NCBI GenBank assembly: GCA_017521465.1
Contig: JAFXCN010000020.1
Location: 5,797-69,796 of the forward strand
Direction of reading: 5' to 3'
Length of the DNA: 64,000 nt
Origin: Clostridia bacterium
Lineage (GTDB): Bacteria > Bacillota > Clostridia > TANB77 > UBA1234
Position numbers and translations under genes: made by a program
Notes under the pieces: generated by a model
What the model was told of the DNA's origin: nothing
What the model saw: the letters and a program-made list of their open reading frames with translations, nothing else
Databases searched by the model: none
Shown: piece after piece, positions 1 to 64,000 of the stretch
How the letters are laid out: each line of letters opens with the position of its first letter
Numbering within the stretch: the stretch's first letter is position 1

Positions 1-1
1 T

Positions 2-1153
2 CTGAATGTTGCTAATATTGAAAATGTGGCTAAGCTAAGTGATAATAGTATTTCAATAACTTTAAAAGTCAAAGATGAATATTTACCGCATAAATTAACT
101 TTTCCAATATTACCAAAATATTATTTGTTTGAAGATGTAAATAATATAGAAAAGTTGAAAAGACCAATTGGAACGGGAATATTTAAATTTAAAGAAATAT
201 CTGATGATGAATTTAGAACAACACTTGTATATAATTATGATTGGTGGAATAATTCGAGTAATAAAATTGAAACAATATATTTATATGAATTTGCTACATA
301 TGGTGAAGCTATAAAAGCATTTAAATCTAGCGAAATTGATTTAATTTCTACATCTATGTCTTCTTGGAAAAAGAAATTTGGTGTGATAGGCATAAATTCA
401 TATAGTTATGAAAATGCAAATTTTGAAACTATAATACCTAACACCCAGAAAACGGCTTTAAGTGAAAGTTCTGTAAGACGAGCTATATTATATGCTATAA
501 ATAGAAACAATATCATAAATGAAGTTTATGAAGGAAATGCAAATGTAAAAGATATAATGATTCATGAATATTCGTGGCTATATGATAAAAATACAAATAT
601 CGAATATAGTCCTGAAAAATCAAAACAATTATTATTAAATGCTGGTTGGAATCAAACCAATGCCGGATGGCAAAAAAATATAAATGGTAAAACAATTACA
701 TTAAAGTTTGAAATATTAGTAAAAGACAGTTCGGAGGAACACAATAAAGTCGCCCAAATACTAAAAGAAAATTTAGCTGAAATAGGAATTGTTTTGAATA
801 TAAAAAAAGTTCCTTTAAATACATATAAGTCAAATATAGAACAAGGTAGCTTTGATTTAGTGTTGGCTACGATAGAATTACAAAATGAATATGATATCGT
901 TGATTTATTAAAAAACAAAAACTATTCTAAATATCAAAACGGAGAGATTAATGCAACAATAGAAAAATTGTATCTAAACAATACTTCGATTATAGAATCG
1001 TTTAAAGAAATGCAAGCTATGTATAGAAATGATGTACCTTATATAGGATTGTATTTCAGAACAGATACATTACTTACCAATAAAGCAGTAAAGGGACATA
1101 TAACACCTACATGGTATAGTATTTATCATAATATACAAAATTGGTGTAAATAA
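2..1153 (+). CDS. ABC transporter substrate-binding protein, family 5 (oligopeptide/nickel type); 5'-truncated by window edge
   Basis: ORF is open to the window start in the same frame. The C-terminal region resembles OppA/DppA-type SBP ends (VKGHITPTWYSIYHNI). Confidence 0.55.
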   Translation: MNVANIENVAKLSDNSISITLKVKDEYLPHKLTFPILPKYYLFEDVNNIEKLKRPIGTGIFKFKEISDDEFRTTLVYNYDWWNNSSNKIETIYLYEFATYGEAIKAFKSSEIDLISTSMSSWKKKFGVIGINSYSYENANFETIIPNTQKTALSESSVRRAILYAINRNNIINEVYEGNANVKDIMIHEYSWLYDKNTNIEYSPEKSKQLLLNAGWNQTNAGWQKNINGKTITLKFEILVKDSSEEHNKVAQILKENLAEIGIVLNIKKVPLNTYKSNIEQGSFDLVLATIELQNEYDIVDLLKNKNYSKYQNGEINATIEKLYLNNTSIIESFKEMQAMYRNDVPYIGLYFRTDTLLTNKAVKGHITPTWYSIYHNIQNWCK

Positions 1154-1179
1154 ATTATAAAAAATATTTTAATAAATTC

Positions 1180-1209
1180 GCTTGACAAATTAGAACAAGT
1201 GTTCTATTA
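1180..1209 (+). promoter_or_regulatory. recA promoter with embedded LexA/DinR Cheo box
   Basis: TTGACA at 1180-1185, 17-bp spacer, TATTAT at 1204-1209. The spacer contains GAACAAGTGTTC (1191-1202), which matches the Firmicute SOS box GAAC-N4-GTTC. Confidence 0.6.
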
Positions 1210-1265
1210 TACATTTGTAGCAAGTTAAAAGATAAAGTTTTAGAGAAATACTAAGGAGGTTTAAT

Positions 1266-2321
1266 ATGAGTGACAATAGCGAAAAGAAAAAAGCATTAGA
1301 AGCGGCAATTGGACAAATTGAAAAACAATTTGGAAAAGGCGCTGTAATGAAATTAGGTGAAAATGCACATCTTAATGTCGAAGCAATACCTACAGGGGCA
1401 TTAAGTTTAGATATAGCTTTAGGAATTGGCGGAGTACCAAGAGGAAGAATTGTAGAAGTTTTTGGACCAGAATCATCAGGTAAAACTACAGTTGCATTGC
1501 ATATGATTGCAGAAGCTCAAAAAATGGGTGGAGAAGCAGCATTCATCGATGCAGAACATGCTTTAGATCCTGTATATGCAAAAAAATTAGGAGTAGACAT
1601 TGAAAATTTAATAGTGTCACAACCAGATACTGGAGAACAAGCACTAGAGATTGCAGAAGCATTAATTAGAAGCGGTGCAATTGATATTCTTGTTTTAGAC
1701 TCTGTTGCAGCATTGGTTCCAAAGGCTGAAATAGATGGTGATATGGGTGATTCACATGTTGGTCTTCAAGCAAGACTTATGTCACAAGCGCTTAGAAAAT
1801 TAACAGGTGTATTAAATAAATCTAATACGGTTGCAATATTTATAAATCAACTTCGTGAAAAAGTTGGAATAATGTTTGGTAATCCGGAAGTTACACCTGG
1901 AGGAAGAGCGCTTAAGTTCTACTCTTCTGTTAGACTTGATGTAAGAAAAACAGAAACATTAAAATCAAATAGTGAAGTTATTGGTAACCATGTAAAAGTT
2001 AAAGTTGTTAAAAATAAAGTTGCACCTCCATTTAGAGAAGCAGAATTCGATATAATGTATGGAGAAGGAATTTCTAAAGAAGGAAACATATTAGATATTG
2101 GCGTTAATTTAAATATCGTTGAAAAAGCTGGTGCATGGTTTAGTTACAACGGCACTAGAATTGGACAAGGAAGAGAAAATGTAAAACAATATCTAAAAGA
2201 TAATCCAGAAATTTGTAATGAGATAGAAAAGAAAGTTAGGGCTAAATATTCAGAAGCTTTTGATATGAGCTTAAATGATGAATTAGACAAAATTGATGAC
2301 GATGAAGAGGATGAAGATTAA
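1266..2321 (+). CDS. recA: recombinase RecA
   Basis: Walker [10 protein letters not shown] and canonical RecA core motifs are present; RBS AAGGAGG lies upstream; acidic C-terminal tail. Confidence 0.97.
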
Positions 2322-2326
2322 TAGAA

Positions 2327-2358
2327 TGGGCAGGCGTAATGTCTGCCCTTATTTGCAT
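2327..2358 (+). terminator. rho-independent terminator after recA
   Basis: GGGCAGGC..TCTGCCC hairpin followed by a T-rich tract. Confidence 0.5.
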
Positions 2359-2379
2359 TATATTAATTAGGAGAAAATT

Positions 2380-2820
2380 ATGATAATAGATTCGAAGCTA
2401 ATGAAATATGTAATATTTAAAAAGAGAACAGAACATGAAGTTAGAGAAAAATGTAAAACATTAAACTATACATCGGACTATATAGATGAAGTAGTTGAAT
2501 ATTTAAAAGAAGCTGAATATATTAATGATGAAATTTACATAACTAAATATATAAATAATCTTTTAAAATTAAAGAAAACATCTGTTGCAGAAGTAAAGCT
2601 TGATTTTATGAAAAGGGGAATTGATTTTGATAGAGTAGATTTTGATTTAGTAGAAAGGCTATATGAACATGAAAAGGAAAGTGCAATCTATTTAGCAAAC
2701 AAGAAATATAAGGCAGGAGACACAATTGAAAAAATAAAAAGATATTTAAATGCTAAAGGATATACGTATTCTAATATTTCAAACGCGATTGACAATTTAG
2801 ATATTTTAGATGATAATTAA
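2380..2820 (+). CDS. recX: RecX-like regulatory protein
   Basis: 146-aa helical protein immediately downstream of recA, the conserved recA-recX synteny. Confidence 0.65.
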   Translation: MIIDSKLMKYVIFKKRTEHEVREKCKTLNYTSDYIDEVVEYLKEAEYINDEIYITKYINNLLKLKKTSVAEVKLDFMKRGIDFDRVDFDLVERLYEHEKESAIYLANKKYKAGDTIEKIKRYLNAKGYTYSNISNAIDNLDILDDN

Positions 2821-2852
2821 TTTATAAAATAATTTGAAAGGTGGATTTTTAT

Positions 2853-3668
2853 ATGCAAGAAATATTAAAAAAAGCAACAGAATCTGCTAGATACATAAGA
2901 AGTTTAATTCCTAATATGCCAGAAATAGCAGTAATATTAGGATCAGGATTAGGAAATTTAGTAAATGAAATTAGAGATAAAATAGAAATACCATATGCAC
3001 AAATACCAAATTTTAAAGTATCGGGAGTAAGTGGACATGGAAACAAATTAATATATGGTACTGTTTATGGGAAGCCAGTTATAGCAATGCAAGGTAGATA
3101 TCATTTTTACGAAGGATATACAATGCAAGAAGTAACCTTTCCAATAAAAGTATTTGCTTTGCTTGGGGTATCAAAATTGATAGTATCAACAGCGAGTGGA
3201 GCTGTTAACAAAAAATTTAGAACAGGAGATTTGATGCTTATAACAGACCATATAAAAATGTATGGAGATTCACCGTTGAGAGGTGAAAATATAGAAGAAT
3301 TTGGAATAAGATTCCCTGATATGAGTTCTGCATATTCAAAAAGACTAATAGAAGTAGCTAAAGAAGTAGGTAAAAAATTAAAAATTGATTTAGAAGAAGG
3401 TGTATTTGCTTTCATGCCTGGACCACAATATGAAACACCTGCTGAAATAAAAATGCTAGACATATTAGGAGCTGACGCTGTAAGCATGTCAACGGTTCCA
3501 GAAGTAATTAGTGCTGCTCATTCAGGAATAGAAGTTTTAGGAATATCATGCATAACGAATACTACAGGTTCCGGTGAGAAGCTTTCGCATGCAGAAGTAG
3601 TAGAAGCAGCAAATGCCGCTAGTGAAAAATTTGTAGACTTAGTTATTGAAGTAATAAATAAGATATAG
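2853..3668 (+). CDS. punA: purine nucleoside phosphorylase (PNP-I family)
   Basis: PNP/MTAP family motifs (GSGLG, SMSTVPEV). Start placed at ATG 2853 behind RBS AAAGGTGGA; the track's earlier GTG start lies inside the RBS. Confidence 0.85.
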   Translation: MQEILKKATESARYIRSLIPNMPEIAVILGSGLGNLVNEIRDKIEIPYAQIPNFKVSGVSGHGNKLIYGTVYGKPVIAMQGRYHFYEGYTMQEVTFPIKVFALLGVSKLIVSTASGAVNKKFRTGDLMLITDHIKMYGDSPLRGENIEEFGIRFPDMSSAYSKRLIEVAKEVGKKLKIDLEEGVFAFMPGPQYETPAEIKMLDILGADAVSMSTVPEVISAAHSGIEVLGISCITNTTGSGEKLSHAEVVEAANAASEKFVDLVIEVINKI

Positions 3669-3682
3669 AATAGAGGATAGCA

Positions 3683-4414
3683 ATGGAGCAACAATATACA
3701 ATAAAAATGGAGAACTTTGAAGGTCCTCTTGACCTTCTATGCCATTTAATTGAAAAAAACAAAATGGACATCTGTGATATAAAAATAGTAGAGATAACAG
3801 ATCAATATATGGAATATATAAAACAGATGGAAAAAATGAATTTGGAAGTAACAAGTGAATTTATAGTAATGGCAGCAAAGCTAATATATTTAAAGTCAAA
3901 ATCATTATTGCCATCTATTGTTGAAGAACAAGAAGAAGGAGAATTTGATTTAGTAAAATTATTAATGGAATATAAAAAATACAAAGAGCAAACATTTTCT
4001 TTAAAAGATAGATTAGAGCAATACTATAAGAGATGCTATAAATTACCTGAAAAAGTCGAACTTCCAAAAGGAAAATTAGAAAAAGAATATGAACCATACC
4101 TTATTCCTCAAATATACAATGACTTCTATACGAGGGAAGAACAAAAGAAAAATATACAAGCAGAAAACATAAATAGATTAGCAGTAAGTGAAAAAGTTAC
4201 AATATTAAGTAAGATAAAAGAAATATTGAAAGAATTATGGAGAAAACCTACATTTGTATTTAATAAATTATTCAATCCTAAAAAGAGAAGCAAAGTAGAG
4301 ATAGTTACAGCATTTTTAAGTTTGTTAGAATTATCAAAAATGAATAGAATACAAGTAGTACAAGACGGTCTATTTGGAGATATAAATGTAACAAAAATAA
4401 AAAAACAAAGATAA
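3683..4414 (+). CDS. scpA: segregation and condensation protein A
   Basis: N-terminal FEGPLDLLLHLI signature of ScpA. Confidence 0.88.
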   Translation: MEQQYTIKMENFEGPLDLLCHLIEKNKMDICDIKIVEITDQYMEYIKQMEKMNLEVTSEFIVMAAKLIYLKSKSLLPSIVEEQEEGEFDLVKLLMEYKKYKEQTFSLKDRLEQYYKRCYKLPEKVELPKGKLEKEYEPYLIPQIYNDFYTREEQKKNIQAENINRLAVSEKVTILSKIKEILKELWRKPTFVFNKLFNPKKRSKVEIVTAFLSLLELSKMNRIQVVQDGLFGDINVTKIKKQR

Positions 4415-4449
4415 TACATAATCATAGTAATATTTGGAAAAATATTACT

Positions 4450-4923
4450 ATGATTATTTTTTTTATATTCGTATTAATCTTGTTAATAATATTATTTGCA
4501 AAGATAAAAATAAAAATATTTTTTACAATAAAAAATTTTGAATATTATTACTGTGTAGATATATTTGTATATGACTTGAGAATAATAAAGATAGATAAAA
4601 GTGAAATAGAAAAATATGCAAAAAAAATAAAACCCAAAATCAAAAATCAAAATAAAATTCAAGTGTCAAAAATAATAAGAAAAATAAAAATAGAAGAATT
4701 AAATATAGATTTAAAAATAGGTTTATTAGGAATATTCCCAACAACATTTTCAATTCCGATAATATCAACAATCATTGCAAGCATACTTCCATTATTAAAA
4801 ACAGGAAAAGACAAAATTAAATATAGCATACAACCAATATATAACAAATTAGCACTAAATGCGAAAATAGCAGGAACAATAACTTTTCGAATTATTGATG
4901 CAGTCATTTTACGTCAGACATAA
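4450..4923 (+). CDS. YtfI-like (DUF2953-type) sporulation membrane protein
   Basis: Hydrophobic N-terminus. Its position directly upstream of ytfJ mirrors the B. subtilis ytfI-ytfJ pair. Confidence 0.4.
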   Translation: MIIFFIFVLILLIILFAKIKIKIFFTIKNFEYYYCVDIFVYDLRIIKIDKSEIEKYAKKIKPKIKNQNKIQVSKIIRKIKIEELNIDLKIGLLGIFPTTFSIPIISTIIASILPLLKTGKDKIKYSIQPIYNKLALNAKIAGTITFRIIDAVILRQT

Positions 4924-5170
4924 ACGTCCGTCCAGTGAACACTTTGTGTCGGACAGAAAAATTCAGTCAGCGCACACTTTGTGTCGGACAGAAAAATTCA
5001 GTCAGTGAACATTTGTGTCGGACAGAAAAATTCAGCCAGCGCACACTTTGCGTCGGACAGAAAAATTCAGCCAGCGCACACTTTGCGTCGGACAGAAAAA
5101 TTCAGCCAGCGCACACTTTGCGTCGGACAGAAAAATTCAGTCAGTGAACATTTGTGTCGGACAGAAACTG
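4924..5170. repeat. tandem array of about 7 copies of a 34-35 bp unit (core GTCGGACAGAAAAATTCAG..CACACTTTG)
   Basis: Measured period is 35 bp (e.g. GCACAC at 5041, 5076, 5111). Two unit variants are present (CAGCGCACACTTTG and CAGTGAACATTTG). There are no unique spacers. Confidence 0.9.
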
Positions 5171-5298
5171 ATTAAAAGAATAAAGAATAGTGAATAAATA
5201 AAAATTTATTCCTCAATATTTAGTCATTATTCTTTAAATTGTGCATAGCACAATTTATTTTGCACATACTAATTTAAAAATAATTTAGGAGGTAGAGT

Positions 5299-5814
5299 AT
5301 GAACGAACATCCAATTGAAGGGCTTATGAATACTGCTATGAATAATTTGAAAGATATGATTGATGTAGATACAGTTGTTGGTGATGCGATAGATTGTGGT
5401 AATAATACGACGATAATTCCTATATCCAAAGTTTGTTTTGGTTTTGCTGCTGGTGGTAGTGAATTTAATAGTGAAACATTAGAACAATATAGTAAAGAAG
5501 GTATTGATGAAGATATCTCATACAAACTTCCTTTTGGAGGAGGTAGTGGAGCAGGAGTTAATATTGCACCAATTGGTTTTCTTGTTGTTTCTGATTCTGG
5601 TGTCAAAATGTTACCGGTAAATCATTGTTCTGCATTAGATAAGATTCTAGATTATGTTCCAGATGTTCTGAATAAATTAATGGATATGTGCAGTAAAGAA
5701 AAGACATATAGATATGAAATTTATGAAGATGTAGGTAATGATTGTACTTGTGGATGTAATGAGGGAGAAGAATGTACTTGTGACAAAGAAAAAGAAGATG
5801 AGGAAGAAGATTAA
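5299..5814 (+). CDS. ytfJ: sporulation protein YtfJ (GerW family) with Cys-rich acidic C-terminal extension
   Basis: Conserved GerW/YtfJ core (FGGGSGAGVNIAPIGFLVV). The C-terminus CTCGCNEGEECTCDKEKEDEEED is an atypical addition. Confidence 0.8.
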   Translation: MNEHPIEGLMNTAMNNLKDMIDVDTVVGDAIDCGNNTTIIPISKVCFGFAAGGSEFNSETLEQYSKEGIDEDISYKLPFGGGSGAGVNIAPIGFLVVSDSGVKMLPVNHCSALDKILDYVPDVLNKLMDMCSKEKTYRYEIYEDVGNDCTCGCNEGEECTCDKEKEDEEED

Positions 5815-5905
5815 AAGAGCTATTTTATAGCTCTTTTTCTATACATAGGTTTCTTGATTTTTATAGTATAATATGATAATATTTTTTGAGAAATGTGAGG
5901 TAGAT

Positions 5906-7444
5906 ATGAAAAAAGATAATATTAAAAAAACATTTAGTATTATATTTGTTATAACTCTTGTCGTTAAGGCATTAGGACTACTTAGGGATATTGTATTTGC
6001 TAAATATTATGGAACAGGATATGTAGCTACAGCTTTTTTTGCCGCTACTAGAATACCTACTCAATTAATTGACATAATTTTAAGCTCGGCAATTATATCT
6101 GTTTTTGTGCCTGTTTTTAATGAAATTATGCAAAAAGAAAGTAAAGAAAAAGCTAATTTATTTGCACAAAATTTTGTTAATATAGTTGCTTTAATTTCGA
6201 CTGTAATATCAATTTTTGGGATTCTTTTTGCGCCACAGGTAGTTAATCTTTTGGCAGGAGGATTTGATGTTCCAACTTATAATCTTACAGTTGAATTAAT
6301 AAGAATTACATTTCCAATGGTCATTTTTACTGCTGTAGCTTTTTCTTTTGTTGGCTTTTTACAGTCATATAAAGAGTTCAATGTTCCAGCAATGATAAGT
6401 GGTATTTCAAATATATGTATAATTTTATTTTTGATTTTCTTTAAAGATAAATTTGGTATACATGGTGTAGCTGCTTGCATGACATTTGCATGGCTTTTAC
6501 AAGTTTTGGTGCAGTTACCTTTTGTAAAAAAATATGGATATAAGTTTGGTTTAAAAATAAATTTTAAAGATGAAAATATTAAAAAGGTTGTAAAGCTAGC
6601 AATACCAATATTAATAAGCACAGCGGTGTTGCCAATAAATAATTTAGTAGCTACGAGAATTGCTTCTGGAATTAATGATAGTGCCGTTGCAACTTTAGAA
6701 TATGCATATAAATTATTTTTAGTAATTTCAGGGGTGTTTACTTATGCGATTGGAAATATAATCTTTCCGGATTTGTCTCGTGCAAGTACACAAAATGATA
6801 GTAACGAGTATATAGGCTTGATACATAAAGCATTAAAAATGATGAGCTTTTTATTAATACCATTAACAATAGGTATAGTAATTTTTAGACAAGATATAAT
6901 TTCAACAATATATCAAAGAGGAGAATTTACTGAAAACTCAACTATTGCTACTTCAGGTGCACTATTGTTTTATTGCTTAGGAATTTTAGGAAGTGGATTT
7001 GTAGAAGTCCTTAATAAAGCTTTCTATGCAAAGCAAGATACTAAAACTCCGCTTCTAATCGGTATAACAATAATTTCTATAAATATAGTTTCAAGTATGA
7101 TATTAGGAAATATAATGGGAGTTAATGGATTAGCATTATCTGCTGCAATTACAACTATTATAAATGCTTTAATACTTCTGTATATGGCAAATCGAAAACA
7201 AAAAGGAATAATTTCGAAAGAAATATTACTTTCACTTATCAAAATGTTTATCGCTGCAATTATTATGGGAAGTATAGTTTATGCATTAAATAATTACTTA
7301 ACAGTGATTCTTGAAGCAACATTTACTATGAATATAATAAGGATGATAATAGGTGCAGCAACAGGAGTGATTACATATTACATTCTCGCAACACTATTAA
7401 AAGTAAATGAATTAAACTTATTTAAGCTAGGAGGAAAAAATTGA
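5906..7444 (+). CDS. murJ: lipid II flippase MurJ/MviN family (may instead be a SpoVB-like paralog)
   Basis: 14-TM MOP-family protein with N-terminal LGLLRDIVFAKYYG motif. Start at ATG 5906 behind RBS GTGAGGTAG. Confidence 0.8.
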   Translation: MKKDNIKKTFSIIFVITLVVKALGLLRDIVFAKYYGTGYVATAFFAATRIPTQLIDIILSSAIISVFVPVFNEIMQKESKEKANLFAQNFVNIVALISTVISIFGILFAPQVVNLLAGGFDVPTYNLTVELIRITFPMVIFTAVAFSFVGFLQSYKEFNVPAMISGISNICIILFLIFFKDKFGIHGVAACMTFAWLLQVLVQLPFVKKYGYKFGLKINFKDENIKKVVKLAIPILISTAVLPINNLVATRIASGINDSAVATLEYAYKLFLVISGVFTYAIGNIIFPDLSRASTQNDSNEYIGLIHKALKMMSFLLIPLTIGIVIFRQDIISTIYQRGEFTENSTIATSGALLFYCLGILGSGFVEVLNKAFYAKQDTKTPLLIGITIISINIVSSMILGNIMGVNGLALSAAITTIINALILLYMANRKQKGIISKEILLSLIKMFIAAIIMGSIVYALNNYLTVILEATFTMNIIRMIIGAATGVITYYILATLLKVNELNLFKLGGKN

Positions 7445-8868
7445 ATACGATAAAAGAAAGTTTTATTTTTCAATTTTTAATTACGATAATTAGCAAAATT
7501 GAAAATATGATAAAAAACAGTTGGATATATTCGTTATTGACAAAAGAAACTATTAGACCAAACGAGAACGGATTTTTTCTAAATATATTATATAGTTTAA
7601 TAGGTGTTTTAAGAAAAGTATTTAAGTTCTTAAAGTTAAACATTGTGTTTAAAGATAGTATTTTTGCAAAAACAGAAATTTGGATTGGACTAACGGTTGC
7701 AATGGCGCCAATACTTTCAACCATGCAAATGCTACTTTTGGTATTATTTACAACAATGTCTTTTGTAATAAAAATATGTATGGATGAAAATTTTAAATTT
7801 ACATACACACCGTTAAATACATGGGTAATAGTATTTGTTTTAATTTATTTGTTTTCAGGAATAGTATCTTTAGATATGATGAGTAGTATAAAAATATCAA
7901 TGCTTGTTATAAGCTTTATGATGTTTTATTTTGTAATTGTTAATAGCATTACGACTAAAAAACAATTAAAAGTTATACTTAATATATTTGTAATAATAGG
8001 CGCATTAGTTTCATTATTTGGAATTTATCAATATATATTTGCGGGTTCGTTTGCATCATCATCATTCGTAGATAAAGAAATGTTTGAAGATATAAAAACA
8101 AGAGTAAATGGAACTTTTGATAATCCAAATGTTTTGGGTGAATATCTATTATTTGTAATTCCGATTGCCGCAAGTTTATTTTTTGCTGAAAAAGGTTGGA
8201 TTAAAAAAATATTTTATATGGGATTTGGCGGAGTATGCATTATATGTTTAGCTCTTACATATTCAAGAGGATGTTATTTAGGAATATTGCTTGCACTTGC
8301 TGTATTTTTATTACTTATAAATTTAAAATGGATTATAGCATTTATTTTAGGAATTATAGCAGCACCTGCTTTTTTACCGCAATCAATAATTAATCGTTTT
8401 TCTAGTATAGGAAATATGGCAGATAGTTCGACATCATATAGAGTATCAATTTGGAAAGGTGCAATTGATATGATAAAGGATTATTGGTATAGACCAATAG
8501 GACAGGGAACAACCGCTTTTAATAGTATTTATCCTTTATATTCTTATAGTGGTGTTGGGGCACAGCATAGTCATAATCTTTTTTTACAATTATTAATAGA
8601 AACAGGAATAGTGGGTATAATTTCATTTTTAGGAATTATATATAAATTCTTTCAAACTGTATTATGTGGTTTGAAGAAAGCTAAAGAAGCTTTTTACAAA
8701 TATTGTTTTATTGGTTTTGCTTCTGGAATGATAGGATTTTTGTTGCAAAGTATTTTTGATAATACTTGGTACAATAACAAAATAATTTTAATATTTTGGA
8801 TTTTTGTAGCATTATCTGCTACTACAAGAAATCTTTCTGATATGGAGGTTAAATGTGAAGAAAATTAA
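7441..8868 (+). CDS. O-antigen ligase (Wzy_C) family membrane protein
   Basis: Polytopic protein with a periplasmic-loop motif typical of the WaaL/O-antigen polymerase family; TTG start after GGAGGA. Confidence 0.65.
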   Translation: MNTIKESFIFQFLITIISKIENMIKNSWIYSLLTKETIRPNENGFFLNILYSLIGVLRKVFKFLKLNIVFKDSIFAKTEIWIGLTVAMAPILSTMQMLLLVLFTTMSFVIKICMDENFKFTYTPLNTWVIVFVLIYLFSGIVSLDMMSSIKISMLVISFMMFYFVIVNSITTKKQLKVILNIFVIIGALVSLFGIYQYIFAGSFASSSFVDKEMFEDIKTRVNGTFDNPNVLGEYLLFVIPIAASLFFAEKGWIKKIFYMGFGGVCIICLALTYSRGCYLGILLALAVFLLLINLKWIIAFILGIIAAPAFLPQSIINRFSSIGNMADSSTSYRVSIWKGAIDMIKDYWYRPIGQGTTAFNSIYPLYSYSGVGAQHSHNLFLQLLIETGIVGIISFLGIIYKFFQTVLCGLKKAKEAFYKYCFIGFASGMIGFLLQSIFDNTWYNNKIILIFWIFVALSATTRNLSDMEVKCEEN

Positions 8869-9991
8869 AGTATTAAATATAATTACTGATAGTAATATTG
8901 GTGGAGCTGGCAAATGTGTTATTACATATTCTAATAATTATGACAAAGAAAAATATGAAATAGTTGTTGCAATGCCACAAAATAGTTTACTAAAACCAGA
9001 AATTGAAAAAACAGGTGTTAGAGTTATTGAAATTCAAGGGTTAAGAGATAAATCATTTGATATTCCTGCTATCAAAAATATTAGAAAAGTTATAGAAGAA
9101 GAACGACCAGATATTGTTCACACGCATGCTAGTTTATCAGCAAGAATAGCAGCTAGACAATATGAAGATTGCAAAATAGTTTATACAAGGCATTGCGATT
9201 TTCCTATTAGTAAGATATATAAATATAAAATAGTTAGGTGGCTAAATAAAAAGATAAATGAAAGTTTAACAGATAAAGTAATAGCTACTTCTGAACAAGC
9301 TAAAGAGAATTTAATAAATCAAGGTTTGAGCGAGAAGATTATTACAACAATATTAAATGGTGTAAATAAAATGCCAGAAATATCAGAAGAAGAAAAGAAA
9401 AAAATAAAAGAAAAATATTCAATAAAATCTGATGAAATTGTTGTGGGATATTTAGCACGTGTGGAAGAATTAAAAGGTCATAAATATTTTATTGAAGCTG
9501 CTAAAATTGTTTCAGATAAGTTTAAAGGTAAATATAAGTTTTTGATAATGGGAAATGGCTCATATGAAGAAGAAGCTAAAAGATTAGTAACGGAATTGAA
9601 ATTAGAGGATACGGTTATATTTACAGGCTTTATAAAAAATGTACATGAAATGTTGAATATTTTAGATATTCAAATTAATGCTTCATATTTATCAGAAACA
9701 ACTAATTTAGCATTGTTAGAAGGGATGAGTTTAGGAGTACCAACTGTTGCGACTAAATGTGGAGGAACACCCAAAATGATTGATGAACGTCAAAATGGAT
9801 TACTTGTGGAAAAAGCTGATGCACAAAGTTTAGCTGAAGGAATAATTAACATTACAAGTGATGAAGATAATTACCAATATATGAAAAAAAGAAGTATGGA
9901 AATTTATGAAGAAAGATATACATCTAAAATATATGCTCAGAATATAGAAAAAGTATATGAAAGTTTGGTGAATAAAAATGAAAATAATTAA
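8855..9991 (+). CDS. glycosyltransferase family 4 (GT-B, group 1)
   Basis: C-terminal EGMSLGVPTVATKCGGTPKMI...NGLLV motif of GT4 enzymes. GTG start overlaps the upstream gene. Confidence 0.85.
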   Translation: MKKIKVLNIITDSNIGGAGKCVITYSNNYDKEKYEIVVAMPQNSLLKPEIEKTGVRVIEIQGLRDKSFDIPAIKNIRKVIEEERPDIVHTHASLSARIAARQYEDCKIVYTRHCDFPISKIYKYKIVRWLNKKINESLTDKVIATSEQAKENLINQGLSEKIITTILNGVNKMPEISEEEKKKIKEKYSIKSDEIVVGYLARVEELKGHKYFIEAAKIVSDKFKGKYKFLIMGNGSYEEEAKRLVTELKLEDTVIFTGFIKNVHEMLNILDIQINASYLSETTNLALLEGMSLGVPTVATKCGGTPKMIDERQNGLLVEKADAQSLAEGIINITSDEDNYQYMKKRSMEIYEERYTSKIYAQNIEKVYESLVNKNENN

Positions 9992-10469
9992 AGATAAAAA
10001 ATTGTTTGGAAAGATCAGTATTTTTGACATGATTATAGCTATAATTGGTGTACTTGTTATTGTATTTGCTTATAATTATTTGTATTCTTCAAATAGTGTA
10101 AAAGTCGGTAATACGTACACTAATGTTAGTTTTCAAATTAAGTTAGATAATTTACCAGTAGGTACAAGTGAACAAATTAGTAGCGGTGATTTAATATATG
10201 ATAACGAAACTAATGTATACATTGGTAAGGTAACTGATTATGAGACACAAGAATTTAAAAGAATTATAGAAGACTATGAAAATAAAAAATATGTTGAAGC
10301 AGTGGTGCCTGATAGAGAAACAGTAATATTAACTGTTGAAACTTCTGTATATGATACAGGTGCGGATTTAATTACAGCAAATAATTATTATGTAAAAGTT
10401 GGAAAAGAATTACATCCTCGTGGTCCATCATATGCTGGTACAGGATATATCATTCATATTGATAGATAG
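9978..10469 (+). CDS. DUF4330-like membrane-anchored protein
   Basis: N-terminal KKLFGKISIFDMIIAII signal-anchor followed by a beta-rich domain; paralogous to the next gene. Confidence 0.4.
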   Translation: MKIIKDKKLFGKISIFDMIIAIIGVLVIVFAYNYLYSSNSVKVGNTYTNVSFQIKLDNLPVGTSEQISSGDLIYDNETNVYIGKVTDYETQEFKRIIEDYENKKYVEAVVPDRETVILTVETSVYDTGADLITANNYYVKVGKELHPRGPSYAGTGYIIHIDR

Positions 10470-10479
10470 GAGGTATACT

Positions 10480-10959
10480 ATGGATAAAATAAAAATTGGG
10501 AAATTAAATCTATTAGATATAGTAATAATTGTTTTATTAATATTATGTGTTGCTTTTGCGATATTCAAATTCATGCCAAAGAACAATACTATAAGTGGAG
10601 AAGAACAAAGTAATACTTTTTCGTACACAATTAGAGTTGAAGGCATATCAAGCACTTCTTCAGATATGATAAAAGTTGGAGATAATATTTATGACAAAGT
10701 TACAAATACTCAAATAGGAACAATCACTGATTTGAAAATAGAACCGGCATTAGGAATAATCGAAGATCTTGATGGTAAATATATAAAGGCTGAAATGCCT
10801 AATAAAATTGATGTTGAGATAACTGCTAAAACTGAGGGAAAAGTACAAAATGGTGAATATATTGCAAATGGACTTATAAGAATATTAGTCGGTCAAACAA
10901 AAGAAGTAAAAACAAAATACTGGATGGCAAGCGGATTTGTAACCGAAGTGAATAGTTAA
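10480..10959 (+). CDS. DUF4330-like membrane-anchored protein (paralog)
   Basis: Start at ATG 10480 behind RBS TAGGAGG. The track's 10399 start overlaps the previous gene and is unlikely. Confidence 0.4.
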   Translation: MDKIKIGKLNLLDIVIIVLLILCVAFAIFKFMPKNNTISGEEQSNTFSYTIRVEGISSTSSDMIKVGDNIYDKVTNTQIGTITDLKIEPALGIIEDLDGKYIKAEMPNKIDVEITAKTEGKVQNGEYIANGLIRILVGQTKEVKTKYWMASGFVTEVNS

Positions 10960-10967
10960 TAGTGATT

Positions 10968-11012
10968 TGCTCAAAAAAACAACCACTTTTAAGTGGTTGT
11001 TTTTTTATATAT
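10968..11012. terminator. bidirectional rho-independent terminator
   Basis: AAACAACCACTT-TTAA-AAGTGGTTGTTT hairpin flanked by A-run and T-run, between convergent genes. Confidence 0.65.
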
Positions 11013-11017
11013 AAAGT

Positions 11018-11374
11018 TTATTTCATTTGTAAAAACGCAGCTAAAGCTATAACTCCTACAACTACAACGATTGCAATAATTGCACCAATTACTGTTGAAC
11101 CGCTAGCTGATGTTTCATGTGAATGATCATGTTCTTCTGTAGCATCTTCTTCAACTGTTGTATCAGTAGTTCCTGTTGTAACATCAGTAGCACCATCTTC
11201 TGGAACAACTTCTACAGCTGAGTCATCTTCAACTTTTTCAACGTTTTCTACAGTTTCATCTGTAACTGTTTCAGCAGCATCAGGTGCTGGAGAAATAAGT
11301 AGATCAGCTTCTGTAGCATAAACTACTGTAAATAAAGTTAAAACAATAGTTAATAATAATAATAATTTTTTCAT
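11018..11374 (-). CDS. secreted acidic low-complexity protein with C-terminal membrane anchor
   Basis: Signal peptide, then a D/E/T/V-rich region, then a His cluster (HDHSHE), then a C-terminal TM segment. Confidence 0.45.
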   Translation of the reverse strand: MKKLLLLLTIVLTLFTVVYATEADLLISPAPDAAETVTDETVENVEKVEDDSAVEVVPEDGATDVTTGTTDTTVEEDATEEHDHSHETSASGSTVIGAIIAIVVVVGVIALAAFLQMK

Positions 11375-11530
11375 AATTAAAATCCTCCTGTGTTGTTATT
11401 TATTGCTGTATTATACTCTTGAATAACCAGCTTTCATATTATATAATACCATCAAGAAGATGTCTAGAAATAAGAAAAAAATAACAAAAAAATCACAGAA
11501 TTGAGTTACATAAATAGGAGAGAATGCATT

Positions 11531-12169
11531 ATGAGATTGAAAAAAGTTAAAGACGCAGATGTAATTGTAGATGCATCTGATTACATAATTAAAGAACCAA
11601 AAGAATACAAAACAAAGTGGAAAGAAATTTTCCAAAATGAAAATCCGATTCATATTGAAATAGGTATGGGAAAAGGAAATTTTATAATAGGAATGGCAAA
11701 GAAGTATCCAAATATTAATTTTATTGGTATTGAAATGTACGATAGTGTTTTAGTAAGAGCAGTTCAGAAATTAGATGAATATGAAGAAAAAATTCCAAAT
11801 CTAAGATTAATAAAAATGGATGCTATAGAAATAGAAGAAGTTTTTGAAAAAGAGATTTCACTAATATATTTAAATTTTTCAGATCCATGGCCGAAGAAAA
11901 GACACACTAAAAGACGATTAACAAGTGAAGAATTTTTGAAGCGATATGATTCTGTATTTGAAAATGAAAAAGTCATATTTCAAAAAACTGATAATAACGA
12001 TTTATTTGAATTTTCAATGGAATCTTTAGAAGAGTATGGATATACATTAAAAAATGTAACTAGAGATTTGCATAGCGAAAATATTCAAGATAATGTTCAA
12101 ACAGAATATGAGGAAAAGTTTTCAAGTAGTGGAATTAAAATTAATAGATTAGAAGCATACAAAAATTAA
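11531..12169 (+). CDS. trmB: tRNA (guanine46-N7)-methyltransferase
   Basis: TrmB motifs (IEIGMGKGNF, NFSDPWPKKRH). ATG 11531 lies behind RBS AGGAGAG. Confidence 0.9.
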   Translation: MRLKKVKDADVIVDASDYIIKEPKEYKTKWKEIFQNENPIHIEIGMGKGNFIIGMAKKYPNINFIGIEMYDSVLVRAVQKLDEYEEKIPNLRLIKMDAIEIEEVFEKEISLIYLNFSDPWPKKRHTKRRLTSEEFLKRYDSVFENEKVIFQKTDNNDLFEFSMESLEEYGYTLKNVTRDLHSENIQDNVQTEYEEKFSSSGIKINRLEAYKN

Positions 12170-12345
12170 GAAAGAAGTGCAAGCATATTGCATATAATAT
12201 TTTTATAAAATATGAAAGGATGTGGTGCTAAAAAAGAATAATGAAAGGTCGCCTAGACGAATGTACGGCGGAAATACTACGGCATCAATAACGCACATAA
12301 TTGTCTGTTATTTTCTATTTTAATTGAATAAGGAGTGAATTTTCT

Positions 12346-13587
12346 ATGAAAATACTTAAAAATTATTTACAGACAATCTTACTAATTGTTGCTGTTATTA
12401 TTGGTGGAGCTTTTGGAACTTTATTTCCAGAGCAAGTTATGGTAGTAAAACCTTTAGGAACACTATTTATAAATTTAATATTTATGATAATAGTTCCATT
12501 AATCTTTTTTAGTATAAGTAGTTCTATTGGGAAAATGAAACATCCAAAAAGACTTGGTAGAATTATGAAATGGGCTCTTATAATTTTTGCAATTACATCG
12601 GTTGTTTCGGTTACAATAGGATTAATTTCTACATATATTTATAAACCTTTATCGAATGAAGATATGAAATTAATAACAAATGAAATGGCATTAGAAGATG
12701 GTGGTGAAACATCTGAACTAAATGGTATAGAACAATTTGTTGCTTCTATAACAGTAGATGATTTTTCAAAGTTATTATCAAAAAATAGCATACTACCGTT
12801 AATAGTTTTTTCTGTTTTGTTTGGTATTGCAGCAGTGTTAGTTGGCGAAAAAGCAGAACCAATGGTTAAATTTCTGGAAGCCGGAAATGAAATTGTAATG
12901 AAAATGATTACAATTATTATGTATTATGCACCAATAGGGCTTGGATGTTATTTTGCTACAACAATTGCGGATTTAGGTGCAAGCCTAGTAGCAGGTTATG
13001 TTAGAGCATTTATAGGTTATACTATTTTATCAATACTATACTATTTTATAATTTATACAATTCAAGCTTGGATCGCAGGAGGAAAGAAAGCAGTTAAAGA
13101 TTATTGGAAAAATATTGTACCACCTTCACTTACAGCATTAGGCACTTGTTCAAGTGGAGTATCAATACCTTCAAATATAATTGCTGCTAAGAAAATTGGA
13201 GTTACGGATGATATAGCAGAAATGGTAATCCCATTTGGAACAAATATTCATAAAGAAGGATCATTAATTGGTTCAGTGTTAAAAATAGTATTTTTATTCT
13301 GCTTGTTTGGAAGAGACATGACAAGTATACCAATGATACTTGCTATTCTTGGAGCATCAATATTAGTAGGATTTTTAATAAGTGCAGTACCAACAGGTGG
13401 AGGAGTAATATCAGAAATGCTAATATTATCACTATTTGGTTTCCCAACAGCAGCTATTGGAATATTGGCGATAATTGCAACAATAATAGATGCGCCAGCA
13501 ACAGTGCTTAATGTTGTTGGAAATACAAGTTCATCAATGCTTGTGGCCAGATGTGTAGAAGGTAAGAATTGGAATAAAAATGCTTAA
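12346..13587 (+). CDS. dicarboxylate/amino acid:cation symporter (DAACS family)
   Basis: Polytopic GltP/SstT-like topology with re-entrant-loop-like regions. Confidence 0.75.
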   Translation: MKILKNYLQTILLIVAVIIGGAFGTLFPEQVMVVKPLGTLFINLIFMIIVPLIFFSISSSIGKMKHPKRLGRIMKWALIIFAITSVVSVTIGLISTYIYKPLSNEDMKLITNEMALEDGGETSELNGIEQFVASITVDDFSKLLSKNSILPLIVFSVLFGIAAVLVGEKAEPMVKFLEAGNEIVMKMITIIMYYAPIGLGCYFATTIADLGASLVAGYVRAFIGYTILSILYYFIIYTIQAWIAGGKKAVKDYWKNIVPPSLTALGTCSSGVSIPSNIIAAKKIGVTDDIAEMVIPFGTNIHKEGSLIGSVLKIVFLFCLFGRDMTSIPMILAILGASILVGFLISAVPTGGGVISEMLILSLFGFPTAAIGILAIIATIIDAPATVLNVVGNTSSSMLVARCVEGKNWNKNA

Positions 13588-13666
13588 AAATATTGCTTTT
13601 TCCTCTGCACAATGATATTATCTATTTTGTAACAAAAAACGACAAATCGTTAGGGGGGAAAAGAGA

Positions 13667-13966
13667 ATGGATAAAAAAGTAGCAGGAATTTTAAGCTATA
13701 TAGGGCCTTTATTTTTAGTTCCTTTAATAGTAGTAAAAGATGATGCGGATGTAAAATTTCATGTAAATCAAGGATTAGTGTTGTTTTTATTTGAAGTTAT
13801 TATTGGTATAGTTGGAGGAATACTTGGTGCGATACCACTTATAGGTGGTCTTGCAGGATTATTAGGAATAATACCGTTTGTTTTGGCTGTTCTAGGTATT
13901 GTAAATGTGTGCAAAGATGAAACTAAACCATTACCAGTTATCGGCGGAATAACAATAATAAAATAA
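13667..13966 (+). CDS. DUF4870-family small membrane protein
   Basis: LSYIGPLF...FHVNQGLVLF motif; two TM segments. Confidence 0.5.
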   Translation: MDKKVAGILSYIGPLFLVPLIVVKDDADVKFHVNQGLVLFLFEVIIGIVGGILGAIPLIGGLAGLLGIIPFVLAVLGIVNVCKDETKPLPVIGGITIIK

Positions 13967-13967
13967 A

Positions 13968-13995
13968 AAAGAGAGCATAGCTCTCTTTTTTATTT
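13968..13995 (+). terminator. rho-independent terminator
   Basis: AAGAGAGC-ATAG-CTCTCTT followed by TTTTTT. Confidence 0.6.
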
Positions 13996-14067
13996 AAAGA
14001 ATATTGAATAAATAATAAGTAATAAATAAAAAAGGTTCTTTATTATTTATTCAGTATTCTTTATTCT

Positions 14068-15006
14068 TTACAGCAGCTGTATCTTATTCGACACCAATTC
14101 ATCCGACAAATCTATTTCTCTAGACAACTCTGTTGATATATATTTCTTGTTGTCGTCTGGAAATACGGTAACAATATTTCCTGTTTCATTAAGCAAAACA
14201 GCTGCTAAAAAGTTTGCACCACTCGAAATTCCAACGCCTAGGCCTAATTCTCTTGAAAGTTTTTTAGCCATATTTATTGCATCTTTATCGTCAATTGTTA
14301 TTACTTTTGTTAATAAGTTTAAGTCAACAATACTAGGAATAAAATCATCACCAATGCCTTCAATTTTATGTGTTCCTATTGTAATACCTTGTGTTAGCAA
14401 AGGTAGAGTAGATGGTTCTAACCCATAAATATTGGCATTATTTTTTTCTTTTAATTTTTTACCAATTCCTATAATAGTTCCACCTGTTCCAATTCCTGAA
14501 ACAAAAGAATCAACTTCTGGGTATTGTTTAAGGATTTCCTCAGCAGTTCCATAATAGTGTGCTTCGATATTTTGGGGATTATTAAATTGATCTGTTTTGA
14601 ATGCGCCAATTTTGGCTGCTAATGCATTAGCTTTTTCAATTGCAGCTTTAAATCCACCTTCTTCGCGTGAAACTAAATGTATTGTAGCACCATACATTTT
14701 AATCAAACTTTGGCGCTCAGTACTTACCCAATCAGGCATAAAAATATGCACAGGATGACCAAATAAAGCTCCAATGGAAGCAAGTGCAATACCGGTGTTC
14801 CCACTAGTTGCTTCAACAATTGGTTGACCATCTTTTAAATCTCCGCTTCTTTTAGCATTAGATAAAATATGATAAATAACCCTATCTTTAATGCTACCGC
14901 TATAATTGTAGCATTCTAGTTTCGCATGAATACATTTTTCATCACCGTTATAAATATACTTAATTTCGATCATTGGTGTGTTTCCGATTAAATTTTCTAA
15001 ATTCAT
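14068..15006 (-). CDS. cysK: cysteine synthase (O-acetylserine sulfhydrylase), PLP-dependent
   Basis: PLP-lysine motif SIKDRV; fold-type II PLP glycine loop GSSSGANF (G-rich loop TGGT at 176-179). Confidence 0.9.
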   Translation of the reverse strand: MNLENLIGNTPMIEIKYIYNGDEKCIHAKLECYNYSGSIKDRVIYHILSNAKRSGDLKDGQPIVEATSGNTGIALASIGALFGHPVHIFMPDWVSTERQSLIKMYGATIHLVSREEGGFKAAIEKANALAAKIGAFKTDQFNNPQNIEAHYYGTAEEILKQYPEVDSFVSGIGTGGTIIGIGKKLKEKNNANIYGLEPSTLPLLTQGITIGTHKIEGIGDDFIPSIVDLNLLTKVITIDDKDAINMAKKLSRELGLGVGISSGANFLAAVLLNETGNIVTVFPDDNKKYISTELSREIDLSDELVSNKIQLL

Positions 15007-15039
15007 AAAAAAACCTCCTACAATTATATTATTATGCGC

Positions 15040-15116
15040 ATTTTCACTTTTTGTTATTAAATTGGCAAAAATGCAAAATAACCCTTAGTTAAATTAACTA
15101 AGGGTTATCGTTAAAT
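15040..15116 (-). terminator. rho-independent terminator after tRNA-Cys, then putative cysK promoter
   Basis: Minus-strand hairpin AACCCTTAGTTAA-TTT-AACTAAGGGTT followed by ATTTTGCATTTTT; downstream candidate -35 TTGCCA. Confidence 0.5.
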
Positions 15117-15190
15117 TGGAGGCGCCAATCAGATTTGAACTGATGATCAGGCTTTTGCAGAGCCGTGCCTTACCACTTGGCCATGGCGCC
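15117..15190 (-). tRNA. tRNA-Cys (anticodon GCA)
   Basis: Minus-strand sequence GGCGCCATGGCCAAGTGGTAAGGCACGGCTCTGCAAAAGCCTGATCATCAGTTCAAATCTGATTGGCGCCTCCA folds as a cloverleaf. Anticodon loop is CTGCAAA; T-loop is TTCAAAT; 3' end is CCA. Confidence 0.85.
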
Positions 15191-15328
15191 AACAAGTAAA
15201 GTTATTATATTATCTAGAACTCAATTTGTCAATGATTTTTTAAAAAATAGAAAAAATAAAAATATGTTGAAAAATAGAAAGATTTTAGTGATATAATTAC
15301 TTATAAATTATATGCAGGAGGAAGAAAA

Positions 15329-15559
15329 ATGAGACTAATGGAATTTAAAATGGAACGTCCAGATTTGGTAAAAGTTGGAGATAAAGTTGAAATTACGGAA
15401 GGTCAATTACCATCTAGTTGGTATTATACAATAGAACCTGCGGTTGCAATGTCGGGAAATATTCCGCTAACAGAAAGGTTATTTGCAACAGAAGGTCAAA
15501 TAATGGAAATAAAATCAAGTGATGTAGGTTATTATTTAACAGTTGGATTTGAAGAGTAA
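15329..15559 (+). CDS. hypothetical small protein
   Basis: 76-aa ORF with RBS GGAGGA; no recognisable motif. Confidence 0.35.
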   Translation: MRLMEFKMERPDLVKVGDKVEITEGQLPSSWYYTIEPAVAMSGNIPLTERLFATEGQIMEIKSSDVGYYLTVGFEE

Positions 15560-15615
15560 AAAACAAACATAATATACCCTCTTAAGTAATATAAATTACT
15601 TAGGAGGGTTTTGTT

Positions 15616-16824
15616 ATGAGAAAAATGATTTGTTTAATATTAAGTGTTATGTTTGTATTTATACCAATAATTTCTATAGCCGCTTCTAATATTGATGCTA
15701 TACCAGTGTGGTCAGAAACAATCGAAGTTTTTAATCAAATACAAAATAAAGTTGACTTAAAACTTAATTCTGAAGCTGCGATATTAATGGATGAAGATAC
15801 GGGAACAATTTTATATACGAAAAATGAGCATAAAAAGTTAAGGCCGGCAAGTGTTACAAAGGTAATGACATTGCTTTTAATAATGGAAGCATTAGATGCA
15901 GGAACAATATCTTTAACTGACAAAGTACCATGTAGTGCAAGAGCAAGTGCAATGGGAGGTTCGCAAATATGGCTTGATGAGACAGAAGAGCTAACTGTAA
16001 ATGAAATGCTAAAAGCAATATGTATTGTTTCAGCAAATGATTGCTGTGTTGCGATGGCAGAGTTACTTGCAGGAAGCGAGGAAGCGTTTGTTGAAAAGAT
16101 GAATGCAAGAGCAAAAGAATTAGGTATGAATGATACAACATTTAAGAACTGTCATGGAATAGATGAAGATGGACACGTTACATCTGCTTACGATATAGCA
16201 ATCATGTCAAGAGAACTATCTTATAAGCATCCAGAAATACACGAATACACAAAAATCTGGATGGACACATTAAGAGATGGAAAATCAGAGTTAGTAAATA
16301 CAAATAAATTAATAAGATTTTATAGCGGAGCAACAGGTTTAAAAACTGGCTCAACATCACTTGCGTTATTTAATCTATCTGCAACTGCAACAAGAAATGA
16401 TATGAAATTAATTGCGGTAGTAATGAAAGGTCCAACAAGTCAGCAAAGATTTGATGATGCAAAAGTTTTGTTAGATTATGGATTTGCAAACTATGCATCA
16501 ATTTGTGTAAATAAAAAAGGTGACGTAATTCAAAGTATAGAAATACCAAAATCAAAACAAGGAAAAGTAGACTTCGTAATAGCTGAAGATTATAGTATAT
16601 TAGTGAATAAAGCGGATAAAGATAAAATAGAAAAAGAAATTTTAATAGATGAAAATATAGCAGCACCGCTTGAGTATTTACAAAAAGTAGGAACGATAAG
16701 TTATAAATTAAACGGAGAAATAATTGCTGAAGGAAAAATAGTATCAGGAAGTAAAGTAGAAGAGAAAAGATGGGATGATTATTTTGCAGAGGTGAGTGGA
16801 AAGTTTTTTAAGGTAGGGAGATGA
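15616..16824 (+). CDS. D-alanyl-D-alanine carboxypeptidase (peptidase S11; DacF/DacB-like)
   Basis: Signal peptide; active-site SVTK (SxxK), SAN and KTG motifs. Confidence 0.9.
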   Translation: MRKMICLILSVMFVFIPIISIAASNIDAIPVWSETIEVFNQIQNKVDLKLNSEAAILMDEDTGTILYTKNEHKKLRPASVTKVMTLLLIMEALDAGTISLTDKVPCSARASAMGGSQIWLDETEELTVNEMLKAICIVSANDCCVAMAELLAGSEEAFVEKMNARAKELGMNDTTFKNCHGIDEDGHVTSAYDIAIMSRELSYKHPEIHEYTKIWMDTLRDGKSELVNTNKLIRFYSGATGLKTGSTSLALFNLSATATRNDMKLIAVVMKGPTSQQRFDDAKVLLDYGFANYASICVNKKGDVIQSIEIPKSKQGKVDFVIAEDYSILVNKADKDKIEKEILIDENIAAPLEYLQKVGTISYKLNGEIIAEGKIVSGSKVEEKRWDDYFAEVSGKFFKVGR

Positions 16825-16840
16825 CAAGATTGATAGAGTT

Positions 16841-16881
16841 TGCTTGTGTGTGTTGACATAAAAACACAAGCGTGATATAAT
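16841..16881 (+). promoter_or_regulatory. consensus sigma-A promoter flanked by inverted repeat
   Basis: TTGACA (16853-16858), 17-bp spacer, TATAAT (16876-16881). GCTTGTGTG / CACAAGCG inverted repeat brackets the -35. Confidence 0.6.
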
Positions 16882-16940
16882 TTGTGCTATAAGAAAAATA
16901 ATAACTCAAGATAAATTGGAACTTGAAAGGAGCGAAACTT

Positions 16941-17375
16941 ATGCTATATACGGAGCTTACTAAAAAGGCTATGAAAATTGCATTTGATGCTCATAAAGAG
17001 CAAGTAGACAAAAACGGTATTCCATACATTTATCATCCTGTTCATTTGGCTGAACAGATGAATACTGAATATGAGATTTGTGTAGCTTTTCTTCATGACA
17101 CGGTCGAAGATTGTGATGTTACATTTGATGACTTGATTGAAGCGGGTTTCCCTGATGAAGTTGTTGAAGCTCTTAAACTTATGACACACGATAAAAGTGT
17201 ACCGTATATGGAATATGTAAGAAAAATAAAAAATAATCCTATTGCAAAAGCAGTTAAGCTTGCTGATTTACGTCATAATAGTGATTTGACCAGACTTGAT
17301 CATGTTACGGAAAAAGATTTGATACGTAAGAAAAAGTATGAACAAGCAATTCGTCTTTTGTCTTCGCTTGATTAA
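16941..17375 (+). CDS. HD-domain (p)ppGpp hydrolase-like protein (small alarmone hydrolase type)
   Basis: RelA/SpoT-type HD motifs AHKEQ...PYIYHP...FLHDTVED. ATG 16941 behind RBS GAAAGGAG. Confidence 0.65.
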   Translation: MLYTELTKKAMKIAFDAHKEQVDKNGIPYIYHPVHLAEQMNTEYEICVAFLHDTVEDCDVTFDDLIEAGFPDEVVEALKLMTHDKSVPYMEYVRKIKNNPIAKAVKLADLRHNSDLTRLDHVTEKDLIRKKKYEQAIRLLSSLD

Positions 17376-17385
17376 ACTATAAAAC

Positions 17386-17417
17386 TATCAAAGAACTCTG
17401 AAATTCAGGGTTCTTTT
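17386..17417 (+). terminator. rho-independent terminator
   Basis: AGAACTCTGAA-ATT-CAGGGTTCT followed by TTTTTT. Confidence 0.6.
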
Positions 17418-17469
17418 TTGTTGTATAAGCTCGTTTGTTTTGATATAATATCGCTACGGAGGTATAAGT

Positions 17470-20400
17470 ATGAAAAAGAAAATTATAATAAGCTTTATAT
17501 TGATATGTATAATTGTGGCGTTAATAGCCTTTTTTATACATAACCAAAATAATCATTCAATTGATACAAAATTTGTAAATTATCCTACATTTACAGTAAC
17601 AGCTACAAGCGAACATAACAATCTTATAGATATTGATACATCATTTAACTTGAAAGCAAGTGAGGGAACAACACTTGAATTAGTTCAATCTTGTTTTTCT
17701 ATTACGCCAAAAGTTGAATATGAAATAAATGAAATCTCAAAAGATTATTATGCCTTAACATTAAAAGAAGAATTGGAAGCAGATAAAATTTACAATATTG
17801 AATATAAGACGGATAAGGCGCCATATAAATGGTCATTTCAAACAGAAAAGAAATTTAATGTTGCAAACTTTTATCCAGGAAATAAAGAATATGTATTGCC
17901 ATCAACTGTAATTGAGATAGATTTTACATATATTCCAGATGACAATATTAGAGAATTTTTTGCTATTTCTCCAAATGTCGAAGGTAAATTCTTATTTGAT
18001 GAAAGAAGAATAAGATTTGTTCCAAATGGAAAGTTAGCGTTAGCCACTACATATGAAGTGACAATATTAGAAGGATATGGTAATAAAGAAAATGACGAAA
18101 AAACAACAGAACAATCATTTAGTTTTTCAACTACTATATCTGAAAAATATGGAACTATGTCAAATCTTAAAAAAATAGATTTTGATGCGGATAAATATGC
18201 TTTTGGTGAAAATCAAGATATTTATATCAGTCATTATAATTATTATGACGACAATATCACTAATTACAAAATAGCTATATATCAATATAAAAATTCTGTT
18301 GATTTTGTAGAGGATTTAATGGCCAAAGAAGTTTATGGTAATTATCCAGAATTAAAACCAGTAGACTTAACAAGATTGGATAAAATTGATGAAAAAGAAT
18401 TGCTAGCTACTGATGTTGTTGAATATGAATATTCGTGGAAAAAAGCTGTACCAATAGATGCTAATCTGTCAGAAGGATATTATATTGTTGTGATAACTAT
18501 TAATGGAATTGATTACTACATGCCGCTTCAAATAAACAATACTATTGCAGTTACACAATATTTTGATGATAGATTGATGGTGTGGGTTCATGATTTAAAA
18601 ACACAAAAACCATTTGCAAATGCAAAAATAAAGATTGATGATATAGACATGGGAGTGACGAATAAAGAAGGTTATTGCGTGCTAACTGGAATTGAACTTC
18701 CGGAAGATAAAGATTTATTAGTACAAATATATGCAGAAAACAGAACTACGATATATGATGTTATAACTTCTCATAATTATTGGTCGGGTGCAACGTCAGA
18801 ATATGATAATACATATATTAAATTTGATAGAGATACATTTAAGACGGGAGAGATACTTAATACTTGGGGATTTATAAAAGATAGACGAAACATTGAAACA
18901 AAAGAATGTACATTAACAATAAAATCATCTTCAGAAGGAGCTGTTTTTGAAGAAAGGAAAATTACACTTGATGAGTTTGGAACTTTTAAGGCTGCTTTTG
19001 ATTTAACTAATTATACAAGTGGTTCTTATTTTTTATCTGTCTATGCGAACGGAAACCAAACTAGTGAAAAATGGTTTGAAATAAGAGATTATGAAACAAA
19101 TTCTTATGATGTATCTATGTCGTTAGATAAGAAAAATGTAAGAGCTGGTGAAAAAATAACGTGTTCTTTAAATGTAAAGCTATTTGATGGAACACCATTA
19201 GAAAATATACGTTATAATGCCAAAATAGAAATGGGCGATAAAGTAACAACAAAAGAAATAACAACAGATGCAAATGGAGATGCAAGCTTCGAGATAGATA
19301 CATCAATATATTATACATATAACAATATTATATATGGTTATGTCCGTTTGACTCCAATTGGTATAGAAGATCAAAATTATCTTGCTAAATCTTTTTCAGT
19401 ATATCCTCATGAAGAAACCTTTGAGACAAATGGGAAATATATTGATAAAGAGAAAATGTATGAATTTAATATAGAAACTTATTATAATGATTACACTAAT
19501 ATGGATGAAGTGAAAAAAGGTGCATTAACAAATAGAACGGGAAAAGTAATGCTTACTAGATATAGAAAGGAAAAAGTGGTTACATCAACTTATTTTGATG
19601 AAAATACAAAAACAATGAAAGAAAACTATAAAATAGTTAAACACTTTGACGGATTTGAAGAACTTGAATACACAACTGTCGATGGAAAAGCTACTGTTAG
19701 ATATGCATCGCCATATGCTACAAGAGACGAAGGTGTAGTCGAATATACAGCATCGTTCTATTCTGAAAAGGATTGGAAAAATATAAGTGATAGATGGACA
19801 TATGTTAGTGAAGAATATGACGCTAACGAAAATCAAGTAGATTTCTTAATGAATAATTACTATCTAGATAGTGATGCGGAACCATATGGATGCAAAGTTG
19901 GACAAGAAATAAATTTGAAAGTTGTTAATGTTACTGATGATAAAACACCAGAAAATGTATATGTAATGTACGTTTTAAAATCTGCGAAAGGCACTGAAAT
20001 AATATACACAGATAAAGCTGAATATAAACTGAAATTTGAAAAAGAATTTGGAGCAGATATTACTATTGAGGGATTTGTATTTGATGGAACAACAATAAGA
20101 GCTTTAGGTGATTACTACTATGACACTCAATATAGATTTTCTCTTGCTGATGAAGAATTAGATATGCAAGTTGAAGTTGAGTTTGATAAAGAGCACTATA
20201 AACCAGGCGATACAGCTAAATTAAAAATCGTAACAAAAGTTGATGATAATCCTGTAAAAGCGGCGGTCAACTTAAGTGCAGTTAATAAGGAATACCTTGC
20301 AGCAAATCCGCAATATAATGGTGATATACTGTATGCATTGCATAATTATTATAATTTTTACATTAAAGCAGAAAGTTTCACTCATACAATACTTTCTTCA

Positions 20401-22236
20401 TCGTTTGAAGGTGGCGGTGGAGGCGGTGGCGATGGAGTTCGTATAGACTTTGCAACCACAGCATTATTTGACACTGTTTATACCGATGAAAATGGTGTTG
20501 CAGAATATGAAGTAAAACTTCCGGACAACATTACTACATGGAATTTGAATGTAGAAGCTACAACTAAAGATTATAGAGCTACATCTATAGATAAAGATAT
20601 TGTTGTTACCTTGCCATTCTTTTCAACTGCAGTTATGAATGAAAAATATTTGGTGGGAGAAACACCAAGTGTAAGCATTAGAAGTAATGGTACAGATGTA
20701 AAAACAGGTGATAAAGTTACATATGATGTGACTATAACGGATACAAATAATAAGATTACGAAATTTACTAAAGAATCTGAAATAGGAAAATATTTAAATA
20801 TTTCGTTGGGCAAACTTGAAAGGGGAGAATATACTCTTCTCGTGAAAGCTAGTTGTAATGGGTTGACAGATGCTTTCGAAAGAACTATAGAAGCGGTTAA
20901 CACTTTACAAGAAACAACAAATACAACACCATGTGATTTGATTAAAGGCGAAAAGATTAGTGTGGATAAGGGAAGCGGTGTAGTATATCTATATAACGCA
21001 GATATAGAAAAAATCTTTGATGATTTAGTGAAATTATCAATGTTACCAAGAGTTAGAAACGATCAAAAGGTTATATCATATATGACAGACAATCTTTGGA
21101 GAAAATTGCAAAATATAGATGCGCCAGCTGATAAGCCATATATAAATACATATAATGGAATAGAATTAATTGAAGATTTTTCGAATAAAGATTCATTATT
21201 AACAGCCAAAATTGTTTCGACAGGATATTTTGCAGAATCGAAATCACAAGATATCATAAAATATTTTAAAAATATTATTAAAAACGATGATATTGATATT
21301 AGAGAAAAACTATATGCATATTGGGGATTGGCAGCATTAAAAGAGCCAGTGTTAAATGATATAAAATTACTTGATTCAGAATTTGCATATATGGATAGTT
21401 ACGAAAAAGCTATAGTTGGTTTGGCATATGCTGATATAGGCGATTATGTGAGTGCAAACAAAATTTTTGATGAACTAATTTTGCTTGCTGATCAAGCGTC
21501 AAACGAAACATATGAGTATATAACAATGTTAGCATTTAAACTAAATAGGCAAGAAAGAGAAAACTTATATGATAAATATCTTTCGCTAAATAGAGAATCA
21601 GAATATTCGAATTTTGTAAAATTATTTAGAATACAAAACGAAGTGCAAAATAATGTTGAAGATGCGTATGTAAATTTAGAAGTAAATGGCGAAGAAAAGA
21701 AAATTGATATTAAAGGAATCAATATAGAAAGCTTTGCATTTACATATAAAGATGAGATAAAAATAAAAGACAAGAGCGACAATCTTCTTTCAAGATTTAG
21801 AAGAACAGAAGAAATAACTTCTAAAAATGCACCAAAAATAAATGCGATTTCGAAAACATATATAGTTAATGGTAAAGAAAGTAATACTTTTAAAATGGGA
21901 GATATGGTTACTGTTACAATAAAACTTGATTATAATGAATTGGCAAAAGAAAATATACCATATCTATATACGGTAGAAGATGTAATGCCAAACTGTTTCA
22001 AATATTCTTATGAAGAAGATTATGACTATGAACATTTAAAAGTAGATTCGCCATATAAAAAAGACGGACAAAAATTATATTTCTATGTTCATAAATGTAA
22101 CGAAGGTGAACAATACATCTCATATACTGCTATAGCAACTGCGAAAGGTGAATTCGTTTCAGATGGGGTAATACTTAAAAATACAGAAAACAAAGTAATA
22201 GATTATCACAAAATAGATAATATAATTGTAGAATAA
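17470..22236 (+). CDS. alpha-2-macroglobulin-family (MG-domain) giant protein, N-terminally membrane anchored
   Basis: 1588 aa with N-terminal TM. A2M-family signature FATTALFDTVYTDENG...LPDNITTWNLNVEATT...LPFFSTAVMNEKYLVGE. A run of 7 Gly precedes it. Confidence 0.6.
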   Translation: MKKKIIISFILICIIVALIAFFIHNQNNHSIDTKFVNYPTFTVTATSEHNNLIDIDTSFNLKASEGTTLELVQSCFSITPKVEYEINEISKDYYALTLKEELEADKIYNIEYKTDKAPYKWSFQTEKKFNVANFYPGNKEYVLPSTVIEIDFTYIPDDNIREFFAISPNVEGKFLFDERRIRFVPNGKLALATTYEVTILEGYGNKENDEKTTEQSFSFSTTISEKYGTMSNLKKIDFDADKYAFGENQDIYISHYNYYDDNITNYKIAIYQYKNSVDFVEDLMAKEVYGNYPELKPVDLTRLDKIDEKELLATDVVEYEYSWKKAVPIDANLSEGYYIVVITINGIDYYMPLQINNTIAVTQYFDDRLMVWVHDLKTQKPFANAKIKIDDIDMGVTNKEGYCVLTGIELPEDKDLLVQIYAENRTTIYDVITSHNYWSGATSEYDNTYIKFDRDTFKTGEILNTWGFIKDRRNIETKECTLTIKSSSEGAVFEERKITLDEFGTFKAAFDLTNYTSGSYFLSVYANGNQTSEKWFEIRDYETNSYDVSMSLDKKNVRAGEKITCSLNVKLFDGTPLENIRYNAKIEMGDKVTTKEITTDANGDASFEIDTSIYYTYNNIIYGYVRLTPIGIEDQNYLAKSFSVYPHEETFETNGKYIDKEKMYEFNIETYYNDYTNMDEVKKGALTNRTGKVMLTRYRKEKVVTSTYFDENTKTMKENYKIVKHFDGFEELEYTTVDGKATVRYASPYATRDEGVVEYTASFYSEKDWKNISDRWTYVSEEYDANENQVDFLMNNYYLDSDAEPYGCKVGQEINLKVVNVTDDKTPENVYVMYVLKSAKGTEIIYTDKAEYKLKFEKEFGADITIEGFVFDGTTIRALGDYYYDTQYRFSLADEELDMQVEVEFDKEHYKPGDTAKLKIVTKVDDNPVKAAVNLSAVNKEYLAANPQYNGDILYALHNYYNFYIKAESFTHTILSSSFEGGGGGGGDGVRIDFATTALFDTVYTDENGVAEYEVKLPDNITTWNLNVEATTKDYRATSIDKDIVVTLPFFSTAVMNEKYLVGETPSVSIRSNGTDVKTGDKVTYDVTITDTNNKITKFTKESEIGKYLNISLGKLERGEYTLLVKASCNGLTDAFERTIEAVNTLQETTNTTPCDLIKGEKISVDKGSGVVYLYNADIEKIFDDLVKLSMLPRVRNDQKVISYMTDNLWRKLQNIDAPADKPYINTYNGIELIEDFSNKDSLLTAKIVSTGYFAESKSQDIIKYFKNIIKNDDIDIREKLYAYWGLAALKEPVLNDIKLLDSEFAYMDSYEKAIVGLAYADIGDYVSANKIFDELILLADQASNETYEYITMLAFKLNRQERENLYDKYLSLNRESEYSNFVKLFRIQNEVQNNVEDAYVNLEVNGEEKKIDIKGINIESFAFTYKDEIKIKDKSDNLLSRFRRTEEITSKNAPKINAISKTYIVNGKESNTFKMGDMVTVTIKLDYNELAKENIPYLYTVEDVMPNCFKYSYEEDYDYEHLKVDSPYKKDGQKLYFYVHKCNEGEQYISYTAIATAKGEFVSDGVILKNTENKVIDYHKIDNIIVE

Positions 22237-22246
22237 TTGGAAAATA

Positions 22247-22285
22247 AAACCTGTTTGTATCGATTGATACATGCAGGTTTTTTAT
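22247..22285 (+). terminator. rho-independent terminator
   Basis: AAACCTG...CAGGTT followed by TTTTAT. Confidence 0.55.
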
Positions 22286-22536
22286 ATACTAGAAAGCTTA
22301 CTTTTTCTAGTATATAAAAACACTTATTTTAAGCGTGAGATTTTCTCTTTTTAGTCGAAAACTCACGAGGGTCGAAAGACAGAAAATGTACAATTTTCTG
22401 CCTTTTTTTGAATGTTACAAAAATGTTACATAACTATTACAGTTGTGTTAAAAATGGTTACATTTTGTTGAAGTTTGACGAGCCGTGTGTTATCTTATAA
22501 ATATATGTAACTATGTTATAAGGAGTGGATTGAATT
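22286..22536 (+). promoter_or_regulatory. regulatory region of the Tad-like operon: palindrome, attenuator-like hairpin, phased (T)GTTACA direct repeats, promoter
   Basis: TATACTAGAAA..TTTCTAGTATA palindrome (22286-22316). CAGAAAAT-GTACA-ATTTTCTG hairpin followed by T7 (22372-22402). GTTACA at 22410 and 22421, GGTTACA at 22467. TTGACG at 22485 with -10 TATAAA/TAAATA. Confidence 0.5.
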
Positions 22537-23862
22537 ATGATGTTAGTAGGACCTATGAAGAAAAAAATGGTAACAACGGTTATTCTTGTTGTTATTATAT
22601 TGACAGTAATATTTGGGGTTATAGGCTTTTTATTGTTGAGTGGTAAGCAAAATCAAATTGATGAATTAATGAAAAAAGCAGAGGTAGTAGAAAGATATGT
22701 GTTTACAGAGAACTTTCCTGCTGGTCACGTAATTGATGGTGATGATTTGACCTTAGCTGTTGTAAAAGCGGAGAGCACACCAGATAATTCATACAGTTTT
22801 CAAACTGTTGTAACTCCTGGCAATAGAGAGGAAATATACCAATATACAGGAACAACATACAAAACTGGTGAACTTGTAAATACGTTAGAGTTGCTTATAG
22901 GAAGAACATTAAAAATTAATGCATCAAGAAAAACAACATTAACTGATGAAATGCTTGTTCCAATCGATGAAACACCTTCAGACGATTTGAGACTTGAAGA
23001 ATTTACAATGATTAATCTTCCAAGTGATGCGGTTGATGGTGAATATATTGATGTTAGAATAATGTTCCCTACCGGTGAAGACTTTACAGTTTTACTTGGA
23101 AAGAAAATAGAAAAGTATACAGATAGTACAATTTTCTTAAAACTTACTGAAGATGAAATTTTAACTATGGGAAGTGCTATTGTTGAAGCTTATATGTATG
23201 AAGGAACAAAAATATATGCAACAAAATATGTAGATCCTTCTAATCAATTATATAGTTATAAAAAAATAGACTATGTTGCTAAATATAAGGCAGCTGTAGC
23301 TAGTTTGATAGAATCAAAAGAAGAAAAGAATCTTGAAGCGATTATTGAAAAATTCAGAACTGCTAGTCCAGAAGAATATGAAGCCTTATTAGCAGAATAT
23401 CCAGATACATATAGAGAAGAACTTGCAAAAAGACATTCAAATGAAATTAAAGTAATGGAAAGAGACGTTGAAATCAATGAGATTGCACAATACATTGGAT
23501 TGAACGAATATGAAACTGAAGAACTAAGAACAGCAATCGATGAAAAGAATGAAGATGTAATTTCAAAATATGAAAACAAAATTGTAACATCTAAGAAACA
23601 ATTAGCAAGAACTTATCCTGTAAAACCAGAAGTTTTATCTGTAATAAAATCTAATCCGAATATTCTAAAAGAAATTAAGGATACTTTTGATGTTACAGCT
23701 CAAATATCAGGCGAAGTTCAAAAATTTGATCCAACATTATATGGAGATGAAAATAGTATTCAAGAAGCATATGAAAAATATGTAGAAAACGTAAAAAATG
23801 AACTTCAAACACAAAAAGATGAAAGAGTAAAATATTTAAATTCATTAATTGCAGGAGAATAA
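22537..23862 (+). CDS. CpaB/RcpC-like pilus assembly protein with long C-terminal helical extension
   Basis: N-terminal TM. SAF-like segment VVERYVFTENFPAGHVIDGDDL. CpaB-like beta-rich region (YIDVRIMFPTGEDFTVLL). C-terminal 200 aa is a charged helical extension. Confidence 0.5.
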   Translation: MMLVGPMKKKMVTTVILVVIILTVIFGVIGFLLLSGKQNQIDELMKKAEVVERYVFTENFPAGHVIDGDDLTLAVVKAESTPDNSYSFQTVVTPGNREEIYQYTGTTYKTGELVNTLELLIGRTLKINASRKTTLTDEMLVPIDETPSDDLRLEEFTMINLPSDAVDGEYIDVRIMFPTGEDFTVLLGKKIEKYTDSTIFLKLTEDEILTMGSAIVEAYMYEGTKIYATKYVDPSNQLYSYKKIDYVAKYKAAVASLIESKEEKNLEAIIEKFRTASPEEYEALLAEYPDTYREELAKRHSNEIKVMERDVEINEIAQYIGLNEYETEELRTAIDEKNEDVISKYENKIVTSKKQLARTYPVKPEVLSVIKSNPNILKEIKDTFDVTAQISGEVQKFDPTLYGDENSIQEAYEKYVENVKNELQTQKDERVKYLNSLIAGE

Positions 23863-23874
23863 AAATAGGAGGAT

Positions 23875-24630
23875 ATGCAAATGAAAAGTATAGGATTTGT
23901 TGGCGAAATGGATAAAACAGGATTACTTTTATGCGTTGGAAAAATGATAGCCTCGCTAGGTGCAAAAGTAATGTTTGTTGATGCTACAAAAGCACAAAAA
24001 ACTAGATATGTAGTTCCACTTGTTATGGATAATGAAACACAAGAACAATATATTACACAACATGATGGAGTTGAAGTTGCTGTAGGATTTAACAATATAC
24101 TTGAGCTAAAAAAATACCTATTATCGAAAGGCGAAGATTTTTCAGAATATGAATATATCTTAATAGATAGTGATAATGAAGAAATGTGTGAAGAATATGA
24201 TATGAAAAGTGCAAACAAATTATTTTTTGTTACAACCTTTGACAAAATGCATTTGGCTAAAGGTTTAGAATTATTGAAATTTGTATGCGCATCAAAAAGA
24301 AGAGAAGATCCAAACGGTTCAGTTAATATTGAAAAAATATTATCATATACGCAAACGAATATTAAAGCAGTTGATGATAGATATATAGAAAGACTAACAG
24401 AAAACTTACCTATTAATTGGGCAACAGAAAAAATAGTTGTATCATATGACGAAGGTGATTTATCAGCCTTTATTCAAAATCAATACAGAAACAAAATAGA
24501 ATTTAGAGATATGACACCACAAACAAAAATAGGTATTATTGATGTTGTTTCTGTGGTTACAGGCGAAGAAAAAACAAGACTTAAAAAAGTTTTAAAAAGT
24601 ATTGAAAAAAATGCAAGATTTATTGGGTAA
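23875..24630 (+). CDS. ParA/MinD-fold protein with degenerate Walker A (TadZ/CpaE-like pseudo-ATPase)
   Basis: IGFVGEMDKTG occupies the place of the deviant Walker A KGGVGKTT. YILIDSD is Walker-B-like. Confidence 0.45.
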   Translation: MQMKSIGFVGEMDKTGLLLCVGKMIASLGAKVMFVDATKAQKTRYVVPLVMDNETQEQYITQHDGVEVAVGFNNILELKKYLLSKGEDFSEYEYILIDSDNEEMCEEYDMKSANKLFFVTTFDKMHLAKGLELLKFVCASKRREDPNGSVNIEKILSYTQTNIKAVDDRYIERLTENLPINWATEKIVVSYDEGDLSAFIQNQYRNKIEFRDMTPQTKIGIIDVVSVVTGEEKTRLKKVLKSIEKNARFIG

Positions 24631-24654
24631 TAGATTGAAAGGGGAGTAACAAAA

Positions 24655-25488
24655 ATGCCAATAGTATCATTTTGGAGTACAGTAGAATCTACTCAAACTT
24701 CTACAACATCTACTGCTGTAGCTGTAGCAAATGCTATAGCTACTAGACCAGATGTAGGATATAAAACACTATTAATGCAAACACACTATAATAATTTTGA
24801 TATGGAAACTTCTTATTACAACATGAATAAAATGTCTTCAAAAGGAAGTCTTGATATCGCAGATACAGGAATAGACGCGTTAGATAGATTGTTAAGAAGT
24901 AATAAATTAACACCTGAAAATATACCAAACTATGCAAAACCAGTTTTAAAAGGCAAATTAGAATTGCTTTATGGTACATTTAAAAATGATAGAGATTCAT
25001 ATGAAAGAGTCTTAGAAACAATGCCTATGATAGTCGACTATGCAAGTCAACTATATGACATGGTATTTGTAGATTTGAATAGAGGTTATGGTAATGCAGC
25101 TATGACCCAAATTCTTCAAAAATCTGATTTAATAGTTTTAACTATGAGCCAGAAAACAGAGGTATTGAAAAAATTATTTAAAGATGTAGAAGATTTAAAA
25201 ATCTTCAAAGAAAAACCAGTAATTTCAGTTATAGGTAGATATGATAGATTCTCAAAATATAATTCAAAGAATATTGCTAGAACATTTAACTATAAGAAAC
25301 CTATATACTGTATACCATACAATACACAATTCTTTGATGCTTGTAATGAAGGAAAAGCTTTGAATTTCTTCGTTGAAAATATGAATGCAGATATTGCAAC
25401 AGATAGAAATGGATATTTTATTTCAGAGGTAAATAAGATATCAAATCAAATTATGGAAGAATTAAAATCGAAATTAGTTGAAAGATAA
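24655..25488 (+). CDS. ParA/MinD-fold protein lacking a P-loop (second TadZ/CpaE-like)
   Basis: IVSFWSTVESTQTSTTSTAVAVANAIA replaces the P-loop. MVFVDLNRGYGN and LIVLTMSQ segments follow the ParA architecture. Confidence 0.45.
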   Translation: MPIVSFWSTVESTQTSTTSTAVAVANAIATRPDVGYKTLLMQTHYNNFDMETSYYNMNKMSSKGSLDIADTGIDALDRLLRSNKLTPENIPNYAKPVLKGKLELLYGTFKNDRDSYERVLETMPMIVDYASQLYDMVFVDLNRGYGNAAMTQILQKSDLIVLTMSQKTEVLKKLFKDVEDLKIFKEKPVISVIGRYDRFSKYNSKNIARTFNYKKPIYCIPYNTQFFDACNEGKALNFFVENMNADIATDRNGYFISEVNKISNQIMEELKSKLVER

Positions 25489-25512
25489 AATGAAAAGAGG
25501 TGATACTCTAAT

Positions 25513-27432
25513 ATGTTTATTAACTATACATTGATAGGCATTTTAATATTTGGTGCAATATTTTTCTTTGCATATATCTTCGTGAAAAAAGATAATACTA
25601 TGTTACCTAAAAACGAACGTGATAGCAGAATGTATACTGTTGAGCAAATGACTAAATTTATTAAAGCGAGACTTGACGAAATAACAAGAACAAACCTTTA
25701 CGATATAGGATTATCTGAAGAAGAATTGAAAAGAAGAAAAAGCAAAAAATATGAACTAAAGAAAGCCTTAAAAGGTTGTACATATGGAGATGTAAACGAT
25801 AAAAAATATATTAAAGAGTTGATATTTGATTTATTACATAGAGAATATGGAGTGAATCAAGTAAATATCACTAATGCTATAGATTTTGATAACGTTGATA
25901 AACTTACAACAATTGATAAGTTTGACATATTGTTATATATGTACAAATTACAATATGGATATAATGCATTAACAGAATTAATAGTGAAATATAACTTAGA
26001 TGATATAAAAACGGTATATGGTTCAACAACTCCATCATATGTAATTACGCCAGAAGAAATTGATGATATTTTTGAAAAAGAATATGATTATCTTTCTTTT
26101 GAAGATAGATTAAATATTTTATCTCAAAGAATATATCAAAATTATAAAGGATTTAGTGTAATTGATGAAATAAGAGATATGAACATAGATGGTATCTCTG
26201 GAGGTGTTTCTGGTCTTCCAGAATCATTTATGTATCAAGTTGCACAACTTGGTGATTATATTAAGCAAACTCAAGAAAAAACTATACCAAGAGCTTACGA
26301 TAGTGTATGGATTTTCTTTAGAGGTAAATCAATCCAAATGGCTTGTTTGTCATTTGGCTCATATGATGAATTAAAGAGAGTATGTCAAAATATTTATAAA
26401 TACAATAATCCAGGACAATTATCAGATACAAATGGATATAAGATTAATGAAATGAAAGACGGTTCCCGTGTCGTTGTTGTTAGACCAAGTATGTCTGAAT
26501 CATGGGCGTTCTTTGTAAGAAAGTTCGACACACCAAATGCCGTTCTTGAAAACTTGATCAAGCAACCAGGAAAAGAATTTGTAATACCAATGCTAAAATT
26601 CTTGGTAAAAGGTGCCAGAGTTACAGCTCTTACTGGTGAACAAGGTTGTGGTAAAACAACAATGCTTATGGCGATGATAAAATATATTTATCCAACTCTA
26701 AACATAAGAGTTCAAGAAACTGCATTCGAGTTACACTTAAGAAAAGTTTATCCAAATAGAAACATATTAACATTTAGAGAGACGGATACAGTTTCAGGAC
26801 AAGAAGGACTTGACCTTCAAAAGAAAACTGACGGTGCTGTTAACATCCTTGGAGAGGTTGCTACTGACGCGGTTGCTGCTTGGATGATTCAGATGGCCCA
26901 AGTTGCTTCAAAATTTACAATCTTTACTCACCATGCTAAAACATTTGAAAATTTAATACTATCTCTTCGTAACTCATTATTGAAGATTGGTATGTTTAAC
27001 AATGAAAAAGTTGCTGAAATACAGGTAGTAAACGTTATGAACTTCGAAGTACATCTAAAAAGAGGTTTCGATGGTTCGAGATTTATAGAAAGAATAACAG
27101 AATGTATTCCGATAAAGGAAAAAAATCCATATACATTTGATCACAGAAATGAAACAACATTAGAAGGGAAATTTGATAAATTTATGGATAATGCAACTCA
27201 CTATTTCCAAAAGATTACAGAAACAGAAACATTCAAAGCTGTTAATATAATTGAATTCCAAGATGGTGAGTATGTAATAAAAAATAGAATTTCAGATGAA
27301 AACATTGCATTAATGAAAGAAAACATGTCTGATGAAGACCAAAAGCTTTTCAAAGAATATTTGGATGAATATTTTGGTGGTGCAGGTGGTTATGTAGCTT
27401 CTAATACAAATAGAAGAATAGTAATTGATTAA
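25513..27432 (+). CDS. CpaF/TadA/VirB11-family secretion ATPase with N-terminal TM anchor and long N-domain
   Basis: Walker A TGEQGCGKTT. Asp/Glu boxes NILGEVATDAV. His box FTHHAKT. N-terminal hydrophobic segment LIGILIFGAIFFFAYIFV. Confidence 0.75.
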   Translation: MFINYTLIGILIFGAIFFFAYIFVKKDNTMLPKNERDSRMYTVEQMTKFIKARLDEITRTNLYDIGLSEEELKRRKSKKYELKKALKGCTYGDVNDKKYIKELIFDLLHREYGVNQVNITNAIDFDNVDKLTTIDKFDILLYMYKLQYGYNALTELIVKYNLDDIKTVYGSTTPSYVITPEEIDDIFEKEYDYLSFEDRLNILSQRIYQNYKGFSVIDEIRDMNIDGISGGVSGLPESFMYQVAQLGDYIKQTQEKTIPRAYDSVWIFFRGKSIQMACLSFGSYDELKRVCQNIYKYNNPGQLSDTNGYKINEMKDGSRVVVVRPSMSESWAFFVRKFDTPNAVLENLIKQPGKEFVIPMLKFLVKGARVTALTGEQGCGKTTMLMAMIKYIYPTLNIRVQETAFELHLRKVYPNRNILTFRETDTVSGQEGLDLQKKTDGAVNILGEVATDAVAAWMIQMAQVASKFTIFTHHAKTFENLILSLRNSLLKIGMFNNEKVAEIQVVNVMNFEVHLKRGFDGSRFIERITECIPIKEKNPYTFDHRNETTLEGKFDKFMDNATHYFQKITETETFKAVNIIEFQDGEYVIKNRISDENIALMKENMSDEDQKLFKEYLDEYFGGAGGYVASNTNRRIVID

Positions 27433-27448
27433 TTAAGGGAGGATTGAT

Positions 27449-37071: not shown

Positions 37072-37419
37072 TTATTTCCAAACATTATATACCGTTTTAC
37101 CATCTTTGTTTTTTATTAAGTTGTAAACACCATCAAGTGTGTTTACATTAATAGAATTTTCATCATTAAAAATTTCAATTGTATGATTTTGATTTAATCC
37201 AAATGGATTTTGACCATCTGGGAAATATGATTTTGTTTCAACAATAATTTTATCATCATAAATATAATAAGTTTTGTCAGGACCATCTACATGTGACATA
37301 TTGTTTGTTAATATTAAATTATAATCTTCTGGTATGGTATAAGTTAATTTCCAAATTATAAAACTTAATATTATAAGTAGTACTATAACAGATATTGTTA
37401 TTATTATTTTCTTTTTCAT
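37072..37419 (-). CDS. hypothetical membrane-anchored protein
   Basis: N-terminal TM followed by a 90-aa beta-rich domain. Confidence 0.4.
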   Translation of the reverse strand: MKKKIIITISVIVLLIILSFIIWKLTYTIPEDYNLILTNNMSHVDGPDKTYYIYDDKIIVETKSYFPDGQNPFGLNQNHTIEIFNDENSINVNTLDGVYNLIKNKDGKTVYNVWK

Positions 37420-37453
37420 ATATTATGTAACCTTTCTGAAATTAAAATATTAT

Positions 37454-37792
37454 TTATAAATCCGTATTTTTATTGTTATTTTTTTTACTTTTAATATATA
37501 TTATTATTTTTGCACAAATAGTTATAAGTAGCACGATTACAGAAAGTATTGCACTACCGAAGCTGAATAAAACTTCACCCAAATATGATAATCCAGGCAT
37601 AAAGCCATAGCCAGGCAAGTTCTCATAATATTGCCATAATGTTATAGAAATTATAATAGAAAAAGTTTCTAATAAAAATACTTTTACCCAGCTTTTCGTT
37701 TCTTTCTTTTTTATAGCTTTTACTAATAAAACTATTTGTCCTATAAATATTACTAAATATAATATTAATACAAGTAAAGTTTCAATAGACAT
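37454..37792 (-). CDS. hypothetical 3-TM membrane protein
   Basis: Hydrophobic segments; no motif recognised. Confidence 0.35.
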   Translation of the reverse strand: MSIETLLVLILYLVIFIGQIVLLVKAIKKKETKSWVKVFLLETFSIIISITLWQYYENLPGYGFMPGLSYLGEVLFSFGSAILSVIVLLITICAKIIIYIKSKKNNNKNTDL

Positions 37793-37894
37793 TTTCTCTC
37801 CTCCGATAATTTTGAATTCATTACTCTATAAATAGTATACAATAAAATTATTTTCTCAACAATAAAAAAGACCGCAAAATGCGGTCGATTTATA

Positions 37895-38578
37895 TTAATC
37901 ACTACTTGACTTGAGTCTAAGTACATGCAAGAAAATATTAAGAAAGTCCAGATAAATTTCGAGTGCATAAAAGATTGCACATACATTTTCATTTTCGTTG
38001 AGCTTATAAGAGTTAGAATGATTCTTAATCTTATAAATATCGTATGCAGTAACGGCAACAAAAATTAGGATTGCAACTGCAGATACGACAAAGGAATAAA
38101 GACTATTATTTACGAAAATATCAACTATCAATGCAATAAGCAAGCCAATCAGAAGAATGGTCAAAATGCTACCCCAGGAGGAAAGATCCTTTTTGGTAAC
38201 AAAACCGTAAATTGCTGCAACAGCAAAGACTCCAGCTGCGATAAAGAATGCAGAATAAATATCAGGCAGTTCGTAAGCGCGGAAAATTATCGAAAGAACT
38301 ATACCTTCAAGTGCTGTATAGGTTATAAAGTAAAAATATGCAACGGGAGATGTAATACGACTAATAGTAAAACAAATAATGAATGTATATACAACAAGTC
38401 CAATGTTAAGTCCTATAAGCAAACCATTTGAAAGTACTGCGCCAGAATTAGCAATGCTATATGCAGTAATGCCAGAAATCAAAAGGCCCACAAACATCCA
38501 AAGAAATACTTTAGTAAACAATGAGCTAGATTCCGATTCATGTCGGACTTGATGGCTGTAAGGGCGGTAGTTTGTCAT
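37895..38578 (-). CDS. Bax-inhibitor-1/YccA-family membrane protein
   Basis: 7-TM protein. GC-rich hairpin terminator GACCGCATTTTGCGGTC at 37871-37895. Confidence 0.75.
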   Translation of the reverse strand: MTNYRPYSHQVRHESESSSLFTKVFLWMFVGLLISGITAYSIANSGAVLSNGLLIGLNIGLVVYTFIICFTISRITSPVAYFYFITYTALEGIVLSIIFRAYELPDIYSAFFIAAGVFAVAAIYGFVTKKDLSSWGSILTILLIGLLIALIVDIFVNNSLYSFVVSAVAILIFVAVTAYDIYKIKNHSNSYKLNENENVCAIFYALEIYLDFLNIFLHVLRLKSSSD

Positions 38579-38744
38579 CTTTGCTCCTCCTTTTTTGTTT
38601 CGTGTTCAACTTTAATTATGTCAAGTGAAATCTAAGGGCCATTCAATAGAATCATCCTTCTTTCTATTTAAATTTCGATTGAATTATATCAAATATCATG
38701 TTTTATGTCAAATTATAGAACTTATCTCCGAGCAAAAATGTCCG

Positions 38745-38860
38745 CTGGCAGGATTTTTTCGTCGGACACAAAACACATGATTTTGGACAATTTATGTCCG
38801 ACGTAAAGTATTCGCTGGGCGGACGTTTGTGTCCGACGAAAAGTGCTTGCCTCGTTTTGT
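38745..38860. repeat. GTCGGACA-family repeat copies in mixed orientation forming a 19-bp inverted repeat
   Basis: TTTTTCGTCGGACACAAAA (38766-38784) and TTTGTGTCCGACGAAAAGT (38836-38854) are inverted. Internal copy ATGTCCGACGTAAAGTATTCGCTGGGCGG. Confidence 0.8.
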
Positions 38861-38893
38861 GCAAAATGTTATCATTATTGTATGGAGGTTTCT

Positions 38894-39913
38894 ATGATTA
38901 GTTATGATGATTTGCCAGAGATTTTAGTTAATTATATGAATTATAATGCTAACTTGAATAGGTCTAAAAATTCAATTAATGAGTATCGTTATGATCTTAC
39001 TAGATTTCTGAAGTATATTAAAGTTTTGAAATTAAAAATAAAGACGAATTCTTTGGATGAGGTTGATATTAATGATGTTGACGAGAAGCTTTTGAATAAA
39101 GTTACTTTGAATGATTTGTATGCGTACATGACTTATTTGCGTGATGAATGTGGTAATTCTGCTACTTCTCGTGCTCGTAAGGTTGCTAGCATTAAAGGTT
39201 TTTTTAGATATTTGCATGTTAAGGCTAAACTTATTGATGATAATCCAGCTAAAGAATTAGAAAGTCCTAAAGTTGGTAAACGTTTGCCGAAGTATTTATC
39301 GCTTACAGAAAGTCAAGAATTGCTTGATAAAGCCAAGTCTGGTGATATTCATATTAGAAGTAAACGCGGAAAATCAGAACAAGATCTTAGTGAGAATCAA
39401 AAGAAGTTATCGGCTCGTGATTTTGCTATGATTACTTTATTTTTAAATTGTGGCATGCGTCTTTCAGAACTTGTTGGAATTAATTTAGAACATATTAAAT
39501 TTGATGAATGCAATTTGACTGTTATAGGAAAAGGAAATAAAGAAAGAACAGTCTACTTAAATAAAGCTTGTATAAATGCTCTTAATGAATATTTAAAAGT
39601 TAGACCTGATATTGATGGCAAAGATAAAAACGCTCTTTTCTTGAGTGAAAGAAAAAAACGTATAAGCAATAGAATGGTTCAAACTACTATTTCGGAATAT
39701 CTTAAAGCGGTTGGCTTAAGTGGTTATTCAACACATAAATTAAGACATACTGCGGCAACGCTTATGTATCAAAATGGTGTTGATGTAAGAGCGCTTCAAG
39801 AAATATTAGGACATGAAAGTATTGGTACAACTGAAATATATACACATGTAGATAATTATCAAATAAGACAAGCGATAGAAAACAATCCGCTTGCTGATTA
39901 TAAAGCAAAATAA
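38894..39913 (+). CDS. tyrosine recombinase, XerD/XerC-like
   Basis: C-terminal catalytic motifs HKLRHTAAT...LGHESIGTTEIYTH. ATG 38894 behind GGAGG. Hairpin terminator 39914-39942. Confidence 0.85.
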   Translation: MISYDDLPEILVNYMNYNANLNRSKNSINEYRYDLTRFLKYIKVLKLKIKTNSLDEVDINDVDEKLLNKVTLNDLYAYMTYLRDECGNSATSRARKVASIKGFFRYLHVKAKLIDDNPAKELESPKVGKRLPKYLSLTESQELLDKAKSGDIHIRSKRGKSEQDLSENQKKLSARDFAMITLFLNCGMRLSELVGINLEHIKFDECNLTVIGKGNKERTVYLNKACINALNEYLKVRPDIDGKDKNALFLSERKKRISNRMVQTTISEYLKAVGLSGYSTHKLRHTAATLMYQNGVDVRALQEILGHESIGTTEIYTHVDNYQIRQAIENNPLADYKAK

Positions 39914-39973
39914 AACTACGGAGAAAACTCCGTAGTTTTTTATACCAAAGAAAAGTTAAATGTATACAAATAT

Positions 39974-40246
39974 TTATACTGTAGGAATTAGTAGCTCCTG
40001 TCCTATGTAAATATCTGAATTGTTTAAATTATTTATTTTCTTTATTTCAAAAATATTTTCATTTATATTTCCATCAAGCGATTTTGCAATGCTCCAAAGT
40101 GTATCTCCATTAGAAACTATAACTTTTTCATATGTTGGTTCTTGATATGAAAAAACTCCTCCGAAAATACAATTAAATATAGAAAACATTAATATAAATA
40201 TTATTGACATTGATATTATAAATCTTGGCATACTCTTTATTCTCAT
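39974..40246 (-). CDS. LysM-domain membrane protein
   Basis: Signal-anchor plus LysM motif VSNGDTLWSIAKSL...IYIGQELLIP. Confidence 0.6.
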   Translation of the reverse strand: MRIKSMPRFIISMSIIFILMFSIFNCIFGGVFSYQEPTYEKVIVSNGDTLWSIAKSLDGNINENIFEIKKINNLNNSDIYIGQELLIPTV

Positions 40247-40445
40247 ATATAACACTCCTTCATCTCTAAAAGAACTCTTGTTCTTATCTATGATTAAATT
40301 ATATGCGAACATTTATTCTTTGTCAACAATTTTCGATAAAAAAACGCAAAAAAATGTTCGCCTTGTTTTGAAGTGAAGAACTAATAATAAAAGGTAAATA
40401 GTAAACGCCAAAAAACGATTGAGATTTCTCTCAATCGTTTTTGTC

Positions 40446-41654
40446 TTATTTTACAATATTCAATGTTTCTCTTGCGATGATGATTTCTTCGTTTGTTGCG
40501 ATTACGAACATTTTAACTTTAGAATCTGGTGTGCTAACGATTCCTTCATATTGTTCATCTCCAAGATGAGAATCATCATACTTAATTCCAAATTCTTCTA
40601 AACCTTCAATGCAGGCTTTTACAACATCAGGATTATGTTCTCCTATTCCGCCTTCAAATGTGATGCAATCGATATGACCAAGAACAGCCATGTATGCGCC
40701 AATGTATTTTCTAACTCTGTAAGCTAATACATCAAGTGCCATTGCAGCTCTTTCATCACCTTGATCACGTAATAATCTTAAGTCACGGATATCACCTGTT
40801 TTGCCTGAAAGTGCAAGCAATCCAGATTCTTTATTTAAAGTATTAAGCATTTGGTGAATGTCCATATTCTCTCTTTCCATAACGAATTCAAGAACAGCAG
40901 GATCGATATCACCGCATCTAGTACCCATAACAAGACCTTCAAGTGGAGTGAATCCCATTGATGTGTCTACACATTTACCATTTTTAACAGCTGTAATACT
41001 TGAGCCATTACCAAGATGGCAAGAGATCAAGTTAACTTCTGATAAGTCTTTACCAAGTAATTTTGCAGCTTCTTCAGTTACAAATTGGTGAGACATACCA
41101 TGAGCACCATATCTTCTAACACCATGTTTTTCATACCAATCATATTTAACGCCATACATATATGCTCTTTCAGGCATTGTTTGATGGAATGATGTGTCAA
41201 ATACCATTACTTGTGGAATTCCTGGCATTGTCTTTGTACAAGCAGAAACACCTTGAAGCGCTGGTGGATTGTGAAGTGGTGCGTATGGAATAGATTTTTC
41301 ATTGAATGTTTTTAATACTTCATCTGTAACTAATGTAGTCTTGTTGAAGAAAGGACCAGCATTAACTATTCTATGCCCAATCGCAGATATTTCTTTTAAT
41401 TCAGAAATAACTCCTACTTCTTTATCTAATAAGTAACGAACAACAGCTTCGAAAGCGGCTGTGTGATCTGGTAAAGGAAGTTCCTCAACCAATTTTCCAC
41501 TTTTTCCTTTATATTCGATAAAAGGTTTTCCAATTTCACCTTCTGCTGCACCGATACGGTCACATTTTCCTTTTGCAAGTACGCTTTCGTTTTCCATATC
41601 GATTAATTGATACTTAAGCGATGAGCTACCGCAGTTTACAACTAATACTTTCAT
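40446..41654 (-). CDS. ackA: acetate kinase
   Basis: N-terminal VLVVNCGSSSLKYQL and full-length acetokinase similarity. Terminator hairpin 40405-40440. Confidence 0.95.
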   Translation of the reverse strand: MKVLVVNCGSSSLKYQLIDMENESVLAKGKCDRIGAAEGEIGKPFIEYKGKSGKLVEELPLPDHTAAFEAVVRYLLDKEVGVISELKEISAIGHRIVNAGPFFNKTTLVTDEVLKTFNEKSIPYAPLHNPPALQGVSACTKTMPGIPQVMVFDTSFHQTMPERAYMYGVKYDWYEKHGVRRYGAHGMSHQFVTEEAAKLLGKDLSEVNLISCHLGNGSSITAVKNGKCVDTSMGFTPLEGLVMGTRCGDIDPAVLEFVMERENMDIHQMLNTLNKESGLLALSGKTGDIRDLRLLRDQGDERAAMALDVLAYRVRKYIGAYMAVLGHIDCITFEGGIGEHNPDVVKACIEGLEEFGIKYDDSHLGDEQYEGIVSTPDSKVKMFVIATNEEIIIARETLNIVK

Positions 41655-41971
41655 ATCCTAAATCCTCCCTGTTAATTAGTTTTAATTCGAGGAACATTCT
41701 ACCACAAATGACATAAAATATCAACAAAAAGACAAACAAAAATGTTAAGATTTAATTTGCAATAAGAAAAATGAAAATCTAAAAATCAAAGATTTTTGAT
41801 TTTCATATGTCGAGCTCCGCTCGACTTTAATATGAAGTTATTCTTGTATAATAGGAAAGAATATAAGTATAATTTTGGCTTGTAACGCTTGTTACACACA
41901 AGCTACAATCAAAAATTGTCGATAACTTTCCTATTATATAAAAAAGAGCAGATTGCTCTGCTCTAATTATC

Positions 41972-42772
41972 TTACTTTCCTCTACAGCCATTAACCCTGA
42001 GCTGGTAGTATATTGCATTCTTGGAAACTCCAAAGTATCGTGCCAGTTCTGTAACATTCCGCTGACCATTATGCCACATATCACAAAGAGCTTTAATCTC
42101 ATTTTCACGCAAACGCTCGCCAGTCTTGGGCCAGTCTTCTTTACTGGACATTTTGGATTGAGAAATCGGTTCGGCACTAGGCCGAGAAGTATTGCCATCT
42201 GTGGTAACAGTAGCCATTTGCTTCATGGATGCACGCTTCTGCTTCTTCTCTTCAGATGAACTGCACTCGGGAATTTTAGATGCCCAACGGCATACAGTTG
42301 CAATACTGACTTCAAATTCAGTAGCAATGTCAGCAATAGGCAGACAGTCGTTCCACATCTGTACGAACCGTTCCAGCTTGCCGGCAAGCTTGTCAGGAAT
42401 AAGCTGTTTAGCACCGATGCGCTTGAACGCTTTCCTCCTGCCATATCCATTCTTATAAGCATAGTTATATACGGAATTCTTCGTGACACCAAGTTGATCG
42501 GCCATCGTCTCGGCAGAGACACCCTCATTCCAGAGCTTCTCGAACAGCTCTTTGTCGATGCGCTTCCTGGTGGACTTTTTGGGCGCTTCAGAAGCCGCTT
42601 CTTCACGAATTTCAACTACCGTATTATCCTTTTTAGAAACATTCACATTAGGTTCAGCAGTGGTAGCATCATCACGATACACCCTGAAAACTACTTCGGT
42701 CGGGCTTGCTTGGATGAAATCAACCTTGATGCCTTCTTCGGCAACAAACCGGAAAGAGAACTCTTTCATTTT
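41972..42772 (-). CDS. GC-rich foreign gene: protein with three helix-turn-helix-like repeats
   Basis: Coding GC about 50% against a 28-30% background. Three copies of a pattern like LW(N/H)xG..V..(I/M)A..(F/L)GV(T/S)KN(S/A)(V/I)Y. Own terminator AGAGCAGAGCAATCTGCTCT followed by T7 at 41944-41968 (minus). Confidence 0.5.
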   Translation of the reverse strand, partial: KMKEFSFRFVAEEGIKVDFIQASPTEVVFRVYRDDATTAEPNVNVSKKDNTVVEIREEAASEAPKKSTRKRIDKELFEKLWNEGVSAETMADQLGVTKNSVYNYAYKNGYGRRKAFKRIGAKQLIPDKLAGKLERFVQMWNDCLPIADIATEFEVSIATVCRWASKIPECSSSEEKKQKRASMKQMATVTTDGNTSRPSAEPISQSKMSSKEDWPKTGERLRENEIKALCDMWHNGQRNVTELARYFGVSKNAIYYQLRVNGCRGK

Positions 42773-42941
42773 TTCCCCTCCTATGGGTTGGTTGGTTGTG
42801 TAGTAAAGTAACGCCATTAACAGATAAGAAAATTATCTCCTTTCCTTAGTTAATAGGTATAAACCAGAGGTATTATATCATAATAAAACAATTATGTAAA
42901 GCAAAAGAGACGAATTTTATGTTCGCCTCTTTTCTATATAT

Positions 42942-43934
42942 TTAATTATTTTGTGCTTGTACTGCAGTTATTGCAACAACTCCTACGATATCGTCAGCCT
43001 TACATCCTCTTGATAAATCATTAACTGGTCTTGCAATACCCTGTGTTACTGGTCCATATGCTTCAGCTTTTGCTAATCTTTCAACCAATTTATAGCCGAT
43101 ATTTCCTGCATTTAGGTCTGGGAAGATAAGTATGTTGGCTTTGCCTGCAACTTTGCTTTCTGGAGCTTTTTTAGCACCTACTGAAGGTACTATAGAAGCA
43201 TCTAATTGTAATTCTCCATCAACTGCTAATTCTGGCATTTTTTCTCTAACCAATTTAGTAGCTTCGATAACTTTTCCTGTCATTTCTGTTAAAGGTGCGC
43301 TACCTAATGATGAATATGATAACATAGATACTCTAGGTTCTGTACCGATTAATTGTTTCCATGTGTTTGCAGATGATATTGCTATTTCTGATAATTCTTC
43401 AGCATTTGGATTTGTATTTAATCCACAATCTGAGAATAGGAACATTCCGTCTTCTCCTAATTCGCAATTAGGAACTTGCATAATAAAGAATGAAGAAACT
43501 AGCTTAACACCAGGAGCTGTCTTTATTATTTGAAGTGATGGACGAAGTGTATCAGCTGTTGAGCATACGCTTCCAGCAACTAATCCGTCAGCATCTCCTT
43601 GCTTTATCATCATTGTGCCGTAATATATATTATCTTTCATTGTTTCTCTAGCTTTTTCTTCTGTCATTCCTTTAGCTTTTCTTAATTCATAAAAAGCTTG
43701 TACATAATCTTCAAATTTTTCACTATTTTCAGGGTCAATAACTTCAATGTCTGAAATATCTATATCGCTAACTGTTTTCAAATTTTCTCTATTTCCAATC
43801 AAAATTACTTTTGCAAAACCTTCATCAGCAATTTTACGAGCCGCTTCTAGCACTCTAACGTCACTACTTTCTGGTAATACAATTCTTTTAATATCTTTTT
43901 TTGCATTTTCTTTTACTTTATCAATAAAGTTCAT
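42942..43934 (-). CDS. pta: phosphate acetyltransferase
   Basis: Pta family. Start MNFIDKV at 43934 behind RBS AAAGGAGAG with a -10 TATAAT upstream. Own terminator at 42905-42935. Confidence 0.9.
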   Translation of the reverse strand: MNFIDKVKENAKKDIKRIVLPESSDVRVLEAARKIADEGFAKVILIGNRENLKTVSDIDISDIEVIDPENSEKFEDYVQAFYELRKAKGMTEEKARETMKDNIYYGTMMIKQGDADGLVAGSVCSTADTLRPSLQIIKTAPGVKLVSSFFIMQVPNCELGEDGMFLFSDCGLNTNPNAEELSEIAISSANTWKQLIGTEPRVSMLSYSSLGSAPLTEMTGKVIEATKLVREKMPELAVDGELQLDASIVPSVGAKKAPESKVAGKANILIFPDLNAGNIGYKLVERLAKAEAYGPVTQGIARPVNDLSRGCKADDIVGVVAITAVQAQNN

Positions 43935-44026
43935 AATATCTTCTCTCCTTTTTGTAAATTTACGAATAGTATTATATAACAAAGATTAAAAAAATAAAAG
44001 AAAAACAGCGAGAATTTCTCTCGCTG

Positions 44027-44221
44027 TTATTCTTTTAGCATATCCTCTACATAGTAGTCGTCAATGGCCAGCATAACAAGCCTCTGTTCTCCGCCTCGAG
44101 GCTTGTGAGTTGGGTCGTATGACCGCATGGCATCCTTTTGCCGATTTTTTTGGGTATTGTTCGTAGGTGTTTTTTCTCGCTTGTGCCTGTTTTTCATATC
44201 CCGACGATAATTGATCTTCAT
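44027..44221 (-). CDS. hypothetical small basic protein
   Basis: 64 aa, K/R-rich N-terminus; hairpin terminator downstream at 44000-44026. Confidence 0.3.
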   Translation of the reverse strand: MKINYRRDMKNRHKREKTPTNNTQKNRQKDAMRSYDPTHKPRGGEQRLVMLAIDDYYVEDMLKE

Positions 44222-44306
44222 TTGAATGACCTCTCTCTCGCTTTTTATAACAAAGGTTCCTTATATATTATATCAACTATTGCAGATTATGTCAACACAA
44301 AAAGAA

Positions 44307-44609
44307 TTATAAAATTGTCACGAAAGCTAAGTTATCTGCATTACAAATTGTTCTCCTGCCATTGCTTAACGAACATAGAGTTATATAGTCACAACCAACA
44401 GCCTCTAATACACCTGTAATCTCCTCTCTTTCTTCAGAATTAGGAAAAATAAATTCACACATACATCTACTTCCTATATATCTAGATAGATTATCAAGTA
44501 AAGTTTCGTCTCTATTACAGCAGCCTGTTCTAGGAGTTGTCGTTGTTAGGTTCAGAACAGCTGATGGATTAGTGTTATTATTATCTTCACCGCATAGACA
44601 TCTTCTCAT
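44307..44609 (-). CDS. hypothetical Cys-rich small protein (possibly spore-associated)
   Basis: 100 aa with 10 Cys (CLCG, CC, CMC). Confidence 0.3.
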   Translation of the reverse strand: MRRCLCGEDNNNTNPSAVLNLTTTTPRTGCCNRDETLLDNLSRYIGSRCMCEFIFPNSEEREEITGVLEAVGCDYITLCSLSNGRRTICNADNLAFVTIL

Positions 44610-44659
44610 AGGAAATCTCCTTTCTCTTTGCTATATATTATGCTATAATTCTAAAAGAG

Positions 44660-45520
44660 GTGATTAAAATAAAGCTAATATATACAGTAACTCAAGAAGA
44701 TTTAAATCTAAAATCAATATTAAGAAATAAGCTAAAGATTTCAAATAGATTACTTATAAAACTAAAATTAAATCATATGATATTTGTAAATAATGAGCCT
44801 GTGACTATAAATCATGAATTAAAAGAAAATGATATAGTTGAAGCAAGAATTGATTTTATAGAAGATGATGATATTGTTCCTGAAAAAATGGATTTAGATA
44901 TTTTATACGAAGATGAATATCTACTAGCTATAAATAAGCTACCTGGGATTGTTGTGCATCCATCTAGTTATCATCCTAAAGGAACACTTGCGAATGGAGT
45001 TAAATACTATTTAAATAATAAAAGAAAGATTAGACCAATAAACCGTTTAGATAGAGATACATCTGGTGTAGTATTATTTGCCAAAAATGAATACATACAA
45101 GAAAGATTCGTTTCATTAAAAGTTGATAAAGAATATATTGCTATACTAAATGGAACCCCTTCTCCTCTTGCTGACACTATAAATGCTAAAATAGCTCGAA
45201 AAGAGGGCTCGATAATGGAAAGATGCGTATCAGAAGCGGGACAAGAAGCAATTACACATTATACAGTAATAGAAGAACACGAAAATTATAGTATATTAAG
45301 TGTAAAAATAGAAACTGGCAGAACACATCAAATAAGAGTCCATATGGCCCATATAGGACATCCTATTGTTGGAGACACATTATATGGTCAAGAAAGTGAA
45401 TTAATCACAAGACAAGCTTTGCATTCGTATAAGACATCATTTGTGCATCCGATAACGGGAGAAGAAATTACAATATGTGCAGAGCTGCCAGAAGATATGG
45501 GTGTGCTGCTAAAAATTTAA
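44660..45520 (+). CDS. RluA-family 23S rRNA pseudouridine synthase (RluD-like)
   Basis: Catalytic motif INRLDRDTSGVVLFAK. S4-like N-terminus. GTG start. Confidence 0.85.
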   Translation: MIKIKLIYTVTQEDLNLKSILRNKLKISNRLLIKLKLNHMIFVNNEPVTINHELKENDIVEARIDFIEDDDIVPEKMDLDILYEDEYLLAINKLPGIVVHPSSYHPKGTLANGVKYYLNNKRKIRPINRLDRDTSGVVLFAKNEYIQERFVSLKVDKEYIAILNGTPSPLADTINAKIARKEGSIMERCVSEAGQEAITHYTVIEEHENYSILSVKIETGRTHQIRVHMAHIGHPIVGDTLYGQESELITRQALHSYKTSFVHPITGEEITICAELPEDMGVLLKI

Positions 45521-45545
45521 GTTTGATTATCATTCCAAGGATATG

Positions 45546-45640
45546 TAACGCAGTTCGTTTCCGCAGACGGCCGCTGCGCGGGCGGCAATTCGCCCTTTTC
45601 CGTCAGCGGAAATGTTTCCTTCGGAAACTTAGTTACTCCC
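45546..45640 (+). repeat. GC-rich multi-hairpin repeat element (TAACGCAGTTCG family), copy A
   Basis: TAACGCAGTTCGTTTCCGCAGACGG...CCGTCAGCGGAAATGTTTCCTTCGGAAAC. Shares architecture with the copies at 52860 and 61627. Confidence 0.8.
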
Positions 45641-45649
45641 GGAACTATG

Positions 45650-45700
45650 AGTAAGACATGTAAAAAACAGTCATCAGATAAATCTAATGACTGTTACTTT
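45650..45700 (-). terminator. rho-independent terminator of rnpB
   Basis: Minus strand: CAGTCATTAGATTTATCTGATGACTG followed by TTTTTT. Confidence 0.6.
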
Positions 45701-45707
45701 TTATAAA

Positions 45708-46046
45708 AAGAGCAAATCTATAAGCCGGGTTCTGTATTTGATAATCATTTATCTAGGATATACATTGCTGTATACCTCAAGCCGCCTTCTTCAAGAAGTA
45801 ATAGCGGGCAACTTAAACTTCTTCCATGGCGTTGCTCCGAGTGGGGTTTACATAGCCAATATGTCTCCATATTGCTGGTAGGCTCTTACCCTGCCTTTCC
45901 ATCCTTACCTTATTACTAAGGCGGTATATTTCTGTTGCACTATCCTTAGAGTTACCTCCACCAGCCGTTAGCTGGCACCCTGCCCTGTGGAGCCCGGACT
46001 TTCCTCATATGCTATAAATAGCATCCGCGATTATCTGACTTACTCC
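45708..46046 (-). ncRNA. rnpB: RNase P RNA
   Basis: Minus strand contains GAGGAAAGTCCGGGCTCCACAGGGCAGGGTGCCAGCTAACGGCTGG and the 3' P4 strand ACAGAACCCGGCTTA. Promoter TTGACT-17-TATAAT at about 46060-46090 (minus). Ends are approximate. Confidence 0.85.
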
Positions 46047-46153
46047 ATAGATATTATACTTTATGTTGCCTAAAAAGTCAATTTGTGTCCACACTTTTCA
46101 CTATTCATTATTCACTAACCAAAAAAGCCGGGGAAATTCCCCCGGCTTTTTGG

Positions 46154-46903
46154 TTATACATCTTTTATCCATTCCCAGAAGAAATTTTCCAGGAATATTC
46201 TAGGTGTTTGACCATGTGTCCAATCACCTACTACATATGCGTTATTGCTATCCTCTTCTCGCCAGGCACACTCTCTTGTGCCTAATTCAGTATAAAAGAG
46301 ATTAGCAAAATCATCTCGTGCGTTAAGGCCTATTTTCCTGTTCTCCTCACCTGTTCCAACAACAACCATAGCATTTACCATAGAAGAATCAAGTTCATTG
46401 CCGGTGTTACTTCTGCCAGAAATAAACACCCAACCATCAACAATGTCGTATCCATAATTATACGCCAAATTGAAAATCATAATGGCGCCATTTGAATGAC
46501 CTGCTAAAACGATTTTGGCTTTTGGATACTTGTTTTTTTGAAGTTCAATCAAATCAAGTACTTCATCTGTATTTGAGTGAAAGTCTTGATCATCATGAGC
46601 TTGCGGACATACTATTACGGCACCTGCTGGAAGCCAATTCTCAGGTATTGTAGTTGCATACTTAGTAGGACCATCAGTAGCTTTTTCGCCCATCAAATTC
46701 TTTAAATCTCTAAGTCGAGAACCTGTGTTACCGCTCCCGTGGAAATAGATTATCACAGTATCTACAGTAGTTGTTTGCTCACTTTCGAGCAAAGTGTACT
46801 TCCAATGACCGTTATCAATAGTAGTTACATCTGTTGCAAAAGCACATTGAGCATAGGTAAGCAAAAGACATGTTGCAAGGATAGTCAGAAAGATTTTCCG
46901 CAT
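46154..46903 (-). CDS. secreted alpha/beta hydrolase (esterase/lipase-like)
   Basis: Signal peptide; nucleophile elbow AGHSNGA. GC about 40%. GC-rich terminator AAAAAGCCGGGGAAATTCCCCCGGCTTTTT at 46120-46150. Confidence 0.55.
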   Translation of the reverse strand: MRKIFLTILATCLLLTYAQCAFATDVTTIDNGHWKYTLLESEQTTTVDTVIIYFHGSGNTGSRLRDLKNLMGEKATDGPTKYATTIPENWLPAGAVIVCPQAHDDQDFHSNTDEVLDLIELQKNKYPKAKIVLAGHSNGAIMIFNLAYNYGYDIVDGWVFISGRSNTGNELDSSMVNAMVVVGTGEENRKIGLNARDDFANLFYTELGTRECAWREEDSNNAYVVGDWTHGQTPRIFLENFFWEWIKDV

Positions 46904-47048
46904 AAGATGTTTTCCTCCTCAATCTTTAAGTCTACATAATTGTATCACGTAATGTCGAGAAATACAATATATTTTTGTATGTATCAATACTTCCAAATGA
47001 ACTGCGTTACAATAATGAAAAAACCAGAGATTTCTCCCTGGTTTGGTA

Positions 47049-47696
47049 TTATGAAAATAAATTTATTATGAAATCTATAACTGATTTCAGTGGTCCACTA
47101 TTTTCGTAAAAGTCAATTACTTTTTCTTGTATGAATGGAATGTGCCATAATCCAAATAAAACTGCTGCTAATATAATTAATGTAAGAGTTATTCGCAAAT
47201 AGTCTTTAAAGGTTTTCTTATATACTATTGTATATCCCATATCCTCTAAGGCTTTATAATATGCATCATTATATGCTTTTTGTGCTTCGTATTCCTTTCT
47301 TGCTTGCTCTTTTGCAGCTTGCTCTAAGATTTTCTTTTGAGCTTTTTGACTTGACTTTTCATCTTCTACTTTTTCATATGAATATGTTGTTTGCGTATAT
47401 TCTTGTTGAGGTTCAGCATATGCGTATGTTTCTTGTGTAGTAGTATTAGTATATGAATTAACTTCATTTTGCTGTTGCCTTTCATAAGATAATTCTTCAT
47501 CATATTTTTTTCTTTTATCTGGATTTGAAAGTGTTTCATACGCAGTAGTTACTTCTTTGAATTTTTCTTCCGCTTCTTTTGGATTATCTAAATTCATATC
47601 AGGATGATATTTTTTTGCAAGTAATTTATATACTCTTTCAATTACTTCTTGAGAAGCGGTTTCATTTACTTCCAATATTTCATAATAATTTTTCAT
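47049..47696 (-). CDS. J-domain protein with C-terminal TM anchor
   Basis: DnaJ motif YYEILEV...KYHPD; Q/E/Y-rich linker; C-terminal hydrophobic segment. Confidence 0.7.
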
Positions 47697-47726
47697 ATGG
47701 CATTCCTCTTTCGTAACTTCATGCTT

Positions 47727-49157
47727 TTAATATTGTATTCCCCAAACAACCATTGTTTTAGCAGGTTTTCCGCAACAAATACATGTATCTGAAATATGTT
47801 CTTGTTCTTCTTCAAATGGAATACATCTTGATTTTGTTCCTCTAATTTCTTTCATCTTTAATTCACATTCTGTATCACCACACCACATAGCTTTTACAAA
47901 ACCAGGTCTGTTTGTCATAATGTCTTTTACTTCGTCAAGTGTAGTAGCAGTATATGTTTGAGAATCTCTTCTAGCTTTAGCTGTTTCAAATAAGTTGTTT
48001 TGAATATTTTCCATTAATTCTTTTACGTATGAAACTAGATCTGTATCAAGACTTATAGTCATCTTTTCTCTTGTATCACGTCTAGCTATAGTTAATTGGT
48101 TAGCATCCAAATCTTTTGGTCCTACTTCTATTCTTACTGGAATTCCATTTGTTTCATGTTCTGCAAATTTAAATCCAGGTGATTTTTCTGTATAATCACC
48201 AAATGCAGTAATTCCACTTGCTTTCAATGTATCAACGATTTCTTTAGCCTTATTAATTACTCTTTCATCAGTTCCTATTGGAACAACTGCAACTTGTCTT
48301 GGAGCAATTTTTGGTGGTAATACTAATCCGTTATCGTCACTATGTACCATGATTAGGCCACCAATCATTCTTGTAGAGACTCCCCATGATGTTTGATATG
48401 GATTCTCTAATTCATTATTTTTATTTGTAAATGTTACTTCAAATGGTTTTGAAAATTTTTGACCGAAGTAATGAGAAGTTCCAGATTGAAGTGAAACACC
48501 ATTATACATTAATGCTTCTACTGTGTATGTATATTCTGCACCAGCAAATTTTTCTTTTTCTGTTTTTTGTCCAACTATTACTGGAATGGCTAAATAATCT
48601 TCAAAGAATTTTTTGTATACATTTAACATTCTTAGTGTTTCTTCTTCAGCCTCTTTTGCTGTTTCGTGCATTGTGTGTCCTTCTTGCCATAAGAATTCTC
48701 TAGAACGTAAGAAAGGTCTTGTCTCTTTTTCCCATCTTACTACATTACACCATTGATTATATAGCATTGGTAAATCTCTATGTGAATTTATTGCATTTGC
48801 ATAGTATTCGCAGAATAATGTTTCAGAAGTTGGTCTAACGCACATTCTTTCTTCTAATTCTTTAGAACCACCATGCGTAACCCAAGCAACTTCTGGAGCA
48901 AATCCTTCTACATGCTCTTTTTCTCTATTTAATAAGCTTTCAGGAATGAATAAAGGCATATATAGATTTCTATGTCCTGTTTCTTTAAACATACCATCTA
49001 ATGTTTTTTGAATATTTTCCCATATAGCATATCCATTGGGCTCTATAATCACACATCCTTTTACAGATGAGTAAGTAGCAAGCTTAGCAGCTCTTACAAT
49101 ATCATCATACCATTTTGCAAAATCTACATCTCTTGGTGTGATCGCTTTGTTTTTCAT
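47727..49157 (-). CDS. proS: proline--tRNA ligase, archaeal/eukaryal type
   Basis: Class IIa ProRS of about 480 aa with terminal Tyr. Start MKNKAIT at 49157 behind GAAAGGA. Confidence 0.9.
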   Translation of the reverse strand: MKNKAITPRDVDFAKWYDDIVRAAKLATYSSVKGCVIIEPNGYAIWENIQKTLDGMFKETGHRNLYMPLFIPESLLNREKEHVEGFAPEVAWVTHGGSKELEERMCVRPTSETLFCEYYANAINSHRDLPMLYNQWCNVVRWEKETRPFLRSREFLWQEGHTMHETAKEAEEETLRMLNVYKKFFEDYLAIPVIVGQKTEKEKFAGAEYTYTVEALMYNGVSLQSGTSHYFGQKFSKPFEVTFTNKNNELENPYQTSWGVSTRMIGGLIMVHSDDNGLVLPPKIAPRQVAVVPIGTDERVINKAKEIVDTLKASGITAFGDYTEKSPGFKFAEHETNGIPVRIEVGPKDLDANQLTIARRDTREKMTISLDTDLVSYVKELMENIQNNLFETAKARRDSQTYTATTLDEVKDIMTNRPGFVKAMWCGDTECELKMKEIRGTKSRCIPFEEEQEHISDTCICCGKPAKTMVVWGIQY

Positions 49158-49302
49158 GTTATATATCATTCCTTTCGATAATTTAATACATGGATTATAT
49201 ACCAAAAACTCGAAAATATCAACAATTTAGCTGAAAACTTCCCATATATTACATTTGAATTGCATCAATTAGAGGTCTATAATTAATTTAAGAGGTGTTC
49301 GT

Positions 49303-49626
49303 ATGAGAAATATTACAGTTACATTGATTACAAATAAGCAGAATGAAATAAAGAATTTTATTGATAGTTTTTATAATATTAATACGGATATTTCTCCAAA
49401 AACATTTAGATGGAGTGGTACTTTTGTTACTTTTATTGATACTATTGATATTTTAGCTGTATTAATTGATAATCAAGAAAAATATTGTATTGAGCCATTT
49501 GTCGAGCTTGCAAAAGGCACTACAATTAAGATTACCGCTTCCAACCTAGAAACATATATAAAATATGCAATTAATCAATACATACAAAAAAATCGGCTTT
49601 TAACAGCCGATTTTCATTTTTTTTAA
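49303..49626 (+). CDS. hypothetical protein
   Basis: 107 aa. Ends within the bidirectional terminator AATCGGCTGTTAAAAGCCGATT. Confidence 0.35.
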   Translation: MRNITVTLITNKQNEIKNFIDSFYNINTDISPKTFRWSGTFVTFIDTIDILAVLIDNQEKYCIEPFVELAKGTTIKITASNLETYIKYAINQYIQKNRLLTADFHFF

Positions 49627-50615
49627 AATTCTGTTTTCTTTCCTCTTGTCATTAAGTTAAGTGTAGCTTCTTTAACACTCTTGTTATTGTGTAAGATATC
49701 ATATATTTCAGTGATTATTGGTGCATATATATCATATTTTTTAACTAAGACATATGCTCCTTCAACTGCATTAACACCTTCAACAACCATTCCAACTTGT
49801 TTTTTTGCTTCTTCAAGTGTTAAACCTTGACCAAGTAAAATTCCACATTTTCTATTTCTACTATGTACACTTGAACAAGTAACGAACAAATCACCAAGCC
49901 CAGTTAATCCATAGAATGTTTGCATATCTGCACCAACGGCAGTTCCGATTCTTGATATCTCAAGTAGGCCTCTAGTAATAAGTGCAGCAAGTGCATTATC
50001 GCCAAAGCCAAGACCATGTGCCATACCACAACATAATGCGATTATATTCTTTAATGAGCCACCAAGCTCTACTCCAAGAATATCTGTGTTTGTATATACT
50101 CTAAAATGTTCGCACATGAAAGTATCTTGTAACATAGTAAGTAATTCTTCATCTTTTGATGCTATTACAACAGCAGTTGGAAGTAATTTTATAACTTCTT
50201 CTGCGTGGCTTGGGCCAGATAAAGCAGCAACCTTATTATTTGGATATATCTCCTCTATTACTTCAGTGAAAACCTTTTGAGTATCAGGTTCCATTCCTTT
50301 AGAACATAGTAAAAATACTTGATTATCTTTTACAAAAGGTTTCATACTATTTAATGTGGAACGAATTGCCATAGATGGAGTAACTATTAAAATTATTTCA
50401 GTATCTTTTATTGCTTCTTCCAAAGAAGTATAACAAGGTAAATTGTCTGGCAATGTATGTTCAGGTAAGAACTTACATTTTTTCTCATTATTAATCATAT
50501 CTGCTTCTTCTTGGCTGTATGACCAAATTTTAACGTCATGTCCATTGTTATTTAATAAATATGCTAATGCAACTCCCCAGCTTCCACTACCAATAACACT
50601 AATTTTTTTTGACAT
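49623..50615 (-). CDS. gpsA: NAD(P)H-dependent glycerol-3-phosphate dehydrogenase
   Basis: N-terminal ISVIGSGSWG Rossmann motif and full-length GpsA similarity. Confidence 0.95.
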   Translation of the reverse strand: MSKKISVIGSGSWGVALAYLLNNNGHDVKIWSYSQEEADMINNEKKCKFLPEHTLPDNLPCYTSLEEAIKDTEIILIVTPSMAIRSTLNSMKPFVKDNQVFLLCSKGMEPDTQKVFTEVIEEIYPNNKVAALSGPSHAEEVIKLLPTAVVIASKDEELLTMLQDTFMCEHFRVYTNTDILGVELGGSLKNIIALCCGMAHGLGFGDNALAALITRGLLEISRIGTAVGADMQTFYGLTGLGDLFVTCSSVHSRNRKCGILLGQGLTLEEAKKQVGMVVEGVNAVEGAYVLVKKYDIYAPIITEIYDILHNNKSVKEATLNLMTRGKKTEF

Positions 50616-50625
50616 AAAATCCTCC

Positions 50626-51291
50626 TTACTTTAATTCTGCATTCTTTTCTGCTTTTGTTTTCCATAGTTTATTTTCTGTACCGTTATATATTCTTTTAAT
50701 ATTGCTTCTATGTCTTATAAGAGCCATTGCGGCAATTATTATTGAAAAACCTAAATAAATCCATTTGTTTGTAAATGCTTCACCTTGAATTAATACTAAT
50801 ACTGGATATAAAATTGCTGCTGCAATAGATCCAACAGAAACCATTCTAGTAACAATCATTAATACTAATGCAAATACTAAACAAACAAGTCCAAGTTGCC
50901 ATTCAACTGTAAGTAAAACGCCAAGCGATGTTGCAATTCCTTTTCCACCTTTAAATCCATAATAGATAGGAAAATTATGGCCAAGAATTACTCCAATACT
51001 AGATAATGCAATTGCTAAATCATTATATGGTATTGTTGTACCTTCAACTTGTCCAATTGATATAAGCCATTTGCCTACGAAAATAGCTATAACTGCTTTT
51101 AATACATCAAAAATTAATACTATTATTGCTGGTAATTTGCCAAGTGTACGAAGTGTATTAGTTGTTCCTGCGTTACCACTTCCATGTTCTCTGATATCAC
51201 CTTTGCCCATTAATTTTGATAAAATAATTGATAAATTAATACTTCCTATTAAATATGCAGCAATAGTTATTACGATTAATTGCCATGCCAT
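50626..51291 (-). CDS. plsY: glycerol-3-phosphate acyltransferase PlsY
   Basis: PlsY motifs SGNAGTTN and HNFPIYYGFKGGKG. Confidence 0.95.
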   Translation of the reverse strand: MAWQLIVITIAAYLIGSINLSIILSKLMGKGDIREHGSGNAGTTNTLRTLGKLPAIIVLIFDVLKAVIAIFVGKWLISIGQVEGTTIPYNDLAIALSSIGVILGHNFPIYYGFKGGKGIATSLGVLLTVEWQLGLVCLVFALVLMIVTRMVSVGSIAAAILYPVLVLIQGEAFTNKWIYLGFSIIIAAMALIRHRSNIKRIYNGTENKLWKTKAEKNAELK

Positions 51292-51387
51292 AAAATCACC
51301 CTCCTAAATATTATACAGTTATTATAATATAACAATAAAGGAAATGCAACGAATAGTGAAAAGTGAAGAGTGAAGAGTAAATGAAAA

Positions 51388-51432
51388 GAGATAATAAACT
51401 GAACCATCCGTTCAATTTATTATCTCTTTTTT
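51388..51432. terminator. bidirectional terminator after der
   Basis: Perfect 12-bp stem AGAGATAATAAA / TTTATTATCTCT with A-run and T-run flanks. Confidence 0.65.
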
Positions 51433-52769
51433 TATACTAGCTTGTCTTCTTTCTTTTTCTCTCTTATCATAATTCGCACAGGAGTGCCTTTAAATCCAAA
51501 ATTCTTTCTAAGTTGATTCTCTATATACCTTTGATAAGAAAAATGGAATAATTTCGCATTATTACAGAATACGACGAATGTAGGTGGTCTTGTAGAAGCT
51601 TGAGTTGCATAATATATTTTCAATCTTCTACCTTTATCACTTGGTGGTTGCACCAATGTAACTGCTTCGTTCATAACGTTATTAAGCATACCAGTTGTAA
51701 TACGCATAGCATTTTGCTCATTTACTTCGTTAATTAGTGGGAATAATTTATCTATTCTTTGGCCGGTTTTGGCTGATACAAATAAAATTGGTGCATATGT
51801 TAGATACGCAAGTTTTGTATAAACCTCTTTAGTATATTTTTCTAAAGAACCAGTTTCCTTATCTTCTATAGCATCCCATTTATTAACTAAAATTATAACA
51901 CCTTTACCAGCTTCATGTGCTTCTCCAGCTATTTTAGCATCTTGGTCGGTTACGCCTTGTGTAGCATCGATAACTAAAACACAAACATCGGCTTTTTCAA
52001 TTGCAGCAAGTGCTCTTATTATACTATATTTTTCAATTTCTTCTTCGATTTTACTTTTTCTACGAATTCCAGCTGTATCTACAAATATATATTTACCATG
52101 TTTATTTTCAAACTTAGAGTCAATTGCATCTCTTGTAGTTCCTGCGATATTAGAAACAATAAGTCTTTCTTCTCCAAGAATTTTATTAATAAGTGAAGAT
52201 TTTCCAGCATTAGGTTTTCCGATTACAGCAACATGAACGTATTCACTATCTTCTTCATTATCTATTTCTTCTGGGAATTTTTCATATATTGCATCTAGAA
52301 CTTCACCAGTTCCAAGTTTGTTAAGTGATGAAACTGGAAGCGGGTCCCCAAGTCCTAGATTGTAGAATTCATACAATTCAGCAGGTGTTTCACCAATTCT
52401 ATCAGCTTTGTTACAAACTAGAACTATTGGTTTTTTAGTTCTTCTAAGCATTGTAGCTACTTCGTAGTCAGAAGCGGTAACCCCTTGCTTGATATCCGTT
52501 AAAAAGATAATAACATCAGCCATTTCCATAGCGATTTCAGCTTGTCTTTTCATTTGAACAAGAATTTCATCATCAGATTTAGGTTCAATACCACCAGTAT
52601 CAATTAAAGTGAATTTTTTACCTCTCCACTCTGTATCAGCATAAATTCTATCTCTAGTAACACCAGGAGTATCTTGTACAATAGAAATTCTTTCTCCAAC
52701 TATATAATTAAAAAATGTAGATTTTCCTACATTTGGTCTTCCAATTAAAGCAACTATTGGTTTTGCCAT
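51432..52769 (-). CDS. der: ribosome-associated GTPase Der (EngA)
   Basis: Tandem GTPase domains (GRPNVGKS and GKPNAGKS) plus a KH-like C-terminus. Start MAKPIVAL at 52769. Confidence 0.95.
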   Translation of the reverse strand: MAKPIVALIGRPNVGKSTFFNYIVGERISIVQDTPGVTRDRIYADTEWRGKKFTLIDTGGIEPKSDDEILVQMKRQAEIAMEMADVIIFLTDIKQGVTASDYEVATMLRRTKKPIVLVCNKADRIGETPAELYEFYNLGLGDPLPVSSLNKLGTGEVLDAIYEKFPEEIDNEEDSEYVHVAVIGKPNAGKSSLINKILGEERLIVSNIAGTTRDAIDSKFENKHGKYIFVDTAGIRRKSKIEEEIEKYSIIRALAAIEKADVCVLVIDATQGVTDQDAKIAGEAHEAGKGVIILVNKWDAIEDKETGSLEKYTKEVYTKLAYLTYAPILFVSAKTGQRIDKLFPLINEVNEQNAMRITTGMLNNVMNEAVTLVQPPSDKGRRLKIYYATQASTRPPTFVVFCNNAKLFHFSYQRYIENQLRKNFGFKGTPVRIMIREKKKEDKLV

Positions 52770-52859
52770 TTTTTTCACCTCGATACCTATTTTACATAAA
52801 AAAGTGCAGAATGTCAATCAAATTTTAGAGTATGTCTGTAACATATTACCGTACGTATC

Positions 52860-52945
52860 AAAGCTTCCGAAGGAAGCTTTTTTCCAGGGCGAAAAAACGG
52901 TTTAGCCCGCGCAGCGGCGCCCTGGGAAAACGAACTGCGTTATAT
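52860..52945 (-). repeat. GC-rich multi-hairpin repeat element, copy C (inverted relative to copy B)
   Basis: The reverse complement matches 61630-61712 with a few substitutions. Contains AAGCTTCCGAAGGAAGCTT (UUCG tetraloop hairpin) followed by T6. Confidence 0.85.
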
Positions 52946-53016
52946 CAATTTGCTATGTTGCTGACATTTCCGGTGTATAAAAAAGTGCCCGCCATGACCT
53001 GGCGGGCGAAGAAAAA

Positions 53017-53313
53017 TTACGCAGTGGCGGCTTCGACTTCCGCACGCAGCGCATCGTTGTCAAAATGAATTTCATTGAGAGAAACAGCCCTCTTCAGGAC
53101 AGCTTCCAGCGAATTCTGCAACTTAATAAACGGTACGAGCAACAGAGACTCGTTCATCTGATACTTTGCAATCTTTGCGGGATCGTCAGAATCCCACCAG
53201 GATACCTTGCCGTACTTGTCCATCACTGCGAGATAGGATTCTTCCTTTTCAGCAGGGACCTGCAGCACATTCCTGACATAATTCCGACGGATAACCAGCA
53301 TACGATCGACCAT
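53017..53313 (-). CDS. GC-rich hypothetical protein
   Basis: 98-aa ORF in a roughly 50% GC segment. GC-rich terminator GCCCGCCAGGTCATGGCGGGC at 52975-53010. Confidence 0.4.
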   Translation of the reverse strand: MVDRMLVIRRNYVRNVLQVPAEKEESYLAVMDKYGKVSWWDSDDPAKIAKYQMNESLLLVPFIKLQNSLEAVLKRAVSLNEIHFDNDALRAEVEAATA

Positions 53314-53383
53314 GATGATGTACCTCCTAAAGTTTTATAGGTTTACATAGTATATCATGTTTGTTCTAATTTGTCAAAGAAAT

Positions 53384-53635
53384 TTAGTTATTTTGTGTAA
53401 AAAGATTTTTTACAGTTGCAACTTCTTCTGGTGTAGCCATTTCCGCTGGTTGATAATATCCTTTTGATTGAGCTACCTTATATAAGTCGTATTGGAATGT
53501 TTCACAGCTATTTCTTATGTCTTGAATAGTCTTTCTAAATTCTGGGCAAGAAGCTTGCGCAATTACTCCTGCATAAGTTCCTAAACTACTATTTACTTGT
53601 GATAAAACATCATTTACCATATATTTTTCTAGCAT
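53384..53635 (-). CDS. spore coat protein F-like (Coat_F domain)
   Basis: Resembles YraD/YraF/CotF-like small coat proteins (NDVLSQVNSSLGTYAGVIAQASCPEFRKTIQDIRNSCETFQYDLY). Confidence 0.5.
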   Translation of the reverse strand: MLEKYMVNDVLSQVNSSLGTYAGVIAQASCPEFRKTIQDIRNSCETFQYDLYKVAQSKGYYQPAEMATPEEVATVKNLFTQNN

Positions 53636-53647
53636 ACTTATCCTCCT

Positions 53648-53839
53648 TTAGTTAATTGTTAAAAAACTCATTAATTTTTGTTTTGTGTTTAATGCATCTT
53701 GCGCAGATTTTTCAAACATTTGTTTAATTTGTGGATCCGTACAAGTATTTGCATAGTTTGTTAATTTTTGATAAGAAGTCTCATGTGCTCCTACCAAATG
53801 TCTTACATTTTGTAATTCTACTTCATTTAACTTTGGCAT
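53648..53839 (-). CDS. small spore-coat-F-associated protein
   Basis: 63-aa partner ORF typical of yraE/yraG-like pairs. Confidence 0.35.
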   Translation of the reverse strand: MPKLNEVELQNVRHLVGAHETSYQKLTNYANTCTDPQIKQMFEKSAQDALNTKQKLMSFLTIN

Positions 53840-53966
53840 AATATTACCTCCTTATATATTTTCTTATAGTAGTATTACCTAAAATTTGGTAGTTATTCAT
53901 TATCAATAATATTTTATGGTGATATAAAAAAGATGACCGCTTTGACTTAAGTGGTCATCCTCTCTT

Positions 53967-56336
53967 TTAAACTCTTATCCTTACATTGCATTCAGCACTT
54001 ACTTTTTCGATAATCTTATTAAATAATGATAATACTTCTTCATCACTTAATGTTTTTTCTTTATCGTTGAATGTTAATTTGTATGCTATAGATTTTTCAT
54101 CTTCTTTTACGTTTTCACCAGTGTATACATCAAATACTTCTATGTTAGTTAATAGTTTTCCGCCAGCTTTTTTGATAGCTGCTTCTACTACTTCTGATCT
54201 CATTTCTTTATTCATTACGAATGCTACGTCTTTTACAACACTTGGGAATTTAGAAATTTCTTTATATTTCATTTTCTTTGAGTTATTGGTATCTGCTAAT
54301 AATTTTTCAAGATTTACTTCTAAAACATAAATATTATCTTTAGAAACGTTAGGATGAATTTTTCCTATTATTCCTACTTTTTCACCAGCAAGCATTATGC
54401 TAGCAGATTGGCCTGGATGAAGTTCTACAGGAAGATCTTCAATAGCCAATTTGTATTCACCAGCAAATCCTAAATGATCTAACATTTCTTCCATTACACC
54501 TTTTATAGTGTAGAAATTTACTTGTTCTTTATCAATACCAACAACATAGTTTCCTGTCATTAATGCAGCCAAATTTAATTGTTCTCCATATTTTCCATCT
54601 TTCTTATAGAAGCTCTTTCCTATTTCAAATATAGAAATATCTTTTTGATTACGAGCCTTATTATATTCGTAAATCATTTTTAGTGATGGAATTAAACTAT
54701 ATCTTAATGCATTTCTTTCTTCTGTCATTGGATCTAATATTTTTACTGTATCAAATTCATCAGTTGTATATTTATGAACCTCTCTTTCTGGAATTAAAGC
54801 ATAGCTTAATGTTTCATTAAGACCAAGTTCAACCATTTTGTTTCTAACACTTCTTTTGGCCTTATCATAGCTTCCTGTTTTTAAAGGTAAAACAATTGGT
54901 TTAGCAACTATTTTATCCATACCATATATACGGCCAACTTCTTCGATTAAGTCTTCTTTTATAGATATATCTAATCTTCTAGAAGGCACAAGAACAGTCA
55001 AAATGTTTTCATTAACTCTAGTTTCAAATCCAAGTCTTTTGAATATTCCAATAACTTCTTCTCTAGGGATTTCAATTCCTAAGACTTGATTTATTTTTTC
55101 AAATGTTACATCAATTTCTTTGTCTTCTTTATTAGTTTTGTCATGAACAATTAGTCCACTAACTATTTCTGCGCCTGCAAGTTTTTCAAGCAAGTTACAA
55201 CTTCTCTCGATTGCCATATATGTTCTCTTTGGATCTAATCCTTTTTCGAATCTGTTACTTGCTTCGCTTCTTAATACTTTTTTAGAAGTTAAACGAATTT
55301 TAACTGCATCGAATATAGCAGATTCAATTAAGATATTTTTTGTATCTTCAGTAACTTCAGTTGAGAAACCACCCATTACACCAGCAAGACCAATAGCTTC
55401 TGTTTTATTAGCAATTACGATATCACTTTCGCTTAATATTCTTTCTTGTTCATCAAGAGTCATTAACTTTTCATCATTATTTGCATGTCTTACAACAATT
55501 GTATCTCCTAATTTATCTGCATCATAGAAATGAAGTGGTTGACCAACTTCAAGCATTACATAGTTACTTATATCTACAACATTATTAATTGGTCTAATAC
55601 CAGAAGCTATAAGTCTATTTCTTAACCATTCTGGACTCTCTTTTATCACAACATTGTTTACTCTTTTTGCTAAGAATAGTGGGCAATCTTCTGTTTTGAT
55701 ATCTAGATTAAATTTACCATCAATATTTTCTGAAGATTCTGTATATGATAAATCAATAGGTTTTACTTCTTTATCATATATTGCTCCAATTTCATGAGCC
55801 ATACCCAAAATACTAAGCAAGTCTCCTCTATTTGCAGTAAGTTCGAAATCAATTACTTCGTCATCTAACTGTAAATATTTAACTGGATCTTCACCTGGAA
55901 CTGCGTCTTCGCCAAGTTCGATAATTCCTTCTACATCTTTTGGTCTTAAGTATTTATGTTCTATACCTAATTCTTCTAAAGAGCACATCATACCATATGA
56001 TTCTACTCCTCTTATTTTACTGGCTTTTATTTTGAAATCTCCTGGTAGAACTGCACCTACTAAAGCAACAACTACTTTTATACCAACCCTTGCATTAGGC
56101 GCACCACAAACGATTTGAAGTGTTTCTTTTCCAACATTTACTTTACATACATGTAAATGATCAGAGTCAGGATGCATCTCGCATTCTAATATTTCACCAA
56201 TTACTAAGTTAGTAGCATTTATTAATTTTTCAGCACTATCGTATTCATTACCAACGTTAGTCATATCGTCAGCAAGTGTTTTATAATCAACTGGAATATC
56301 TATATAGTCTTTTACAAAATTAGTACTTAATTTCAT
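53967..56336 (-). CDS. pheT: phenylalanine--tRNA ligase beta subunit
   Basis: Full-length PheT architecture (tRNA-binding, B3/4, B5 and FDX-ACB domains). Start is about 56336-56345, overlapping the pheS stop. Confidence 0.95.
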   Translation of the reverse strand: MKLSTNFVKDYIDIPVDYKTLADDMTNVGNEYDSAEKLINATNLVIGEILECEMHPDSDHLHVCKVNVGKETLQIVCGAPNARVGIKVVVALVGAVLPGDFKIKASKIRGVESYGMMCSLEELGIEHKYLRPKDVEGIIELGEDAVPGEDPVKYLQLDDEVIDFELTANRGDLLSILGMAHEIGAIYDKEVKPIDLSYTESSENIDGKFNLDIKTEDCPLFLAKRVNNVVIKESPEWLRNRLIASGIRPINNVVDISNYVMLEVGQPLHFYDADKLGDTIVVRHANNDEKLMTLDEQERILSESDIVIANKTEAIGLAGVMGGFSTEVTEDTKNILIESAIFDAVKIRLTSKKVLRSEASNRFEKGLDPKRTYMAIERSCNLLEKLAGAEIVSGLIVHDKTNKEDKEIDVTFEKINQVLGIEIPREEVIGIFKRLGFETRVNENILTVLVPSRRLDISIKEDLIEEVGRIYGMDKIVAKPIVLPLKTGSYDKAKRSVRNKMVELGLNETLSYALIPEREVHKYTTDEFDTVKILDPMTEERNALRYSLIPSLKMIYEYNKARNQKDISIFEIGKSFYKKDGKYGEQLNLAALMTGNYVVGIDKEQVNFYTIKGVMEEMLDHLGFAGEYKLAIEDLPVELHPGQSASIMLAGEKVGIIGKIHPNVSKDNIYVLEVNLEKLLADTNNSKKMKYKEISKFPSVVKDVAFVMNKEMRSEVVEAAIKKAGGKLLTNIEVFDVYTGENVKEDEKSIAYKLTFNDKEKTLSDEEVLSLFNKIIEKVSAECNVRIRV

Positions 56337-57375
56337 TTTCCTCATCCTTTCTGTCAAATTGTTCTAAGAAACGAATATCGTTTGTATATAAAAGTCTTAT
56401 ATCTGTGATTGCGTATTTAAACATTGCAAGTCTATCAAGACCTGTACCGAATGCAAATCCAGTATATTTGTCTGGGTCATATCCGCTCATTTTAAGTACA
56501 TTTGGATGTACCATACCTGCACCTAAAAGTTCAATCCAACCAGTTTGTTTACAAAGATTACATCCTTTACCACCACATTTGAAGCAAGTAACGTCAACTT
56601 CACAAGAAGGTTCTGTGAATGGGAAATAACTTGGTCTGAATCTTATTTGTGTATTTTCACCTAATAATTTTTTAGCTAAAATTTCAAGTGTTCTCTTTAA
56701 ATCAGCAAGTGATACATTTTCATCAATAACTAATCCTTCAACTTGTGCGAATTGATGAGAGTGTGTAGCATCATCATCTCTACGATAAGTTTTACCAGGA
56801 CAGATAATTCTGATTGGTGATTTTTCTTTGTTGGCTTGCATTACTCTTGATTGAGAAGCAGATGTTTGTGTTCTAAGCAAATATTCATCATCAATATAGA
56901 ATGTGTCTTGTGCATCTCTTGCAGGATGACCAACGTAGTAATTTAAAAGTCTGAAGCAATGTTCATCATCTTCAAGTTCTGGACCGTCGTAAACGTCATA
57001 TCCCATTGATACGAATAAGTCCTCTACTTCTTCTATAATTCTATTTAATGGATGTTTAGATCCTCTTTTAATTTTTTTACTTGGAAGTGAAATATCAATA
57101 GTATCTTTCTTTAATTTTTCATTTACAATTTCTTCTTGAATTTTTGTTTGTGTAGCTGTAAACAAATCATTAAATAGTACCCTAACTGAATTTACTATCA
57201 TTCCGTATTCTTTCTTTTCTTCAGGAGCTACATCTTTAATGCCGTTATTAAGTTCAGTAATTAGTCCTTTCTTACCCATATACATGGCTTTTAGATCATT
57301 AAGTTCTTGCATAGTTTTAATCTCTGCAAACTTTTGAGTTATCTCTTGTTTTAATTGTTCGATTTTCTCTTGCAT
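56320..57375 (-). CDS. pheS: phenylalanine--tRNA ligase alpha subunit
   Basis: Class II motifs (FRPSYFPFTEP, GAGMVHPNVL). Start MQEKIEQ at 57375 behind AAAGGAA. Confidence 0.95.
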   Translation of the reverse strand: MQEKIEQLKQEITQKFAEIKTMQELNDLKAMYMGKKGLITELNNGIKDVAPEEKKEYGMIVNSVRVLFNDLFTATQTKIQEEIVNEKLKKDTIDISLPSKKIKRGSKHPLNRIIEEVEDLFVSMGYDVYDGPELEDDEHCFRLLNYYVGHPARDAQDTFYIDDEYLLRTQTSASQSRVMQANKEKSPIRIICPGKTYRRDDDATHSHQFAQVEGLVIDENVSLADLKRTLEILAKKLLGENTQIRFRPSYFPFTEPSCEVDVTCFKCGGKGCNLCKQTGWIELLGAGMVHPNVLKMSGYDPDKYTGFAFGTGLDRLAMFKYAITDIRLLYTNDIRFLEQFDRKDEENEIKY

Positions 57376-57754
57376 CTGAAAAATCATTCCTTTCTTTATA
57401 TAAATTATTATCTTGTTACTAATTCTTGTTCTCAAACCAAAATTGTTTATTCTCACTAAAACTCATCTTGCTACAACTTCTAACAAAAATATTTAGCTCG
57501 CTACGTGATACGCAAGCGTTTAAAACTGCGCTCGCTACATTTTTGAAGAATTTGTATACTACGCTTCGTAAATCGTTCGAACAAAAAATTTTGTTTTGAG
57601 AATATGTTCCTAATACACCAATAAATTGATTATCATTCCAAATTACTGTAACGCAGTTCGCTAAATCATAGTGAATAACGAATAACTAATAGTGAATAGT
57701 AATGGCTATTCGGATAATTATTAACTATTCACTCTTCACCATTCACTATTCACT

Positions 57755-58010
57755 ATAAAAAATGTCCCTGACATTTTTTATACAATGCCAGGGACGAAAA
57801 TTCTAATTATTTCCGCGGTACCACCCGTGTTCTAATCACAAAGATTAGCTCTCAAAATAGATTAACGCTCTAATCACGTGATAACTCCAATAGCGAAATT
57901 CATTTATATACAGAGCTTAGAGAAACTTTCAGTCGGTGATTTCTCCTTCCTACAAGATACATATAAACTACTAAAAATACCTTCATCGTCACCAATGGAT
58001 ATATATTACT
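57755..58010 (-). ncRNA. T-box riboswitch leader (Phe specifier UUC) for pheST
   Basis: Minus strand: T-box motif AACACGGGTGGTACCGCGG (plus-strand 57813-57831). Terminator GTCCCTG..CAGGGAC followed by T-run (57760-57797). Candidate specifier GAAAGUUUCUC. Confidence 0.7.
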
Positions 58011-58054
58011 CCTTTTTTTGAGAAAAGTCAAGGTTATGTCCGTATAAAAATATA

Positions 58055-58175
58055 CTCTGTGTGAACTTTTGTGTCCGACGTAAAGTGTACGCTGGGTGAA
58101 TTTTTCTGTCGGACATAAATCTTTCGCTAGGAATCATTTTTCAACGGACACAAAAAAGTCGGCATATGGCCGACT
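58055..58175. repeat. GTCGGACA-family repeat copies (fourth locus)
   Basis: TTTTGTGTCCGACGTAAAGTGTACGCTGGGTGAATTTTTCTGTCGGACATAAA. Near-identical to the locus-3 internal copy and to the reverse complement of the array-1 unit. Confidence 0.8.
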
Positions 58176-58182
58176 TAAGTAA

Positions 58183-58413
58183 TTAGTCTGTGTATTCATC
58201 AGTACGTTTTATTACATGAATAACATTTTCATTTTTCATAGGACAATCTGTGCTAACAACGCAGTCTAAGCAATCATCAGGTGTATGGTAGCATTTCTTC
58301 TCTTCTTGTTTGTTTTTATTAGGCTTAATACGTTCAATAAGCATTTGAATGCCAGGATTGTAATAAAGCATAATTAGTAAAATGATAACAAGAAGGATAA
58401 TAGCAACGTCCAC
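58183..58413 (-). CDS. hypothetical small membrane protein
   Basis: 76 aa with N-terminal TM and 4 Cys. Confidence 0.3.
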   Translation of the reverse strand: MDVAIILLVIILLIMLYYNPGIQMLIERIKPNKNKQEEKKCYHTPDDCLDCVVSTDCPMKNENVIHVIKRTDEYTD

Positions 58414-58611
58414 AAAAACACCTCCAGTTTATAGTGTTTTTTATGAGTGAAAAAGTATGATTATTATATCACAAAAGGCTTGAAAATCAAGAAAAACTTA
58501 TCGACAAAAAAGCACGAAATTTACTTTTCACTATTCACTATTAGCTATTCACTTTTGCTTGCAAAAAAAAGGGAGGCCCCGGATTTTACTCCGGGGACCT
58601 CCGCCCTATTT

Positions 58612-59115
58612 TTAAGGTGCCATAGGGGGCACCACCGCGACCAGCCCCTTGTACTGGTCCTGGTATTCCGCCAGTTTGGTAGCCGTGTTGCGCTGCCAGC
58701 GGGCGCGTTCCTTGGTTTTCTTTGCCGTGTTTTCGACGTCAGCGGCAAAGGCCTCTACCTCGTTGCAAAGGAGCTCGAACGCTTCTGCGACGCCAACCTT
58801 GCCCAGGGCGGCAGTAGCAACCGCAGCCTCAGCTTCTTCGCTGTCCAGGAACTTGACGAAATCTTCAATTTCCTTTTCAAGCTTGAGCCACGGCTTTTTC
58901 TTCAGTTGCGCCTCTTTGAGCTTTTCGCCGATGCCCTTGAAAAGGTCAGTGCAGTTGGAGATAATCGCCGGTACAGAGCCTACCAGGGCAAAGGCGGCAA
59001 CAATGAATCCCCAGAAATTCTGGGTCTGGGTCTGCACGTTGGTGAAAACCTTCAGGGCCATGATGGCCAGAACGAAAGTGATAATGGGGTTCAGAACAGA
59101 AAGGGTCTTCTTCAT
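58612..59115 (-). CDS. GC-rich hypothetical membrane protein
   Basis: 167-aa ORF in a segment of about 58% GC. Terminator GGGAGGTCCCCGGAGTAAAATCCGGGGCCTCCC followed by T8 at 58560-58600 (minus). Confidence 0.4.
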   Translation of the reverse strand: MKKTLSVLNPIITFVLAIMALKVFTNVQTQTQNFWGFIVAAFALVGSVPAIISNCTDLFKGIGEKLKEAQLKKKPWLKLEKEIEDFVKFLDSEEAEAAVATAALGKVGVAEAFELLCNEVEAFAADVENTAKKTKERARWQRNTATKLAEYQDQYKGLVAVVPPMAP

Positions 59116-59402
59116 GATGTTTCCTCCTTGTATCGGATGTTATTTTGGTTTACCATGCGTGCCGGGATAGGGCCCTCACAATTTCACGCGTAATCGTGAG
59201 GCAATAAATAAGTATAACATAAATATGTCGAACAGGCGCGAAGAGCGCCTGGAAATTTGGATAAAAGTTCTAAGACAATATTATTTTACCATATTTATGT
59301 AAATTAGTCAATGTTTTTCAATATTATGTATAGTATTTGTAAAATTTTATATATTTAAATAATAAAAAGCCGCCGGTATTCTACCGGCGGTCATGGAATC
59401 GA

Positions 59403-59831
59403 TTACTTTTCAGTTTCATCTTCAGATTCAGAAGATTCTTCAGTATCCTCTTCTACTGCATCAGGGTCGCACTCACTAACACACTCATCGCAGCAAGGAC
59501 AATCACATACATCATCTTCTACTTCATCTTCGCACTCACATTCACATTCACAGCAATCGCAAGCTTCGCAATTACACTCACAGTCCTTATCAAGGCCAAG
59601 TTTCTTGTCGATCCACTTTTCAGCCTTGTCAAGAGCAGCTTCACCAAAAATAAGTTCAAACAGTGCAACAATGATGCCAAGTGCAATAACCGCACCGATA
59701 ATCCAGAAAAGACCAATCTCAATGATGTAAAACACTGCGGACAGGATATTCCGTCCAAAGAAGAAATGGACTACGCCGATGAGCAGGCACAGAAGGGTAA
59801 ACGCAAGGGCCTTTTGACGAGACTTAGACAT
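59403..59831 (-). CDS. small membrane protein with Cys-rich acidic C-terminal tail
   Basis: Two TM helices, then DKDCECNCEACDCCECECECEDEVEDDVCDCPCCDECVSECD. GC-rich terminator at 59366-59395. Confidence 0.45.
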   Translation of the reverse strand: MSKSRQKALAFTLLCLLIGVVHFFFGRNILSAVFYIIEIGLFWIIGAVIALGIIVALFELIFGEAALDKAEKWIDKKLGLDKDCECNCEACDCCECECECEDEVEDDVCDCPCCDECVSECDPDAVEEDTEESSESEDETEK

Positions 59832-59946
59832 AGCAGGATTCCTCCTTAAATTTATTTGCCTGTCGATTATATCATAATTATGTCACTTTTGCAATAGAAA
59901 ATTTATATAAAAAAGCCGCCAGCTATTGCTGGCGGCGGAAGATATT

Positions 59947-60249
59947 TTACATATCATTCCTGTCATTTCTCATAATCAAGGATTCAAATAACTCTTTCGC
60001 AGTCTTGCTCTTAGAAAAACTCATATATGCAACAAAGATAAAAGCAAGTATGATCGTTCCGCCAATTACCCAATAAAGCACATATTTTAGAGCCACCAAA
60101 GCAAGTTCTCCAATCATCAAAACGAATTCAATTAGGGTTTCACCAAAGAAGAAGAATATAACGCCAATCAAAAGAATTCCCAAAAGTGCCAATAATCCAA
60201 TCAACATCCGATCCTTGTTAGTCAACATAGGTATCCCTCCGTTTTTCAA
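59947..60249 (-). CDS. small membrane protein, paralog of 59403-59831 without the Cys tail
   Basis: Shared LLIGV..FFFG...IE.G..L motif. GC-rich terminator GCCGCCAGCAATAGCTGGCGGC at 59913-59940. Confidence 0.4.
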   Translation of the reverse strand: MKNGGIPMLTNKDRMLIGLLALLGILLIGVIFFFFGETLIEFVLMIGELALVALKYVLYWVIGGTIILAFIFVAYMSFSKSKTAKELFESLIMRNDRNDM

Positions 60250-60282
60250 GTCAGGTCCAAATAAAATTATAACATATTTATG

Positions 60283-61590
60283 TTAACAATGCAATATTTT
60301 TTCTATAAAATCGGTACCCTCCCAAGAAGTTATTATAGTTTTTATATTTAATTCTTTCTCCAGTTCTTTTAATTCCATATCGTCTAAGAAAATATCTTCA
60401 TCATCTTTTAGCATACTACTAGACAATATTAGTTTCTCGCCTAATTCTTTACCTTTTAGTTGCTTTACTATATCTCCACCAGTCAATAGCCCTGTAACAG
60501 TTATTAATGGGCCAAAGAATGTATTTTCTATTGAATAAACGTTTATTTTTAAACCTTCTACTTTTTTTTCAAGTCTTGTAACTAATCTTTTTATAAAATT
60601 ATATGCAAGTTTTCCTGTAACTATAGAAACGGTTTTATTTATTTTTGTTTCTTCTATTTTTTTAATATTTAGGTCAAATTCATGTTTGAATTTTGCAAGC
60701 ATACCAATACCATCTTCGAGTTGCGGAAAATCTTCATAACTTTTATAACTTGGTATTCTTCTATTTGCTAATACATAGAATTCATCTGCTACGAATACTA
60801 CATTAGAGCCAACTTTTGCTTTGAATTTCTTTTGCCATGCTTCAACCTGGTCAATTACAACAGCTGCTGTATTCTTATTAAATGTAGTAAGTGGATATAA
60901 TCCTTCTCTATATTTTGTAAGTCCGACAGGAACGATTGCTATGCATTGCAAATATGGAAAGAATTTAGATAAGTCTTTTATTGTTTTATCTAGTATTTTT
61001 CCATCATTTATTCCAGGACATAGAACTATTTGTGCATTTACGCTTATTCCATGGTCAACTAAATATTTGATGTAATCCATTATTTTATCTGCATTATTAT
61101 TATTAAGCATCATTTTTCTAGTTTCACCATCAGTTGCGTGAACAGATATATTTATAGGGCTTAGATGATATTTAATTATTCTATCTAGATCTTTATATCC
61201 AGAATTAGTCAATGTAACATAGTTACCTGTTATAAAAGATAATCTAAAATCGTCATCTTTAAATACTAATGTATCTCTTACATTTTTAGGTAATTGATCC
61301 ATAAAGCAAAAGATGCACTTATTTGCGCAACTTCTAGGTTTTTCGATTAATTGCTCTTCAAAAACTATTCCCAAATCTTCATTATCTTCTTTTTCAATTT
61401 CTAAATCCCACTCTTCACCATTTGTTTTTTCAATTGTTACAACAATTTCTTCGTCAAATATTTGGAATTTATAGTCTAGAATATCTTTTATTTCTTCACC
61501 ATTTACAGATAACAAGAAATCTCCTGCTTCAATTTCCATTTCTTCAGCGATACTACCGGGTAGAACATTTTTTATTGGTATTTTTTTCAT
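60283..61590 (-). CDS. PDZ-domain / DUF512 protein with radical-SAM-like Cys cluster
   Basis: N-terminal PDZ-like region (VLPGSIAEEMEIEAGDFLLSVNG). Cys cluster CANKCIFC (Cx3Cx2C). Typical neighbour of der in Clostridia. Confidence 0.6.
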   Translation of the reverse strand: MKKIPIKNVLPGSIAEEMEIEAGDFLLSVNGEEIKDILDYKFQIFDEEIVVTIEKTNGEEWDLEIEKEDNEDLGIVFEEQLIEKPRSCANKCIFCFMDQLPKNVRDTLVFKDDDFRLSFITGNYVTLTNSGYKDLDRIIKYHLSPINISVHATDGETRKMMLNNNNADKIMDYIKYLVDHGISVNAQIVLCPGINDGKILDKTIKDLSKFFPYLQCIAIVPVGLTKYREGLYPLTTFNKNTAAVVIDQVEAWQKKFKAKVGSNVVFVADEFYVLANRRIPSYKSYEDFPQLEDGIGMLAKFKHEFDLNIKKIEETKINKTVSIVTGKLAYNFIKRLVTRLEKKVEGLKINVYSIENTFFGPLITVTGLLTGGDIVKQLKGKELGEKLILSSSMLKDDEDIFLDDMELKELEKELNIKTIITSWEGTDFIEKILHC

Positions 61591-61626
61591 AGTTTCTCCT
61601 TGTAAATTATAATTTGATTTTCATAG

Positions 61627-61715
61627 CAAATTACTCTAACGCAGTTCGTTTTCCCAGGGCGCCGCTGCGCGGGCGAAACCGTTTTTTCGCCCTGGAAAAA
61701 AGCTTCCTGCGGAAG
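61627..61715 (+). repeat. GC-rich multi-hairpin repeat element, copy B; on the minus strand it provides the rpmF terminator
   Basis: TAACGCAGTTCGTTTTCCCAGGGCG..CGCCCTGGAAAAAAGCTTCCTGCGGAAGCT. Minus-strand reading gives AGCTTCC-GCA-GGAAGCT followed by T6 directly after the rpmF stop. Confidence 0.85.
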
Positions 61716-61767
61716 CTGAAATACGCACATATATATGGTGTTCATATATATAAAAAAAAGCAACTAA

Positions 61768-61959
61768 TTATTTAGCTGCTTTTTCTTTTTTTGCTATAAC
61801 TTCTTTTCCGTCATAATATCCGCAATTTTTACAAATTCTATGTGGTTCAACAGCTTCATGACAGTGTGAACATTCAACAACATTTGCTGCTTCTATTTTC
61901 CATGTTGATCTTCTTAAACCTGTTCTAGCTTTTGACCATCTTCTTTTTGGTTGTGCCAT
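61768..61959 (-). CDS. rpmF: 50S ribosomal protein L32
   Basis: N-terminal MAQPKRRWSKAR...RRS motif and the L32 zinc ribbon CxxC...CxxCGYY. Confidence 0.8.
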   Translation of the reverse strand: MAQPKRRWSKARTGLRRSTWKIEAANVVECSHCHEAVEPHRICKNCGYYDGKEVIAKKEKAAK

Positions 61960-62077
61960 TTCTATATTCCCTCCCTTTATGCCGTCTAATTCTTATATAT
62001 AAACGATTCTTGTGAATCAACTTTAGTCGGACATGTAAAATTATATACTGGTTTTTCTATTTTGTCAAGTTTATTTG

Positions 62078-62278
62078 TTAGTCTAATGGATAAAATTTAA
62101 CAGTAGCTTCTGGTATATCGCCAACATATTTTGGTTTTTCTACTTTTAAATCGAAAGTAGCTATTGTTTTGTAGGGCATTGTTTGACCTAAAATTGGTGA
62201 TTCTACAGGTGCTGATATACCTAAAGTTTTCTTTTTAGTAAATGAAATTGGTAAACTAAATTTTTCAAAAAGACCCAT
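62078..62278 (-). CDS. hypothetical small protein
   Basis: 66 aa upstream of rpmF, where the larger YceD (DUF177) usually sits; no YceD motifs present. Confidence 0.2.
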   Translation of the reverse strand: MGLFEKFSLPISFTKKKTLGISAPVESPILGQTMPYKTIATFDLKVEKPKYVGDIPEATVKFYPLD

Positions 62279-62348
62279 AAATATTTCCCCTTTTTCTTTT
62301 GTACTACAGATATTTTATACTTTTTCGTTACATAATGCAATAGTTAAA

Positions 62349-63755
62349 TTATTTTAATTTTTCGACTATTTCTTTATATTTATTTCCTCTTTCTTCGAAG
62401 TTCTTAAACATATCAAAACTTGCACTTGCTGGTGAGAAAAACACTGTGTCGCCTTCTACTGCATATTTTTGTGCTGCTAATATTGCTTCTTCTAGGCTTT
62501 CACATTCAACAAGAGGTAATTCTATATTGTCTCCTCTGTTTTCAATTTCAGCTAATGTAGCATTTTTTATTTTTTCTTTAGTTTGACCTAATAATATTAG
62601 TATTTTTACATGGTCTAATATGTATTTGCCCATTTCTGCATAATCTAGGTGTTTGTCATAGCCACCTGCTATTAGTATAACTTTCTTTTTGAAGCTTACA
62701 AGACCAGCAATTGTTCTTGTAGGACTGCTTCCAATTGAGTCATTATACCATTTTACACCATTTAATTCTCTTACGAATTCGTTTCTATGTTCTACACCTT
62801 TAAAAGTAGTTAATACTTTTATAATTGATTCTGTTTTTACTAAGTCTTGAACTGCAGCTATTGCTGTACATGCATTTTCAACATTGTGTCTTCCTAAAAG
62901 TAATATATCATCTGCATCTATAATTTGCGTTCTAACCTTCGAAACACATGTTTTTATTATATTTTGGTCTAATACAACACCATTATCTAATCTTGTATAT
63001 GTACTGAAAAATCTAACGTTTCCTTTTGATGTATCAGCAAATTCCCTTGTTATTTCATTATCGTAGTTTATTACCAACAGGTCATCTCTTGTTTGATGTA
63101 AATATATATTTCTTTTTGAATCAATATATTCTTGATAGTCTTTATGTATATCCAAATGATTTGGTGATATATTTGTTACAACTGAAATATTGGGACTTTT
63201 CTTTAATGTCATTAATTGAAAACTGCTTAATTCCAAAACTACTATATCTTCGGGTTTCATTTCATCTATTCTAGAGAATAATGGAATTCCTATATTTCCG
63301 CCTAAATAGCAATTATAACCTTCTTCTTGTAACATTTTGTATATTAGTGTTGTTGTAGTTGTCTTTCCATCGCTTCCAGTAACACCAATTATTTTACCCG
63401 GACATAAGTCAATAAGCATTTCTATTTCAGATGTAAGGATTGCCCCTCTATCTAATTCTTTTTCGATTGCTGGAGTATCAGGTCTCATACTTGGTGATCT
63501 AAAGATTATGTCATACCCAACCAAATTATCTAAATAGTTTTCTCCAAGCGAAAAACGAACACCTTGAAGCATGTATTCTTCGCATATAGCGTTATCTAAT
63601 TCTTCTTCAGTTTTTCTATCGAAAACAGTTATATTTGCATCTAATTTCATTAAGTATTGGATTAATGGCGTATTGCTAATGCCCATTCCCATAACTGCTA
63701 CGTTTCTTCCTTTGATATATCTTTTAAATTCTTCAAGATTTTCGTTTACGTACAT
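62349..63755 (-). CDS. murD: UDP-N-acetylmuramoyl-L-alanine--D-glutamate ligase
   Basis: Mur ligase P-loop GVTGSDGKTTTTTL; domain order matches MurD. Confidence 0.95.
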   Translation of the reverse strand: MYVNENLEEFKRYIKGRNVAVMGMGISNTPLIQYLMKLDANITVFDRKTEEELDNAICEEYMLQGVRFSLGENYLDNLVGYDIIFRSPSMRPDTPAIEKELDRGAILTSEIEMLIDLCPGKIIGVTGSDGKTTTTTLIYKMLQEEGYNCYLGGNIGIPLFSRIDEMKPEDIVVLELSSFQLMTLKKSPNISVVTNISPNHLDIHKDYQEYIDSKRNIYLHQTRDDLLVINYDNEITREFADTSKGNVRFFSTYTRLDNGVVLDQNIIKTCVSKVRTQIIDADDILLLGRHNVENACTAIAAVQDLVKTESIIKVLTTFKGVEHRNEFVRELNGVKWYNDSIGSSPTRTIAGLVSFKKKVILIAGGYDKHLDYAEMGKYILDHVKILILLGQTKEKIKNATLAEIENRGDNIELPLVECESLEEAILAAQKYAVEGDTVFFSPASASFDMFKNFEERGNKYKEIVEKLK

Positions 63756-63776
63756 AATTAATTCACCTTTCTTAAA

Positions 63777-64000
63777 TTAATCACCTAGACAAATTCCAAC
63801 TCTACGAGCTGTTTTCACATAGTCACCTTCTAAATCTAATAATTTTAAATTTGAAGATTTAGAGCCTATTTCTGTATCTCGTCCTGCAACATCATCTAAT
63901 GAAACGTCTGTAATTTTTCCATTTAGTAATGTAACCATTCTACCAAATTTTTCATCAATTGCAAGTTGCATTGCGGCCGATCCATATTCAGTAGACAAAA
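63777..64000 (-). CDS. hypothetical protein, 5'-truncated by window edge
   Basis: ORF open to the window end; soluble C-terminus, so not MraY. Confidence 0.3.
   Translation of the reverse strand, partial: LSTEYGSAAMQLAIDEKFGRMVTLLNGKITDVSLDDVAGRDTEIGSKSSNLKLLDLEGDYVKTARRVGICLGD

Follow-up and report, generated by a model that had tools for sequence, protein, structure and literature searches.

The window, as we call the whole stretch of 64 kb of DNA analysed here, belongs by exact protein matches to the metagenome-assembled genome of an uncultured rumen/gut Clostridia bacterium with protein MBR4110879.1 and locus tags IKK43_, and the contigs with which it was compared include ruminant-gut metagenome assemblies. 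Close to its left end an array of tandem repeats, hereafter array 1, separates a ytfI-like ORF from ytfJ. The features of this locus are the following.

4450..4923, forward strand: ytfI-like ORF of 157 aa, without a family match
4913..5168, forward strand: array 1, as delimited by TRF, in-register reading, the unit HMM and the core count
4913-4947, forward strand: degenerate first unit of array 1, GTCAGACATAAACGTCCGTCCAGTGAACACTTTGT, which holds the stop codon of the ytfI-like ORF (TAA, 4921-4923)
4948, 4983 (34 bp), 5017, 5052, 5087 and 5122 (34 bp), forward strand: starts of the subsequent units by in-register reading
5156-5168, forward strand: terminal partial core by in-register reading
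5243-5271, forward strand: GCATA-N17-CATACTA, which we take, by eye and against the sigmaF/sigmaG consensus, to be a forespore-type promoter-like motif of ytfJ
5299..5814, forward strand: ytfJ (Spore_YtfJ / GerW family; Pfam Spore_YtfJ, 5e-28)

On the window TRF reports a repeat at 4932-5167 with a period of 35, 6.8 copies, 92% matches and a score of 374, in agreement with the original prediction of about seven tandem 35-bp copies in the gap between the two genes. Read in register, the array is made up of seven units of 34-35 bp and a terminal core, with an inter-unit identity of 92%, and its eight TGTCYGAC cores all lie on the bottom strand. The array had been placed at 4924-5170 and is indeed present there, but it starts 11 bp earlier than had been supposed and overlaps the ytfI-like stop codon. 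Nor do two unit variants alternate along it, as had been proposed, since the order observed after the degenerate unit is A, B', C, C, C, B'. Both flanking genes had been considered sporulation genes. For ytfJ this holds, given its match to Spore_YtfJ, whereas the ytfI-like protein shows zero matches to Pfam and NCBIfam and its label is hence a positional one. The promoter-like motif of ytfJ is found 3' of the array.

Array 1 recurs in at least seven independent assemblies built with different assemblers, and it is thus no assembly artefact, a concern that the original prediction had itself raised. A comparison of copy number across assemblies had been suggested as well, and it reveals three alleles on flanks that are 99.96-100% identical. 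Seven units are present in the window and in three further contigs (L005, L006 and L007), six in L004 and L008, where one C unit is missing, and three in L009, from which the block C-C-C-B' is missing. The 7-, 6- and 3-unit alleles come from short-read metagenome assemblies; collapse of a k=141 de Bruijn graph should not fabricate the junctions left by such losses of internal blocks (C and CCCB'), and VNTR behaviour is accepted on this ground from short-read data.

In the sister lineage (L032-L036) the site is empty. The ytfI-ytfJ gap, from stop to start codon, measures 53 bp there compared with 375 bp in the window, and ytfJ stands behind a CATACTA-type promoter, the -10-like CATACTA being kept in both. 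Furthermore, the ytfI-like ORF of the sister lineage has 155 aa and ends in ..FRIIDLLLA before its stop, while the one in the window ends in ..FRIIDAVILRQT (..LRQT) before its stop, its last codons and stop codon deriving from the first repeat unit. Given the empty site and the different ytfI C-terminus of the sister lineage, array 1 is an insertion and expansion that rewrote the 3' end of the gene; it supplied a new C-terminus and stop codon, widened the gap and left the ytfJ promoter in place. A third state is displayed by a relative of 91-93% DNA identity (L028, GCA_017623075.1), which carries at the same site an array of other unit variants with an inverted final unit.

Related units had also been announced at three other loci of the window. 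TRF, a motif scan and the unit HMM confirm all three, for which the best descriptions are as follows.

33711..33912, forward strand: array 2 (TRF, 5.5 copies; unit HMM)
38734..38872, reverse strand: array 3, three to four decayed units in minus orientation (unit HMM)
58047..58150, reverse strand: array 4, three units in minus orientation (unit HMM)

Over the 64 kb the unit HMM detects exactly four loci, namely these three and 4913-5168, and array counts hold for the ~75 kb of genome sequence that was surveyed. With up to two mismatches, GTCGGACAGAAAA has 23 matches in the window for 0.88 expected, a number reached by 0 of 100 shuffles, and TGTCYGAC occurs 19 times for 1.5 expected, 18 of the 19 occurrences being within arrays. 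Array 2 consists of five 35-bp units (GTCGGACACAAAAGTTTCACCAYGACACACTTTCT) starting at 33718, 33753, 33788, 33823 and 33858, with degenerate ends; its neighbours are a divergent VanW gene (32938-33669, reverse strand) and a 118-aa ORF (34018-34374, forward strand), and a conserved promoter follows ~45 bp downstream of it. Array 3, which contains the inverted core pair CGTCGGACAyAAA-N17-TTTtGTGTCCGACG, is situated at the GC-skew switch, where the Bax1-I and xerC-like promoters diverge and their -35 elements enclose it. Array 4 has on one side the intrinsic terminator of a gene for 76 aa (58183-58413, reverse strand) and on the other the -35 of the promoter of the pheS leader. Each of the four arrays occupies an intergenic region; array 1 comes after a stop codon and array 4 after a terminator, and -35 hexamers (read by eye) adjoin arrays 3 and 4. 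Since arrays 2, 3 and 4 have unrelated housekeeping genes as neighbours, the sporulation-gene setting of array 1 appears incidental. Runs of an AATAGTG heptamer were observed as well, two of which adjoin arrays; L028 is without heptamers, and we take these runs as a separate family.

When 25 distinct units are aligned, their consensus is GTCgGACA.AAAa.Ttc..cCAg.a.AcAcTTT.t, the sole strongly conserved part of which is TTTnnGTC(S)GACAnAAA, a quasi-palindrome of 17 bp with a free base at its centre. In each array the core reads TGTCYGAC on one strand. It is followed by a variable 18-bp spacer in which the motif recurs in a weaker form (CGnACAC-TTT), which is matched by the sub-periods of 16 and 19 bp that TRF reports inside the unit. 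An array hence takes the form core-(spacer-core)n, with a start in ..ACTTTnn and an end in a core. Some cores of arrays 3 and 4 are flipped, giving perfect inverted pairs of 9-13 bp. Protein binding is plausible because conservation is limited to a quasi-palindromic core resembling a resolvase-type HTH half-site, and the array core is probably a protein-recognition site.

Units share 92-95% identity inside arrays and 58-84% across arrays, which indicates local homogenisation. Array 2 is invariant in five assemblies and array 4 in three. Orthologues of array 3 with different units are present in L042/L043 and in L044/L045, and the left boundary of this array, ~45 bp upstream of the Xer-family gene, is constant across its lineages. 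The minisatellite-like character that had been suggested for the family is well supported by the three allele lengths of array 1, by the turnover of units between lineages and by the contrast in identity within and between arrays.

Two relatives with XerC proteins 67-73% identical (L050 and L052) show zero units and zero cores in 21 kb each, and the intergenic gap of L050 that is homologous to the array 2 locus measures 152 bp and is empty. A scan for two cores 32-38 bp apart in 185,579 GTDB species genomes, JGI metagenomes and IMG/VR returned unrelated tandem repeats or chance matches only. Likewise, blastn of the array against plasmid and phage collections gave nothing, a search of 5.8 billion proteins with the translated array ORF had zero matches, and nothing relevant emerged when the literature was searched for GTCGGACA or for families of intergenic repeats in Clostridia. 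Judged from this distribution of sequences, the array family is young and narrow, restricted to one lineage. The 35-bp family is undescribed in the collections and literature searched; the phenomenon is in kind already known from MIRU, BOX, STAR and REP.

If the core is recognised by a protein, one gene of the window stands out as a candidate for encoding it.

41972..42769, reverse strand: putative binder gene IKK43_04435, 265 aa, three tandem resolvase-/Cbp-like HTH modules

Located 3 kb from array 3, this gene is an insertion that separates pta from ackA, and it has a promoter and terminators of its own. The gene contains 45.7% GC and the arrays 39-47%, compared with 30-36% for the neighbours of the gene and ~31% for the whole window. 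Three of the three array-bearing lineages sampled at pta-ackA carry it. Of the two arrayless relatives, L050 has no copy at pta-ackA and L052 none in its 21 kb. The protein displays three 3-helix modules on flexible or disordered linkers of 25 and 56 residues, and its homologues, of which 15 were found among 5.8 billion proteins, have two to four modules; the full-length architecture occurs in three clusters among 1.84 billion representatives and the tandem module in ~930 proteins. By sequence and by fold, its best solved relative is 2LVS, which is Cbp2, a tandem-HTH protein binding CRISPR DNA repeats (PMC3597662). Regularly spaced DNA repeats bound by two to three tandem HTH modules are features of the Cbp1/Cbp2 and sopC/SopB types of system (PMC3597662, PMC3315313, PMC10883916). 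Module 1 aligns to the DNA-binding domain of gamma-delta resolvase (E 0.005) and matches Pfam HTH_7. Site I of Tn3 res is TGTCTGATAATTTATAAATTATCAGACA (PMC4499144), from which the resolvase HTH half-site is read as TGTCYGA.

It is possible, if unlikely, that the arrays are binding platforms for this triple-HTH protein, the modules of which would each read a TGTCYGAC-type subsite, so that the protein would coat the array in a Cbp1/Cbp2- or SopB-like manner and the coated arrays would insulate or organise promoter-upstream DNA. The three HTH modules and the repeat-binding Cbp2 as nearest solved structure are consistent with such a role, as is the presence in every core of TGTCYGAC, which corresponds to the resolvase half-site. 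Gene and arrays are moreover both GC-rich and both confined to one narrow clade, and the sub-periods of 16 and 19 bp would be within reach of the two linkers. All of this support is correlative, however, and the co-occurrence (n = 3 vs 2) may represent a single phylogenetic branch. The protein resembles resolvase and Cbp2 weakly (E 1e-3 to 1e-2), its recognition helix has residues unlike those of resolvase, the resolvase comparison was picked after the HTH_7 match, and no core is found near the HTH gene's own promoter. The likeness to known systems is likewise partial. A tandem-HTH protein encoded 3 kb from array 3 and co-occurring with the arrays recalls Cbp1/Cbp2, with the binder a candidate of weak similarity, but the arrays have no spacers, cas genes or crRNA and their source is bacterial, not crenarchaeal. 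In the same way, the core agrees with the outer half-site of site I of Tn3 / gamma-delta res at 7 of 8 positions and is then followed by an A/T-rich tract (PMC4499144), whereas the arrays show a 9-bp overlapping palindrome every 35 bp in place of 12-bp half-sites inverted around a crossover, and no serine-recombinase catalytic domain is encoded near an array. We regard as doubtful the more far-reaching proposal that arrays and triple-HTH protein would together be a horizontally acquired DNA-protein system, with the protein as a bacterial, CRISPR-independent counterpart of Cbp1/Cbp2, composed of resolvase-type HTH modules, that would coat TGTCYGAC arrays upstream of promoters around the terminus and so create local nucleoprotein blocks insulating transcription or pausing forks.

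The position of the arrays relative to the replication terminus offers another explanation, which involves two further features.

36000..40000, no strand: replication terminus, from GC skew and gene strand
38894..39913, forward strand: Xer-family tyrosine recombinase of 339 aa, directly downstream of array 3

The GC skew is ~+0.2 to roughly 30 kb, crosses zero at 38-40 kb and is ~-0.15 thereafter, with a cumulative peak at 38-40 kb, and the genes switch from the forward strand (up to 36058) to the reverse strand (from 37072). Taken together, the skew switch and the flip in gene strand show that the window spans a replication terminus. The Xer-family protein scores below the NCBIfam cut-offs for XerC and XerD, its close homologues are named XerC, and the relative L052 displays the same skew flip at xerC. 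According to Kono et al., xerC genes are mostly located near dif sites (PMC3025954). A weak dif-like match, at 20 of 28 positions, was found outside the arrays at 37406-37433. The array unit itself is no candidate for an Xer recombination site, its 17-bp palindrome having a 1-bp centre and not an overlap region of 6-8 bp.

The arrays would, on this second explanation, be terminus-specific polar elements, either a fork-pausing array of the Ter/RTP type or part of a matS/KOPS-like system. Besides the terminus within the window, several observations would fit. Measured from the gene-strand flip, the arrays are at about -32, -3, +2 and +21 kb, their units are in plus orientation on the left replichore and in minus orientation on the right one, as Ter/KOPS-like elements show, and three lineages have array 3 next to the Xer-family gene, where the skew switches. 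Yet the fork-trap pattern of +,+ / -,- comes from four arrays, is fully confounded with gene direction and would arise by chance about once in eight. Furthermore, relatives keep xerC at the skew switch and are arrayless, so that arrays are unneeded for termination in this clade, and array 1 is missing from the sister lineage. No RTP-/Tus-like gene was found, and an RTP-like protein was rejected among the small ORFs nearby, as these resemble membrane proteins. From this analysis we consider a terminus-specific role quite improbable. Still, the persistence of array 3 by xerC in three lineages, or the polarity around the terminus, could reflect a host function and not tolerated junk.

A role of the arrays as RNA, be it as a repeated 3'/5' UTR element or as a protein-sponge sRNA comparable to the mRNA-stabilising REP/BOX stem-loops or the GGA repeats of CsrB, seems very improbable. 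Single units of 35 nt are unstructured, with folding energies of -0.8 to -3.6 kcal/mol and z-scores from -0.7 to +1.1. Array 2 does fold better than shuffles (z -3.4 on the forward strand and -5.6 on the reverse strand), but this fold amounts to core-core pairing in a tandem quasi-palindrome and is modest overall, and positions flanking the core exhibit no covariation preserving pairing in the unit alignment. In favour of an RNA, the units are sense-oriented to the downstream gene at four of four loci and array 1 would fall in the 3' UTR of ytfI. Against it, Rfam gives no match to a structured RNA at the gathering threshold or at E<=1, no promoters or terminators were found inside the arrays, and arrays 2 and 3 are located upstream of promoters in divergent regions with no obvious promoter of their own. 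Moreover, the core works either way round, its central base being flipped at arrays 3 and 4, as expected for recognition of double-stranded DNA. The evidence against an RNA or hairpin, combined with the intergenic placement, points to a double-stranded DNA element with a putative protein-recognition core.

To a degenerate CRISPR array, plasmid iterons or an assembly artefact we give practically no credence: 35 bp is a typical CRISPR repeat length and short-read contigs often break inside arrays (L029-L031, L041), but the units abut head-to-tail with zero spacers, Pfam detects no cas genes near any array, the clade's own CRISPR repeat (in the related L045) is unrelated to the array unit, the plasmid and phage collections hold no match, and array 1 is reproduced in assembly after assembly. 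The original prediction was hence right that this is not a CRISPR, while its suggestion of a protein-binding iteron family is not borne out, given that plasmid-type iterons are direct repeats of ~17-22 bp by a rep gene or origin and that these arrays have a 35-bp period, lie around a chromosomal terminus and have no replication gene or origin nearby. Other sites were compared by eye with consensus sequences and rejected. TGTCGGA is one base off the Spo0A box TGTCGAA, with nothing else in support, and no motif of SpoIIID, CodY, Rex or CsrA-GGA agrees with every unit.

The explanation that we favour, and consider fairly likely, is that array 1 belongs, as one of several loci, to a young and dispersed family of non-coding minisatellites that is restricted to one lineage and analogous to MIRU/BOX-B. 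Changes in length would occur by slipped-strand mispairing or unequal recombination, probably assisted by pairing between adjacent quasi-palindromic cores. The core would be recognised by a DNA-binding protein rather than act as an RNA or hairpin signal, and the triple-HTH protein at 41972-42769 would be the best candidate for this binder. The effects of the array on ytfI and ytfJ would be incidental, and the array may well be neutral, kept since promoter-upstream gaps tolerate it.

MIRU elements consist of tandem units of tens of bp at several intergenic loci, vary in copy number between strains and overlap upstream stop codons. Head-to-tail units in the range of 10-100 bp, multiple intergenic loci, copy-number polymorphism and overlap with a stop codon are all features shared by the arrays described here, by analogy and not homology. 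In contrast to MIRU, there is no sequence relationship, the phylum is another one, the 35-bp unit has a quasi-palindromic core, and the arrays are also found in divergent promoter regions, whereas MIRU are mainly inside operons. The BOX elements of pneumococcus, with their tandem boxB, and the STAR elements of S. aureus are GC-richer short intergenic repeats of AT-rich Firmicutes and are species-restricted. They resemble the arrays in their variable number of internal tandem modules, and the arrays too are GC-richer than their surroundings, intergenic and narrow in lineage; on the other hand, the arrays have no boxA/boxC end modules, their single units form no stem-loops and no sequence similarity is seen. 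With REP, BIME and REPIN the unit shares a length of ~35 bp, an extragenic location and multiple copies, and the inverted core pairs of arrays 3 and 4 and of L028 could form stems of 9-13 bp. A REP or REPIN hairpin was nevertheless rejected, as the unit is not a stem-loop and only the occasional inverted core pairs form stems; the units are mostly head-to-tail, and no transposase or RAYT gene was found in the gene-annotated parts of the ~75 kb (by Pfam annotation, in the window up to 15 kb and from 31 kb).

The young, dispersed minisatellite family that we propose provides a documented case of the birth, turnover and copy-number variation of such a repeat in an uncultured lineage of gut Clostridia. 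Array 1 could be used as a VNTR marker for strain typing. It also calls for caution in annotation, since a repeat has here rewritten the 3' end of a gene and breaks short-read assemblies. If the lead given by the triple-HTH protein is true, array and protein would be a self-contained and recently acquired pair of repeat and binding protein, and would offer a tractable model for the way in which tandem HTH modules read spaced repeats outside CRISPR, near a replication terminus.

A second family of short repeats was observed in the window beside the dispersed 35-bp tandem repeats, namely tandem heptamers of the sequence AATAGTG, which match 17 times where 1.3 matches are expected. The runs are located as follows:

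AATAGTG runs: 5179-5198, 10951-10964, 33686-33706, 46092-46112, 51352-51372, 57688-57757, 58522-58549 and 61409-61422

Nearly all heptamers are intergenic and their orientation mostly follows the replichore. Two of the runs adjoin 35-bp arrays and, 5' of pheS, two runs together make a long inverted repeat (57688-57757). Furthermore, other tandem repeats, with units starting GTCGGACA(N)AAA, are found in unrelated organisms among JGI metagenome contigs:

L018, 4991-5113: 37-bp unit, six copies
L025 (30% GC), 3271-3400: 13-bp unit, eight copies
L019, L023 and L027: repeats of the same type

These repeats may be meaningless, since they were picked out by the search pattern itself.

Two GC-rich segments stand out in the window. 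The first is an orphan gene placed by insertion between pta and ackA (41972-42769, minus strand, 45.7% GC), whose product carries three tandem HTH modules resembling those of resolvases and of the CRISPR-repeat-binding protein Cbp2. Only 15 homologues of this protein are known, with 2-4 modules apiece, and in some of them the linker contains peptide repeats of the SETITKNEEVV type. The second is an island at 58560-59200, with 54% GC compared to 31% for the genome, which contains an ORF:

58612-59115, minus strand: 167-aa ORF

This ORF has GC-rich codons and is preceded by a strong RBS; its 5' leader is structured and its terminator is strong. It gave no match in Pfam or Rfam and only a faint match to a holin PHROG. 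Its coding status is not certain because both strands are open for long ORFs. Routine RNA features were also found:

34494-34686, plus strand: T-box leader, 5' of the Asp/Asn-tRNA ligase gene
45705-46046, minus strand: RNase P RNA
15117-15190, minus strand: tRNA-Cys

The replication terminus lies within the window (36000-40000). GC skew, computed over the whole window, changes sign at 38-40 kb and the genes switch strand at 36.06-37.07 kb. An Xer-family recombinase gene (38894-39913) lies at the switch; the same arrangement is present in relative L052. In the related lineage L045, the terminus region holds a CRISPR array and cas2 (4020-5441), unlike that of the window, where there is none; the CRISPR repeat, GTTATAGTTCCTTATTAATTTCTGATATGATATAAT, is unrelated to the 35-bp unit.

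The top dif-like match within the window, ATTTTCTTTTTCATATATTATGTAACCT (37406-37433), is intergenic, close to the skew switch and identical to B. subtilis dif at 20 of 28 positions; its XerD arm fits well, its XerC arm poorly. Moreover, the AT-rich gap at the terminus holds a conserved non-coding block (36930-37030; ..AAAAnCGATTyTAGG..ATyCTCGTGCGTyG..), which is also present in L052 (9730-9830) and in L053. Relatives with just 67% identity in XerC share it, and in them it is positioned directly 5' of xerC. This block could be the dif region of the clade or a small RNA.

Follow-up and report, generated by a model that had tools for sequence, protein, structure and literature searches.

An alpha-2-macroglobulin-family protein from a Clostridia bacterium with a predicted membrane anchor and a degenerate thioester site

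The window, a 64,000-nucleotide stretch of DNA from a Clostridia bacterium, carries on its forward strand (17470..22236) an open reading frame for a protein of 1,588 amino acids. [quoted passage not shown] We consider it somewhat more probable than not that it is a surface-tethered, non-covalent protease trap encoded by a stand-alone gene. The identical NCBI entry has no name other than 'MAG: hypothetical protein IKK43_04330 [Clostridia bacterium]'. The host, an uncultured gut or rumen Clostridia bacterium represented by a MAG, is presumed to be monoderm.

Membership of the alpha-2-macroglobulin (A2M) family, proposed in a preliminary description of this DNA, is established by four independent lines: Pfam matches above the gathering score, profile-profile alignment, AlphaFold models of both halves, and Foldseek. 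The Pfam matches were to MG2 (41.6 bits; cut-off, 32.8), A2M_BRD (30.7 bits; cut-off, 22.7; residues 808-943) and A2M (27.2 bits; cut-off, 21; residues 997-1053). The segments quoted earlier as family signatures, FATTALFD (residue 994), LPDNITTWNL (1017) and LPFFSTAVMNEKYLVGE (1048), all fall within the A2M match. Alignment by hhalign with thioester-bearing relatives spanned residues 37-1568 with a probability of 100% and an E value of 1.2e-41. The AlphaFold pLDDT was 84.8 for the C-terminal half and 81.8 for residues 30-830, which were modeled as all-beta. The best PDB matches of both halves were ECAM (5a42; E 3.6e-32 for the C-terminal and 3.2e-23 for the N-terminal half) and SaA2M (4u48), with E values between about 1e-23 and 1e-32; human A2M, A2ML1, CD109, TEP1, C3, C4 and C5 also were found, all at E <= 1e-20. 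Structure prediction and domain analysis revealed A2M domains, not Ig-like repeats unrelated to A2M.

The predicted extracytoplasmic part opens with a row of seven beta-sandwich domains of the Ig/MG type (residues ~41-776; 17590..19797), delimited by AlphaFold, Pfam and Foldseek and including, by Pfam, Big_5-like (148-221), bMG3-like (358-434), MG2 (446-539) and MG4-like (546-645) units. MG6 with an inserted bait-region domain follows (residues 808-961; 19891..20352); it contains the A2M_BRD match and is modeled as a beta-sandwich with two short helices. MG7, the 'A2M' domain (residues 990-1058; 20437..20643), bears the signature LPDNITTW and aligns with residues 729-795 of human A2M. The C-terminal arrangement of CUB, helical TED and MG8 is present in the model as a beta region (1059-1176), a helical region (1177-1395) and a second beta region (1399-1588). 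The first part of the CUB-like domain (residues ~1059-1176; 20644..20997; borders approximate) was assigned from AlphaFold secondary structure and from Foldseek comparison with ECAM and SaA2M. The AlphaFold beta domains after the helical region are the second part of CUB (~1399-1448) and a C-terminal MG8/bMG10-like domain (1460-1588; together 21664..22233), the latter with a weak Pfam bMG10 match at 1471-1563. The helical region itself (20998..21654) consists of eleven helices, mostly with pLDDT >85, and represents a degenerate, shortened equivalent of the thioester domain. Pfam TED gave no match in the protein, this region included; hhalign paired it, across large deletions, with the TED of relatives that carry the thioester. 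A canonical TED is longer by ~70 residues.

No C.EQ occurs anywhere in the 1,588 residues, in agreement with the preliminary description. The equivalent site is R1196-N-D-Q1199 (21055..21066), which MAFFT and hhalign place in register with C-x-E-Q, so that R1196, D1198 and Q1199 stand opposite the Cys, Glu and Gln of thioester-bearing relatives. The Cys column holds Arg in 116 of 124 diverse representatives (94%) and Cys in none, and CxEQ was found in 0 of 35 first-round clade members and 0 of the 124 aligned representatives. In the representative alignment, an R-x-[D/E]-Q remnant is strongly conserved across the clade, the site pattern being G-x-R-x-[D/E]-Q as against G-C-x-E-Q in thioester proteins. 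Because a family-wide conserved Arg holds the Cys position, the alignment indicates that no thioester can form. The motif CNEGEQ (residues 1543-1548; 22096-22113), earlier put forward as the one thioester candidate, was rejected: homologs have Y, S, T or a gap in place of C1543, and the motif sits in the last beta domain, outside the helical domain. CxEQ defines the reactive members of the superfamily rather than its fold; C5, MagD and YfaS also are without it, and in complement C5 the scaffold is functional without a thioester.

The run of seven glycines is real (residues 981-987; 20410-20430), encoded by mixed GGT/GGC/GGA codons, with a chance expectation of ~7.5e-7 at the protein's 4.7% Gly. 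It was kept in 10 of 10 homologs of 47-85% identity, and a Gly-rich stretch lies at the same place in 101 of 123 representatives. The run closes the one loop that is disordered in the C-terminal model; the model's sole stretch with pLDDT <50 (model residues 163-188; protein residues 962-987) is directly N-terminal of MG7, and the run adjoins residues aligned with the start of the human A2M post-bait segment. This fits the earlier suggestion of a flexible bait or hinge. The predicted disordered loop as a whole (residues 962-989; 20353..20436) ends in Gly7-Asp-Gly (981-989; 20410-20436). Its position in the model, where A2M baits lie, makes it a bait candidate that may be cleaved. Bait regions usually are hypervariable, and most endopeptidases cut poly-Gly poorly; column identity was 59% in the loop, 63% in the rest of the protein and 78% in the Gly run. 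The near-average conservation of the loop, the higher conservation of the Gly run and the poor cleavability of poly-Gly argue against a trap.

An N-terminal membrane anchor, likewise proposed earlier, is supported by a hydrophobic helix at residues ~5-23 (17482..17538), following MKKK; it is the only segment of the protein above 1.6 in a 19-residue Kyte-Doolittle mean. Reading of the helix region revealed neither a lipobox nor a clear AxA cleavage site. In the N terminus, MKKKIIISFILICIIVALIAFFI, Cys13 lies in mid-helix after L-I with no [ASG] before it, and the hydrophobic stretch runs on past it. The helix is predicted to be an uncleaved signal-anchor with N-in/C-out orientation, and we infer the membrane topology of the protein on this basis. 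An N-terminal membrane helix is present in 97 of 105 full-length family representatives, 48 of which have it after a cytoplasmic extension of 12-130 residues.

The reading frame starts with ATG, just 3' of a Shine-Dalgarno GGAGG (17458-17462). Upstream, TGATATAAT (17441-17449) may serve as an extended -10 promoter element (putative start region, 17441..17463, from sequence reading); a consensus promoter scan listed no full -35/-10 pair in that interval. The nearest gene upstream encodes an HD-domain protein, and the nearest downstream a CpaB-like one. The HD-domain gene ends in an intrinsic terminator (17390..17416; 12-bp stem and T-run; -13.8 kcal/mol; z, -4.3), which sets the A2M gene apart from the genes before it. 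A second terminator lies just after the A2M stop codon (22246..22287; -18.3 kcal/mol; z, -5.8; then UUUUUU); 0 of 200 shuffles were equally stable, and equivalent hairpins lie 3' of the A2M gene in the related loci L001, L003, L006 and L007. By these signals, the A2M gene is a stand-alone (monocistronic) transcription unit.

The clade, defined at E<=1e-30, comprises 399 clusters at 50% identity, hundreds of which retain the complete A2M domain order, with BRD, disordered loop, CUB, TED-equivalent and MG8. By profile score, the clade is nearer to the thioester-less YfaS/MagD than to ECAM, its HMM scoring 187.0 bits with the type II protein YfaS of E. coli and 84.7 with the type I protein ECAM. 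Like the window protein, the type II proteins MagD (P. aeruginosa) and YfaS (E. coli; COG2373) lack CxEQ, have an MG-BRD-MG7-CUB-TED-like-MG8 layout with a bait, and are associated with the cytoplasmic membrane (bait and membrane association being predictions for the window protein). In apparent contrast to it, they are soluble periplasmic proteins of Gram-negative cells with a cleaved signal peptide and a tether via MagB; the window protein has its own hydrophobic helix, in which no cleavage site is evident, and a presumed monoderm host. Their degenerate site reads G-G-V-I-N in YfaS rather than R-x-[D/E]-Q, the YfaS bait is without a Gly run, and they are encoded in a six-gene mag/yfa operon, whereas the window gene is monocistronic; the partner families DUF2135, DUF2300, DUF1175 and DUF2138 were found in none of 20 neighboring ORFs. 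The type I proteins ECAM (YfhM; E. coli) and SaA2M (Salmonella), the best structural matches, share the additional N-terminal domains that bacterial members usually have and N-terminal membrane tethering (again predicted for the window protein), and the ECAM bait likewise has a Gly/Asp-rich end, RFGGDGDELKRGG. ECAM differs in its CLEQ (1187-1190), its lipobox (LALAGC) and the pbpC gene immediately downstream, none of which has a counterpart here. Trapping by ECAM and SaA2M relies on a covalent thioester link (PMC5764988). Eukaryotic thioester-containing proteins and C5 have the same superfamily fold at 10-16% identity and are activated by cutting a flexible segment just before MG7, matching the position of the window loop; they are, however, secreted or GPI-anchored and have a full-length TED, in contrast to the N-terminal helix and shortened TED of the window protein.

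The proposed trap is modeled on the thioester-less MagD, which traps a protease non-covalently after bait cleavage (PMC5764988). The uncleaved helix would keep the protein at the external surface of the cytoplasmic membrane, where an attacking endopeptidase would cut the exposed loop 962-989. The two halves would remain joined and rearrange, and the protease would be held non-covalently and sterically blocked near the membrane, so that envelope proteins are protected. Trapping of this kind is suggested by analogy. The helical domain is ~70 residues short, so the rearrangement of ECAM or MagD may not apply. The absence of MagD partner families from the neighboring ORFs also counts against a trap; the stability of MagD requires its operon partners MagA, MagB and MagF (PMC5764988).

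It is possible, but rather unlikely, that the protein is instead a non-inhibitory surface protein (adhesin, spacer or shield) that reuses the macroglobulin scaffold, with thioester loss and TED shrinkage reflecting lost trapping. The missing thioester and a helical domain that is shortened and gives no Pfam TED match would suit such a role, as would rapid evolution of the whole protein, typical of exposed surface proteins (47-50% identity where the housekeeping AsnRS is at 80%). The N-terminal Ig-like (Big_5-type) domains, better conserved than any other part of the protein (78%), point the same way; MG7 ranks next after the first domain in conservation. Retention of the full A2M order across so many clusters, however, argues that selection acts on the whole device; the conserved R-x-[D/E]-Q remnant also stands against lost function, and MagD traps protease despite lacking a thioester (PMC5764988). 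A protease sensor, in which bait cleavage would send a signal to the cytoplasm, is very improbable. It is brought to mind by two distant members (P0034 and P0035), in which the A2M gene shares 4-8 nt with the 3' end of the ECF sigma-70 gene upstream of it and the protein has 30-48 cytoplasmic residues before its membrane helix, an anti-sigma-factor layout. No anti-sigma Pfam domain was detected in these two either, no sigma factor gene adjoins the window gene, and the four residues MKKK before its helix are too few for sigma-factor binding.

Two further readings draw on neighboring genes. Downstream lies a very divergent Tad-like type IV filament cluster (22537-32923) of a CpaB-like protein (NCBIfam CpaB, E 1.2e-3), two ~250-277-aa proteins, a CpaF-like ATPase (best solved relatives CpaF, E 1e-8; NCBIfam TadA, E 3e-7), a polytopic membrane protein and pilin-like proteins. 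That the A2M protein is an accessory part of this machine, such as a partner that spans the wall or protects the filament, is unlikely. The same block directly follows the A2M gene in the window, L001/L002, L003, L006 and L007 (the >=47% identity lineage) despite differing upstream genes and rearranged genomes, but a strong intrinsic terminator intervenes here and in each of the four related loci checked, and the adjacency is absent from all seven more distant contexts examined (P0046, P0048, P0022, P0028, P0032, P0034 and P0035). The sharing genomes are fairly close (AsnRS 80% identical), so inherited synteny suffices to explain it. Slightly less likely still is that the protein works with a DacF-like D,D-carboxypeptidase, the two being to a monoderm cell what the 'defend and repair' pair ECAM-PBP1c is to E. 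coli. The DacF-like neighbor named in the preliminary description exists (15616-16824; Peptidase_S11 and PBP5_C), and such a gene is second upstream of the A2M gene here and in L003 and L006; the partnership is unsupported. The intervening gene is unrelated and varies (HD_4 in the window, SSB-like in L003) and in the window has its own consensus promoter (16853-16881) besides its terminator. L001, L002 and L007 have no DacF-like gene close to the A2M gene (two of five related gene contexts, three of six loci), NrdD/NrdG being upstream in L001/L002. No transglycosylase/transpeptidase gene adjoins the window gene, and no peptidoglycan synthase adjoins the A2M gene in any locus examined. Other family members do have envelope genes nearby, which favors such a link: WecG in L010 and L014, PspC/LiaF in L008, and Amidase_3, Polysacc_deac_1 and a transglycosylase in L005.

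With the non-covalent trap as the preferred reading, the window protein stands for a large, unstudied thioester-less branch of the alpha-2-macroglobulin family.

The A2M-like gene occupies 17470-22236 on the forward strand and consists of 1588 codons without interruption, with a ribosome-binding site (GGAGG) nine bases 5' of the ATG. The NCBI entry identical to its product derives from a Clostridia metagenome-assembled genome and is named only "hypothetical protein"; it can be renamed. A scan of genome contigs returned just two loci, both in Clostridia metagenome-assembled genomes from gut or rumen samples. The three A2M-family segments quoted in the preliminary description are present (at residues 994, 1017, and 1048), and the membrane anchor that it proposed corresponds to residues ~5 to 23, which follow MKKK and form the sole hydrophobic stretch of the protein.

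Pfam analysis revealed three domains above the gathering score, MG2 (448-537), A2M_BRD (808-943), and A2M (997-1053), and four slightly under it (MG4, bMG3, bMG10, and Big_5); NCBIfam gave no meaningful match to the protein. Since sequence searches of the PDB with the query, alone or as a profile, yielded only marginal matches to human A2M (E of 0.02 to 0.2), the structure was predicted with AlphaFold as two overlapping halves, using an alignment of 34 homologs. Mean pLDDT was 81.8 for residues 30 to 830 and 84.8 for residues 800 to 1588. When the models were compared with the PDB using Foldseek, the top matches of both halves were the E. coli A2M ECAM (5a42; E of 3.2e-23 for the N-terminal half and 3.6e-32 for the C-terminal half) and Salmonella A2M (4u48; 5.9e-22 and 5.5e-30), followed by TEP1, CD109, A2ML1, C3, C4, C5, and human A2M. 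In the models, approximately seven beta-sandwich domains (residues 41-776) precede MG6 with its bait-region insert (808-961), a disordered loop (962-987), MG7 (990-1058), the first part of a CUB-like domain (1059-1176), a helical domain (1177-1395), the second part of the CUB (1399-1448), and an MG8/bMG10-like domain (1460-1588). This is the A2M domain order rather than a series of unrelated Ig-like repeats, and the A2M-family assignment is borne out by Pfam, the models, and the Foldseek matches. The protein is almost certainly a thioester-less A2M homolog.

The absence of a CxEQ thioester motif, as first described, was confirmed: C.EQ does not occur in the protein. An initial search recovered 45 homologs. 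CxEQ was absent from all 35 that aligned over most of their length (19 to 85% identity), and was present in 9 of the 10 more distant ones, 190 to 205 residues past PDNxTTW; the same nine have a Pfam thioester domain (TED). MAFFT placed R1196-N-D-Q1199 (21055-21066) in register with the C-x-E-Q of the thioester-bearing relatives, and hhalign comparison of the ten closest homologs with eight of these relatives gave the same register (probability of 100%, E of 1.2e-41). The helical domain of the query is ~70 residues shorter than theirs in this alignment and has no match to the Pfam TED model; its identification as a TED homolog is based on hhalign and the predicted structure. In 124 aligned representatives drawn from the best 150, the cysteine column contained Arg in 116, Thr in 5, Ser in 1, Tyr in 1, a gap in 1, and Cys in none; the second position downstream was Asp or Glu in 122, and the third was Gln in 85. 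From these column counts, G-x-R-x-[D/E]-Q is a family signature rather than the product of random decay. The alternative candidate, CNEGEQ (residues 1543-1548), was ruled out as a displaced thioester, as it lies in the last beta domain (MG8) and homologs, even those at 47 to 50% identity, have another residue or a gap in place of its Cys.

An exhaustive HMMER search with the C-terminal half of the protein over 1.84 billion cluster representatives identified 2198 proteins at an E value of ≤1e-3, 1119 at 1e-10, and 399 at 1e-30; the branch containing the query comprises 399 clusters at 50% identity (E ≤ 1e-30). Bacterial A2Ms have been described as periplasmic proteins of Gram-negative bacteria that fall into two classes: type I proteins possess a thioester and a lipobox and are paired with pbpC, whereas type II proteins lack the thioester and are encoded in a six-gene mag/yfa operon (PMC5764988, PMC3735191). 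A2Ms of Gram-positive bacteria or Firmicutes are mentioned neither in these papers nor in a 2026 review (PMC12939704), and a full-text literature search combining bacterial A2M, thioester, and Gram-positive found nothing. ECAM and YfaS of E. coli K-12 served as comparison proteins. The clade profile scored 187 bits on YfaS (type II) and 85 bits on ECAM (type I), and the clade is therefore nearer to type II. Unlike the type II genes with their mag/yfa operon, however, the query gene is monocistronic, no type II partner families were found near it, and its product carries its own membrane helix. The degenerate site also differs, being G-G-V-I-N in YfaS and G-x-R-x-[D/E]-Q in the query clade. The clade is a large, uncharacterised branch of self-anchored bacterial A2Ms with Arg in place of Cys, related to type II and distinct from it.

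The run of seven glycines, previously suggested to be a flexible bait or hinge, is well placed for such a role. It comprises residues 981 to 987, at the end of the sole disordered stretch in the C-terminal model, and adjoins V990-R991, which HMMER aligns with residues following the bait region of human A2M. The codons are a mixture of GGT, GGC, and GGA, so the run is not a slippage tract, and ~7.5e-7 such runs would be expected by chance. It is retained in 10/10 close homologs. Of 123 representatives, 101 have a Gly-rich stretch, defined as at least 4 of 9 residues, ahead of MG7, as do several of the thioester-bearing relatives. Within the close clade, column identity is 59% for residues 962 to 980 and 78% for the Gly run, compared with 63% for the whole protein, which exceeds the conservation expected of a promiscuous bait. 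The bait of ECAM (E. coli K-12 yfhM, residues ~955-970) ends in a Gly/Asp-rich segment, RFGGDGDELKRGG, at the same place as the query run, whereas YfaS has no Gly-rich stretch at its bait end. Bacterial A2Ms may have had a Gly-rich bait end from early on, in which case it would not be peculiar to the query.

Relatives outside the window have two features that are more unusual than the query itself, namely, a Hint insertion in the bait and coupling to an ECF sigma factor. In six homologs (P0011, P0021, P0025, P0026, P0028, and P0029), a Hint/BIL-type domain of ~130 to 165 residues is inserted exactly in the Gly-rich bait, after A2M_BRD and before MG7; in P0028 (locus L008, 8001-13574) it matches Pfam PT-HINT (E of 4e-16). 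The junctions read GG|CF...HN|[D/E/Q]KGG, and HN is followed by a residue other than Cys, Ser, or Thr. Such insertions occur in ~12 of 123 family representatives, and a literature search revealed no link between macroglobulins and Hint/BIL domains. Self-cleavage (or splicing) by the Hint domain would take place at the very point where A2Ms are normally activated by proteases, and the activating cut would then be autocatalytic. In nature, glycyl-glycine endopeptidases (wall-lytic bacteriocins of the lysostaphin-type M23 kind) act on oligo-Gly stretches. Because of the Hint/BIL insertions in the Gly run and the conserved oligo-Gly stretch, one might add the clade to the two bacterial A2M classes as a functionally distinct third, characteristic of monoderm Firmicutes and CPR bacteria, with a self-anchoring N-terminal helix, Arg for Cys, and activation not at a promiscuous bait but at a conserved site rich in Gly; its members would be dedicated glycyl-glycine endopeptidase traps, not broad-spectrum inhibitors. 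We consider this doubtful. In four other relatives that belong to one sub-branch, P0035 (L005, 9475-14749), P0034 (L010, 7447-12779), P0031, and P0033, the A2M-like gene shares 4 to 8 nt with the 3' end of an ECF sigma-70 gene, and the membrane helix is preceded by a cytoplasmic N-terminus of 30 to 48 residues, as in a sigma/anti-sigma pair. Pfam detected no anti-sigma domain in these relatives, in which the A2M body would, from this layout, act as an extracytoplasmic sensor.

Downstream of the A2M gene lies a ten-gene block (22537-32923, forward strand) with no Pfam match above threshold. Its weak but coherent matches point to a highly divergent type IV filament cluster of the Tad-like kind. 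It encodes a CpaB-like protein (22537-23862; TIGR03177, E of 1.2e-3), two proteins of ~250 to 277 residues that are possibly ParA/TadZ-like, a CpaF/TadA-like ATPase (25513-27432; TIGR03819, E of 3e-7; PDB CpaF 8rkd, E of 1e-8; Walker A GEQGCGKTT), a 786-residue polytopic membrane protein, four small pilin-like proteins (29956-31722) whose hydrophobic helix comes after a few polar N-terminal residues (MDNASKAL, MDNSQKAI, or MEDSLAIV), and, last, a 396-residue membrane protein; a terminator (32929-32963) closes the block. In related loci the ATPase is 87 to 88% identical, compared with only 33 to 58% for the A2M, CpaB-like, and pilin-like proteins. Directly past the block is a convergent gene (32938-33747, reverse strand) for a 269-residue VanW-domain protein (Pfam E of 1e-46) with a lipoprotein-like N-terminus (FFLSAC). 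A T-box leader (34494-34686, forward strand; Rfam, 109.5 bits) precedes a class II, AsnRS/AspRS-like aminoacyl-tRNA synthetase gene (34745-36058, forward strand). In two related loci, L003 and L006, the synthetase ortholog (80% identical) instead lies upstream of the DacF-like gene, indicating rearrangement around a conserved A2M-Tad pair. GC skew and gene orientation change sign at ~32000 to 42000, with the cumulative skew maximum at ~38 to 40 kb and genes on the forward strand before the peak and on the reverse strand after it, a replication-terminus pattern; a XerC/D-like tyrosine recombinase (Phage_integrase plus an N-terminal SAM-like domain) is encoded at 38843-39913. Elsewhere, the window is unremarkable chromosomal sequence of low GC (~30%), encoding RecA, ScpA, MurJ, Pta/Ack, tRNA synthetases, and class A RNase P RNA (45705-46046, reverse strand; 294 bits), with one tRNA gene (15120-15190, reverse strand) and local GC of up to 0.41 at 58 to 60 kb (58001-60000), around an ORF at 58447-59193.

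The A2M gene is bounded by terminators at 17390-17416, after an HD-domain gene, and at 22246-22281, directly past its own stop codon (-18.3 kcal/mol, z of -5.8), and is therefore its own transcription unit; equivalent hairpins lie 3' of the A2M gene in four related loci (L001, L003, L006, and L007), and Rfam identified no RNA element near the gene. The DacF-like neighbor noted earlier is indeed present (15616-16824; Peptidase_S11 plus PBP5_C). That the A2M protein is its partner is very unlikely: the intervening terminator, the separate promoter (a perfect TTGACA-17-TATAAT at the HD-domain gene that follows it), and its inconsistent presence, near A2M in the window, L003, and L006 but in none of the other related loci compared, argue against a functional link. 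Somewhat less improbable is a role as an accessory of the Tad-like machine, as the 22537-32923 block directly follows A2M in every locus with an A2M at least 47% identical (L001/L002, L003, L006, and L007), whereas the upstream genes differ among these loci. The terminator at 22246-22281, however, rejects A2M as the first, cotranscribed gene of a Tad-like operon, and the linkage is not family-wide. The block is not beside the A2M genes of the more distant relatives P0046, P0048, P0022, P0028, P0032, P0034, and P0035; that of P0046 is followed by DprA, and that of P0048 has WecG on one side and a sigma factor on the other. Because the Tad-like block is missing beside distant members and the DacF-like gene is restricted to the window, L003, and L006, we conclude that no partner is universal to the family and that each of these adjacencies reflects synteny at the level of the lineage.

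The type II protein MagD has been shown to trap TEV protease non-covalently after bait cleavage (PMC5764988). The best-supported reading of the query, which we favor by a modest degree, is that it is tethered at the surface and traps proteases non-covalently in the manner of MagD. A protease would cut the loop at residues 962 to 989, the protein would rearrange, and the protease would be captured sterically beside the membrane. The analysis establishes the fold, the order of the domains, the missing thioester, the disordered loop, the membrane helix, and the isolation of the gene; the topology, the cleavage, and the trapping are inferences. It is rather unlikely that the query is a non-inhibitory surface protein, and a protease sensor is the least probable of these roles. 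The branch to which the query belongs represents a membrane-anchored device in which the reactive cysteine has been systematically replaced by arginine. If its members do trap proteases, they would constitute a layer of envelope defence in gut and rumen anaerobes and CPR bacteria, and would offer a natural experiment on the working of the A2M scaffold in the absence of covalent chemistry.

What the first reader, a model, noticed from the sequence alone, without database searches (positions are those of the whole stretch)
22286..22536. Complex regulatory region upstream of the pilus-like operon with helically phased (T)GTTACA direct repeats
Between the A2M-like gene terminator and the operon there is a perfect 11+11 palindrome TATACTAGAAA..TTTCTAGTATA. 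There is also an AT-rich hairpin followed by T7 (attenuator or terminator). Three to four copies of (T)GTTACA lie 11-12 bp apart (22410, 22421, about 22433) plus one more at 22467, directly upstream of a TTGACG -35. Eleven-bp-phased direct repeats are typical of OmpR/PhoB- or LytTR-type response-regulator sites, which suggests signal-dependent control of the filament operon.
Basis: seen in the sequence. Interest (0 to 1): 0.55.

Follow-up and report, generated by a model that had tools for sequence, protein, structure and literature searches.

The report
Conserved repeat array upstream of pilus operon
Four short DNA repeats, spaced exactly one helical turn apart in front of a Tad-like pilus operon of an uncultured gut Clostridia bacterium, are conserved across very distant relatives and look like the docking site of a two-component response regulator, whereas the neighbouring palindrome and hairpin are a recent, lineage-specific insertion.

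Summary
T(G/A)TTACA sits at 22413, 22424 and 22435. A fourth in-phase unit, TGTTAAA, sits at 22446. All are exactly 11 bp apart.

In 23 orthologous loci (CpaB-like protein 29-100% identical), 68 of 69 unit-to-unit intervals are 11 bp. The TTACA/TTAAA cores are invariant in units 2-4, while the 4-bp spacers vary freely.

The array lies 19-21 bp upstream of a conserved sigma-A-type promoter: TTGAAG 22468-73, a 17-nt spacer, TG 22488-89 and TATCTT 22491-96.

The palindrome (really 17+17) and the hairpin+T7 belong to a 126-bp insertion. It is found only in the window and a 98% relative, and it lies upstream of the promoter, so it cannot attenuate the operon.

No conserved RNA fold exists.

Similar arrays occur upstream of type IV pilus pilMN operons, ftsA and thiolase genes in other AT-rich contigs. 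They also occur at three pst-phoU-phoB loci.

Best reading: a binding array for an OmpR/PhoB-family response regulator (WalR-, PhoP- or ArcA-like architecture) controlling the pilus promoter. The regulator itself is not identified. This is a new member of a known kind, of moderate interest.

The parts
17470..22236 (+). Upstream gene: a 1588-aa alpha-2-macroglobulin-like protein. Context only. It is syntenic in the 70-98% relatives but not in L001 or more distant loci.
   Evidence: Pfam MG2/A2M_BRD/A2M; synteny; a different upstream gene in L001.
22246..22283 (+). Terminator-like hairpin of the A2M-like gene (16-nt arms, 88% complementary) followed by a T-run. It is conserved in the 70% relatives, where it directly abuts the repeat array.
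   Evidence: Inverted repeat I2; fold; alignment with L021/L024.
22278..22403 (+). Lineage-specific insertion of about 126 bp. The exact borders are ambiguous within the flanking T-runs. It contains the 17+17 perfect palindrome (22279-95/22304-20), a second hairpin (22334-43/22358-67) and a third AU-rich hairpin (22375-87/22393-405) that runs into T7 (22403-09). It is not part of the conserved module. At most it acts as an extra terminator or insulator between the A2M-like gene and the pilus promoter.
   Evidence: Present only in the window and L026 (98% relative). Absent in L021, L024 (70%) and L001 (62%). Folds with z = -8.7 on either strand. No other copy in the window or loci. No Rfam family. 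No match in viral contigs.
22413..22419 (+). Repeat unit R1, TGTTACA. It lies about -90 to -84 relative to the predicted start at 22503. It is the least conserved of the four units.
   Evidence: Column statistics over 20 non-redundant loci: T 15/20, TTAC 18-20/20.
22424..22430 (+). Repeat unit R2, TGTTACA (about -79 to -73). The consensus T-R-T-T-A-C-A is invariant.
   Evidence: 20/20 at six of the seven positions, with G/A 10:10 at position 2. The R1-R2 interval is 11 bp in 23/23 loci.
22435..22441 (+). Repeat unit R3, TATTACA (about -68 to -62). It is usually followed by TTT in relatives.
   Evidence: TTACA 20/20. The R2-R3 interval is 11 bp in 22/23 loci.
22446..22452 (+). Repeat unit R4, TGTTAAA (about -57 to -51). 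This is the promoter-proximal variant unit, RTTAAA, which always has A where R1-R3 have C. It runs into an A-tract.
   Evidence: TTAAA 20/20. R3-R4 is 11 bp in 23/23 loci, and R4 to the -35 is 19-21 bp. TTAAA is also the commonest in-register pentamer after the last TTACA in unrelated low-GC arrays (8 of about 70).
22456..22462 (+). It is out of strict phase (10 bp after R4) and is not conserved.
   Evidence: GATTGCG, GGTTGCA and GATTGCA in L021, L024 and L001. Low information content in columns 22456-62.
22463..22473 (+). T-tract plus the conserved -35 hexamer TTGAAG (22468-73).
   Evidence: TTG 20/20, A 18/20, preceding TT 19/20.
22475..22480 (+). It lies inside the 17-nt spacer of the conserved promoter and is conserved only in the closest clade.
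   Evidence: Information content at or below 0.36 bits in columns 22474-83; alignment.
22488..22496 (+). Extended -10 element: TG (22488-89), one base, then TATCTT (22491-96). The consensus is TG-n-TA-n-n-n-T.
   Evidence: T 20/20, G 19/20, TA 20/20 and final T 20/20. The spacer to the -35 is 17 nt in 23/23 loci.
22503..22536 (+). Predicted 5' UTR of about 34 nt. The start near A22503 is inferred, not mapped. It has a strong Shine-Dalgarno sequence, AGGAGTGGA, at 22521-29.
   Evidence: Conserved T-A at 22502-03 (18-19/20), 6-7 nt after the -10. GGAG-GGA is invariant. No conserved RNA pairing.
22537..32923 (+). Tad-like pilus operon: CpaB-like (441 aa), two ParA/TadZ/CpaE-like (251 and 277 aa), CpaF/TadA-like ATPase (639 aa), large membrane protein (786 aa), four small pilin-like proteins (127-160 aa) and a 396-aa protein.
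   Evidence: CpaF structures 8rkd/9e24 at E = 1e-8. TIGR03177 CpaB and TadA-family ATPase, both weak. SAF domain named in homologues. Translations. Same architecture as the pilus cluster described for order TANB77 (PMC11680825, Table 1).

Best explanation
The conserved object is a sigma-A-type promoter with an upstream transcription-factor array.

Promoter: TTGAAG at 22468-73, a 17-nt spacer, TG-n-TATCTT at 22488-96, and a predicted start near 22503.

Array: four 7-bp direct repeats, T-R-T-T-A-C-A three times and then a proximal R-T-T-A-A-A. Each unit is followed by a variable 4-bp AT-rich spacer. All four therefore sit on one face of the helix, at about -90 to -51.

The most likely mechanism is that a winged-helix response regulator of the OmpR/PhoB family binds head-to-tail, as two dimers, to the four units. 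From there it controls RNA polymerase at the Tad-like pilus operon. Activation by an upstream (class I-like) contact is the more probable mode given the position.

Shown here: the repeats, their exact phasing, their deep conservation, the conserved promoter, the absence of a conserved RNA fold, and the occurrence of the same kind of array at other promoters and at pst-phoU-phoB loci.

Inferred: the family of the binding protein, the direction of regulation, the transcription start, and signal dependence.

The palindrome and hairpin+T7 block is a separate, recent 126-bp insertion upstream of the array. At most it adds a second terminator after the A2M-like gene.
For: 1. Phasing. Intervals of 11 bp in 68 of 69 unit pairs across 23 loci. 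The R4 to -35 distance is 19-21 bp. The -35/-10 spacer is 17 nt in 23/23 loci.

2. Footprint. The TTACA/TTAAA cores are 20/20 in R2-R4, while spacer columns carry about 0.1-0.6 bits. Conservation begins exactly at R1 even where the upstream gene differs.

3. Selection. The upstream 126 nt are 87-93% identical to relatives whose coding sequence is only 71-77% identical. The array persists at 29-33% protein identity (L020, L148, L149, L151).

4. Specificity. There is one array per locus in 219 kb of loci, and only one in the window plus 20 kb of flanks. 0.01 is expected by chance.

5. Not RNA. RNAalifold finds 0 conserved pairs over 20 sequences.

6. Family-level support.
- Among the first ~120 metagenome stretches that match the three-unit pattern, three are pst-phoU-phoB(-phoR) loci, from contigs of 31%, 40% and 45% G+C. 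In each, the array sits directly upstream of the phosphate-uptake genes, next to an OmpR-family regulator (L093, L094, L099).
- Published sites of this family have the same architecture. The B. subtilis PHO box is four TT(A/T/C)ACA-like units with 11-bp periodicity. In Lc. paracasei pstS there are four (T/A)T(T/G)ACA units on the coding strand (PMC11870197). ArcA uses ATGTTAAAAA direct repeats, 11 bp centre to centre, 2-5 per site (PMC4173790). The WalR consensus is TGTWAH-N5-TGTWAH (PMC9210968).
- The WalR consensus matches nowhere in the 64-kb window except at this array.

7. Regulon-like spread. 61 of 71 short arrays in low-GC contigs lie outside long open frames, against 21% of bases. They recur upstream of orthologous genes with divergent spacers: the pilMN type IV pilus operon 5 times, thiolase 4 times, ftsA twice.
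Against: - No response regulator or other transcription factor is encoded near the operon in the window, in 20 kb of flanks, or in any of the orthologous loci. The binding protein is unidentified and nothing was tested biochemically.
- The promoter has a good -35 and an extended -10, so it may not need an activator. The sign of regulation is open.
- The position (-90 to -51, with an intact -35) differs from classical PhoB/PhoP boxes, which overlap or replace the -35.
- R4 is invariably TTAAA rather than TTACA. A simple 'weaker copy' model does not explain that.
- The other low-GC contigs that carry arrays were not shown to come from the same lineage.
- No pst promoter from a Firmicutes-like contig appeared among the hits.
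Confidence: 0.6

Rival explanations
1. The array is a real protein-binding site, but for a DNA-binding protein outside the OmpR/PhoB family. Candidates include a LytTR regulator using alternate units, a ribbon-helix-helix or ring-forming protein that wraps phased repeats, or an abundant lineage-specific global regulator.
For: No regulator was identified. Arrays occur in front of very different genes: pili, ftsA, thiolase, a tRNA, yabG-like and tsaE. The invariant TTAAA in the proximal unit and the fixed polarity are not typical textbook features of response-regulator sites.
Against: The unit length, the AT-rich 4-bp spacer, the strict 11-bp period and the 2-5 copy number all match OmpR/PhoB-family sites. 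Three natural pst-phoU-phoB loci use the same heptamer array. LytTR sites are 9-bp repeats about 21 bp apart, which is not the conserved periodicity here.
Confidence: 0.2
2. There is no dedicated regulator. The phased units and their AT-rich spacers act as an intrinsically curved or UP-element-like upstream sequence that raises the activity of an already strong promoter.
For: The promoter is near-consensus (TTGAAG, 17 nt, TG-n-TAnnnT). R4 runs into an A-tract at about -54 to -48, where UP elements lie. The repeats are phased with the helix.
Against: The conserved bases are TTACA/TTAAA, including an invariant C. The A/T tracts in the spacers switch freely between A-rich and T-rich. The array is absent from all other promoters in 84 kb of the same genome, which is not expected of a generic promoter feature.
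Confidence: 0.08
3. The region works at the RNA level. The hairpin followed by T7 would be an attenuator or terminator, and the complementarity between the repeats (22415-32) and 22504-21 would form a leader structure that controls the operon.
For: Strong predicted folding of 22240-22412 (z = -8.7). There is an 18-nt, 78% complementary pair, 22415-32 / 22504-21, next to the ribosome-binding site.
Against: The hairpins lie in an insertion that is absent from all relatives below 98% identity. The insertion lies upstream of the conserved promoter. RNAalifold finds no conserved pair in 20 orthologous regions. No Rfam family matches. The long-range complementarity is not kept in distant relatives.
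Confidence: 0.03
4. The 126-bp insertion is itself a functional unit that modulates the operon in this lineage only. It could be a small RNA gene, or a palindromic operator for a repressor.
For: A perfect 17+17 palindrome, three stable hairpins ending in a U-run, and two GTCGAAA motifs 17 bp apart that resemble Spo0A boxes (the resemblance is from memory). The insertion is identical in L026.
Against: No promoter-like site was predicted within it on the + strand. There is no second copy or homologue anywhere searched and no Rfam match. Only two near-identical genomes carry it, so conservation says nothing.
Confidence: 0.1

Closest known systems
Firmicute PHO boxes (B. subtilis PhoP: four TT(A/T/C)ACA-like units with 11-bp periodicity; Lacticaseibacillus paracasei pstS: four (T/A)T(T/G)ACA units)
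   Same: Four direct units, an 11-bp period, a TTACA-type core read on the coding strand, and AT-rich spacers (PMC11870197; window). Metagenomic pst-phoU-phoB loci L093, L094 and L099 carry the same heptamers. In those three loci, however, it is the complement TGTAAYA that reads toward the pst genes, which is the opposite polarity to the window.
   Different: The first position is G/A here rather than T. The array lies at about -90 to -51, upstream of an intact -35, rather than overlapping it. The target is a pilus operon, not a phosphate-uptake gene. The proximal unit is fixed as TTAAA. No pst promoter of a related Firmicute was recovered.
WalR/VicR (YycF) binding site, TGTWAH-N5-TGTWAH
   Same: Read on the bottom strand, R1-R3 are TGTAAC/TGTAAT with a 5-bp gap, which is a 6/6 match per unit. 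The only matches to this consensus in the 64-kb window are at the array (consensus from PMC9210968). ftsA promoters in other low-GC contigs carry the array. ftsAZ being a WalR target in B. subtilis is recalled from memory.
   Different: WalR sites are usually two units, whereas here there are four with fixed polarity. R4 reads TTTAAY, not TGTWAH. No cell-wall hydrolase genes were seen among the array-bearing promoters. The presence of walRK in these genomes was not checked.
E. coli ArcA multi-direct-repeat sites (ATGTTAAAAA, 11 bp centre to centre, 2-5 repeats)
   Same: A TGTTA core on the top strand, a strict 11-bp spacing, 3-4 repeats that extend the footprint cooperatively, and R4 (GTGTTAAAAA) matching the ArcA unit at 9 of 10 positions (PMC4173790).
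   Different: ArcA is a gammaproteobacterial repressor whose sites usually overlap the promoter. Here the organism is a Clostridia bacterium and the site is upstream of the -35. Units 1-3 have C at position 6, which the ArcA weight matrix strongly disfavours in the icdA example.
Pilus gene cluster conserved in order TANB77 (Nat Commun 2024, PMC11680825)
   Same: The same gene order and sizes: CpaB-like, TadZ-like, CpaE-like, a roughly 640-aa TadA/CpaF-like ATPase, a TadC-TadB fusion, then several small pilin-like genes (compared).
   Different: That paper only predicted promoters with a neural network and describes no repeat array or regulator. Whether the window's organism belongs to TANB77 was not established here.
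LytTR-type regulator sites (AgrA/ComE-like)
   Same: Direct repeats immediately upstream of a -35. ACAGTTGTG at 22439-47 resembles an AgrA box (the resemblance is from memory).
   Different: LytTR sites are two 9-bp repeats about 21 bp apart. Here the conserved unit is 7 bp every 11 bp, and the bases following TTACA are not conserved as a 9-mer.

Membership tests
OmpR/PhoB-family response-regulator binding array | Direct (head-to-tail) rather than inverted repeats | tested here: met
   All four units have the same orientation in 23 loci. No conserved inverted partner was found.
OmpR/PhoB-family response-regulator binding array | One unit per helical turn (10-11 bp centre to centre) | tested here: met
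   11 bp in 68 of 69 intervals.
OmpR/PhoB-family response-regulator binding array | A conserved 5-7 bp core (major-groove contact) alternating with a non-conserved AT-rich spacer (minor groove) | tested here: met
   Per-column information: the T-R-T-T-A-C-A core is high and the 4-bp spacers are low.
OmpR/PhoB-family response-regulator binding array | Bound by a regulator that has a receiver domain plus a Trans_reg_C winged helix | not testable with these tools
   No regulator gene lies near the operon. There is only indirect support, from three pst-phoU-phoB loci that carry the same array next to such regulators.
OmpR/PhoB-family response-regulator binding array | The array sits at or upstream of the promoter of the regulated gene, in phase with it | tested here: met
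   R4 to the -35 is 19-21 bp, with a 17-nt spacer in 23/23 loci. The transcription start itself was not mapped.
Firmicute PHO box (PhoP) | Hexamer TT(A/T/C)ACA | tested here: inconclusive
   Units read (G/A)TTACA, which is 5 of 6. Position 1 is never T in R2, and is T in only 3/20 in R3.
Firmicute PHO box (PhoP) | The core binding region overlaps or replaces the -35, and the targets are phosphate-starvation genes | tested here: not met
   The array ends about 15 bp upstream of an intact TTGAAG -35. The target is a pilus operon. No pst gene lies in the window or flanks.
WalR/VicR box | TGTWAH-N5-TGTWAH | tested here: met
   Two bottom-strand matches and one top-strand match, all at the array. 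They are the only matches in the window, where 1.17 per window is expected.
WalR/VicR box | A walRK system is present, and the targets are cell-envelope or division genes | not tested
ftsA and sepF-like promoters carry arrays in other contigs of unknown relationship.
LytTR regulator site | Two 9-bp direct repeats separated by 12-13 bp | tested here: not met
   The conserved period is 11 bp with 7-bp units, and there are four units.
Transcription attenuator / intrinsic terminator in the operon leader (hairpin + T7) | Lies between the promoter and the gene, and is conserved with the operon | tested here: not met
   The hairpin (22375-405) is upstream of the conserved promoter (22468-96). It is absent from all relatives except a 98% one. 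The terminator scan does not call it, because it has too few G-C pairs.
Known RNA family (Rfam) | A match reaching the gathering score | tested here: not met
   The best hits are 10-20 bits, against gathering scores of 40-90.

The most novel reading that the evidence does not exclude
A single, still unidentified OmpR/PhoB-type regulator of AT-rich uncultured gut Clostridia (the TANB77-like lineages) uses a polar array, TTACA three times followed by TTAAA. With it, the regulator co-ordinates two different surface-filament machines, the Tad-like pilus and a type IVa pilMN pilus, together with division genes (ftsA, sepF-like) and thiolase. This would define a previously undescribed 'filament/envelope' regulon. 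It would also give a direct handle on when the immunologically relevant TANB77 pilus is expressed.
Probability: 0.2. Interest if true: 0.65.

Novelty: new member of a known kind. Interest (0 to 1): 0.48.

Why it matters
The operon is of the same type as the pilus cluster reported as conserved in the uncultured gut order TANB77. A pilin-like protein from that cluster was linked to the response to cancer immunotherapy (PMC11680825). Nothing is known about how the cluster is regulated, and the organisms are uncultured.

This work supplies three things:
- a deeply conserved promoter with a precise transcription-factor array, giving concrete sequences for reporter, EMSA and DAP-seq work;
- a weight matrix to define the regulon in complete genomes;
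- a way to find the cognate regulator by phylogenetic profiling.

It also corrects the anatomy. The eye-catching palindrome and hairpin are a recent insertion and should not be used to infer regulation.

Tried and rejected
- Rfam scan of 21900-22900 at E up to 10: only noise.
- The promoter/terminator consensus scan missed both the conserved promoter and the hairpins. Their hexamers and stems are off-consensus for that tool.
- blastn of 21500-24000 against plasmids and phages: no match. This is a chromosomal locus of an uncultured bacterium.
None lies near the operon.
- RNA-structure hypothesis: RNAalifold gave 0 pairs. Rejected.
- Insertion as a repeated mobile element: no second copy in the window or loci and none in viral contigs.
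- GTCGAAA (Spo0A-box-like): not enriched in the window overall.
- Extending the genome by 10 kb on each side: no further arrays and no regulators.
- Attempt to tie the pilMN-bearing contigs to the window's lineage: the homologue search and the cluster look-up gave abundance but no usable taxonomy.
- Literature searches for the exact motif with 'response regulator' or 'Clostridium': nothing.
- TnrA/GlnR (TGTNA-N7-TNACA), cre and Rex palindromes were compared by eye. They do not fit the register, or they are inverted repeats.
- A divergent promoter formed by the reverse complement of R4 and R2 (reported at 22451 to 22423) was rejected, because no conserved gene lies upstream and R1/R3 would be left unexplained.

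Full report
**The observation**

Several coordinates are slightly off.
- TGTTACA lies at 22413-19 and 22424-30, and TATTACA at 22435-41.
- A fourth unit in the same register, TGTTAAA, lies at 22446-52.
- GGTTACA lies at 22456-62, not 22467.
- The palindrome is 17+17 nt and perfect (22279-95 / 22304-20).
- An AU-rich hairpin (22375-87 / 22393-405) runs into T7 at 22403-09.
- TTGACG is at 22475-80.

The array is far from chance. The three-unit pattern, allowing up to two mismatches, occurs only here in 64 kb, against 0.01 expected.

**Context**

The window comes from an uncultured Clostridia MAG (31% G+C). The operon at 22537-32923 encodes, in order:
- a CpaB-like SAF-domain protein;
- two ParA/TadZ/CpaE-like proteins;
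- a CpaF/TadA-like ATPase (PDB CpaF, E = 1e-8; TadA-family model);
- a large polytopic membrane protein;
- four small proteins with a single N-terminal hydrophobic helix.

This is the same architecture as the pilus cluster reported as conserved in the uncultured gut order TANB77 (PMC11680825, Table 1). That paper predicted promoters only with a neural network and does not describe any repeat element. Whether the window's organism is itself a TANB77 member was not established.

**Comparative test**

I collected 26 orthologous loci: 20 by a pattern/tblastn scan of one genome per species and 6 by exact look-up of close homologues. Three more distant loci were added later. Three results follow.

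First, the palindrome and the two following hairpins are a 126-bp insertion.
- They are present, base for base, in a 98%-identical relative (L026).
- They are absent from the 70% relatives (L021, L024), where the A2M-gene terminator directly abuts the first repeat.
- They are also absent from the 62% relative L001, which has a different upstream gene.
- The insertion has no other copy in the window or the loci, no Rfam match and no match in viral contigs.
- It lies upstream of the promoter, so it cannot attenuate the operon. At most it adds a second terminator behind the A2M-like gene.

Second, the repeats are conserved to a striking degree.
- In a MAFFT alignment of 23 upstream regions, conservation starts exactly at the first unit.
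- Over 20 non-redundant sequences, T-R-T-T-A-C-A is invariant in unit 2, TTACA is invariant in unit 3, and RTTAAA is invariant in unit 4. The 4-bp spacers carry almost no information.
- Unit-to-unit spacing is 11 bp in 68 of 69 intervals.
- The 126 nt upstream of the start codon are 87-93% identical to relatives whose coding sequence is only 71-77% identical.
- Recognisable phased units persist even where the CpaB-like protein is 29-33% identical (L020, L148, L149, L151).
- The copy at 22456-62 is not conserved.

- The invariant elements are TTG(A) at 22468-71 (hexamer TTGAAG) and TG-n-TA-n-n-n-T at 22488-96. The spacer is 17 nt in 23 of 23 loci, and R4 lies 19-21 bp upstream of the -35.
- TTGACG falls inside the spacer and is replaced by unrelated sequence in distant relatives.
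- A conserved T-A at 22502-03 suggests a start near 22503. That would give a leader of about 34 nt with an invariant GGAG-GGA ribosome-binding site.
- Relative to that inferred start, the four units lie at about -90 to -51, all on one helical face.

**RNA alternative**

RNAalifold on 20 orthologous regions predicts no conserved base pair. The 18-nt complementarity between the repeats and the sequence next to the ribosome-binding site is confined to the closest clade. The conserved block is therefore a DNA element.

**What binds it**

No transcription factor is encoded near the operon in the window, in 20 kb of extra flank, or in any orthologous locus. The array is the only one in about 84 kb of this genome, so it is not a generic promoter feature.

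To look for other places that use it, I scanned the metagenome collection for three exact units. None of them was this operon. The hits fall into three groups.
- **Long tandem 11-bp arrays.** These look like satellites or iterons.
- **Short arrays in low-GC contigs.** 61 of 71 lie outside long open frames, although only 21% of bases do. They recur upstream of orthologous genes with divergent spacers:
  - a PilM-PilN fusion gene heading a type IV pilus operon with pilin and prepilin peptidase, 5 times;
  - thiolase, 4 times;
  - ftsA, twice;
  - single cases: a tRNA, yabG-like, tsaE, an ATP-cone protein, LemA and PrgI.
  - In these arrays the commonest in-register pentamer after the last TTACA is again TTAAA.
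- **Three pst-phoU-phoB(-phoR) loci** from contigs of 31%, 40% and 45% G+C. The same heptamers (TGTAACA/TGTAATA on the pst coding strand) sit directly upstream of the phosphate-uptake genes, next to an OmpR-family regulator (L093, L094, L099).

The third group shows that arrays of this kind occur in nature beside the genes of PhoB-type regulators.

**Comparison with published sites**
- The B. subtilis PHO box is four TT(A/T/C)ACA-like units with 11-bp periodicity. Lc. paracasei pstS has four (T/A)T(T/G)ACA units on the coding strand (PMC11870197).
- ArcA binds ATGTTAAAAA direct repeats 11 bp centre to centre, with 2-5 repeats per site and strict spacing (PMC4173790). R4 here matches that unit at 9 of 10 positions.
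- WalR binds TGTWAH-N5-TGTWAH (PMC9210968). On the bottom strand R1-R3 fit this 6/6, and the array holds the only matches to that consensus in the whole window.
- LytTR sites (two 9-bp repeats about 21 bp apart) do not fit the conserved 7-bp unit and 11-bp period.

From memory only: SaeR (GTTAA-N6-GTTAA), RstA, CpxR and CtrA (TTAA-N7-TTAA, which activates the Caulobacter pilin gene) show the same logic.

**Mechanism proposed**

A winged-helix response regulator of the OmpR/PhoB family binds head-to-tail to the four units, probably as two dimers. It acts on RNA polymerase at the conserved sigma-A promoter, most likely by an upstream (class I-type) contact, since the array ends about 15 bp before an intact -35.

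Steps shown here:
- the element, its phasing and its conservation;
- the promoter;
- the absence of a conserved RNA structure;
- natural use of the same array next to PhoB-type regulator genes.

Steps inferred:
- the protein family;
- activation rather than repression (the promoter looks strong on its own);
- the transcription start;
- dependence on a signal.

Which regulator is involved is unresolved. By sequence the best fit is WalR-like. By architecture it is the Firmicute PHO box or ArcA. It fails the PhoP criteria of position and target. The fixed TTAAA in the proximal unit is unexplained.

**Verdict**

The rest of the 'complex regulatory region' does not: it is an insertion plus a mis-assigned -35.

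The element is a new member of a known kind. Its value lies in its depth of conservation in an uncultured lineage, and in giving a concrete entry point to the regulation of a pilus cluster of current biomedical interest.

Noticed in passing
window 22278-22403: A 126-bp insertion, found only in this lineage and L026. It is made of three stable hairpins, including a perfect 17+17 palindrome. It also has two GTCGAAA motifs 17 bp apart (22354, 22371) that resemble Spo0A boxes (the resemblance is from memory). Its origin is unknown and no other copy was found.
   Followed up: partly
L035 (array rc 234-263), L077 3675-3703, L110 4167-4196, L117 1020-1048, L120 (rc 917-946): The same TTACA x3 (+TTAAA) array sits next to a TTGAC-type promoter upstream of a PilM-PilN fusion gene. 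That gene heads a type IV pilus operon (PilO-like, pilin, prepilin peptidase, minor pilins in L110). The protein family is very abundant in gut metagenomes (5600 hits).
   Followed up: partly
L093 8536-8565; L094 7430-7459; L099 4923-4952: Three pst-phoU-phoB(-phoR) loci, from contigs of 31%, 40% and 45% G+C, carry 3-4 phased TGTAACA/TGTAATA units directly upstream of the phosphate-uptake genes. These are apparently natural PHO boxes built from the same heptamer.
   Followed up: partly
L050 2910-3220; L053 350-411; L121/L143; L140; L036; L112; L132: Long tandem arrays (7 to more than 30 copies) of 11-bp units containing TGTTACA or TATTACA. They look like satellites or iterons and are unrelated to the operon.
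   Followed up: no
L086 and L087 (ftsA); L029, L039, L134, L065 (thiolase); L133 (tRNA); L104 (SepF-like, not confirmed by Pfam): Phased TTACA arrays lie upstream of division, butyrate-pathway and tRNA genes in low-GC contigs of unknown relationship to the window. In the ftsA promoters the fourth unit position coincides with the -35.
   Followed up: partly
window 29859-29907: An intergenic region lies upstream of the first pilin-like gene. An 11-nt inverted repeat (TTTTCTAATAG / CTATTAGAAAA) flanks a perfect TATAAT (29884-89). This may be an internal, operator-flanked promoter for the pilin genes. It contains no TTACA array.
   Followed up: no
window 22502-22545 and the orthologous loci: The leader and the first codons are almost invariant across the family: ..TAGAGGAGAGGATTATATTATG ATG TTA GGA CC.., with N-terminus M-(M)-L-(V)-G-P-M-K-K-K. 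This is more than a ribosome-binding site alone would require.
   Followed up: no
window 22451-22423 (- strand): The reverse complements of R4 and R2 (TTAACA, 17 nt, TAACAT) mimic a sigma-70 promoter pointing away from the operon. This is probably a by-product of the repeats, since no conserved gene lies in that direction.
   Followed up: partly
window 17470-22236 and L021-L026: The large A2M-like gene is syntenic with the pilus operon in the 70-98% relatives, but not in L001 or more distant loci. A functional link to the pilus was not examined.
   Followed up: no

Follow-up and report, generated by a model that had tools for sequence, protein, structure and literature searches.

Organisation of the locus

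The window, i.e., the whole stretch of 64,000 nucleotides analysed here, carries on its forward strand a series of genes whose best explanation, favoured with a little more confidence than doubt, is a filament cassette of Firmicutes, gut Firmicutes among them, of a divergent Tad-like (type IVc-like) kind. The cassette opens with a gene (22537 to 23862, on the + strand like all the features below) for a membrane-anchored SAF-type CpaB/RcpC-like protein of 441 aa with a hydrophobic segment at its N-terminus. This protein matches TIGR03177 (pilus_cpaB) weakly (E = 1.2e-3), and its orthologues match the Pfam SAF domain (1.8e-10 in locus L035, 1.1e-6 in L040). The next two genes encode the proteins studied here, which we call A (249 aa; 23881 to 24630; MBR4110895.1) and B (277 aa; 24655 to 25488; MBR4110896.1). 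They are followed, 24 nt after the end of B, by the gene of a CpaF/TadA-like secretion ATPase of 639 aa (25513 to 27432), which has an N-terminal transmembrane anchor (a hydrophobic 19-mer near the N-terminus) and the Walker A motif GEQGCGKTT. Residues 269-535 of the ATPase match CpaF of the PDB (E = 1e-8), and the match to TIGR03819 (E = 3.1e-7) falls under the curated cutoff. The NCBI annotation names this protein TadA (MBR4110897.1) and calls all the others in the cassette, A and B included, hypothetical.

Downstream of the ATPase lies the gene of a large polytopic membrane protein (786 aa, 27449 to 29809) with several hydrophobic segments. It always comes next after the ATPase gene in the loci compared, and by its position only it is a candidate for the platform protein. 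Neither Pfam nor the PDB gave a match to it, even using its family, and an attempt to assign it to TadB/TadC found no detectable T2SSF similarity. Then come four small pilin-like proteins (127, 128, 140 and 160 aa; 29956 to 31722), which have hydrophobic segments at the N-terminus and a leader of the conserved MDNASKALIMAG type. All are kept in the cassette across loci, and none matches a Pfam family, including Flp/TadE. The series closes with a protein of 396 aa that has a membrane anchor at its N-terminus (31733 to 32923), whose gene is found in every locus with a long enough contig and which has no Pfam match either. Six nucleotides past its stop codon, a terminator-like hairpin (32929 to 32963; a stem of 15 pairs, then a T-rich tail) closes the operon, and no terminator-like site was found on the + strand from 22537 to 26200. 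The gaps between genes in the window are of 16-24 nt, with RBS boxes. A scan for sigma-70 promoters gave fewer sites than in shuffled sequence and, the DNA being AT-rich, carries no information. An alpha-2-macroglobulin-like gene upstream was rejected as a core member, since among the relatives only the nearest (L007 and L009) have it.

The ATPase, the SAF protein and the N-termini of the pilin-like proteins together suggest that the machine is Tad-like. The cassette shares with Tad/type IVc pili an ATPase of the TadA/CpaF family, whereas TadB/TadC (T2SSF), a Flp-type pilin and the TadV prepilin peptidase, or any other A24 peptidase, were not found in the window. In Cohnella and in L037, an A24 peptidase is encoded in the neighbourhood of the cassette.

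A and B have the ParA/MinD fold

Confident AF2 monomer models show that A and B both have the ParA/MinD (SIMIBI) fold, i.e., the seven-stranded P-loop NTPase fold of the MinD/ParA type, which begins at residue 2-3. The original prediction had read the two genes as a tandem pair of ParA/MinD-fold proteins, and this relationship was borne out by the models; non-ParA folds were rejected on the same grounds, and chance open reading frames were rejected in view of the many homologues and the conserved gene order. Overall, the structures matched best are those of MinD, FlhG, FleN and ParA (Soj), and the closest ones include FleN, FlhG, McdA and MinD, not TadZ. The C-terminal motif of E. coli MinD, of the kind 'IPxDxxvxxAxnxGxP', is recognisable in both proteins (IPYNTQFFDACNEGKA in B, (S/P)YDEGDLSAFIQNQ in A).

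Sequence comparisons are much less informative. The curated models of Pfam and NCBIfam gave no match to A or B at E<=1 except NF047398 for B (E = 0.052), and those of CbiA, AAA_31, ParA and MinD give weak or borderline scores in some relatives only. Neither phmmer searches of the PDB nor comparisons of the close-family profiles with the PDB provided usable annotation. The two proteins show no significant relationship to each other by BLASTP or by hhalign, so that their paralogy is not demonstrable by sequence; their mutual divergence, which had been proposed at the outset, is thus such that similarity is undetectable by sequence or by profile. No transmembrane segment was found in either protein, nor any clear membrane-targeting helix. 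The best explanation is that both are cytoplasmic, single-domain proteins, which we hold to be a little more probable than the contrary.

Neither protein has the deviant Walker A motif KGGxxGK[ST] with its signature and catalytic lysines. The non-canonical Walker A regions were rightly recognised in the original prediction, as were the two adjacent + strand genes bearing the motifs described below and, in each protein, a hydrophobic strand followed by an aspartate. The description of both P-loops as destroyed is too strong, and overstated for B in particular, which keeps the length of the loop, Thr18 and Asp140; A keeps a Lys-Thr in this genome, in a loop that is 2-3 residues short.

A truncated P-loop in protein A

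The gene of A starts at the ATG at 23881, 6 nt 3' of the start at 23875 proposed initially. An AGGAGG box (23867-23872) lies 8 nt before the former and just 2 nt before the latter, all the A homologues start with MKSIGF, and the deposited protein of 249 aa is identical to A. A word-indexed search gave 161 homologues at E<=1e-3, and a profile search for distant relatives returned close homologues only, among the matches listed.

A is a stripped-down version of the fold in which most of the helical region of switch I is lost. Its remnant P-loop, GEMDKT (residues 8-13, 23902 to 23919), falls 2-3 residues short of a Walker A loop, has an acidic residue before the Lys and lacks the signature Lys and the glycines of the motif. 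All eight lineages compared share the short loop, with GGQDKT, GAYDKT, GAYEGS, GGFDKF, GAKEHS, GYVNKS and GATDKS among its forms. The Lys-Thr at the Walker position is kept in this genome and not family-wide (K12 in 45 of 68 sequences, T13 in 42 and D11 in 56). The broader A profile aligns with MinD and FlhG structures non-significantly (E of about 1), and we used these alignments for register only: in that with A. aeolicus MinD, K12-T13 falls on the Walker GKT and the Walker-B-like strand YILIDSD (residues 92-98, 24154 to 24174) lies opposite YDYILVDS. DSSP places this strand at residues 92-97. D98 is an Asp in 66/68 sequences and D96 is variable (43/68). An invariant Asp34-Ala-Thr follows strand 2, with residue roles taken from the alignment, and the most conserved patches are AVGFNN-LELKKYL-KGEDF. 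When a C-terminal amphipathic helix for membrane targeting was looked for, the last helix of A had the highest hydrophobic moment of this protein, by a measure with which a reference peptide of MinD scored not high. Given the truncated P-loop and the loss of most of the switch-I helical region, A would be expected to turn over no ATP.

A conserved, lysine-less P-loop in protein B

B is a full-size version of the fold. It has 152 homologues at E<=1e-3 in the word-indexed search, and an exhaustive profile search gave 1019 cluster representatives at 50% identity. Its P-loop region, STVESTQTSTTST (residues 8-20, 24676 to 24714), has the canonical loop length. Thr17 stands in place of the Walker Lys, and the Walker Thr is retained as the invariant Thr18. 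In the window's clade the loop reads S12-T13-Q14-T15-S16-T17-T18 (ESTQTSTT), with the glycines replaced, the signature Lys/Arg absent and Lys at neither position. Gln14 is found in 69/72 sequences, Thr17 in 59/72 and Thr18 in 72/72. Such conservation indicates that the P-loop of B is under purifying selection, which suggests that the site is not dead and still serves a ligand or an interface. Across 147 representatives of the B family, the Walker-Lys column is variable (Q45/T39/N20/K14) and the Walker-Thr column is T or S in 139 (T124/S15). The Walker B and switch II segment YDMVFVDLNRG (residues 134-144, 25054 to 25086) contains the invariant Asp140, present in 145/147 representatives, and the invariant Gly144, and lies opposite YDYIIVD of 3ea0. 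At the switch-I positions B has Gln42 and His44, not Asp. Its most conserved patches are GIDALDRLLRSNKLTPE. We looked for Rosetta-stone fusions of B with the ATPase; the long B-family proteins have low-complexity acidic tails instead.

The absence of the signature lysine, of the Walker lysine and of the switch-I aspartates suggests that B does not turn over ATP either. The catalytic death ascribed to both proteins by the original prediction is deduced from their motifs, and B may still bind nucleotides. The broad B family has the consensus HGQTGxT (H/K-G-Q-T-G-x-T), and about 10% of the relatives retain GK[ST], which shows that the family is not uniformly inactive. Some relatives also bridge B and the ParA/MinD fold by sequence: those bearing the Lys exceed the Pfam CbiA cutoff or come near it (25.4 bits, with a score of 27.5 bits for P0271), and of 55 members of the family, 13 match AAA_31, 10 CbiA, 9 AAA_KGGVGR and 4 CpaE_hom_Actino.

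These data allow for a different division of labour, in which only A is dead, B forms a nucleotide-dependent homodimer of the TadZ type that hydrolyses slowly or not at all, and A is a separate regulator or adaptor of B or of the ATPase. The canonical loop length, Thr18, Asp140, the switch-II Gly144 and the GK[ST] and CbiA matches of some relatives speak for it, as does the parallel between HGQTGxT and the TadZ motif, which binds ATP without the canonical Lys (bioRxiv 10.64898/2026.07.08.737194; PMC13170226). The replaced glycines of the window's clade, the missing signature Lys/Arg, the Gln/His in place of the switch-I Asp, and the constant adjacency and frequent overlap of A and B, which suggest stoichiometric partners, all weigh against it, and we think this division of labour rather unlikely.

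Conservation of gene order

The order SAF/CpaB-like protein, A, B and CpaF-like ATPase was found in 41/41 of the loci that reach these genes, in Clostridia and Bacilli; the loci were collected with the closer B alignment. A is immediately preceded by the SAF/CpaB-like gene, and B adjoins the ATPase gene, in all loci, and the membrane protein and the pilin-like genes come next wherever the contig goes on. Carriers are Clostridia MAGs from animal and human guts and cultured Bacilli. In other lineages the A/B junctions are of -11, -10, -4, -1, +2, +9 and +11 nt. This constant adjacency, often with overlap, suggests that A and B form a complex of stoichiometric partners.

It also bears on whether the pair belongs to the machine at all. 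ParA/MinD-fold proteins position many unrelated cargos (PMC11407121), and the top structural matches of A and B are FleN, FlhG, McdA and MinD rather than TadZ, as one would expect of a cargo-positioning or partition module that merely neighbours the filament genes. Such a module should hardly have the SAF/CpaB-like gene on one side and the ATPase gene on the other in every one of the 41 loci, with operon-like spacing and without an internal terminator. There is no ParB/MinE-like partner gene. Both proteins also miss the catalytic lysines for ATP-driven patterning of the ParA type. We consider this explanation very improbable indeed. More generally, the lack of the motif residues, of a MinE/ParB partner and of a clear targeting helix makes ATP-driven oscillation or patterning implausible for A and B.

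In some lineages, the SAF gene is directly preceded by the gene of a third protein. In Cohnella, this is a canonical TadZ-type protein with KGGVGTT. In L037 and L040, it is a Ser/Thr kinase with a weakly ParA-like C-terminus. A FHA protein is sometimes found beside the Hanks-type Ser/Thr kinase at the head of the cassette. Since the third protein coexists with A and B in these lineages, the latter are additional components rather than simple orthologues of TadZ. The TadZ role may therefore fall to another protein and that of A and B may be a different one, which runs counter to the scaffold that we favour below.

The same lineages raise the prospect that A and B are independent monomeric adaptors to different parts of the machine (e.g., one on the SAF/CpaB-like or membrane protein and the other on the ATPase), with the upstream protein, where present, giving the TadZ function. 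That the two proteins lack detectable sequence similarity and differ in their most conserved patches is in line with this. Yet the window's clade and several others keep A and B without the third protein, the overlapping genes favour a complex, and ParA/MinD proteins usually function as dimers. Independent adaptors are, in our opinion, improbable.

Comparison with known systems

In tad-type loci, tadZ/cpaE adjoins tadA/cpaF, much as A and B adjoin the CpaF-like ATPase. The likeness to TadZ/CpaE put forward in the original prediction holds for this position before the ATPase and not for simple orthology: TadZ/CpaE has an N-terminal atypical receiver (REC-like) domain, which A and B lack, and is one homodimerising protein, whereas A and B are separate and mutually divergent. 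Neither matches a curated TadZ/CpaE model. PDB 3fkq is TadZ of E. rectale. The atypical, lysine-poor Walker A of TadZ is K/RGGxGxS/T (bioRxiv 10.64898/2026.07.08.737194); with it, TadZ binds ATP and has low ATPase activity (PMC6668835, PMC13170226). The broad B family motif resembles it in part, the B of the window misses the GG and the signature Lys/Arg, and the truncated loop of A does not fit.

B has the strand order and the Walker-B register of MinD-type ATPases. In contrast to MinD/ParA ATPases, it lacks the signature lysine, the Walker lysine and the switch-I Asp-x-Asp. Identity to PDB 3ea0 ('ATPase, ParA family', Chlorobium tepidum) is only 12-15%, and we found no confirmation in the literature that 3ea0 is a TadZ-type protein. 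BcsQ, a regulator of cellulose secretion of the MinD/ParA family, has an intact motif, binds ATP and partners with BcsR and BcsE, whereas the cassette has no cellulose synthase genes.

A putative scaffold for the motor

Taken as a whole, the data are best explained by a ParA-fold A/B pair acting as a non-catalytic scaffold for the CpaF-like motor, which we judge to be the probable answer by a small measure. A and B would be fixed, co-translated components of the Tad-like filament cassette, and neither is predicted to turn over ATP. By analogy with Caulobacter, where cryo-ET revealed a CpaF hexamer ringed by six CpaE dimers (PMC13170226), they may serve as a structural adaptor that surrounds the hexameric motor in the manner of the CpaE/TadZ dimers; in Bdellovibrio, TadZ and TadA are naturally fused (bioRxiv 10.64898/2026.07.08.737194). 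The heterodimer put forward in the original prediction is plausible and would be the most likely form of A and B, and it would take the place of the TadZ homodimer glued by ATP. B may derive from a TadZ-like, ATP-binding ancestor that was already lysine-poor. The invariant Walker-A Thr and Walker-B Asp suggest that B may still bind nucleotide or Mg, which would glue the dimer, A being the more degenerate partner.

Two extensions of this scaffold are more speculative. A and B might be an obligate heterodimer of pseudo-ATPases that forms a nucleotide-independent ring around the CpaF-like motor, in a cassette that would represent a branch of the type IV filament superfamily not recognised before; the lack of matches to known families for its platform, pilin-like and accessory proteins points to such a branch in Firmicutes, and we nevertheless hold the whole proposal to be doubtful. 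A further possibility is that the Thr-rich P-loop remnant of B is a phospho-regulated interface instead of a nucleotide site, given that a kinase (or a receiver-type TadZ protein) heads the cassette in some lineages, sometimes with FHA alongside.

ParA/MinD proteins linked to pili and secretion (TadZ/CpaE, BcsQ, FlhG) are poorly understood, also as to how much of their role needs ATP. Our results extend a known theme without overturning it, and their practical impact is modest: they make annotations available for a cassette that is otherwise hypothetical, and they point to tractable cultured carriers (Cohnella laeviribosi, Aneurinibacillus thermoaerophilus and Thermicanus aegyptius). A and B would be a widespread natural case of a ParA-fold module duplicated into two dedicated partners without catalytic lysines, and the pair may thus serve as a natural separation-of-function system for the scaffold role.

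Two conserved genes recognised by no annotation resource

Two co-oriented open reading frames lie on the plus strand at 23875..24630 and 24655..25488 (genes A and B), each preceded by a good ribosome-binding box. The original prediction started A at 23875, and this start has to be moved: the AGGAGG box at 23867-23872 is 2 nt from that position and 8 nt upstream of the ATG at 23881, all A homologues begin with MKSIGF, and the NCBI record MBR4110895.1 is identical to the resulting 249-aa product. B corresponds to MBR4110896.1 (277 aa). Both records are labelled 'hypothetical protein', as are the few homologues named at source, which come from uncultured Clostridia metagenome-assembled genomes (MAGs).

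Neither the two proteins nor the profiles of their close families gave a useful match in Pfam, NCBIfam models or PDB sequences. A word-indexed search returned 161 homologues of A and 152 of B, the matches listed being all at least 51% identical to the query. Searching exhaustively with the B-family profile returned 1019 cluster representatives at E<=1e-3 (607 at E<=1e-10), mostly of 265-295 aa, which makes B part of a large family. Both genes are real and conserved, and annotation resources recognise neither. Some B relatives (P0300, P0310, P0317, P0324, P0339 and P0350; e.g., at 4813-6873 of the related locus L039) have C-terminal tails of 170-550 aa that end in a conserved (E/D)SIDDL(I/L). 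We rejected the idea that these long proteins are ATPase fusions, since their tails consist of low-complexity sequence rich in Asn and acidic residues.

Both proteins have a ParA/MinD fold

The assignment of both proteins to the ParA/MinD fold is borne out by structure models. AlphaFold2 models from family alignments of shallow diversity (every member sharing 51% identity or more with the query) reached a mean pLDDT of 90.0 and a pTM of 0.89 for A, and 92.2 and 0.91 for B. These fold results, including a Foldseek match of B to 3ea0 (E 2.6e-11), place both proteins in a ParA/MinD relationship, with MinD, FlhG, FleN, ParA and 3ea0 as the closest structures. The broad B profile also had 3ea0 as its best match among PDB sequences (E 0.012), with the Walker-B strands aligned, and B relatives that keep the Walker lysine reach Pfam CbiA (P0271, 27.5 bits vs a cutoff of 25.4). 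Among 55 diverse B-family members, 13 matched AAA_31, 10 CbiA, 9 AAA_KGGVGR and 4 CpaE_hom_Actino. Sequence hints are weak for A: AAA_31 in 9/68 members (E >=0.02), and non-significant alignments with MinD and FlhG in which Lys12-Thr13 falls on the Walker GKT and YDYVLID pairs with the MinD YDYILVD. We regard the fold of A and B as near certain; residue equivalences were derived from secondary structure, from alignments of the families and from weak HMM alignments. The two proteins are also mutually divergent, as had been proposed: BLASTP and profile-profile comparison show no similarity between them.

The two nucleotide sites differ

The strings quoted in the original prediction are all present, i.e., GEMDKT(G), STVESTQTSTTST, and the hydrophobic strand plus Asp segments YILIDSD and YDMVFVDLNRG. 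Its description of the P-loops as destroyed is fair for A, whose loop is truncated, but overstated for B, whose site has the canonical length and is constrained.

In the model of A, strand 1 (residues 2-7) and helix 1 (from residue 13) are separated by the five-residue loop GEMDK, which falls 2-3 residues short of Walker A length. This shortness is ancestral: the sequence in eight divergent lineages is GEMDKT, GGQDKT, GAYDKT, GAYEGS, GGFDKF, GAKEHS, GYVNKS and GATDKS. The close family has Lys12 in 45/68 members and Thr13 in 42/68, with an acidic or amide residue just before Lys12 (Asp11 in 56/68). Most of the helical switch-I insertion present in B and MinD is missing from A, where residues 39-56 are short and modelled with low confidence. 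From all these features, we infer that phosphate binding by A is unlikely.

The P-loop of B is of canonical length, and relatives such as P0254, which reads G-K-E-Q-V-G-K-T (a perfect GxxxxGKT), give its exact register: Ser12 is at the signature-lysine position, Thr17 at that of the Walker lysine and Thr18 at that of the Walker Ser/Thr. Within the close family, Thr18 is invariant, Gln14 is found in 69/72 and Thr17 in 59/72, and no member has a lysine at position 17. Across 147 representatives, the Walker-Lys column is Q45/T39/N20/K14, the Walker-Thr column T124/S15 and the preceding Gly column G91/A21; the Walker-B Asp140 is kept in 145. Where MinD has the switch-I Asp-x-Asp, B has Gln42 and His44. 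As read from these alignments, the site of B is lysine-less, constrained rather than decayed, and very probably non-hydrolytic.

The B family consensus, H/K-G-Q-T-G-x-T, closely resembles the TadZ motif K/RGGxGxS/T (bioRxiv 10.64898/2026.07.08.737194), and two papers report ATP binding for dimerisation and low turnover in TadZ (PMC13170226, PMC6668835). An alternative in which B is still a nucleotide-dependent TadZ-like switch and A a separate partner would draw on this resemblance and would have to accommodate the replaced lysines; we consider it a minor possibility.

A partly Tad-like cassette of conserved order

A and B belong to a compact run of genes on one strand, spaced 16-24 nt apart. 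Its first gene encodes a 441-aa protein with an N-terminal anchor and a weak pilus_cpaB match (E 1.2e-3), whose orthologues show a SAF domain (E 1.8e-10 and 1.1e-6). Then come A, B and a 639-aa ATPase (25513-27432), named TadA by NCBI and matched best in the PDB by CpaF (E 1e-8). At its N-terminus this ATPase carries a transmembrane segment, MFINYTLIGILIFGAIFFFAYIFV, and is longer by some 240 residues. Such an N-terminus is unusual among TadA/CpaF-type motors; that of the Cohnella orthologue is similarly hydrophobic. The 786-aa polytopic membrane protein that always follows the ATPase (27449-29809) has no Pfam or PDB similarity and no T2SSF, TadB or TadC match, including in a scan of 13 family members, and may be either a platform protein changed beyond recognition or something new. 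Four small pilin-like genes with N-terminal hydrophobic segments (29956-31722) share the N-terminus M(D/E)N(A/V)SKA(L/I)(I/V)MAG followed by a hydrophobic helix; their products have neither the Flp G/xxxxEY motif nor a Glu at +5, and match no known family. The last gene encodes a 396-aa anchored protein and is followed by a strong terminator-like hairpin (32929-32963). The machine resembles a Tad system only in part: its ATPase and SAF protein conform, but the membrane and pilin-like proteins match nothing and the 64-kb window holds no prepilin peptidase homologue.

The order SAF/CpaB-like protein, A, B, ATPase is kept in 35/35 loci fetched first, from gut MAGs (roe deer, sheep, rabbit, Hadza humans) and Cohnella laeviribosi, with the membrane protein, pilin-like genes and a roughly 400-aa protein gene next wherever the contig extends that far. 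Six more loci, from distant B relatives, keep the core order. Cassette proteins of Cohnella laeviribosi, Aneurinibacillus thermoaerophilus and Thermicanus aegyptius cluster at 90% identity, which suggests recent horizontal transfer. The A/B junctions (-11, -10, -4, -1, +2, +9, +11, +24 nt) follow what would be expected of translationally coupled partners. Both proteins are cytoplasmic, have no transmembrane segments, and are fixed beside the CpaF-like motor with coupled expression signals. Their association with the machine is near certain; a function unrelated to it can be nearly discounted with the gene order so conserved.

Directly upstream of the cassette, at 17470-22236, lies a gene for a 1588-aa alpha-2-macroglobulin-like protein (N-terminal anchor; MG2, A2M_BRD and A2M domains), which we rejected as a core member because it is limited to the nearest relatives (L007, L009). 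A D-Ala-D-Ala carboxypeptidase gene is found near the cassette both here and in the related locus L001, suggesting a conserved chromosomal neighbourhood; between it and a PALP-family enzyme gene is a lone tRNA-Cys (GCA; 15117-15190, minus strand). Two adjacent, overlapping DUF4330 genes (9978-10959) follow a MurJ/O-antigen-ligase-like/glycosyltransferase cluster (5873-9991). In the second half of the window (about 38000-64000), the coding-strand bias and the GC skew both reverse and GC content climbs (up to 0.41). Either an integrated element or a strand switch linked to replication may lie behind this; the gene at 38843-39913 encodes a tyrosine recombinase of the Phage_integrase family.

A and B depart from the TadZ plan

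TadZ/CpaE, to which the pair had been likened, is the closest known system in probable mechanism, but the architecture differs. A and B are single-domain proteins without the atypical receiver domain, and the pair lacks both defining features of TadZ, that domain and the K/RGGxGxS/T motif, as well as the deviant Walker A that defines ParA/MinD. Moreover, the SAF gene of Cohnella (L035) is immediately preceded by a gene for a 451-aa protein whose N-terminus is receiver-like and whose ParA domain (AAA_31 3.7e-11) carries the textbook motif KGGVGTT, a canonical TadZ/CpaE architecture coexisting with A and B. Along with it, the region upstream of that cassette (L035 2299-7255) encodes a Peptidase_A24 (type IV leader peptidase, E 4.6e-13) and two DNA methyltransferases.

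In two distant lineages (L037 4839-8235; L040 6664-8163), the gene just before the SAF gene encodes a Hanks-type Ser/Thr kinase. The C-terminal part of this kinase, with 'LWPQSGATT' and a weak match to the Walker-B region of B in L037, and 'GTGRGVGCT' and CbiA at E 0.026 in L040, looks ParA-like on this weak evidence. L037 also has an FHA protein, upstream of which are the canonical Tad genes T2SSF, Flp1_like, TadE and Peptidase_A24. The kinases and the FHA protein hint at phospho-regulation of the cassette. TadZ-type, kinase, FHA and canonical Tad genes are all absent upstream in the window's clade. The paired A/B arrangement was not found described in the literature searched.

A putative adaptor layer around the motor

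Cryo-ET found the CpaF hexamer surrounded by six CpaE dimers, adjacent dimers touching via their REC domains, as the authors suggest (PMC13170226), and a naturally occurring fusion of TadZ to TadA has a polarity factor as interaction partner (bioRxiv 10.64898/2026.07.08.737194). By analogy with these systems, A and B would probably surround the membrane-anchored ATPase as an adaptor layer without catalytic activity, most likely in the form of an A-B heterodimer in place of an ATP-bridged homodimer. Normally the signature lysine of one subunit extends to the ATP of the other, and the loss of this lysine fits a dimer held by protein contacts. We lean slightly towards this reading as a whole; the non-catalytic status of the two proteins is likely, and the chances of the heterodimer itself seem evenly balanced. 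That A and B act as independent adaptors would suit their lack of mutual similarity, less so their coupled junctions, and we consider it improbable.

Being single-domain, and coexisting in some lineages with a third upstream protein, A and B are additional ParA-fold components dedicated to this cassette family, and the sole ones of the cassette in the window's lineage.

What the first reader, a model, noticed from the sequence alone, without database searches (positions are those of the whole stretch)
25513..27432. Secretion ATPase with N-terminal transmembrane anchor, 350-aa N-domain and atypical catalytic motifs
CpaF/TadA/FlaI ATPases are normally soluble and 400-500 aa. This one is 639 aa. 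It begins with a hydrophobic helix (LIGILIFGAIFFFAYIFV). Its Walker A is TGEQGCGKTT instead of GGTGSGKTT. The GEVR arginine is replaced (ILGEVATDA). The His box is FTHHAKT. The changes could mean altered regulation or a partly degenerate motor.
Basis: seen in the sequence. Interest (0 to 1): 0.6.

Follow-up and report, generated by a model that had tools for sequence, protein, structure and literature searches.

The report
Membrane-anchored Tad-type pilus motor ATPase
This gene encodes the motor ATPase of a Tad-like pilus operon already described in uncultured gut Clostridia (order TANB77); its membrane anchor, extra length and altered catalytic motifs are real, strongly conserved traits of a large Bacillota family and not signs of decay.

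Summary
ORF 25513-27432 (+) encodes 639 aa with a strong RBS, an N-terminal hydrophobic helix and the motifs quoted.

None of the oddities is private to this gene:
- About 91% of N-terminally complete relatives, down to 31-33% identity, carry the anchor.
- Flanking charges predict an N-out/C-in topology.
- The variant motifs are family-wide.

The core catalytic residues are invariant: K381, T382, E406, E448, H474, R319, R336 and R523. Two arginines described as among the most conserved in CpaF are replaced: R359 by A450, and the trans finger R347 by K438.

dN/dS is about 0.06-0.13, so a degenerate motor is rejected.

The gene lies in a ten-gene operon: CpaB-like, two ParA-like, ATPase, a single large platform protein, and pilin-like proteins. 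This matches the TANB77 pilus cluster of Kim et al. 2024, whose Table 1 lists a 640-aa TadA-like ATPase with one TM helix. The existence of the gene and its anchor is therefore published; the catalytic re-wiring and the family's breadth appear not to be.

My inference, untested, is that the tether locks the ring N-face-to-membrane, making it an extension-only motor.

The parts
25513..27432 (+). Membrane-anchored CpaF/TadA-like ATPase gene, 639 aa
25496..25502 (+). Shine-Dalgarno sequence AGAGGTG, 10 nt before the ATG
25516..25587 (+). N-terminal transmembrane anchor (residues 2-25), predicted N-out/C-in
   Evidence: Hydropathy. Modelled helix at pLDDT about 88-90. Present in 103 of 113 relatives. 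Positive-inside charge bias.
25588..25638 (+). Linker between anchor and N1 region (residues 26-42); residues 26-37 predicted disordered
   Evidence: pLDDT below 50 at residues 26-37. Highest dN/dS of the gene, measured together with the TM helix: 0.2-0.4.
25639..26190 (+). Family-specific helical N1 region with a small alpha/beta insert (residues 43-226)
   Evidence: Model helices 43-59, 69-90, 94-112 and 133-159; strands 165-178. No Pfam or PDB sequence match. dN/dS 0.03-0.05. Its C-terminal end matches the GspE2 N-domain motif.
26191..26544 (+). N2-type domain plus hinge (residues 227-344). Contains invariant R319 (26467-26469; CpaF R223) and R336 (26518-26520; CpaF R241).
   Evidence: Alignments to CpaF. 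Invariance.
26545..27123 (+). RecA-like catalytic domain (residues 345-537)
26632..26661 (+). Walker A, TGEQGCGKTT. Family consensus T-G-x-Q-G-[STC]-G-K-T-T.
   Evidence: K381 is invariant.
26707..26733 (+). Asp box, RVQETAFEL. E402 and E406 are kept (E406 = CpaF E312). The Asp (CpaF D309) is replaced by T403. R399 is a family-specific arginine.
26821..26826 (+). K437-K438. K438 occupies the position of the trans-acting arginine finger (CpaF R347; the FlaI and GspE2 'ALRQRP' arginine).
   Evidence: Profile alignments to CpaF, FlaI and GspE2. Lys in 143 of 151 sequences.
26839..26862 (+). Walker B, VNILGEVA. The catalytic E448 is kept. A450 replaces CpaF R359.
   Evidence: Ala in 129 of 151 sequences.
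26902..26943 (+). His box, VASKFTIFTHHAKT. H474 (CpaF H382) is kept. S466 replaces CpaF H374.
27124..27429 (+). Family-specific C-terminal extension (residues 538-639)
   Evidence: Model: helix 550-569, beta-hairpin 574-589, helices 595-620. Median length 88 aa in the family. No database match.
22537..23862 (+). CpaB/RcpC-like bitopic protein, 441 aa; first gene of the conserved cassette
   Evidence: One TM helix. Syntenic in 78 of 84 loci. A faint SAF hit for its positional counterpart in L087. CpaB by structural homology in PMC11680825. No Pfam hit here.
23875..24630 (+). TadZ-like divergent ParA/MinD-type protein, 251 aa
   Evidence: Profile against PDB: MinD at E = 0.11 only. Syntenic in 77 of 84 loci. 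TadZ by structural homology in PMC11680825.
24655..25488 (+). CpaE-like divergent ParA/MinD-type protein without a canonical P-loop, 277 aa
   Evidence: Orthologues hit AAA_31 (9 of 26, best 2.4e-6) and CbiA (7 of 26). ParA 3ea0 at E = 0.01. Syntenic in 80 of 84 loci.
27449..29809 (+). Single polytopic platform-like membrane protein, 786 aa, about 8 TM segments
   Evidence: TM count. Syntenic in 81 of 84 loci. TadC-like and TadB-like halves by structure in PMC11680825. Not detectable by sequence here.
29956..31722 (+). Four small pilin-like genes (127, 128, 140 and 160 aa), each with one N-terminal hydrophobic helix. Three begin MDNxxKA.
   Evidence: Syntenic in 72-77 loci, except the 140-aa gene, which is found in only 7.
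31733..32923 (+). Last cassette gene, 396 aa, one N-terminal TM helix. Positional counterpart of the large pilin-like 'protein 938'.
32929..32963 (+). Strong intrinsic terminator closing the operon
   Evidence: 15-bp stem followed by a T-run.

Best explanation
The gene encodes the hexameric motor ATPase of a Tad-like (type IVc-related) filament machine that is conserved in gut Clostridia of the TANB77 group and, in more divergent form, across Bacillota.

**Shown**
- It has the N2-domain plus RecA-domain fold of CpaF, FlaI and GspE2.
- It keeps every residue known to bind ATP and Mg and to catalyse hydrolysis.
- It is under strong purifying selection.
- It is co-transcribed with CpaB-like, ParA-like, platform-like and pilin-like genes.

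**Shown at sequence level**
- A single N-terminal helix with positive-inside flanks would insert N-out/C-in. The whole ATPase would then sit in the cytoplasm, tied to the membrane by a 17-residue linker that is disordered at residues 26-37.

**Inferred**
- Six such tethers hold the ring permanently under the platform protein with its N-terminal face towards the membrane. This is the face that extension ATPases, and CpaF in extension mode, present to the platform.
- The tether, together with a 100-aa C-terminal extension covering the opposite face and the absence of the CpaF R387 equivalent, would prevent the ring inversion proposed for CpaF-driven retraction. The motor would then be a dedicated assembly (extension-only) motor.
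- The fixed replacement of two phosphate-contacting arginines (trans finger to Lys438, R359 to Ala450) probably retunes inter-subunit coupling or gamma-phosphate sensing and does not abolish activity. The family-specific invariant residues Q377, R399 and H473 are candidate compensators.
For: **Identity**
- 59 of 70 family members hit Pfam T2SSE.

**Catalytic competence**
- G380, K381, E406, E448 and H474 are invariant. R319 and R336 are invariant, and R523 is nearly so.
- Their roles are taken from the CpaF structures.

**Selection**
- dN/dS is 0.06-0.13.
- The ATPase shows 66-90% identity where its neighbours show 25-60%.

**Anchor**
-.

**Operon**
- The genes are co-directional with short gaps. 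Strong terminators are found only at 17390-17416 and 32929-32963.
- Synteny holds in 84 loci and in four distant loci.
- The order matches the published TANB77 cluster gene for gene.

**Orientation argument**
- Whitfield et al. 2026 give N-face for extension and C-face for retraction. A C-terminal fusion and an R387A mutation both impair retraction.
- Position 479, equivalent to R387, is not conserved here.
Against: - Nothing here shows ATPase activity, a hexamer, membrane insertion or a filament. No TANB77 organism is cultured.
- Two residues called 'some of the most conserved' in the superfamily (R347, R359) are absent, so reduced or altered activity cannot be excluded.
- The platform protein shows no sequence similarity to T2SSF/TadB/TadC.
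- No Flp-type pilin motif and no prepilin peptidase is found in the window or in five related loci.
- The 'Tad pilus' label therefore rests on the ATPase, the ParA-like proteins, gene order and the structural comparisons of Kim et al.
- The inversion model is a preprint based largely on AlphaFold3 models and mutants.
- A 17-residue linker could span about 60 A if fully extended, so the lock is plausible but not proven.
Confidence: 0.8

Rival explanations
1. The protein is a degenerate or regulatory pseudo-ATPase. It has lost efficient hydrolysis through loss of R359, the trans arginine finger, the Asp-box Asp and the first His, and serves mainly as a membrane scaffold for the machine.
For: A450, K438, T403 and S466 replace residues that are highly conserved in CpaF and other type IV filament ATPases. 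The Pfam T2SSE score is far below threshold: 12.8 against 24.9 bits.
Against: The Walker A Lys and Thr, both Mg/catalytic glutamates, the His-box His, the N2 arginine and the adenine-clamp arginine are all invariant. The substituted positions are themselves fixed family-wide, which indicates a selected alternative and not decay. dN/dS in the catalytic domain is 0.03-0.13. No second T2SSE-type ATPase lies in the operon to do the work.
Confidence: 0.06
2. The machine is not an adhesive pilus. It is instead a transfer or secretion device of monoderms, such as a conjugation-associated mating apparatus, a DNA-uptake pseudopilus or a protein-secretion pseudopilus, with this ATPase as its energiser.
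For: - In the distant relative L081/L082 the same cassette follows a TraG/VirD4-type coupling protein and an NlpC/P60 hydrolase. In L085/L086 a phage-type integrase lies upstream.
- The best NCBIfam hit is a 'TadA family conjugal transfer-associated ATPase', although at 29.9 against a 373-bit cutoff.
- No Flp pilin or prepilin peptidase is recognisable.
- Tad pili of Micrococcus luteus serve transformation (stated in PMC12019362).
Against: - In this window and in L084 and L087 the cassette is flanked by housekeeping genes and no conjugation genes.
- The cassette is conserved across a whole order as a chromosomal core trait.
Confidence: 0.12
3. The hydrophobic N-terminus is an annotation artefact. 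The true start would be M30, M40 or M46, giving a soluble ATPase.
For: In-frame Met codons exist at residues 30, 40 and 46.
Against: A strong RBS lies 10 nt before the first ATG, and the intergenic gap is only 24 nt. The helix is conserved in position in 103 of 113 relatives down to 31-33% identity. pN is well below pS in residues 1-42. Kim et al. independently predicted one TM helix with DeepTMHMM.
Confidence: 0.02

Closest known systems
Protein 930 of the TANB77 pilus gene cluster (Kim et al., Nat Commun 2024, PMC11680825)
   Same: - The gene order is the same: CpaB-like, TadZ-like, CpaE-like, ATPase, single TadC/TadB-like platform, pilin-like genes.
- The ATPase is listed there as 640 aa, COG4962, IPR001482 and one TM helix.
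- Related loci here include Clostridium sp. CAG:245 and Ca. Merdicola.
   Different: - The paper only tabulates the TM helix. It does not discuss the anchor, the catalytic substitutions, the C-terminal extension or the missing prepilin peptidase; the words 'prepilin' and 'peptidase' do not occur in it.
- This window's copy is about 66-70% identical to the CAG:245-type ATPases. Its cluster has fewer pilin-like genes, and its last gene is shorter (396 aa against 621 aa).
CpaF/TadA of Caulobacter crescentus (PDB 8RKD, 9E24)
   Same: - Identical counterparts exist for K287, T288, E312, E357, H382, R223, R241 and R431.
- It likewise sits in an operon with ParA-type and CpaB-type partners.
   Different: - It has an N-terminal TM anchor where CpaF has nothing, an IDR or FHA+IDR. 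Those are the only three classes in PMC12019362.
- It has a longer N1 region and a C-terminal extension of about 100 aa.
- The substitutions are R347 to K438, R359 to A450, D309 to T403, H374 to S466 and R217 to E313. R387, needed for retraction, is not conserved.
- Identity is only about 15-19%.
Archaeal FlaI and GspE2 (PDB 4II7, 2OAP)
   Different: FlaI and GspE2 are soluble. They keep the ALRQRP arginine and the arginine after the Walker B Glu (GEIR/GEVR).
Single-orientation CpaF orthologues such as that of Corynebacterium diphtheriae (Whitfield et al. 2026 preprint)
   Same: They are proposed to engage the platform only by the N-terminal face, with degeneration of the retraction-specific C-terminal features. 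Here the R387 equivalent is likewise not conserved.
   Different: Those proteins lose sequence. This family instead gains a covalent membrane tether and a folded C-terminal extension. The link to this family is my inference and is not made in the preprint.
Clostridial 'tad-like loci without prepilin motifs' (Imam et al. 2011, PMC3244431)
   Same: These are Gram-positive loci with tadA, tadC, tadZ and rcpC homologues. They have no recognisable prepilin signal, and their genes are only distantly related to other Tad genes.
   Different: Those loci were reported to include tadV. I have not tested whether they belong to the same family as this cassette.

Membership tests
PilT/VirB11-like secretion ATPases (Pfam T2SSE, PF00437) | Scores above the Pfam gathering threshold | tested here: not met
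   12.8 bits against a cutoff of 24.9, E = 0.047. Even so, 59 of 70 family members match at E <= 0.01, best 5.5e-14.
PilT/VirB11-like secretion ATPases (Pfam T2SSE, PF00437) | Two-domain fold: N2-type domain plus RecA-like C-terminal domain | tested here: met
   [not shown]
PilT/VirB11-like secretion ATPases (Pfam T2SSE, PF00437) | Walker A Lys, Asp-box Glu, Walker B Glu and His-box His | tested here: met
   K381, E406, E448 and H474 align to CpaF K287, E312, E357 and H382. They are invariant in 70 to 151 sequences.
PilT/VirB11-like secretion ATPases (Pfam T2SSE, PF00437) | Conserved trans arginine finger (CpaF R347, FlaI R326, PilT R207) and the arginine after the Walker B Glu (CpaF R359) | tested here: not met
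   K438 (Lys in 143 of 151, Arg in 2) and A450 (Ala in 129 of 151) occupy these positions in alignments to CpaF, FlaI and GspE2. Their conservation elsewhere is stated in PMC11300603 and PMC12019362.
PilT/VirB11-like secretion ATPases (Pfam T2SSE, PF00437) | Forms hexamers and hydrolyses ATP | not testable with these tools
   Needs purified protein.
Tad (type IVc) pilus motor CpaF/TadA | Passes the curated TadA or FlaI family models | tested here: not met
   TIGR03819 scores 29.9 against a cutoff of 373 bits. The FlaI model scores 18.3 against 550.
Tad (type IVc) pilus motor CpaF/TadA | CpaF is the nearest characterised relative | tested here: met
Tad (type IVc) pilus motor CpaF/TadA | N-terminal architecture of class I (3HB-NTD-CAD), class II (+IDR) or class III (+FHA) | tested here: not met
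   It has a TM helix, a linker and an enlarged helical N1 region. The classes are those of PMC12019362.
Tad (type IVc) pilus system | Operon partners of ParA/MinD type (TadZ/CpaE) and CpaB/RcpC type | tested here: inconclusive
   - Orthologues of the 277-aa protein hit AAA_31 and CbiA, and ParA 3ea0 at E = 0.01.
- The 251-aa profile gives only MinD at E = 0.11.
- The CpaB-like protein has no Pfham-level match here: no Pfam hit. There is a faint SAF hit in L087.
- Structural homology is reported in PMC11680825.
Tad (type IVc) pilus system | Two separate platform genes, tadB and tadC, each with one T2SSF domain (Denise et al. 2019) | tested here: not met
   There is one 786-aa gene (670-790 aa in relatives). 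No T2SSF hit appears in 24 orthologues, even at E <= 1. The profile finds no PDB relative. The two halves are not detectably homologous (hhalign probability 1.4%).
Tad (type IVc) pilus system | Flp-type pilin (G/xxxxEY) and a TadV/A24 prepilin peptidase in the locus | tested here: not met
   The pilin-like N-termini are M[ED]NASKAL followed by a hydrophobic stretch, with no Glu at +5 or Tyr at +6. No polytopic peptidase candidate lies in the window. No A24 Pfam hit appears in L081, L084, L085, L086 or L087.
TANB77 pilus gene cluster (Kim et al. 2024) | Gene order and protein sizes 927-938, including an ATPase of about 640 aa with one TM helix | tested here: met
   Window genes from 22537 to 32923 compared with Table 1 of the paper. 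Synteny in 84 loci.
TANB77 pilus gene cluster (Kim et al. 2024) | The host belongs to the order TANB77 | tested here: inconclusive
   The nearest loci are unnamed gut Clostridia MAGs. Relatives at 66-70% identity include Clostridium sp. CAG:245 and Ca. Merdicola. The window carries no 16S rRNA gene.

The most novel reading that the evidence does not exclude
This family would be a fourth, membrane-tethered architecture class of CpaF-type motors. It would belong to a Bacillota-wide type IV filament lineage that differs from canonical Tad in four ways: an unsplit platform gene, archaeal-style pilin N-termini, no cis-encoded prepilin peptidase, and a Lys in place of the trans arginine finger. Because the ring is covalently tied to the membrane by its N-terminus, it could not invert. 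It would then be a natural 'orientation-locked', extension-only motor. That would provide a ready-made test of the ATPase-inversion model of Tad pilus retraction, and possibly a glimpse of a pre-fission, archaeal-like stage of Tad evolution.
Probability: 0.3. Interest if true: 0.7.

Novelty: new variant of a known kind. Interest (0 to 1): 0.42.

Why it matters
- **Clinical link.** The operon is the one whose pilin-like product was linked to better responses to cancer immunotherapy (PMC11680825). Its organisms are uncultured, so sequence-level understanding of its motor is the only handle available at present.
- **Mechanism.** A CpaF-type ATPase that is permanently tethered by its N-terminus is a natural counter-example to test the recent proposal that Tad motors reverse by flipping over.
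- **Catalysis.** The fixed Arg-to-Lys and Arg-to-Ala changes at two phosphate-contacting positions show which 'invariant' residues of this ATPase superfamily are dispensable under selection.
- **Distribution.** The cassette is much more widely distributed in Bacillota than its description as TANB77-exclusive suggests. It reaches cultured Paenibacillus, which offers experimentally tractable relatives.

Tried and rejected
- **First AlphaFold run.** It used 29 close homologues and gave an unusable model (pLDDT 54). A 70-sequence alignment reaching 31% identity fixed this (pLDDT 88).
- **AFDB Foldseek search.** The library was unavailable, so I could not list named organisms by fold.
- **Platform protein.** A profile against PDB gave nothing. 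Pfam on 24 orthologues at E <= 1 gave no T2SSF hit. An hhalign comparison of the N-half with the C-half gave probability 1.4%. I therefore could not confirm by sequence that it is a TadC-TadB fusion.
- **251-aa protein.** Its profile gave only a marginal MinD hit (E = 0.11).
- **Prepilin peptidase.** The search of the window was a scan of ORFs of at least 100 aa for polytopic candidates, with N-termini recognised from my own knowledge. The only candidates look like a BAX-inhibitor-type protein and PlsY. None was tested with a profile.
- **Paenibacillus glacialis homologue.** The genomic context look-up failed because the protein is not on record.
- **A2M-like giant protein upstream.** I rejected it as a system component because a homologue accompanies the cassette in only 1 of 84 loci.
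- **Conjugation as a general context.** I considered it. It holds for L081/L082 but not for the window, L084 or L087.
Full report
**1. The observation**

The ORF at 25513-27432 (+) is real. It has an ATG start and a TAA stop and encodes 639 aa. It is preceded by AGAGGTG 10 nt upstream and lies only 24 nt after the stop of the previous gene. Residues 1-26 are strongly hydrophobic (mean hydropathy 2.58). They are modelled as a single helix, residues 2-25. The Walker A (TGEQGCGKTT), Walker B region (ILGEVATDA) and His box (FTHHAKT) are exactly as quoted.

**2. What it is related to**

- Curated models barely see it. Pfam T2SSE gives E = 0.047, at 12.8 against 24.9 bits. The best NCBIfam hit is a TadA-type model at 29.9 against 373 bits.
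- Against solved structures the single sequence finds only CpaF (E = 1e-8, residues 269-535).
- A profile of 70 family members finds CpaF at 3e-28, then FlaI (4e-15), archaeal GspE2 (2e-13), PilT, VirB11, GspE and PilB.
- 59 of 70 family members hit Pfam T2SSE.

It is therefore a divergent member of the PilT/VirB11-like ATPases on the CpaF/FlaI branch.

**3. The oddities are family traits**

- The protein has at least 7592 homologous clusters (at 90% identity). Almost all are 630-660 aa and come from gut Clostridia MAGs.
- An exhaustive search of 1.84 billion representatives found 355 at E <= 1e-30. The best 150 are mostly full-length at 32-64% identity, mostly 33-52%.
- 103 of 113 N-terminally complete sequences have the N-terminal hydrophobic helix.
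- There are 0.18 K/R residues before the helix and 2.7 in the 12 residues after it. This is the signature of an N-out/C-in anchor and not of a Sec signal peptide.
- The motif variants are consensus for the family:
  - Walker A: T-G-x-Q-G-[STC]-G-K-T-T
  - Asp box: R-[VI]-x-E-x-x-F-E-L
  - Walker B: G-E-[VI]-A
  - His box: S-x-F-T-x-F-T-H-H-A
- The family reaches cultured Paenibacillus and also Ruminiclostridium.

**4. Residue-by-residue comparison with CpaF**

Residue roles come from the two CpaF cryo-EM papers (PMC12019362 and PMC11300603).

| CpaF residue | Role | Residue here | Status |
|---|---|---|---|
| K287 | Walker A Lys | K381 | kept |
| T288 | Mg ligand | T382 | kept |
| E312 | Asp box, Mg | E406 | kept |
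| E357 | Walker B catalytic Glu | E448 | kept |
| H382 | His box | H474 | kept |
| R223 | conserved N2-domain arginine finger | R319 | kept |
| R241 | hinge | R336 | kept |
| R431 | adenine clamp | R523 | kept |
| R347 | trans-acting arginine finger of the neighbouring subunit | K438 | changed |
| D309 | Asp box Asp | T403 | changed |
| H374 | first His-box His | S466 | changed |
| R217 | non-conserved N2-domain arginine | E313 | changed |

- The kept residues are invariant or nearly so in 70-151 sequences.
- The K438 assignment is reproduced against FlaI and GspE2, whose 'ALRQRP' arginine aligns with it.
- The family-specific near-invariant residues Q377, R399, R289 and H473 are candidate compensators. 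I could not test their geometry because no coordinates are available.

**5. Not a decaying gene**

- Against six orthologues, overall dN/dS is 0.06-0.13.
- By region: N2 domain 0.004-0.08, catalytic domain 0.03-0.13, extra N-helical region 0.03-0.05, C-terminal extension 0.06-0.26, and TM plus linker 0.2-0.4.
- dS is near saturation, so the ratios are approximate. Even so, pN is far below pS everywhere.
- The ATPase is the most conserved gene of its operon.

**6. Architecture**

| Residues | Element |
|---|---|
| 2-25 | TM helix |
| 26-42 | linker (26-37 predicted disordered) |
| 43-226 | helical N1 region with a small alpha/beta insert |
| 227-344 | N2-type domain and hinge |
| 345-537 | RecA-like domain |
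| 538-639 | C-terminal extension (helix, hairpin, two helices) |

- The last part of the N1 region matches the GspE2 N-domain motif.
- Neither the N1 region nor the C-terminal extension has any Pfam or PDB sequence relative.
- The published survey of CpaF architectures knows three classes: minimal, +IDR and +FHA. None has a TM helix.

**7. Context**

- The gene is the fourth in a run of ten co-directional genes (22537-32923). The run ends at a strong terminator at 32929-32963. Another strong terminator lies at 17390-17416, before the upstream A2M-like gene.
- The genes, in order:
  1. a bitopic 441-aa protein;
  2. a 251-aa divergent ParA/MinD-like protein;
  3. a 277-aa divergent ParA/MinD-like protein;
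  4. the ATPase;
  5. a 786-aa protein with about 8 TM segments;
  6. to 9. four small proteins (127-160 aa), each with one N-terminal hydrophobic helix;
  10. a 396-aa protein.
- For the ParA/MinD-like pair, orthologues of the 277-aa protein hit AAA_31 and CbiA. PDB profile hits are marginal.
- This order is kept in nearly all of the 84 related loci examined by tblastn; each core gene was detected in 64-81 of them.
- Loci at only 30-44% ATPase identity have the same gene number and sizes. They include a complete 1.97-Mb chromosome.

**8. Already published**

- Kim et al. 2024 (PMC11680825) describe this cluster as conserved in the uncultured gut order TANB77. Their Table 1 lists:
  - 927: CpaB;
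  - 928: TadZ;
  - 929: CpaE;
  - 930: TadA/CpaF, 640 aa, 1 TMH;
  - 931: TadC half plus TadB half, 8 TMH;
  - 932-938: pilin-like.
- Loci related to this window include Clostridium sp. CAG:245 and Ca. Merdicola.
- The paper does not discuss the anchor, the catalytic substitutions or the lack of a prepilin peptidase. No filament has been observed, and the organisms are uncultured.
- Imam et al. 2011 had noted Clostridial tad-like loci without prepilin motifs.

**9. Where it departs from canonical Tad**

Denise et al. 2019 treat split tadB and tadC genes as a hallmark of Tad and Epd systems, derived by fission of a two-domain archaeal platform.

- Here the platform is one gene. By sequence it shows no T2SSF signal.
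- The pilin-like proteins begin M[ED]NASKAL plus a hydrophobic stretch. They have no Flp motif and no Glu at +5.
- I saw no polytopic candidate resembling an A24 peptidase in the window. No A24 Pfam hit is on record in the five related loci with gene calls.
- The system works like a Tad machine by gene content but fails several defining features of the family.

**10. Mechanism proposed**

- **Shown:** the fold, the catalytic residues, selection, the operon, and the anchor sequence signature.
- **Inferred:** the ring is tethered under the platform with its N-terminal face towards the membrane.

Whitfield et al. (2026 preprint) argue four points:
1. Extension ATPases, and CpaF in extension mode, engage the platform by the N-face.
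2. Retraction uses the C-face after physical inversion.
3. R387 and a free C-terminal face are needed for retraction.
4. Some orthologues are single-orientation.

Three features of this family bear on that model:
- six 17-residue tethers;
- a folded 100-aa C-terminal extension;
- a non-conserved R387 equivalent at position 479.

Together these make inversion implausible. I therefore propose a dedicated assembly motor. The Lys trans finger and the missing R359 would retune phosphate sensing between subunits. This is a hypothesis and nothing here tests it.

**11. Verdict**

- The finding is real and its description is accurate.
- The 'degenerate motor' reading is rejected.
- The gene and its TM helix are already in the literature as part of the TANB77 pilus cluster.
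- What appears new is threefold: the definition of a large, TM-anchored, catalytically re-wired CpaF-like family that extends beyond TANB77; the ways its system departs from canonical Tad; and the implication for the inversion model.
- I rate the interest as moderate.

Noticed in passing
L081 1052-3914 and L082 (relative P0255, 33% identical ATPase): The same nine-gene cassette lies directly downstream of a TraG/VirD4-type coupling protein (T4SS-DNA_transf, TrwB_AAD_bind, TraG-D_C) and an NlpC/P60 hydrolase. This suggests that some family members ride on conjugative elements of Gram-positive bacteria. In L085/L086 a phage-type integrase lies upstream.
   Followed up: partly
window 29956-31224 and orthologues in L004-L078: The pilin-like proteins share a strongly conserved N-terminus, M-[ED]-N-A-[ST]-K-A-L, followed by a hydrophobic helix. 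The K-A before the hydrophobic stretch resembles archaeal class III signal peptides. There is no Flp motif and no Glu at +5. No prepilin peptidase candidate lies in the window, and none appears among the called genes of five related loci.
   Followed up: partly
L081, L084, L085, L087 against window 22537-32923: Kim et al. report the non-ATPase cluster proteins as essentially exclusive to TANB77. However, cassettes with the same gene number and sizes occur around ATPases of only 30-44% identity, including in a complete 1.97-Mb chromosome (GCA_001486585.1). They also have tblastn-detectable CpaB-like, platform and last-gene homologues. Full-length ATPase homologues also occur in Paenibacillus.
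   Followed up: partly
window 17470-22236 (+): A 1588-aa alpha-2-macroglobulin-like protein (MG2, A2M_BRD and A2M domains, with an N-terminal TM or signal helix) lies directly upstream of the pilus cassette. A homologue accompanies the cassette in only 1 of 84 loci, so it is probably not part of the system.
   Followed up: partly
window 16923-17375; L081 14423-15088; L085 17284-17874: A small HD-domain protein recurs next to the cassette in three unrelated lineages. It is upstream in this window and downstream in L081 and L085. This may be coincidence or a regulatory partner.
   Followed up: no
window 33711-33904: A 35-bp tandem repeat with 5.5 copies and 91% matches lies in the region upstream of, and overlapping, the called GTG start of the VanW-domain gene (32938-33747, minus strand). 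The called start of that gene is probably too far upstream.
   Followed up: partly
window 34494-34686 (+), 45705-46046 (-), 15120-15190 (-): There is a T-box leader directly upstream of an aminoacyl-tRNA-synthetase-like gene (34745-36058). There is also a bacterial class A RNase P RNA and one tRNA. Together with a RecA-like ORF at 1266-2321, these indicate an ordinary chromosomal region.
   Followed up: no
window 24655-25488 and 23875-24630: Both ParA/MinD-like proteins lack a canonical Walker A GK[ST] motif. Their N-termini read ...STVESTQTSTTST... and ...GFVGEMDKTGLL.... They may therefore be non-catalytic scaffolds. Across orthologues, only a few residues of each are invariant.
   Followed up: partly
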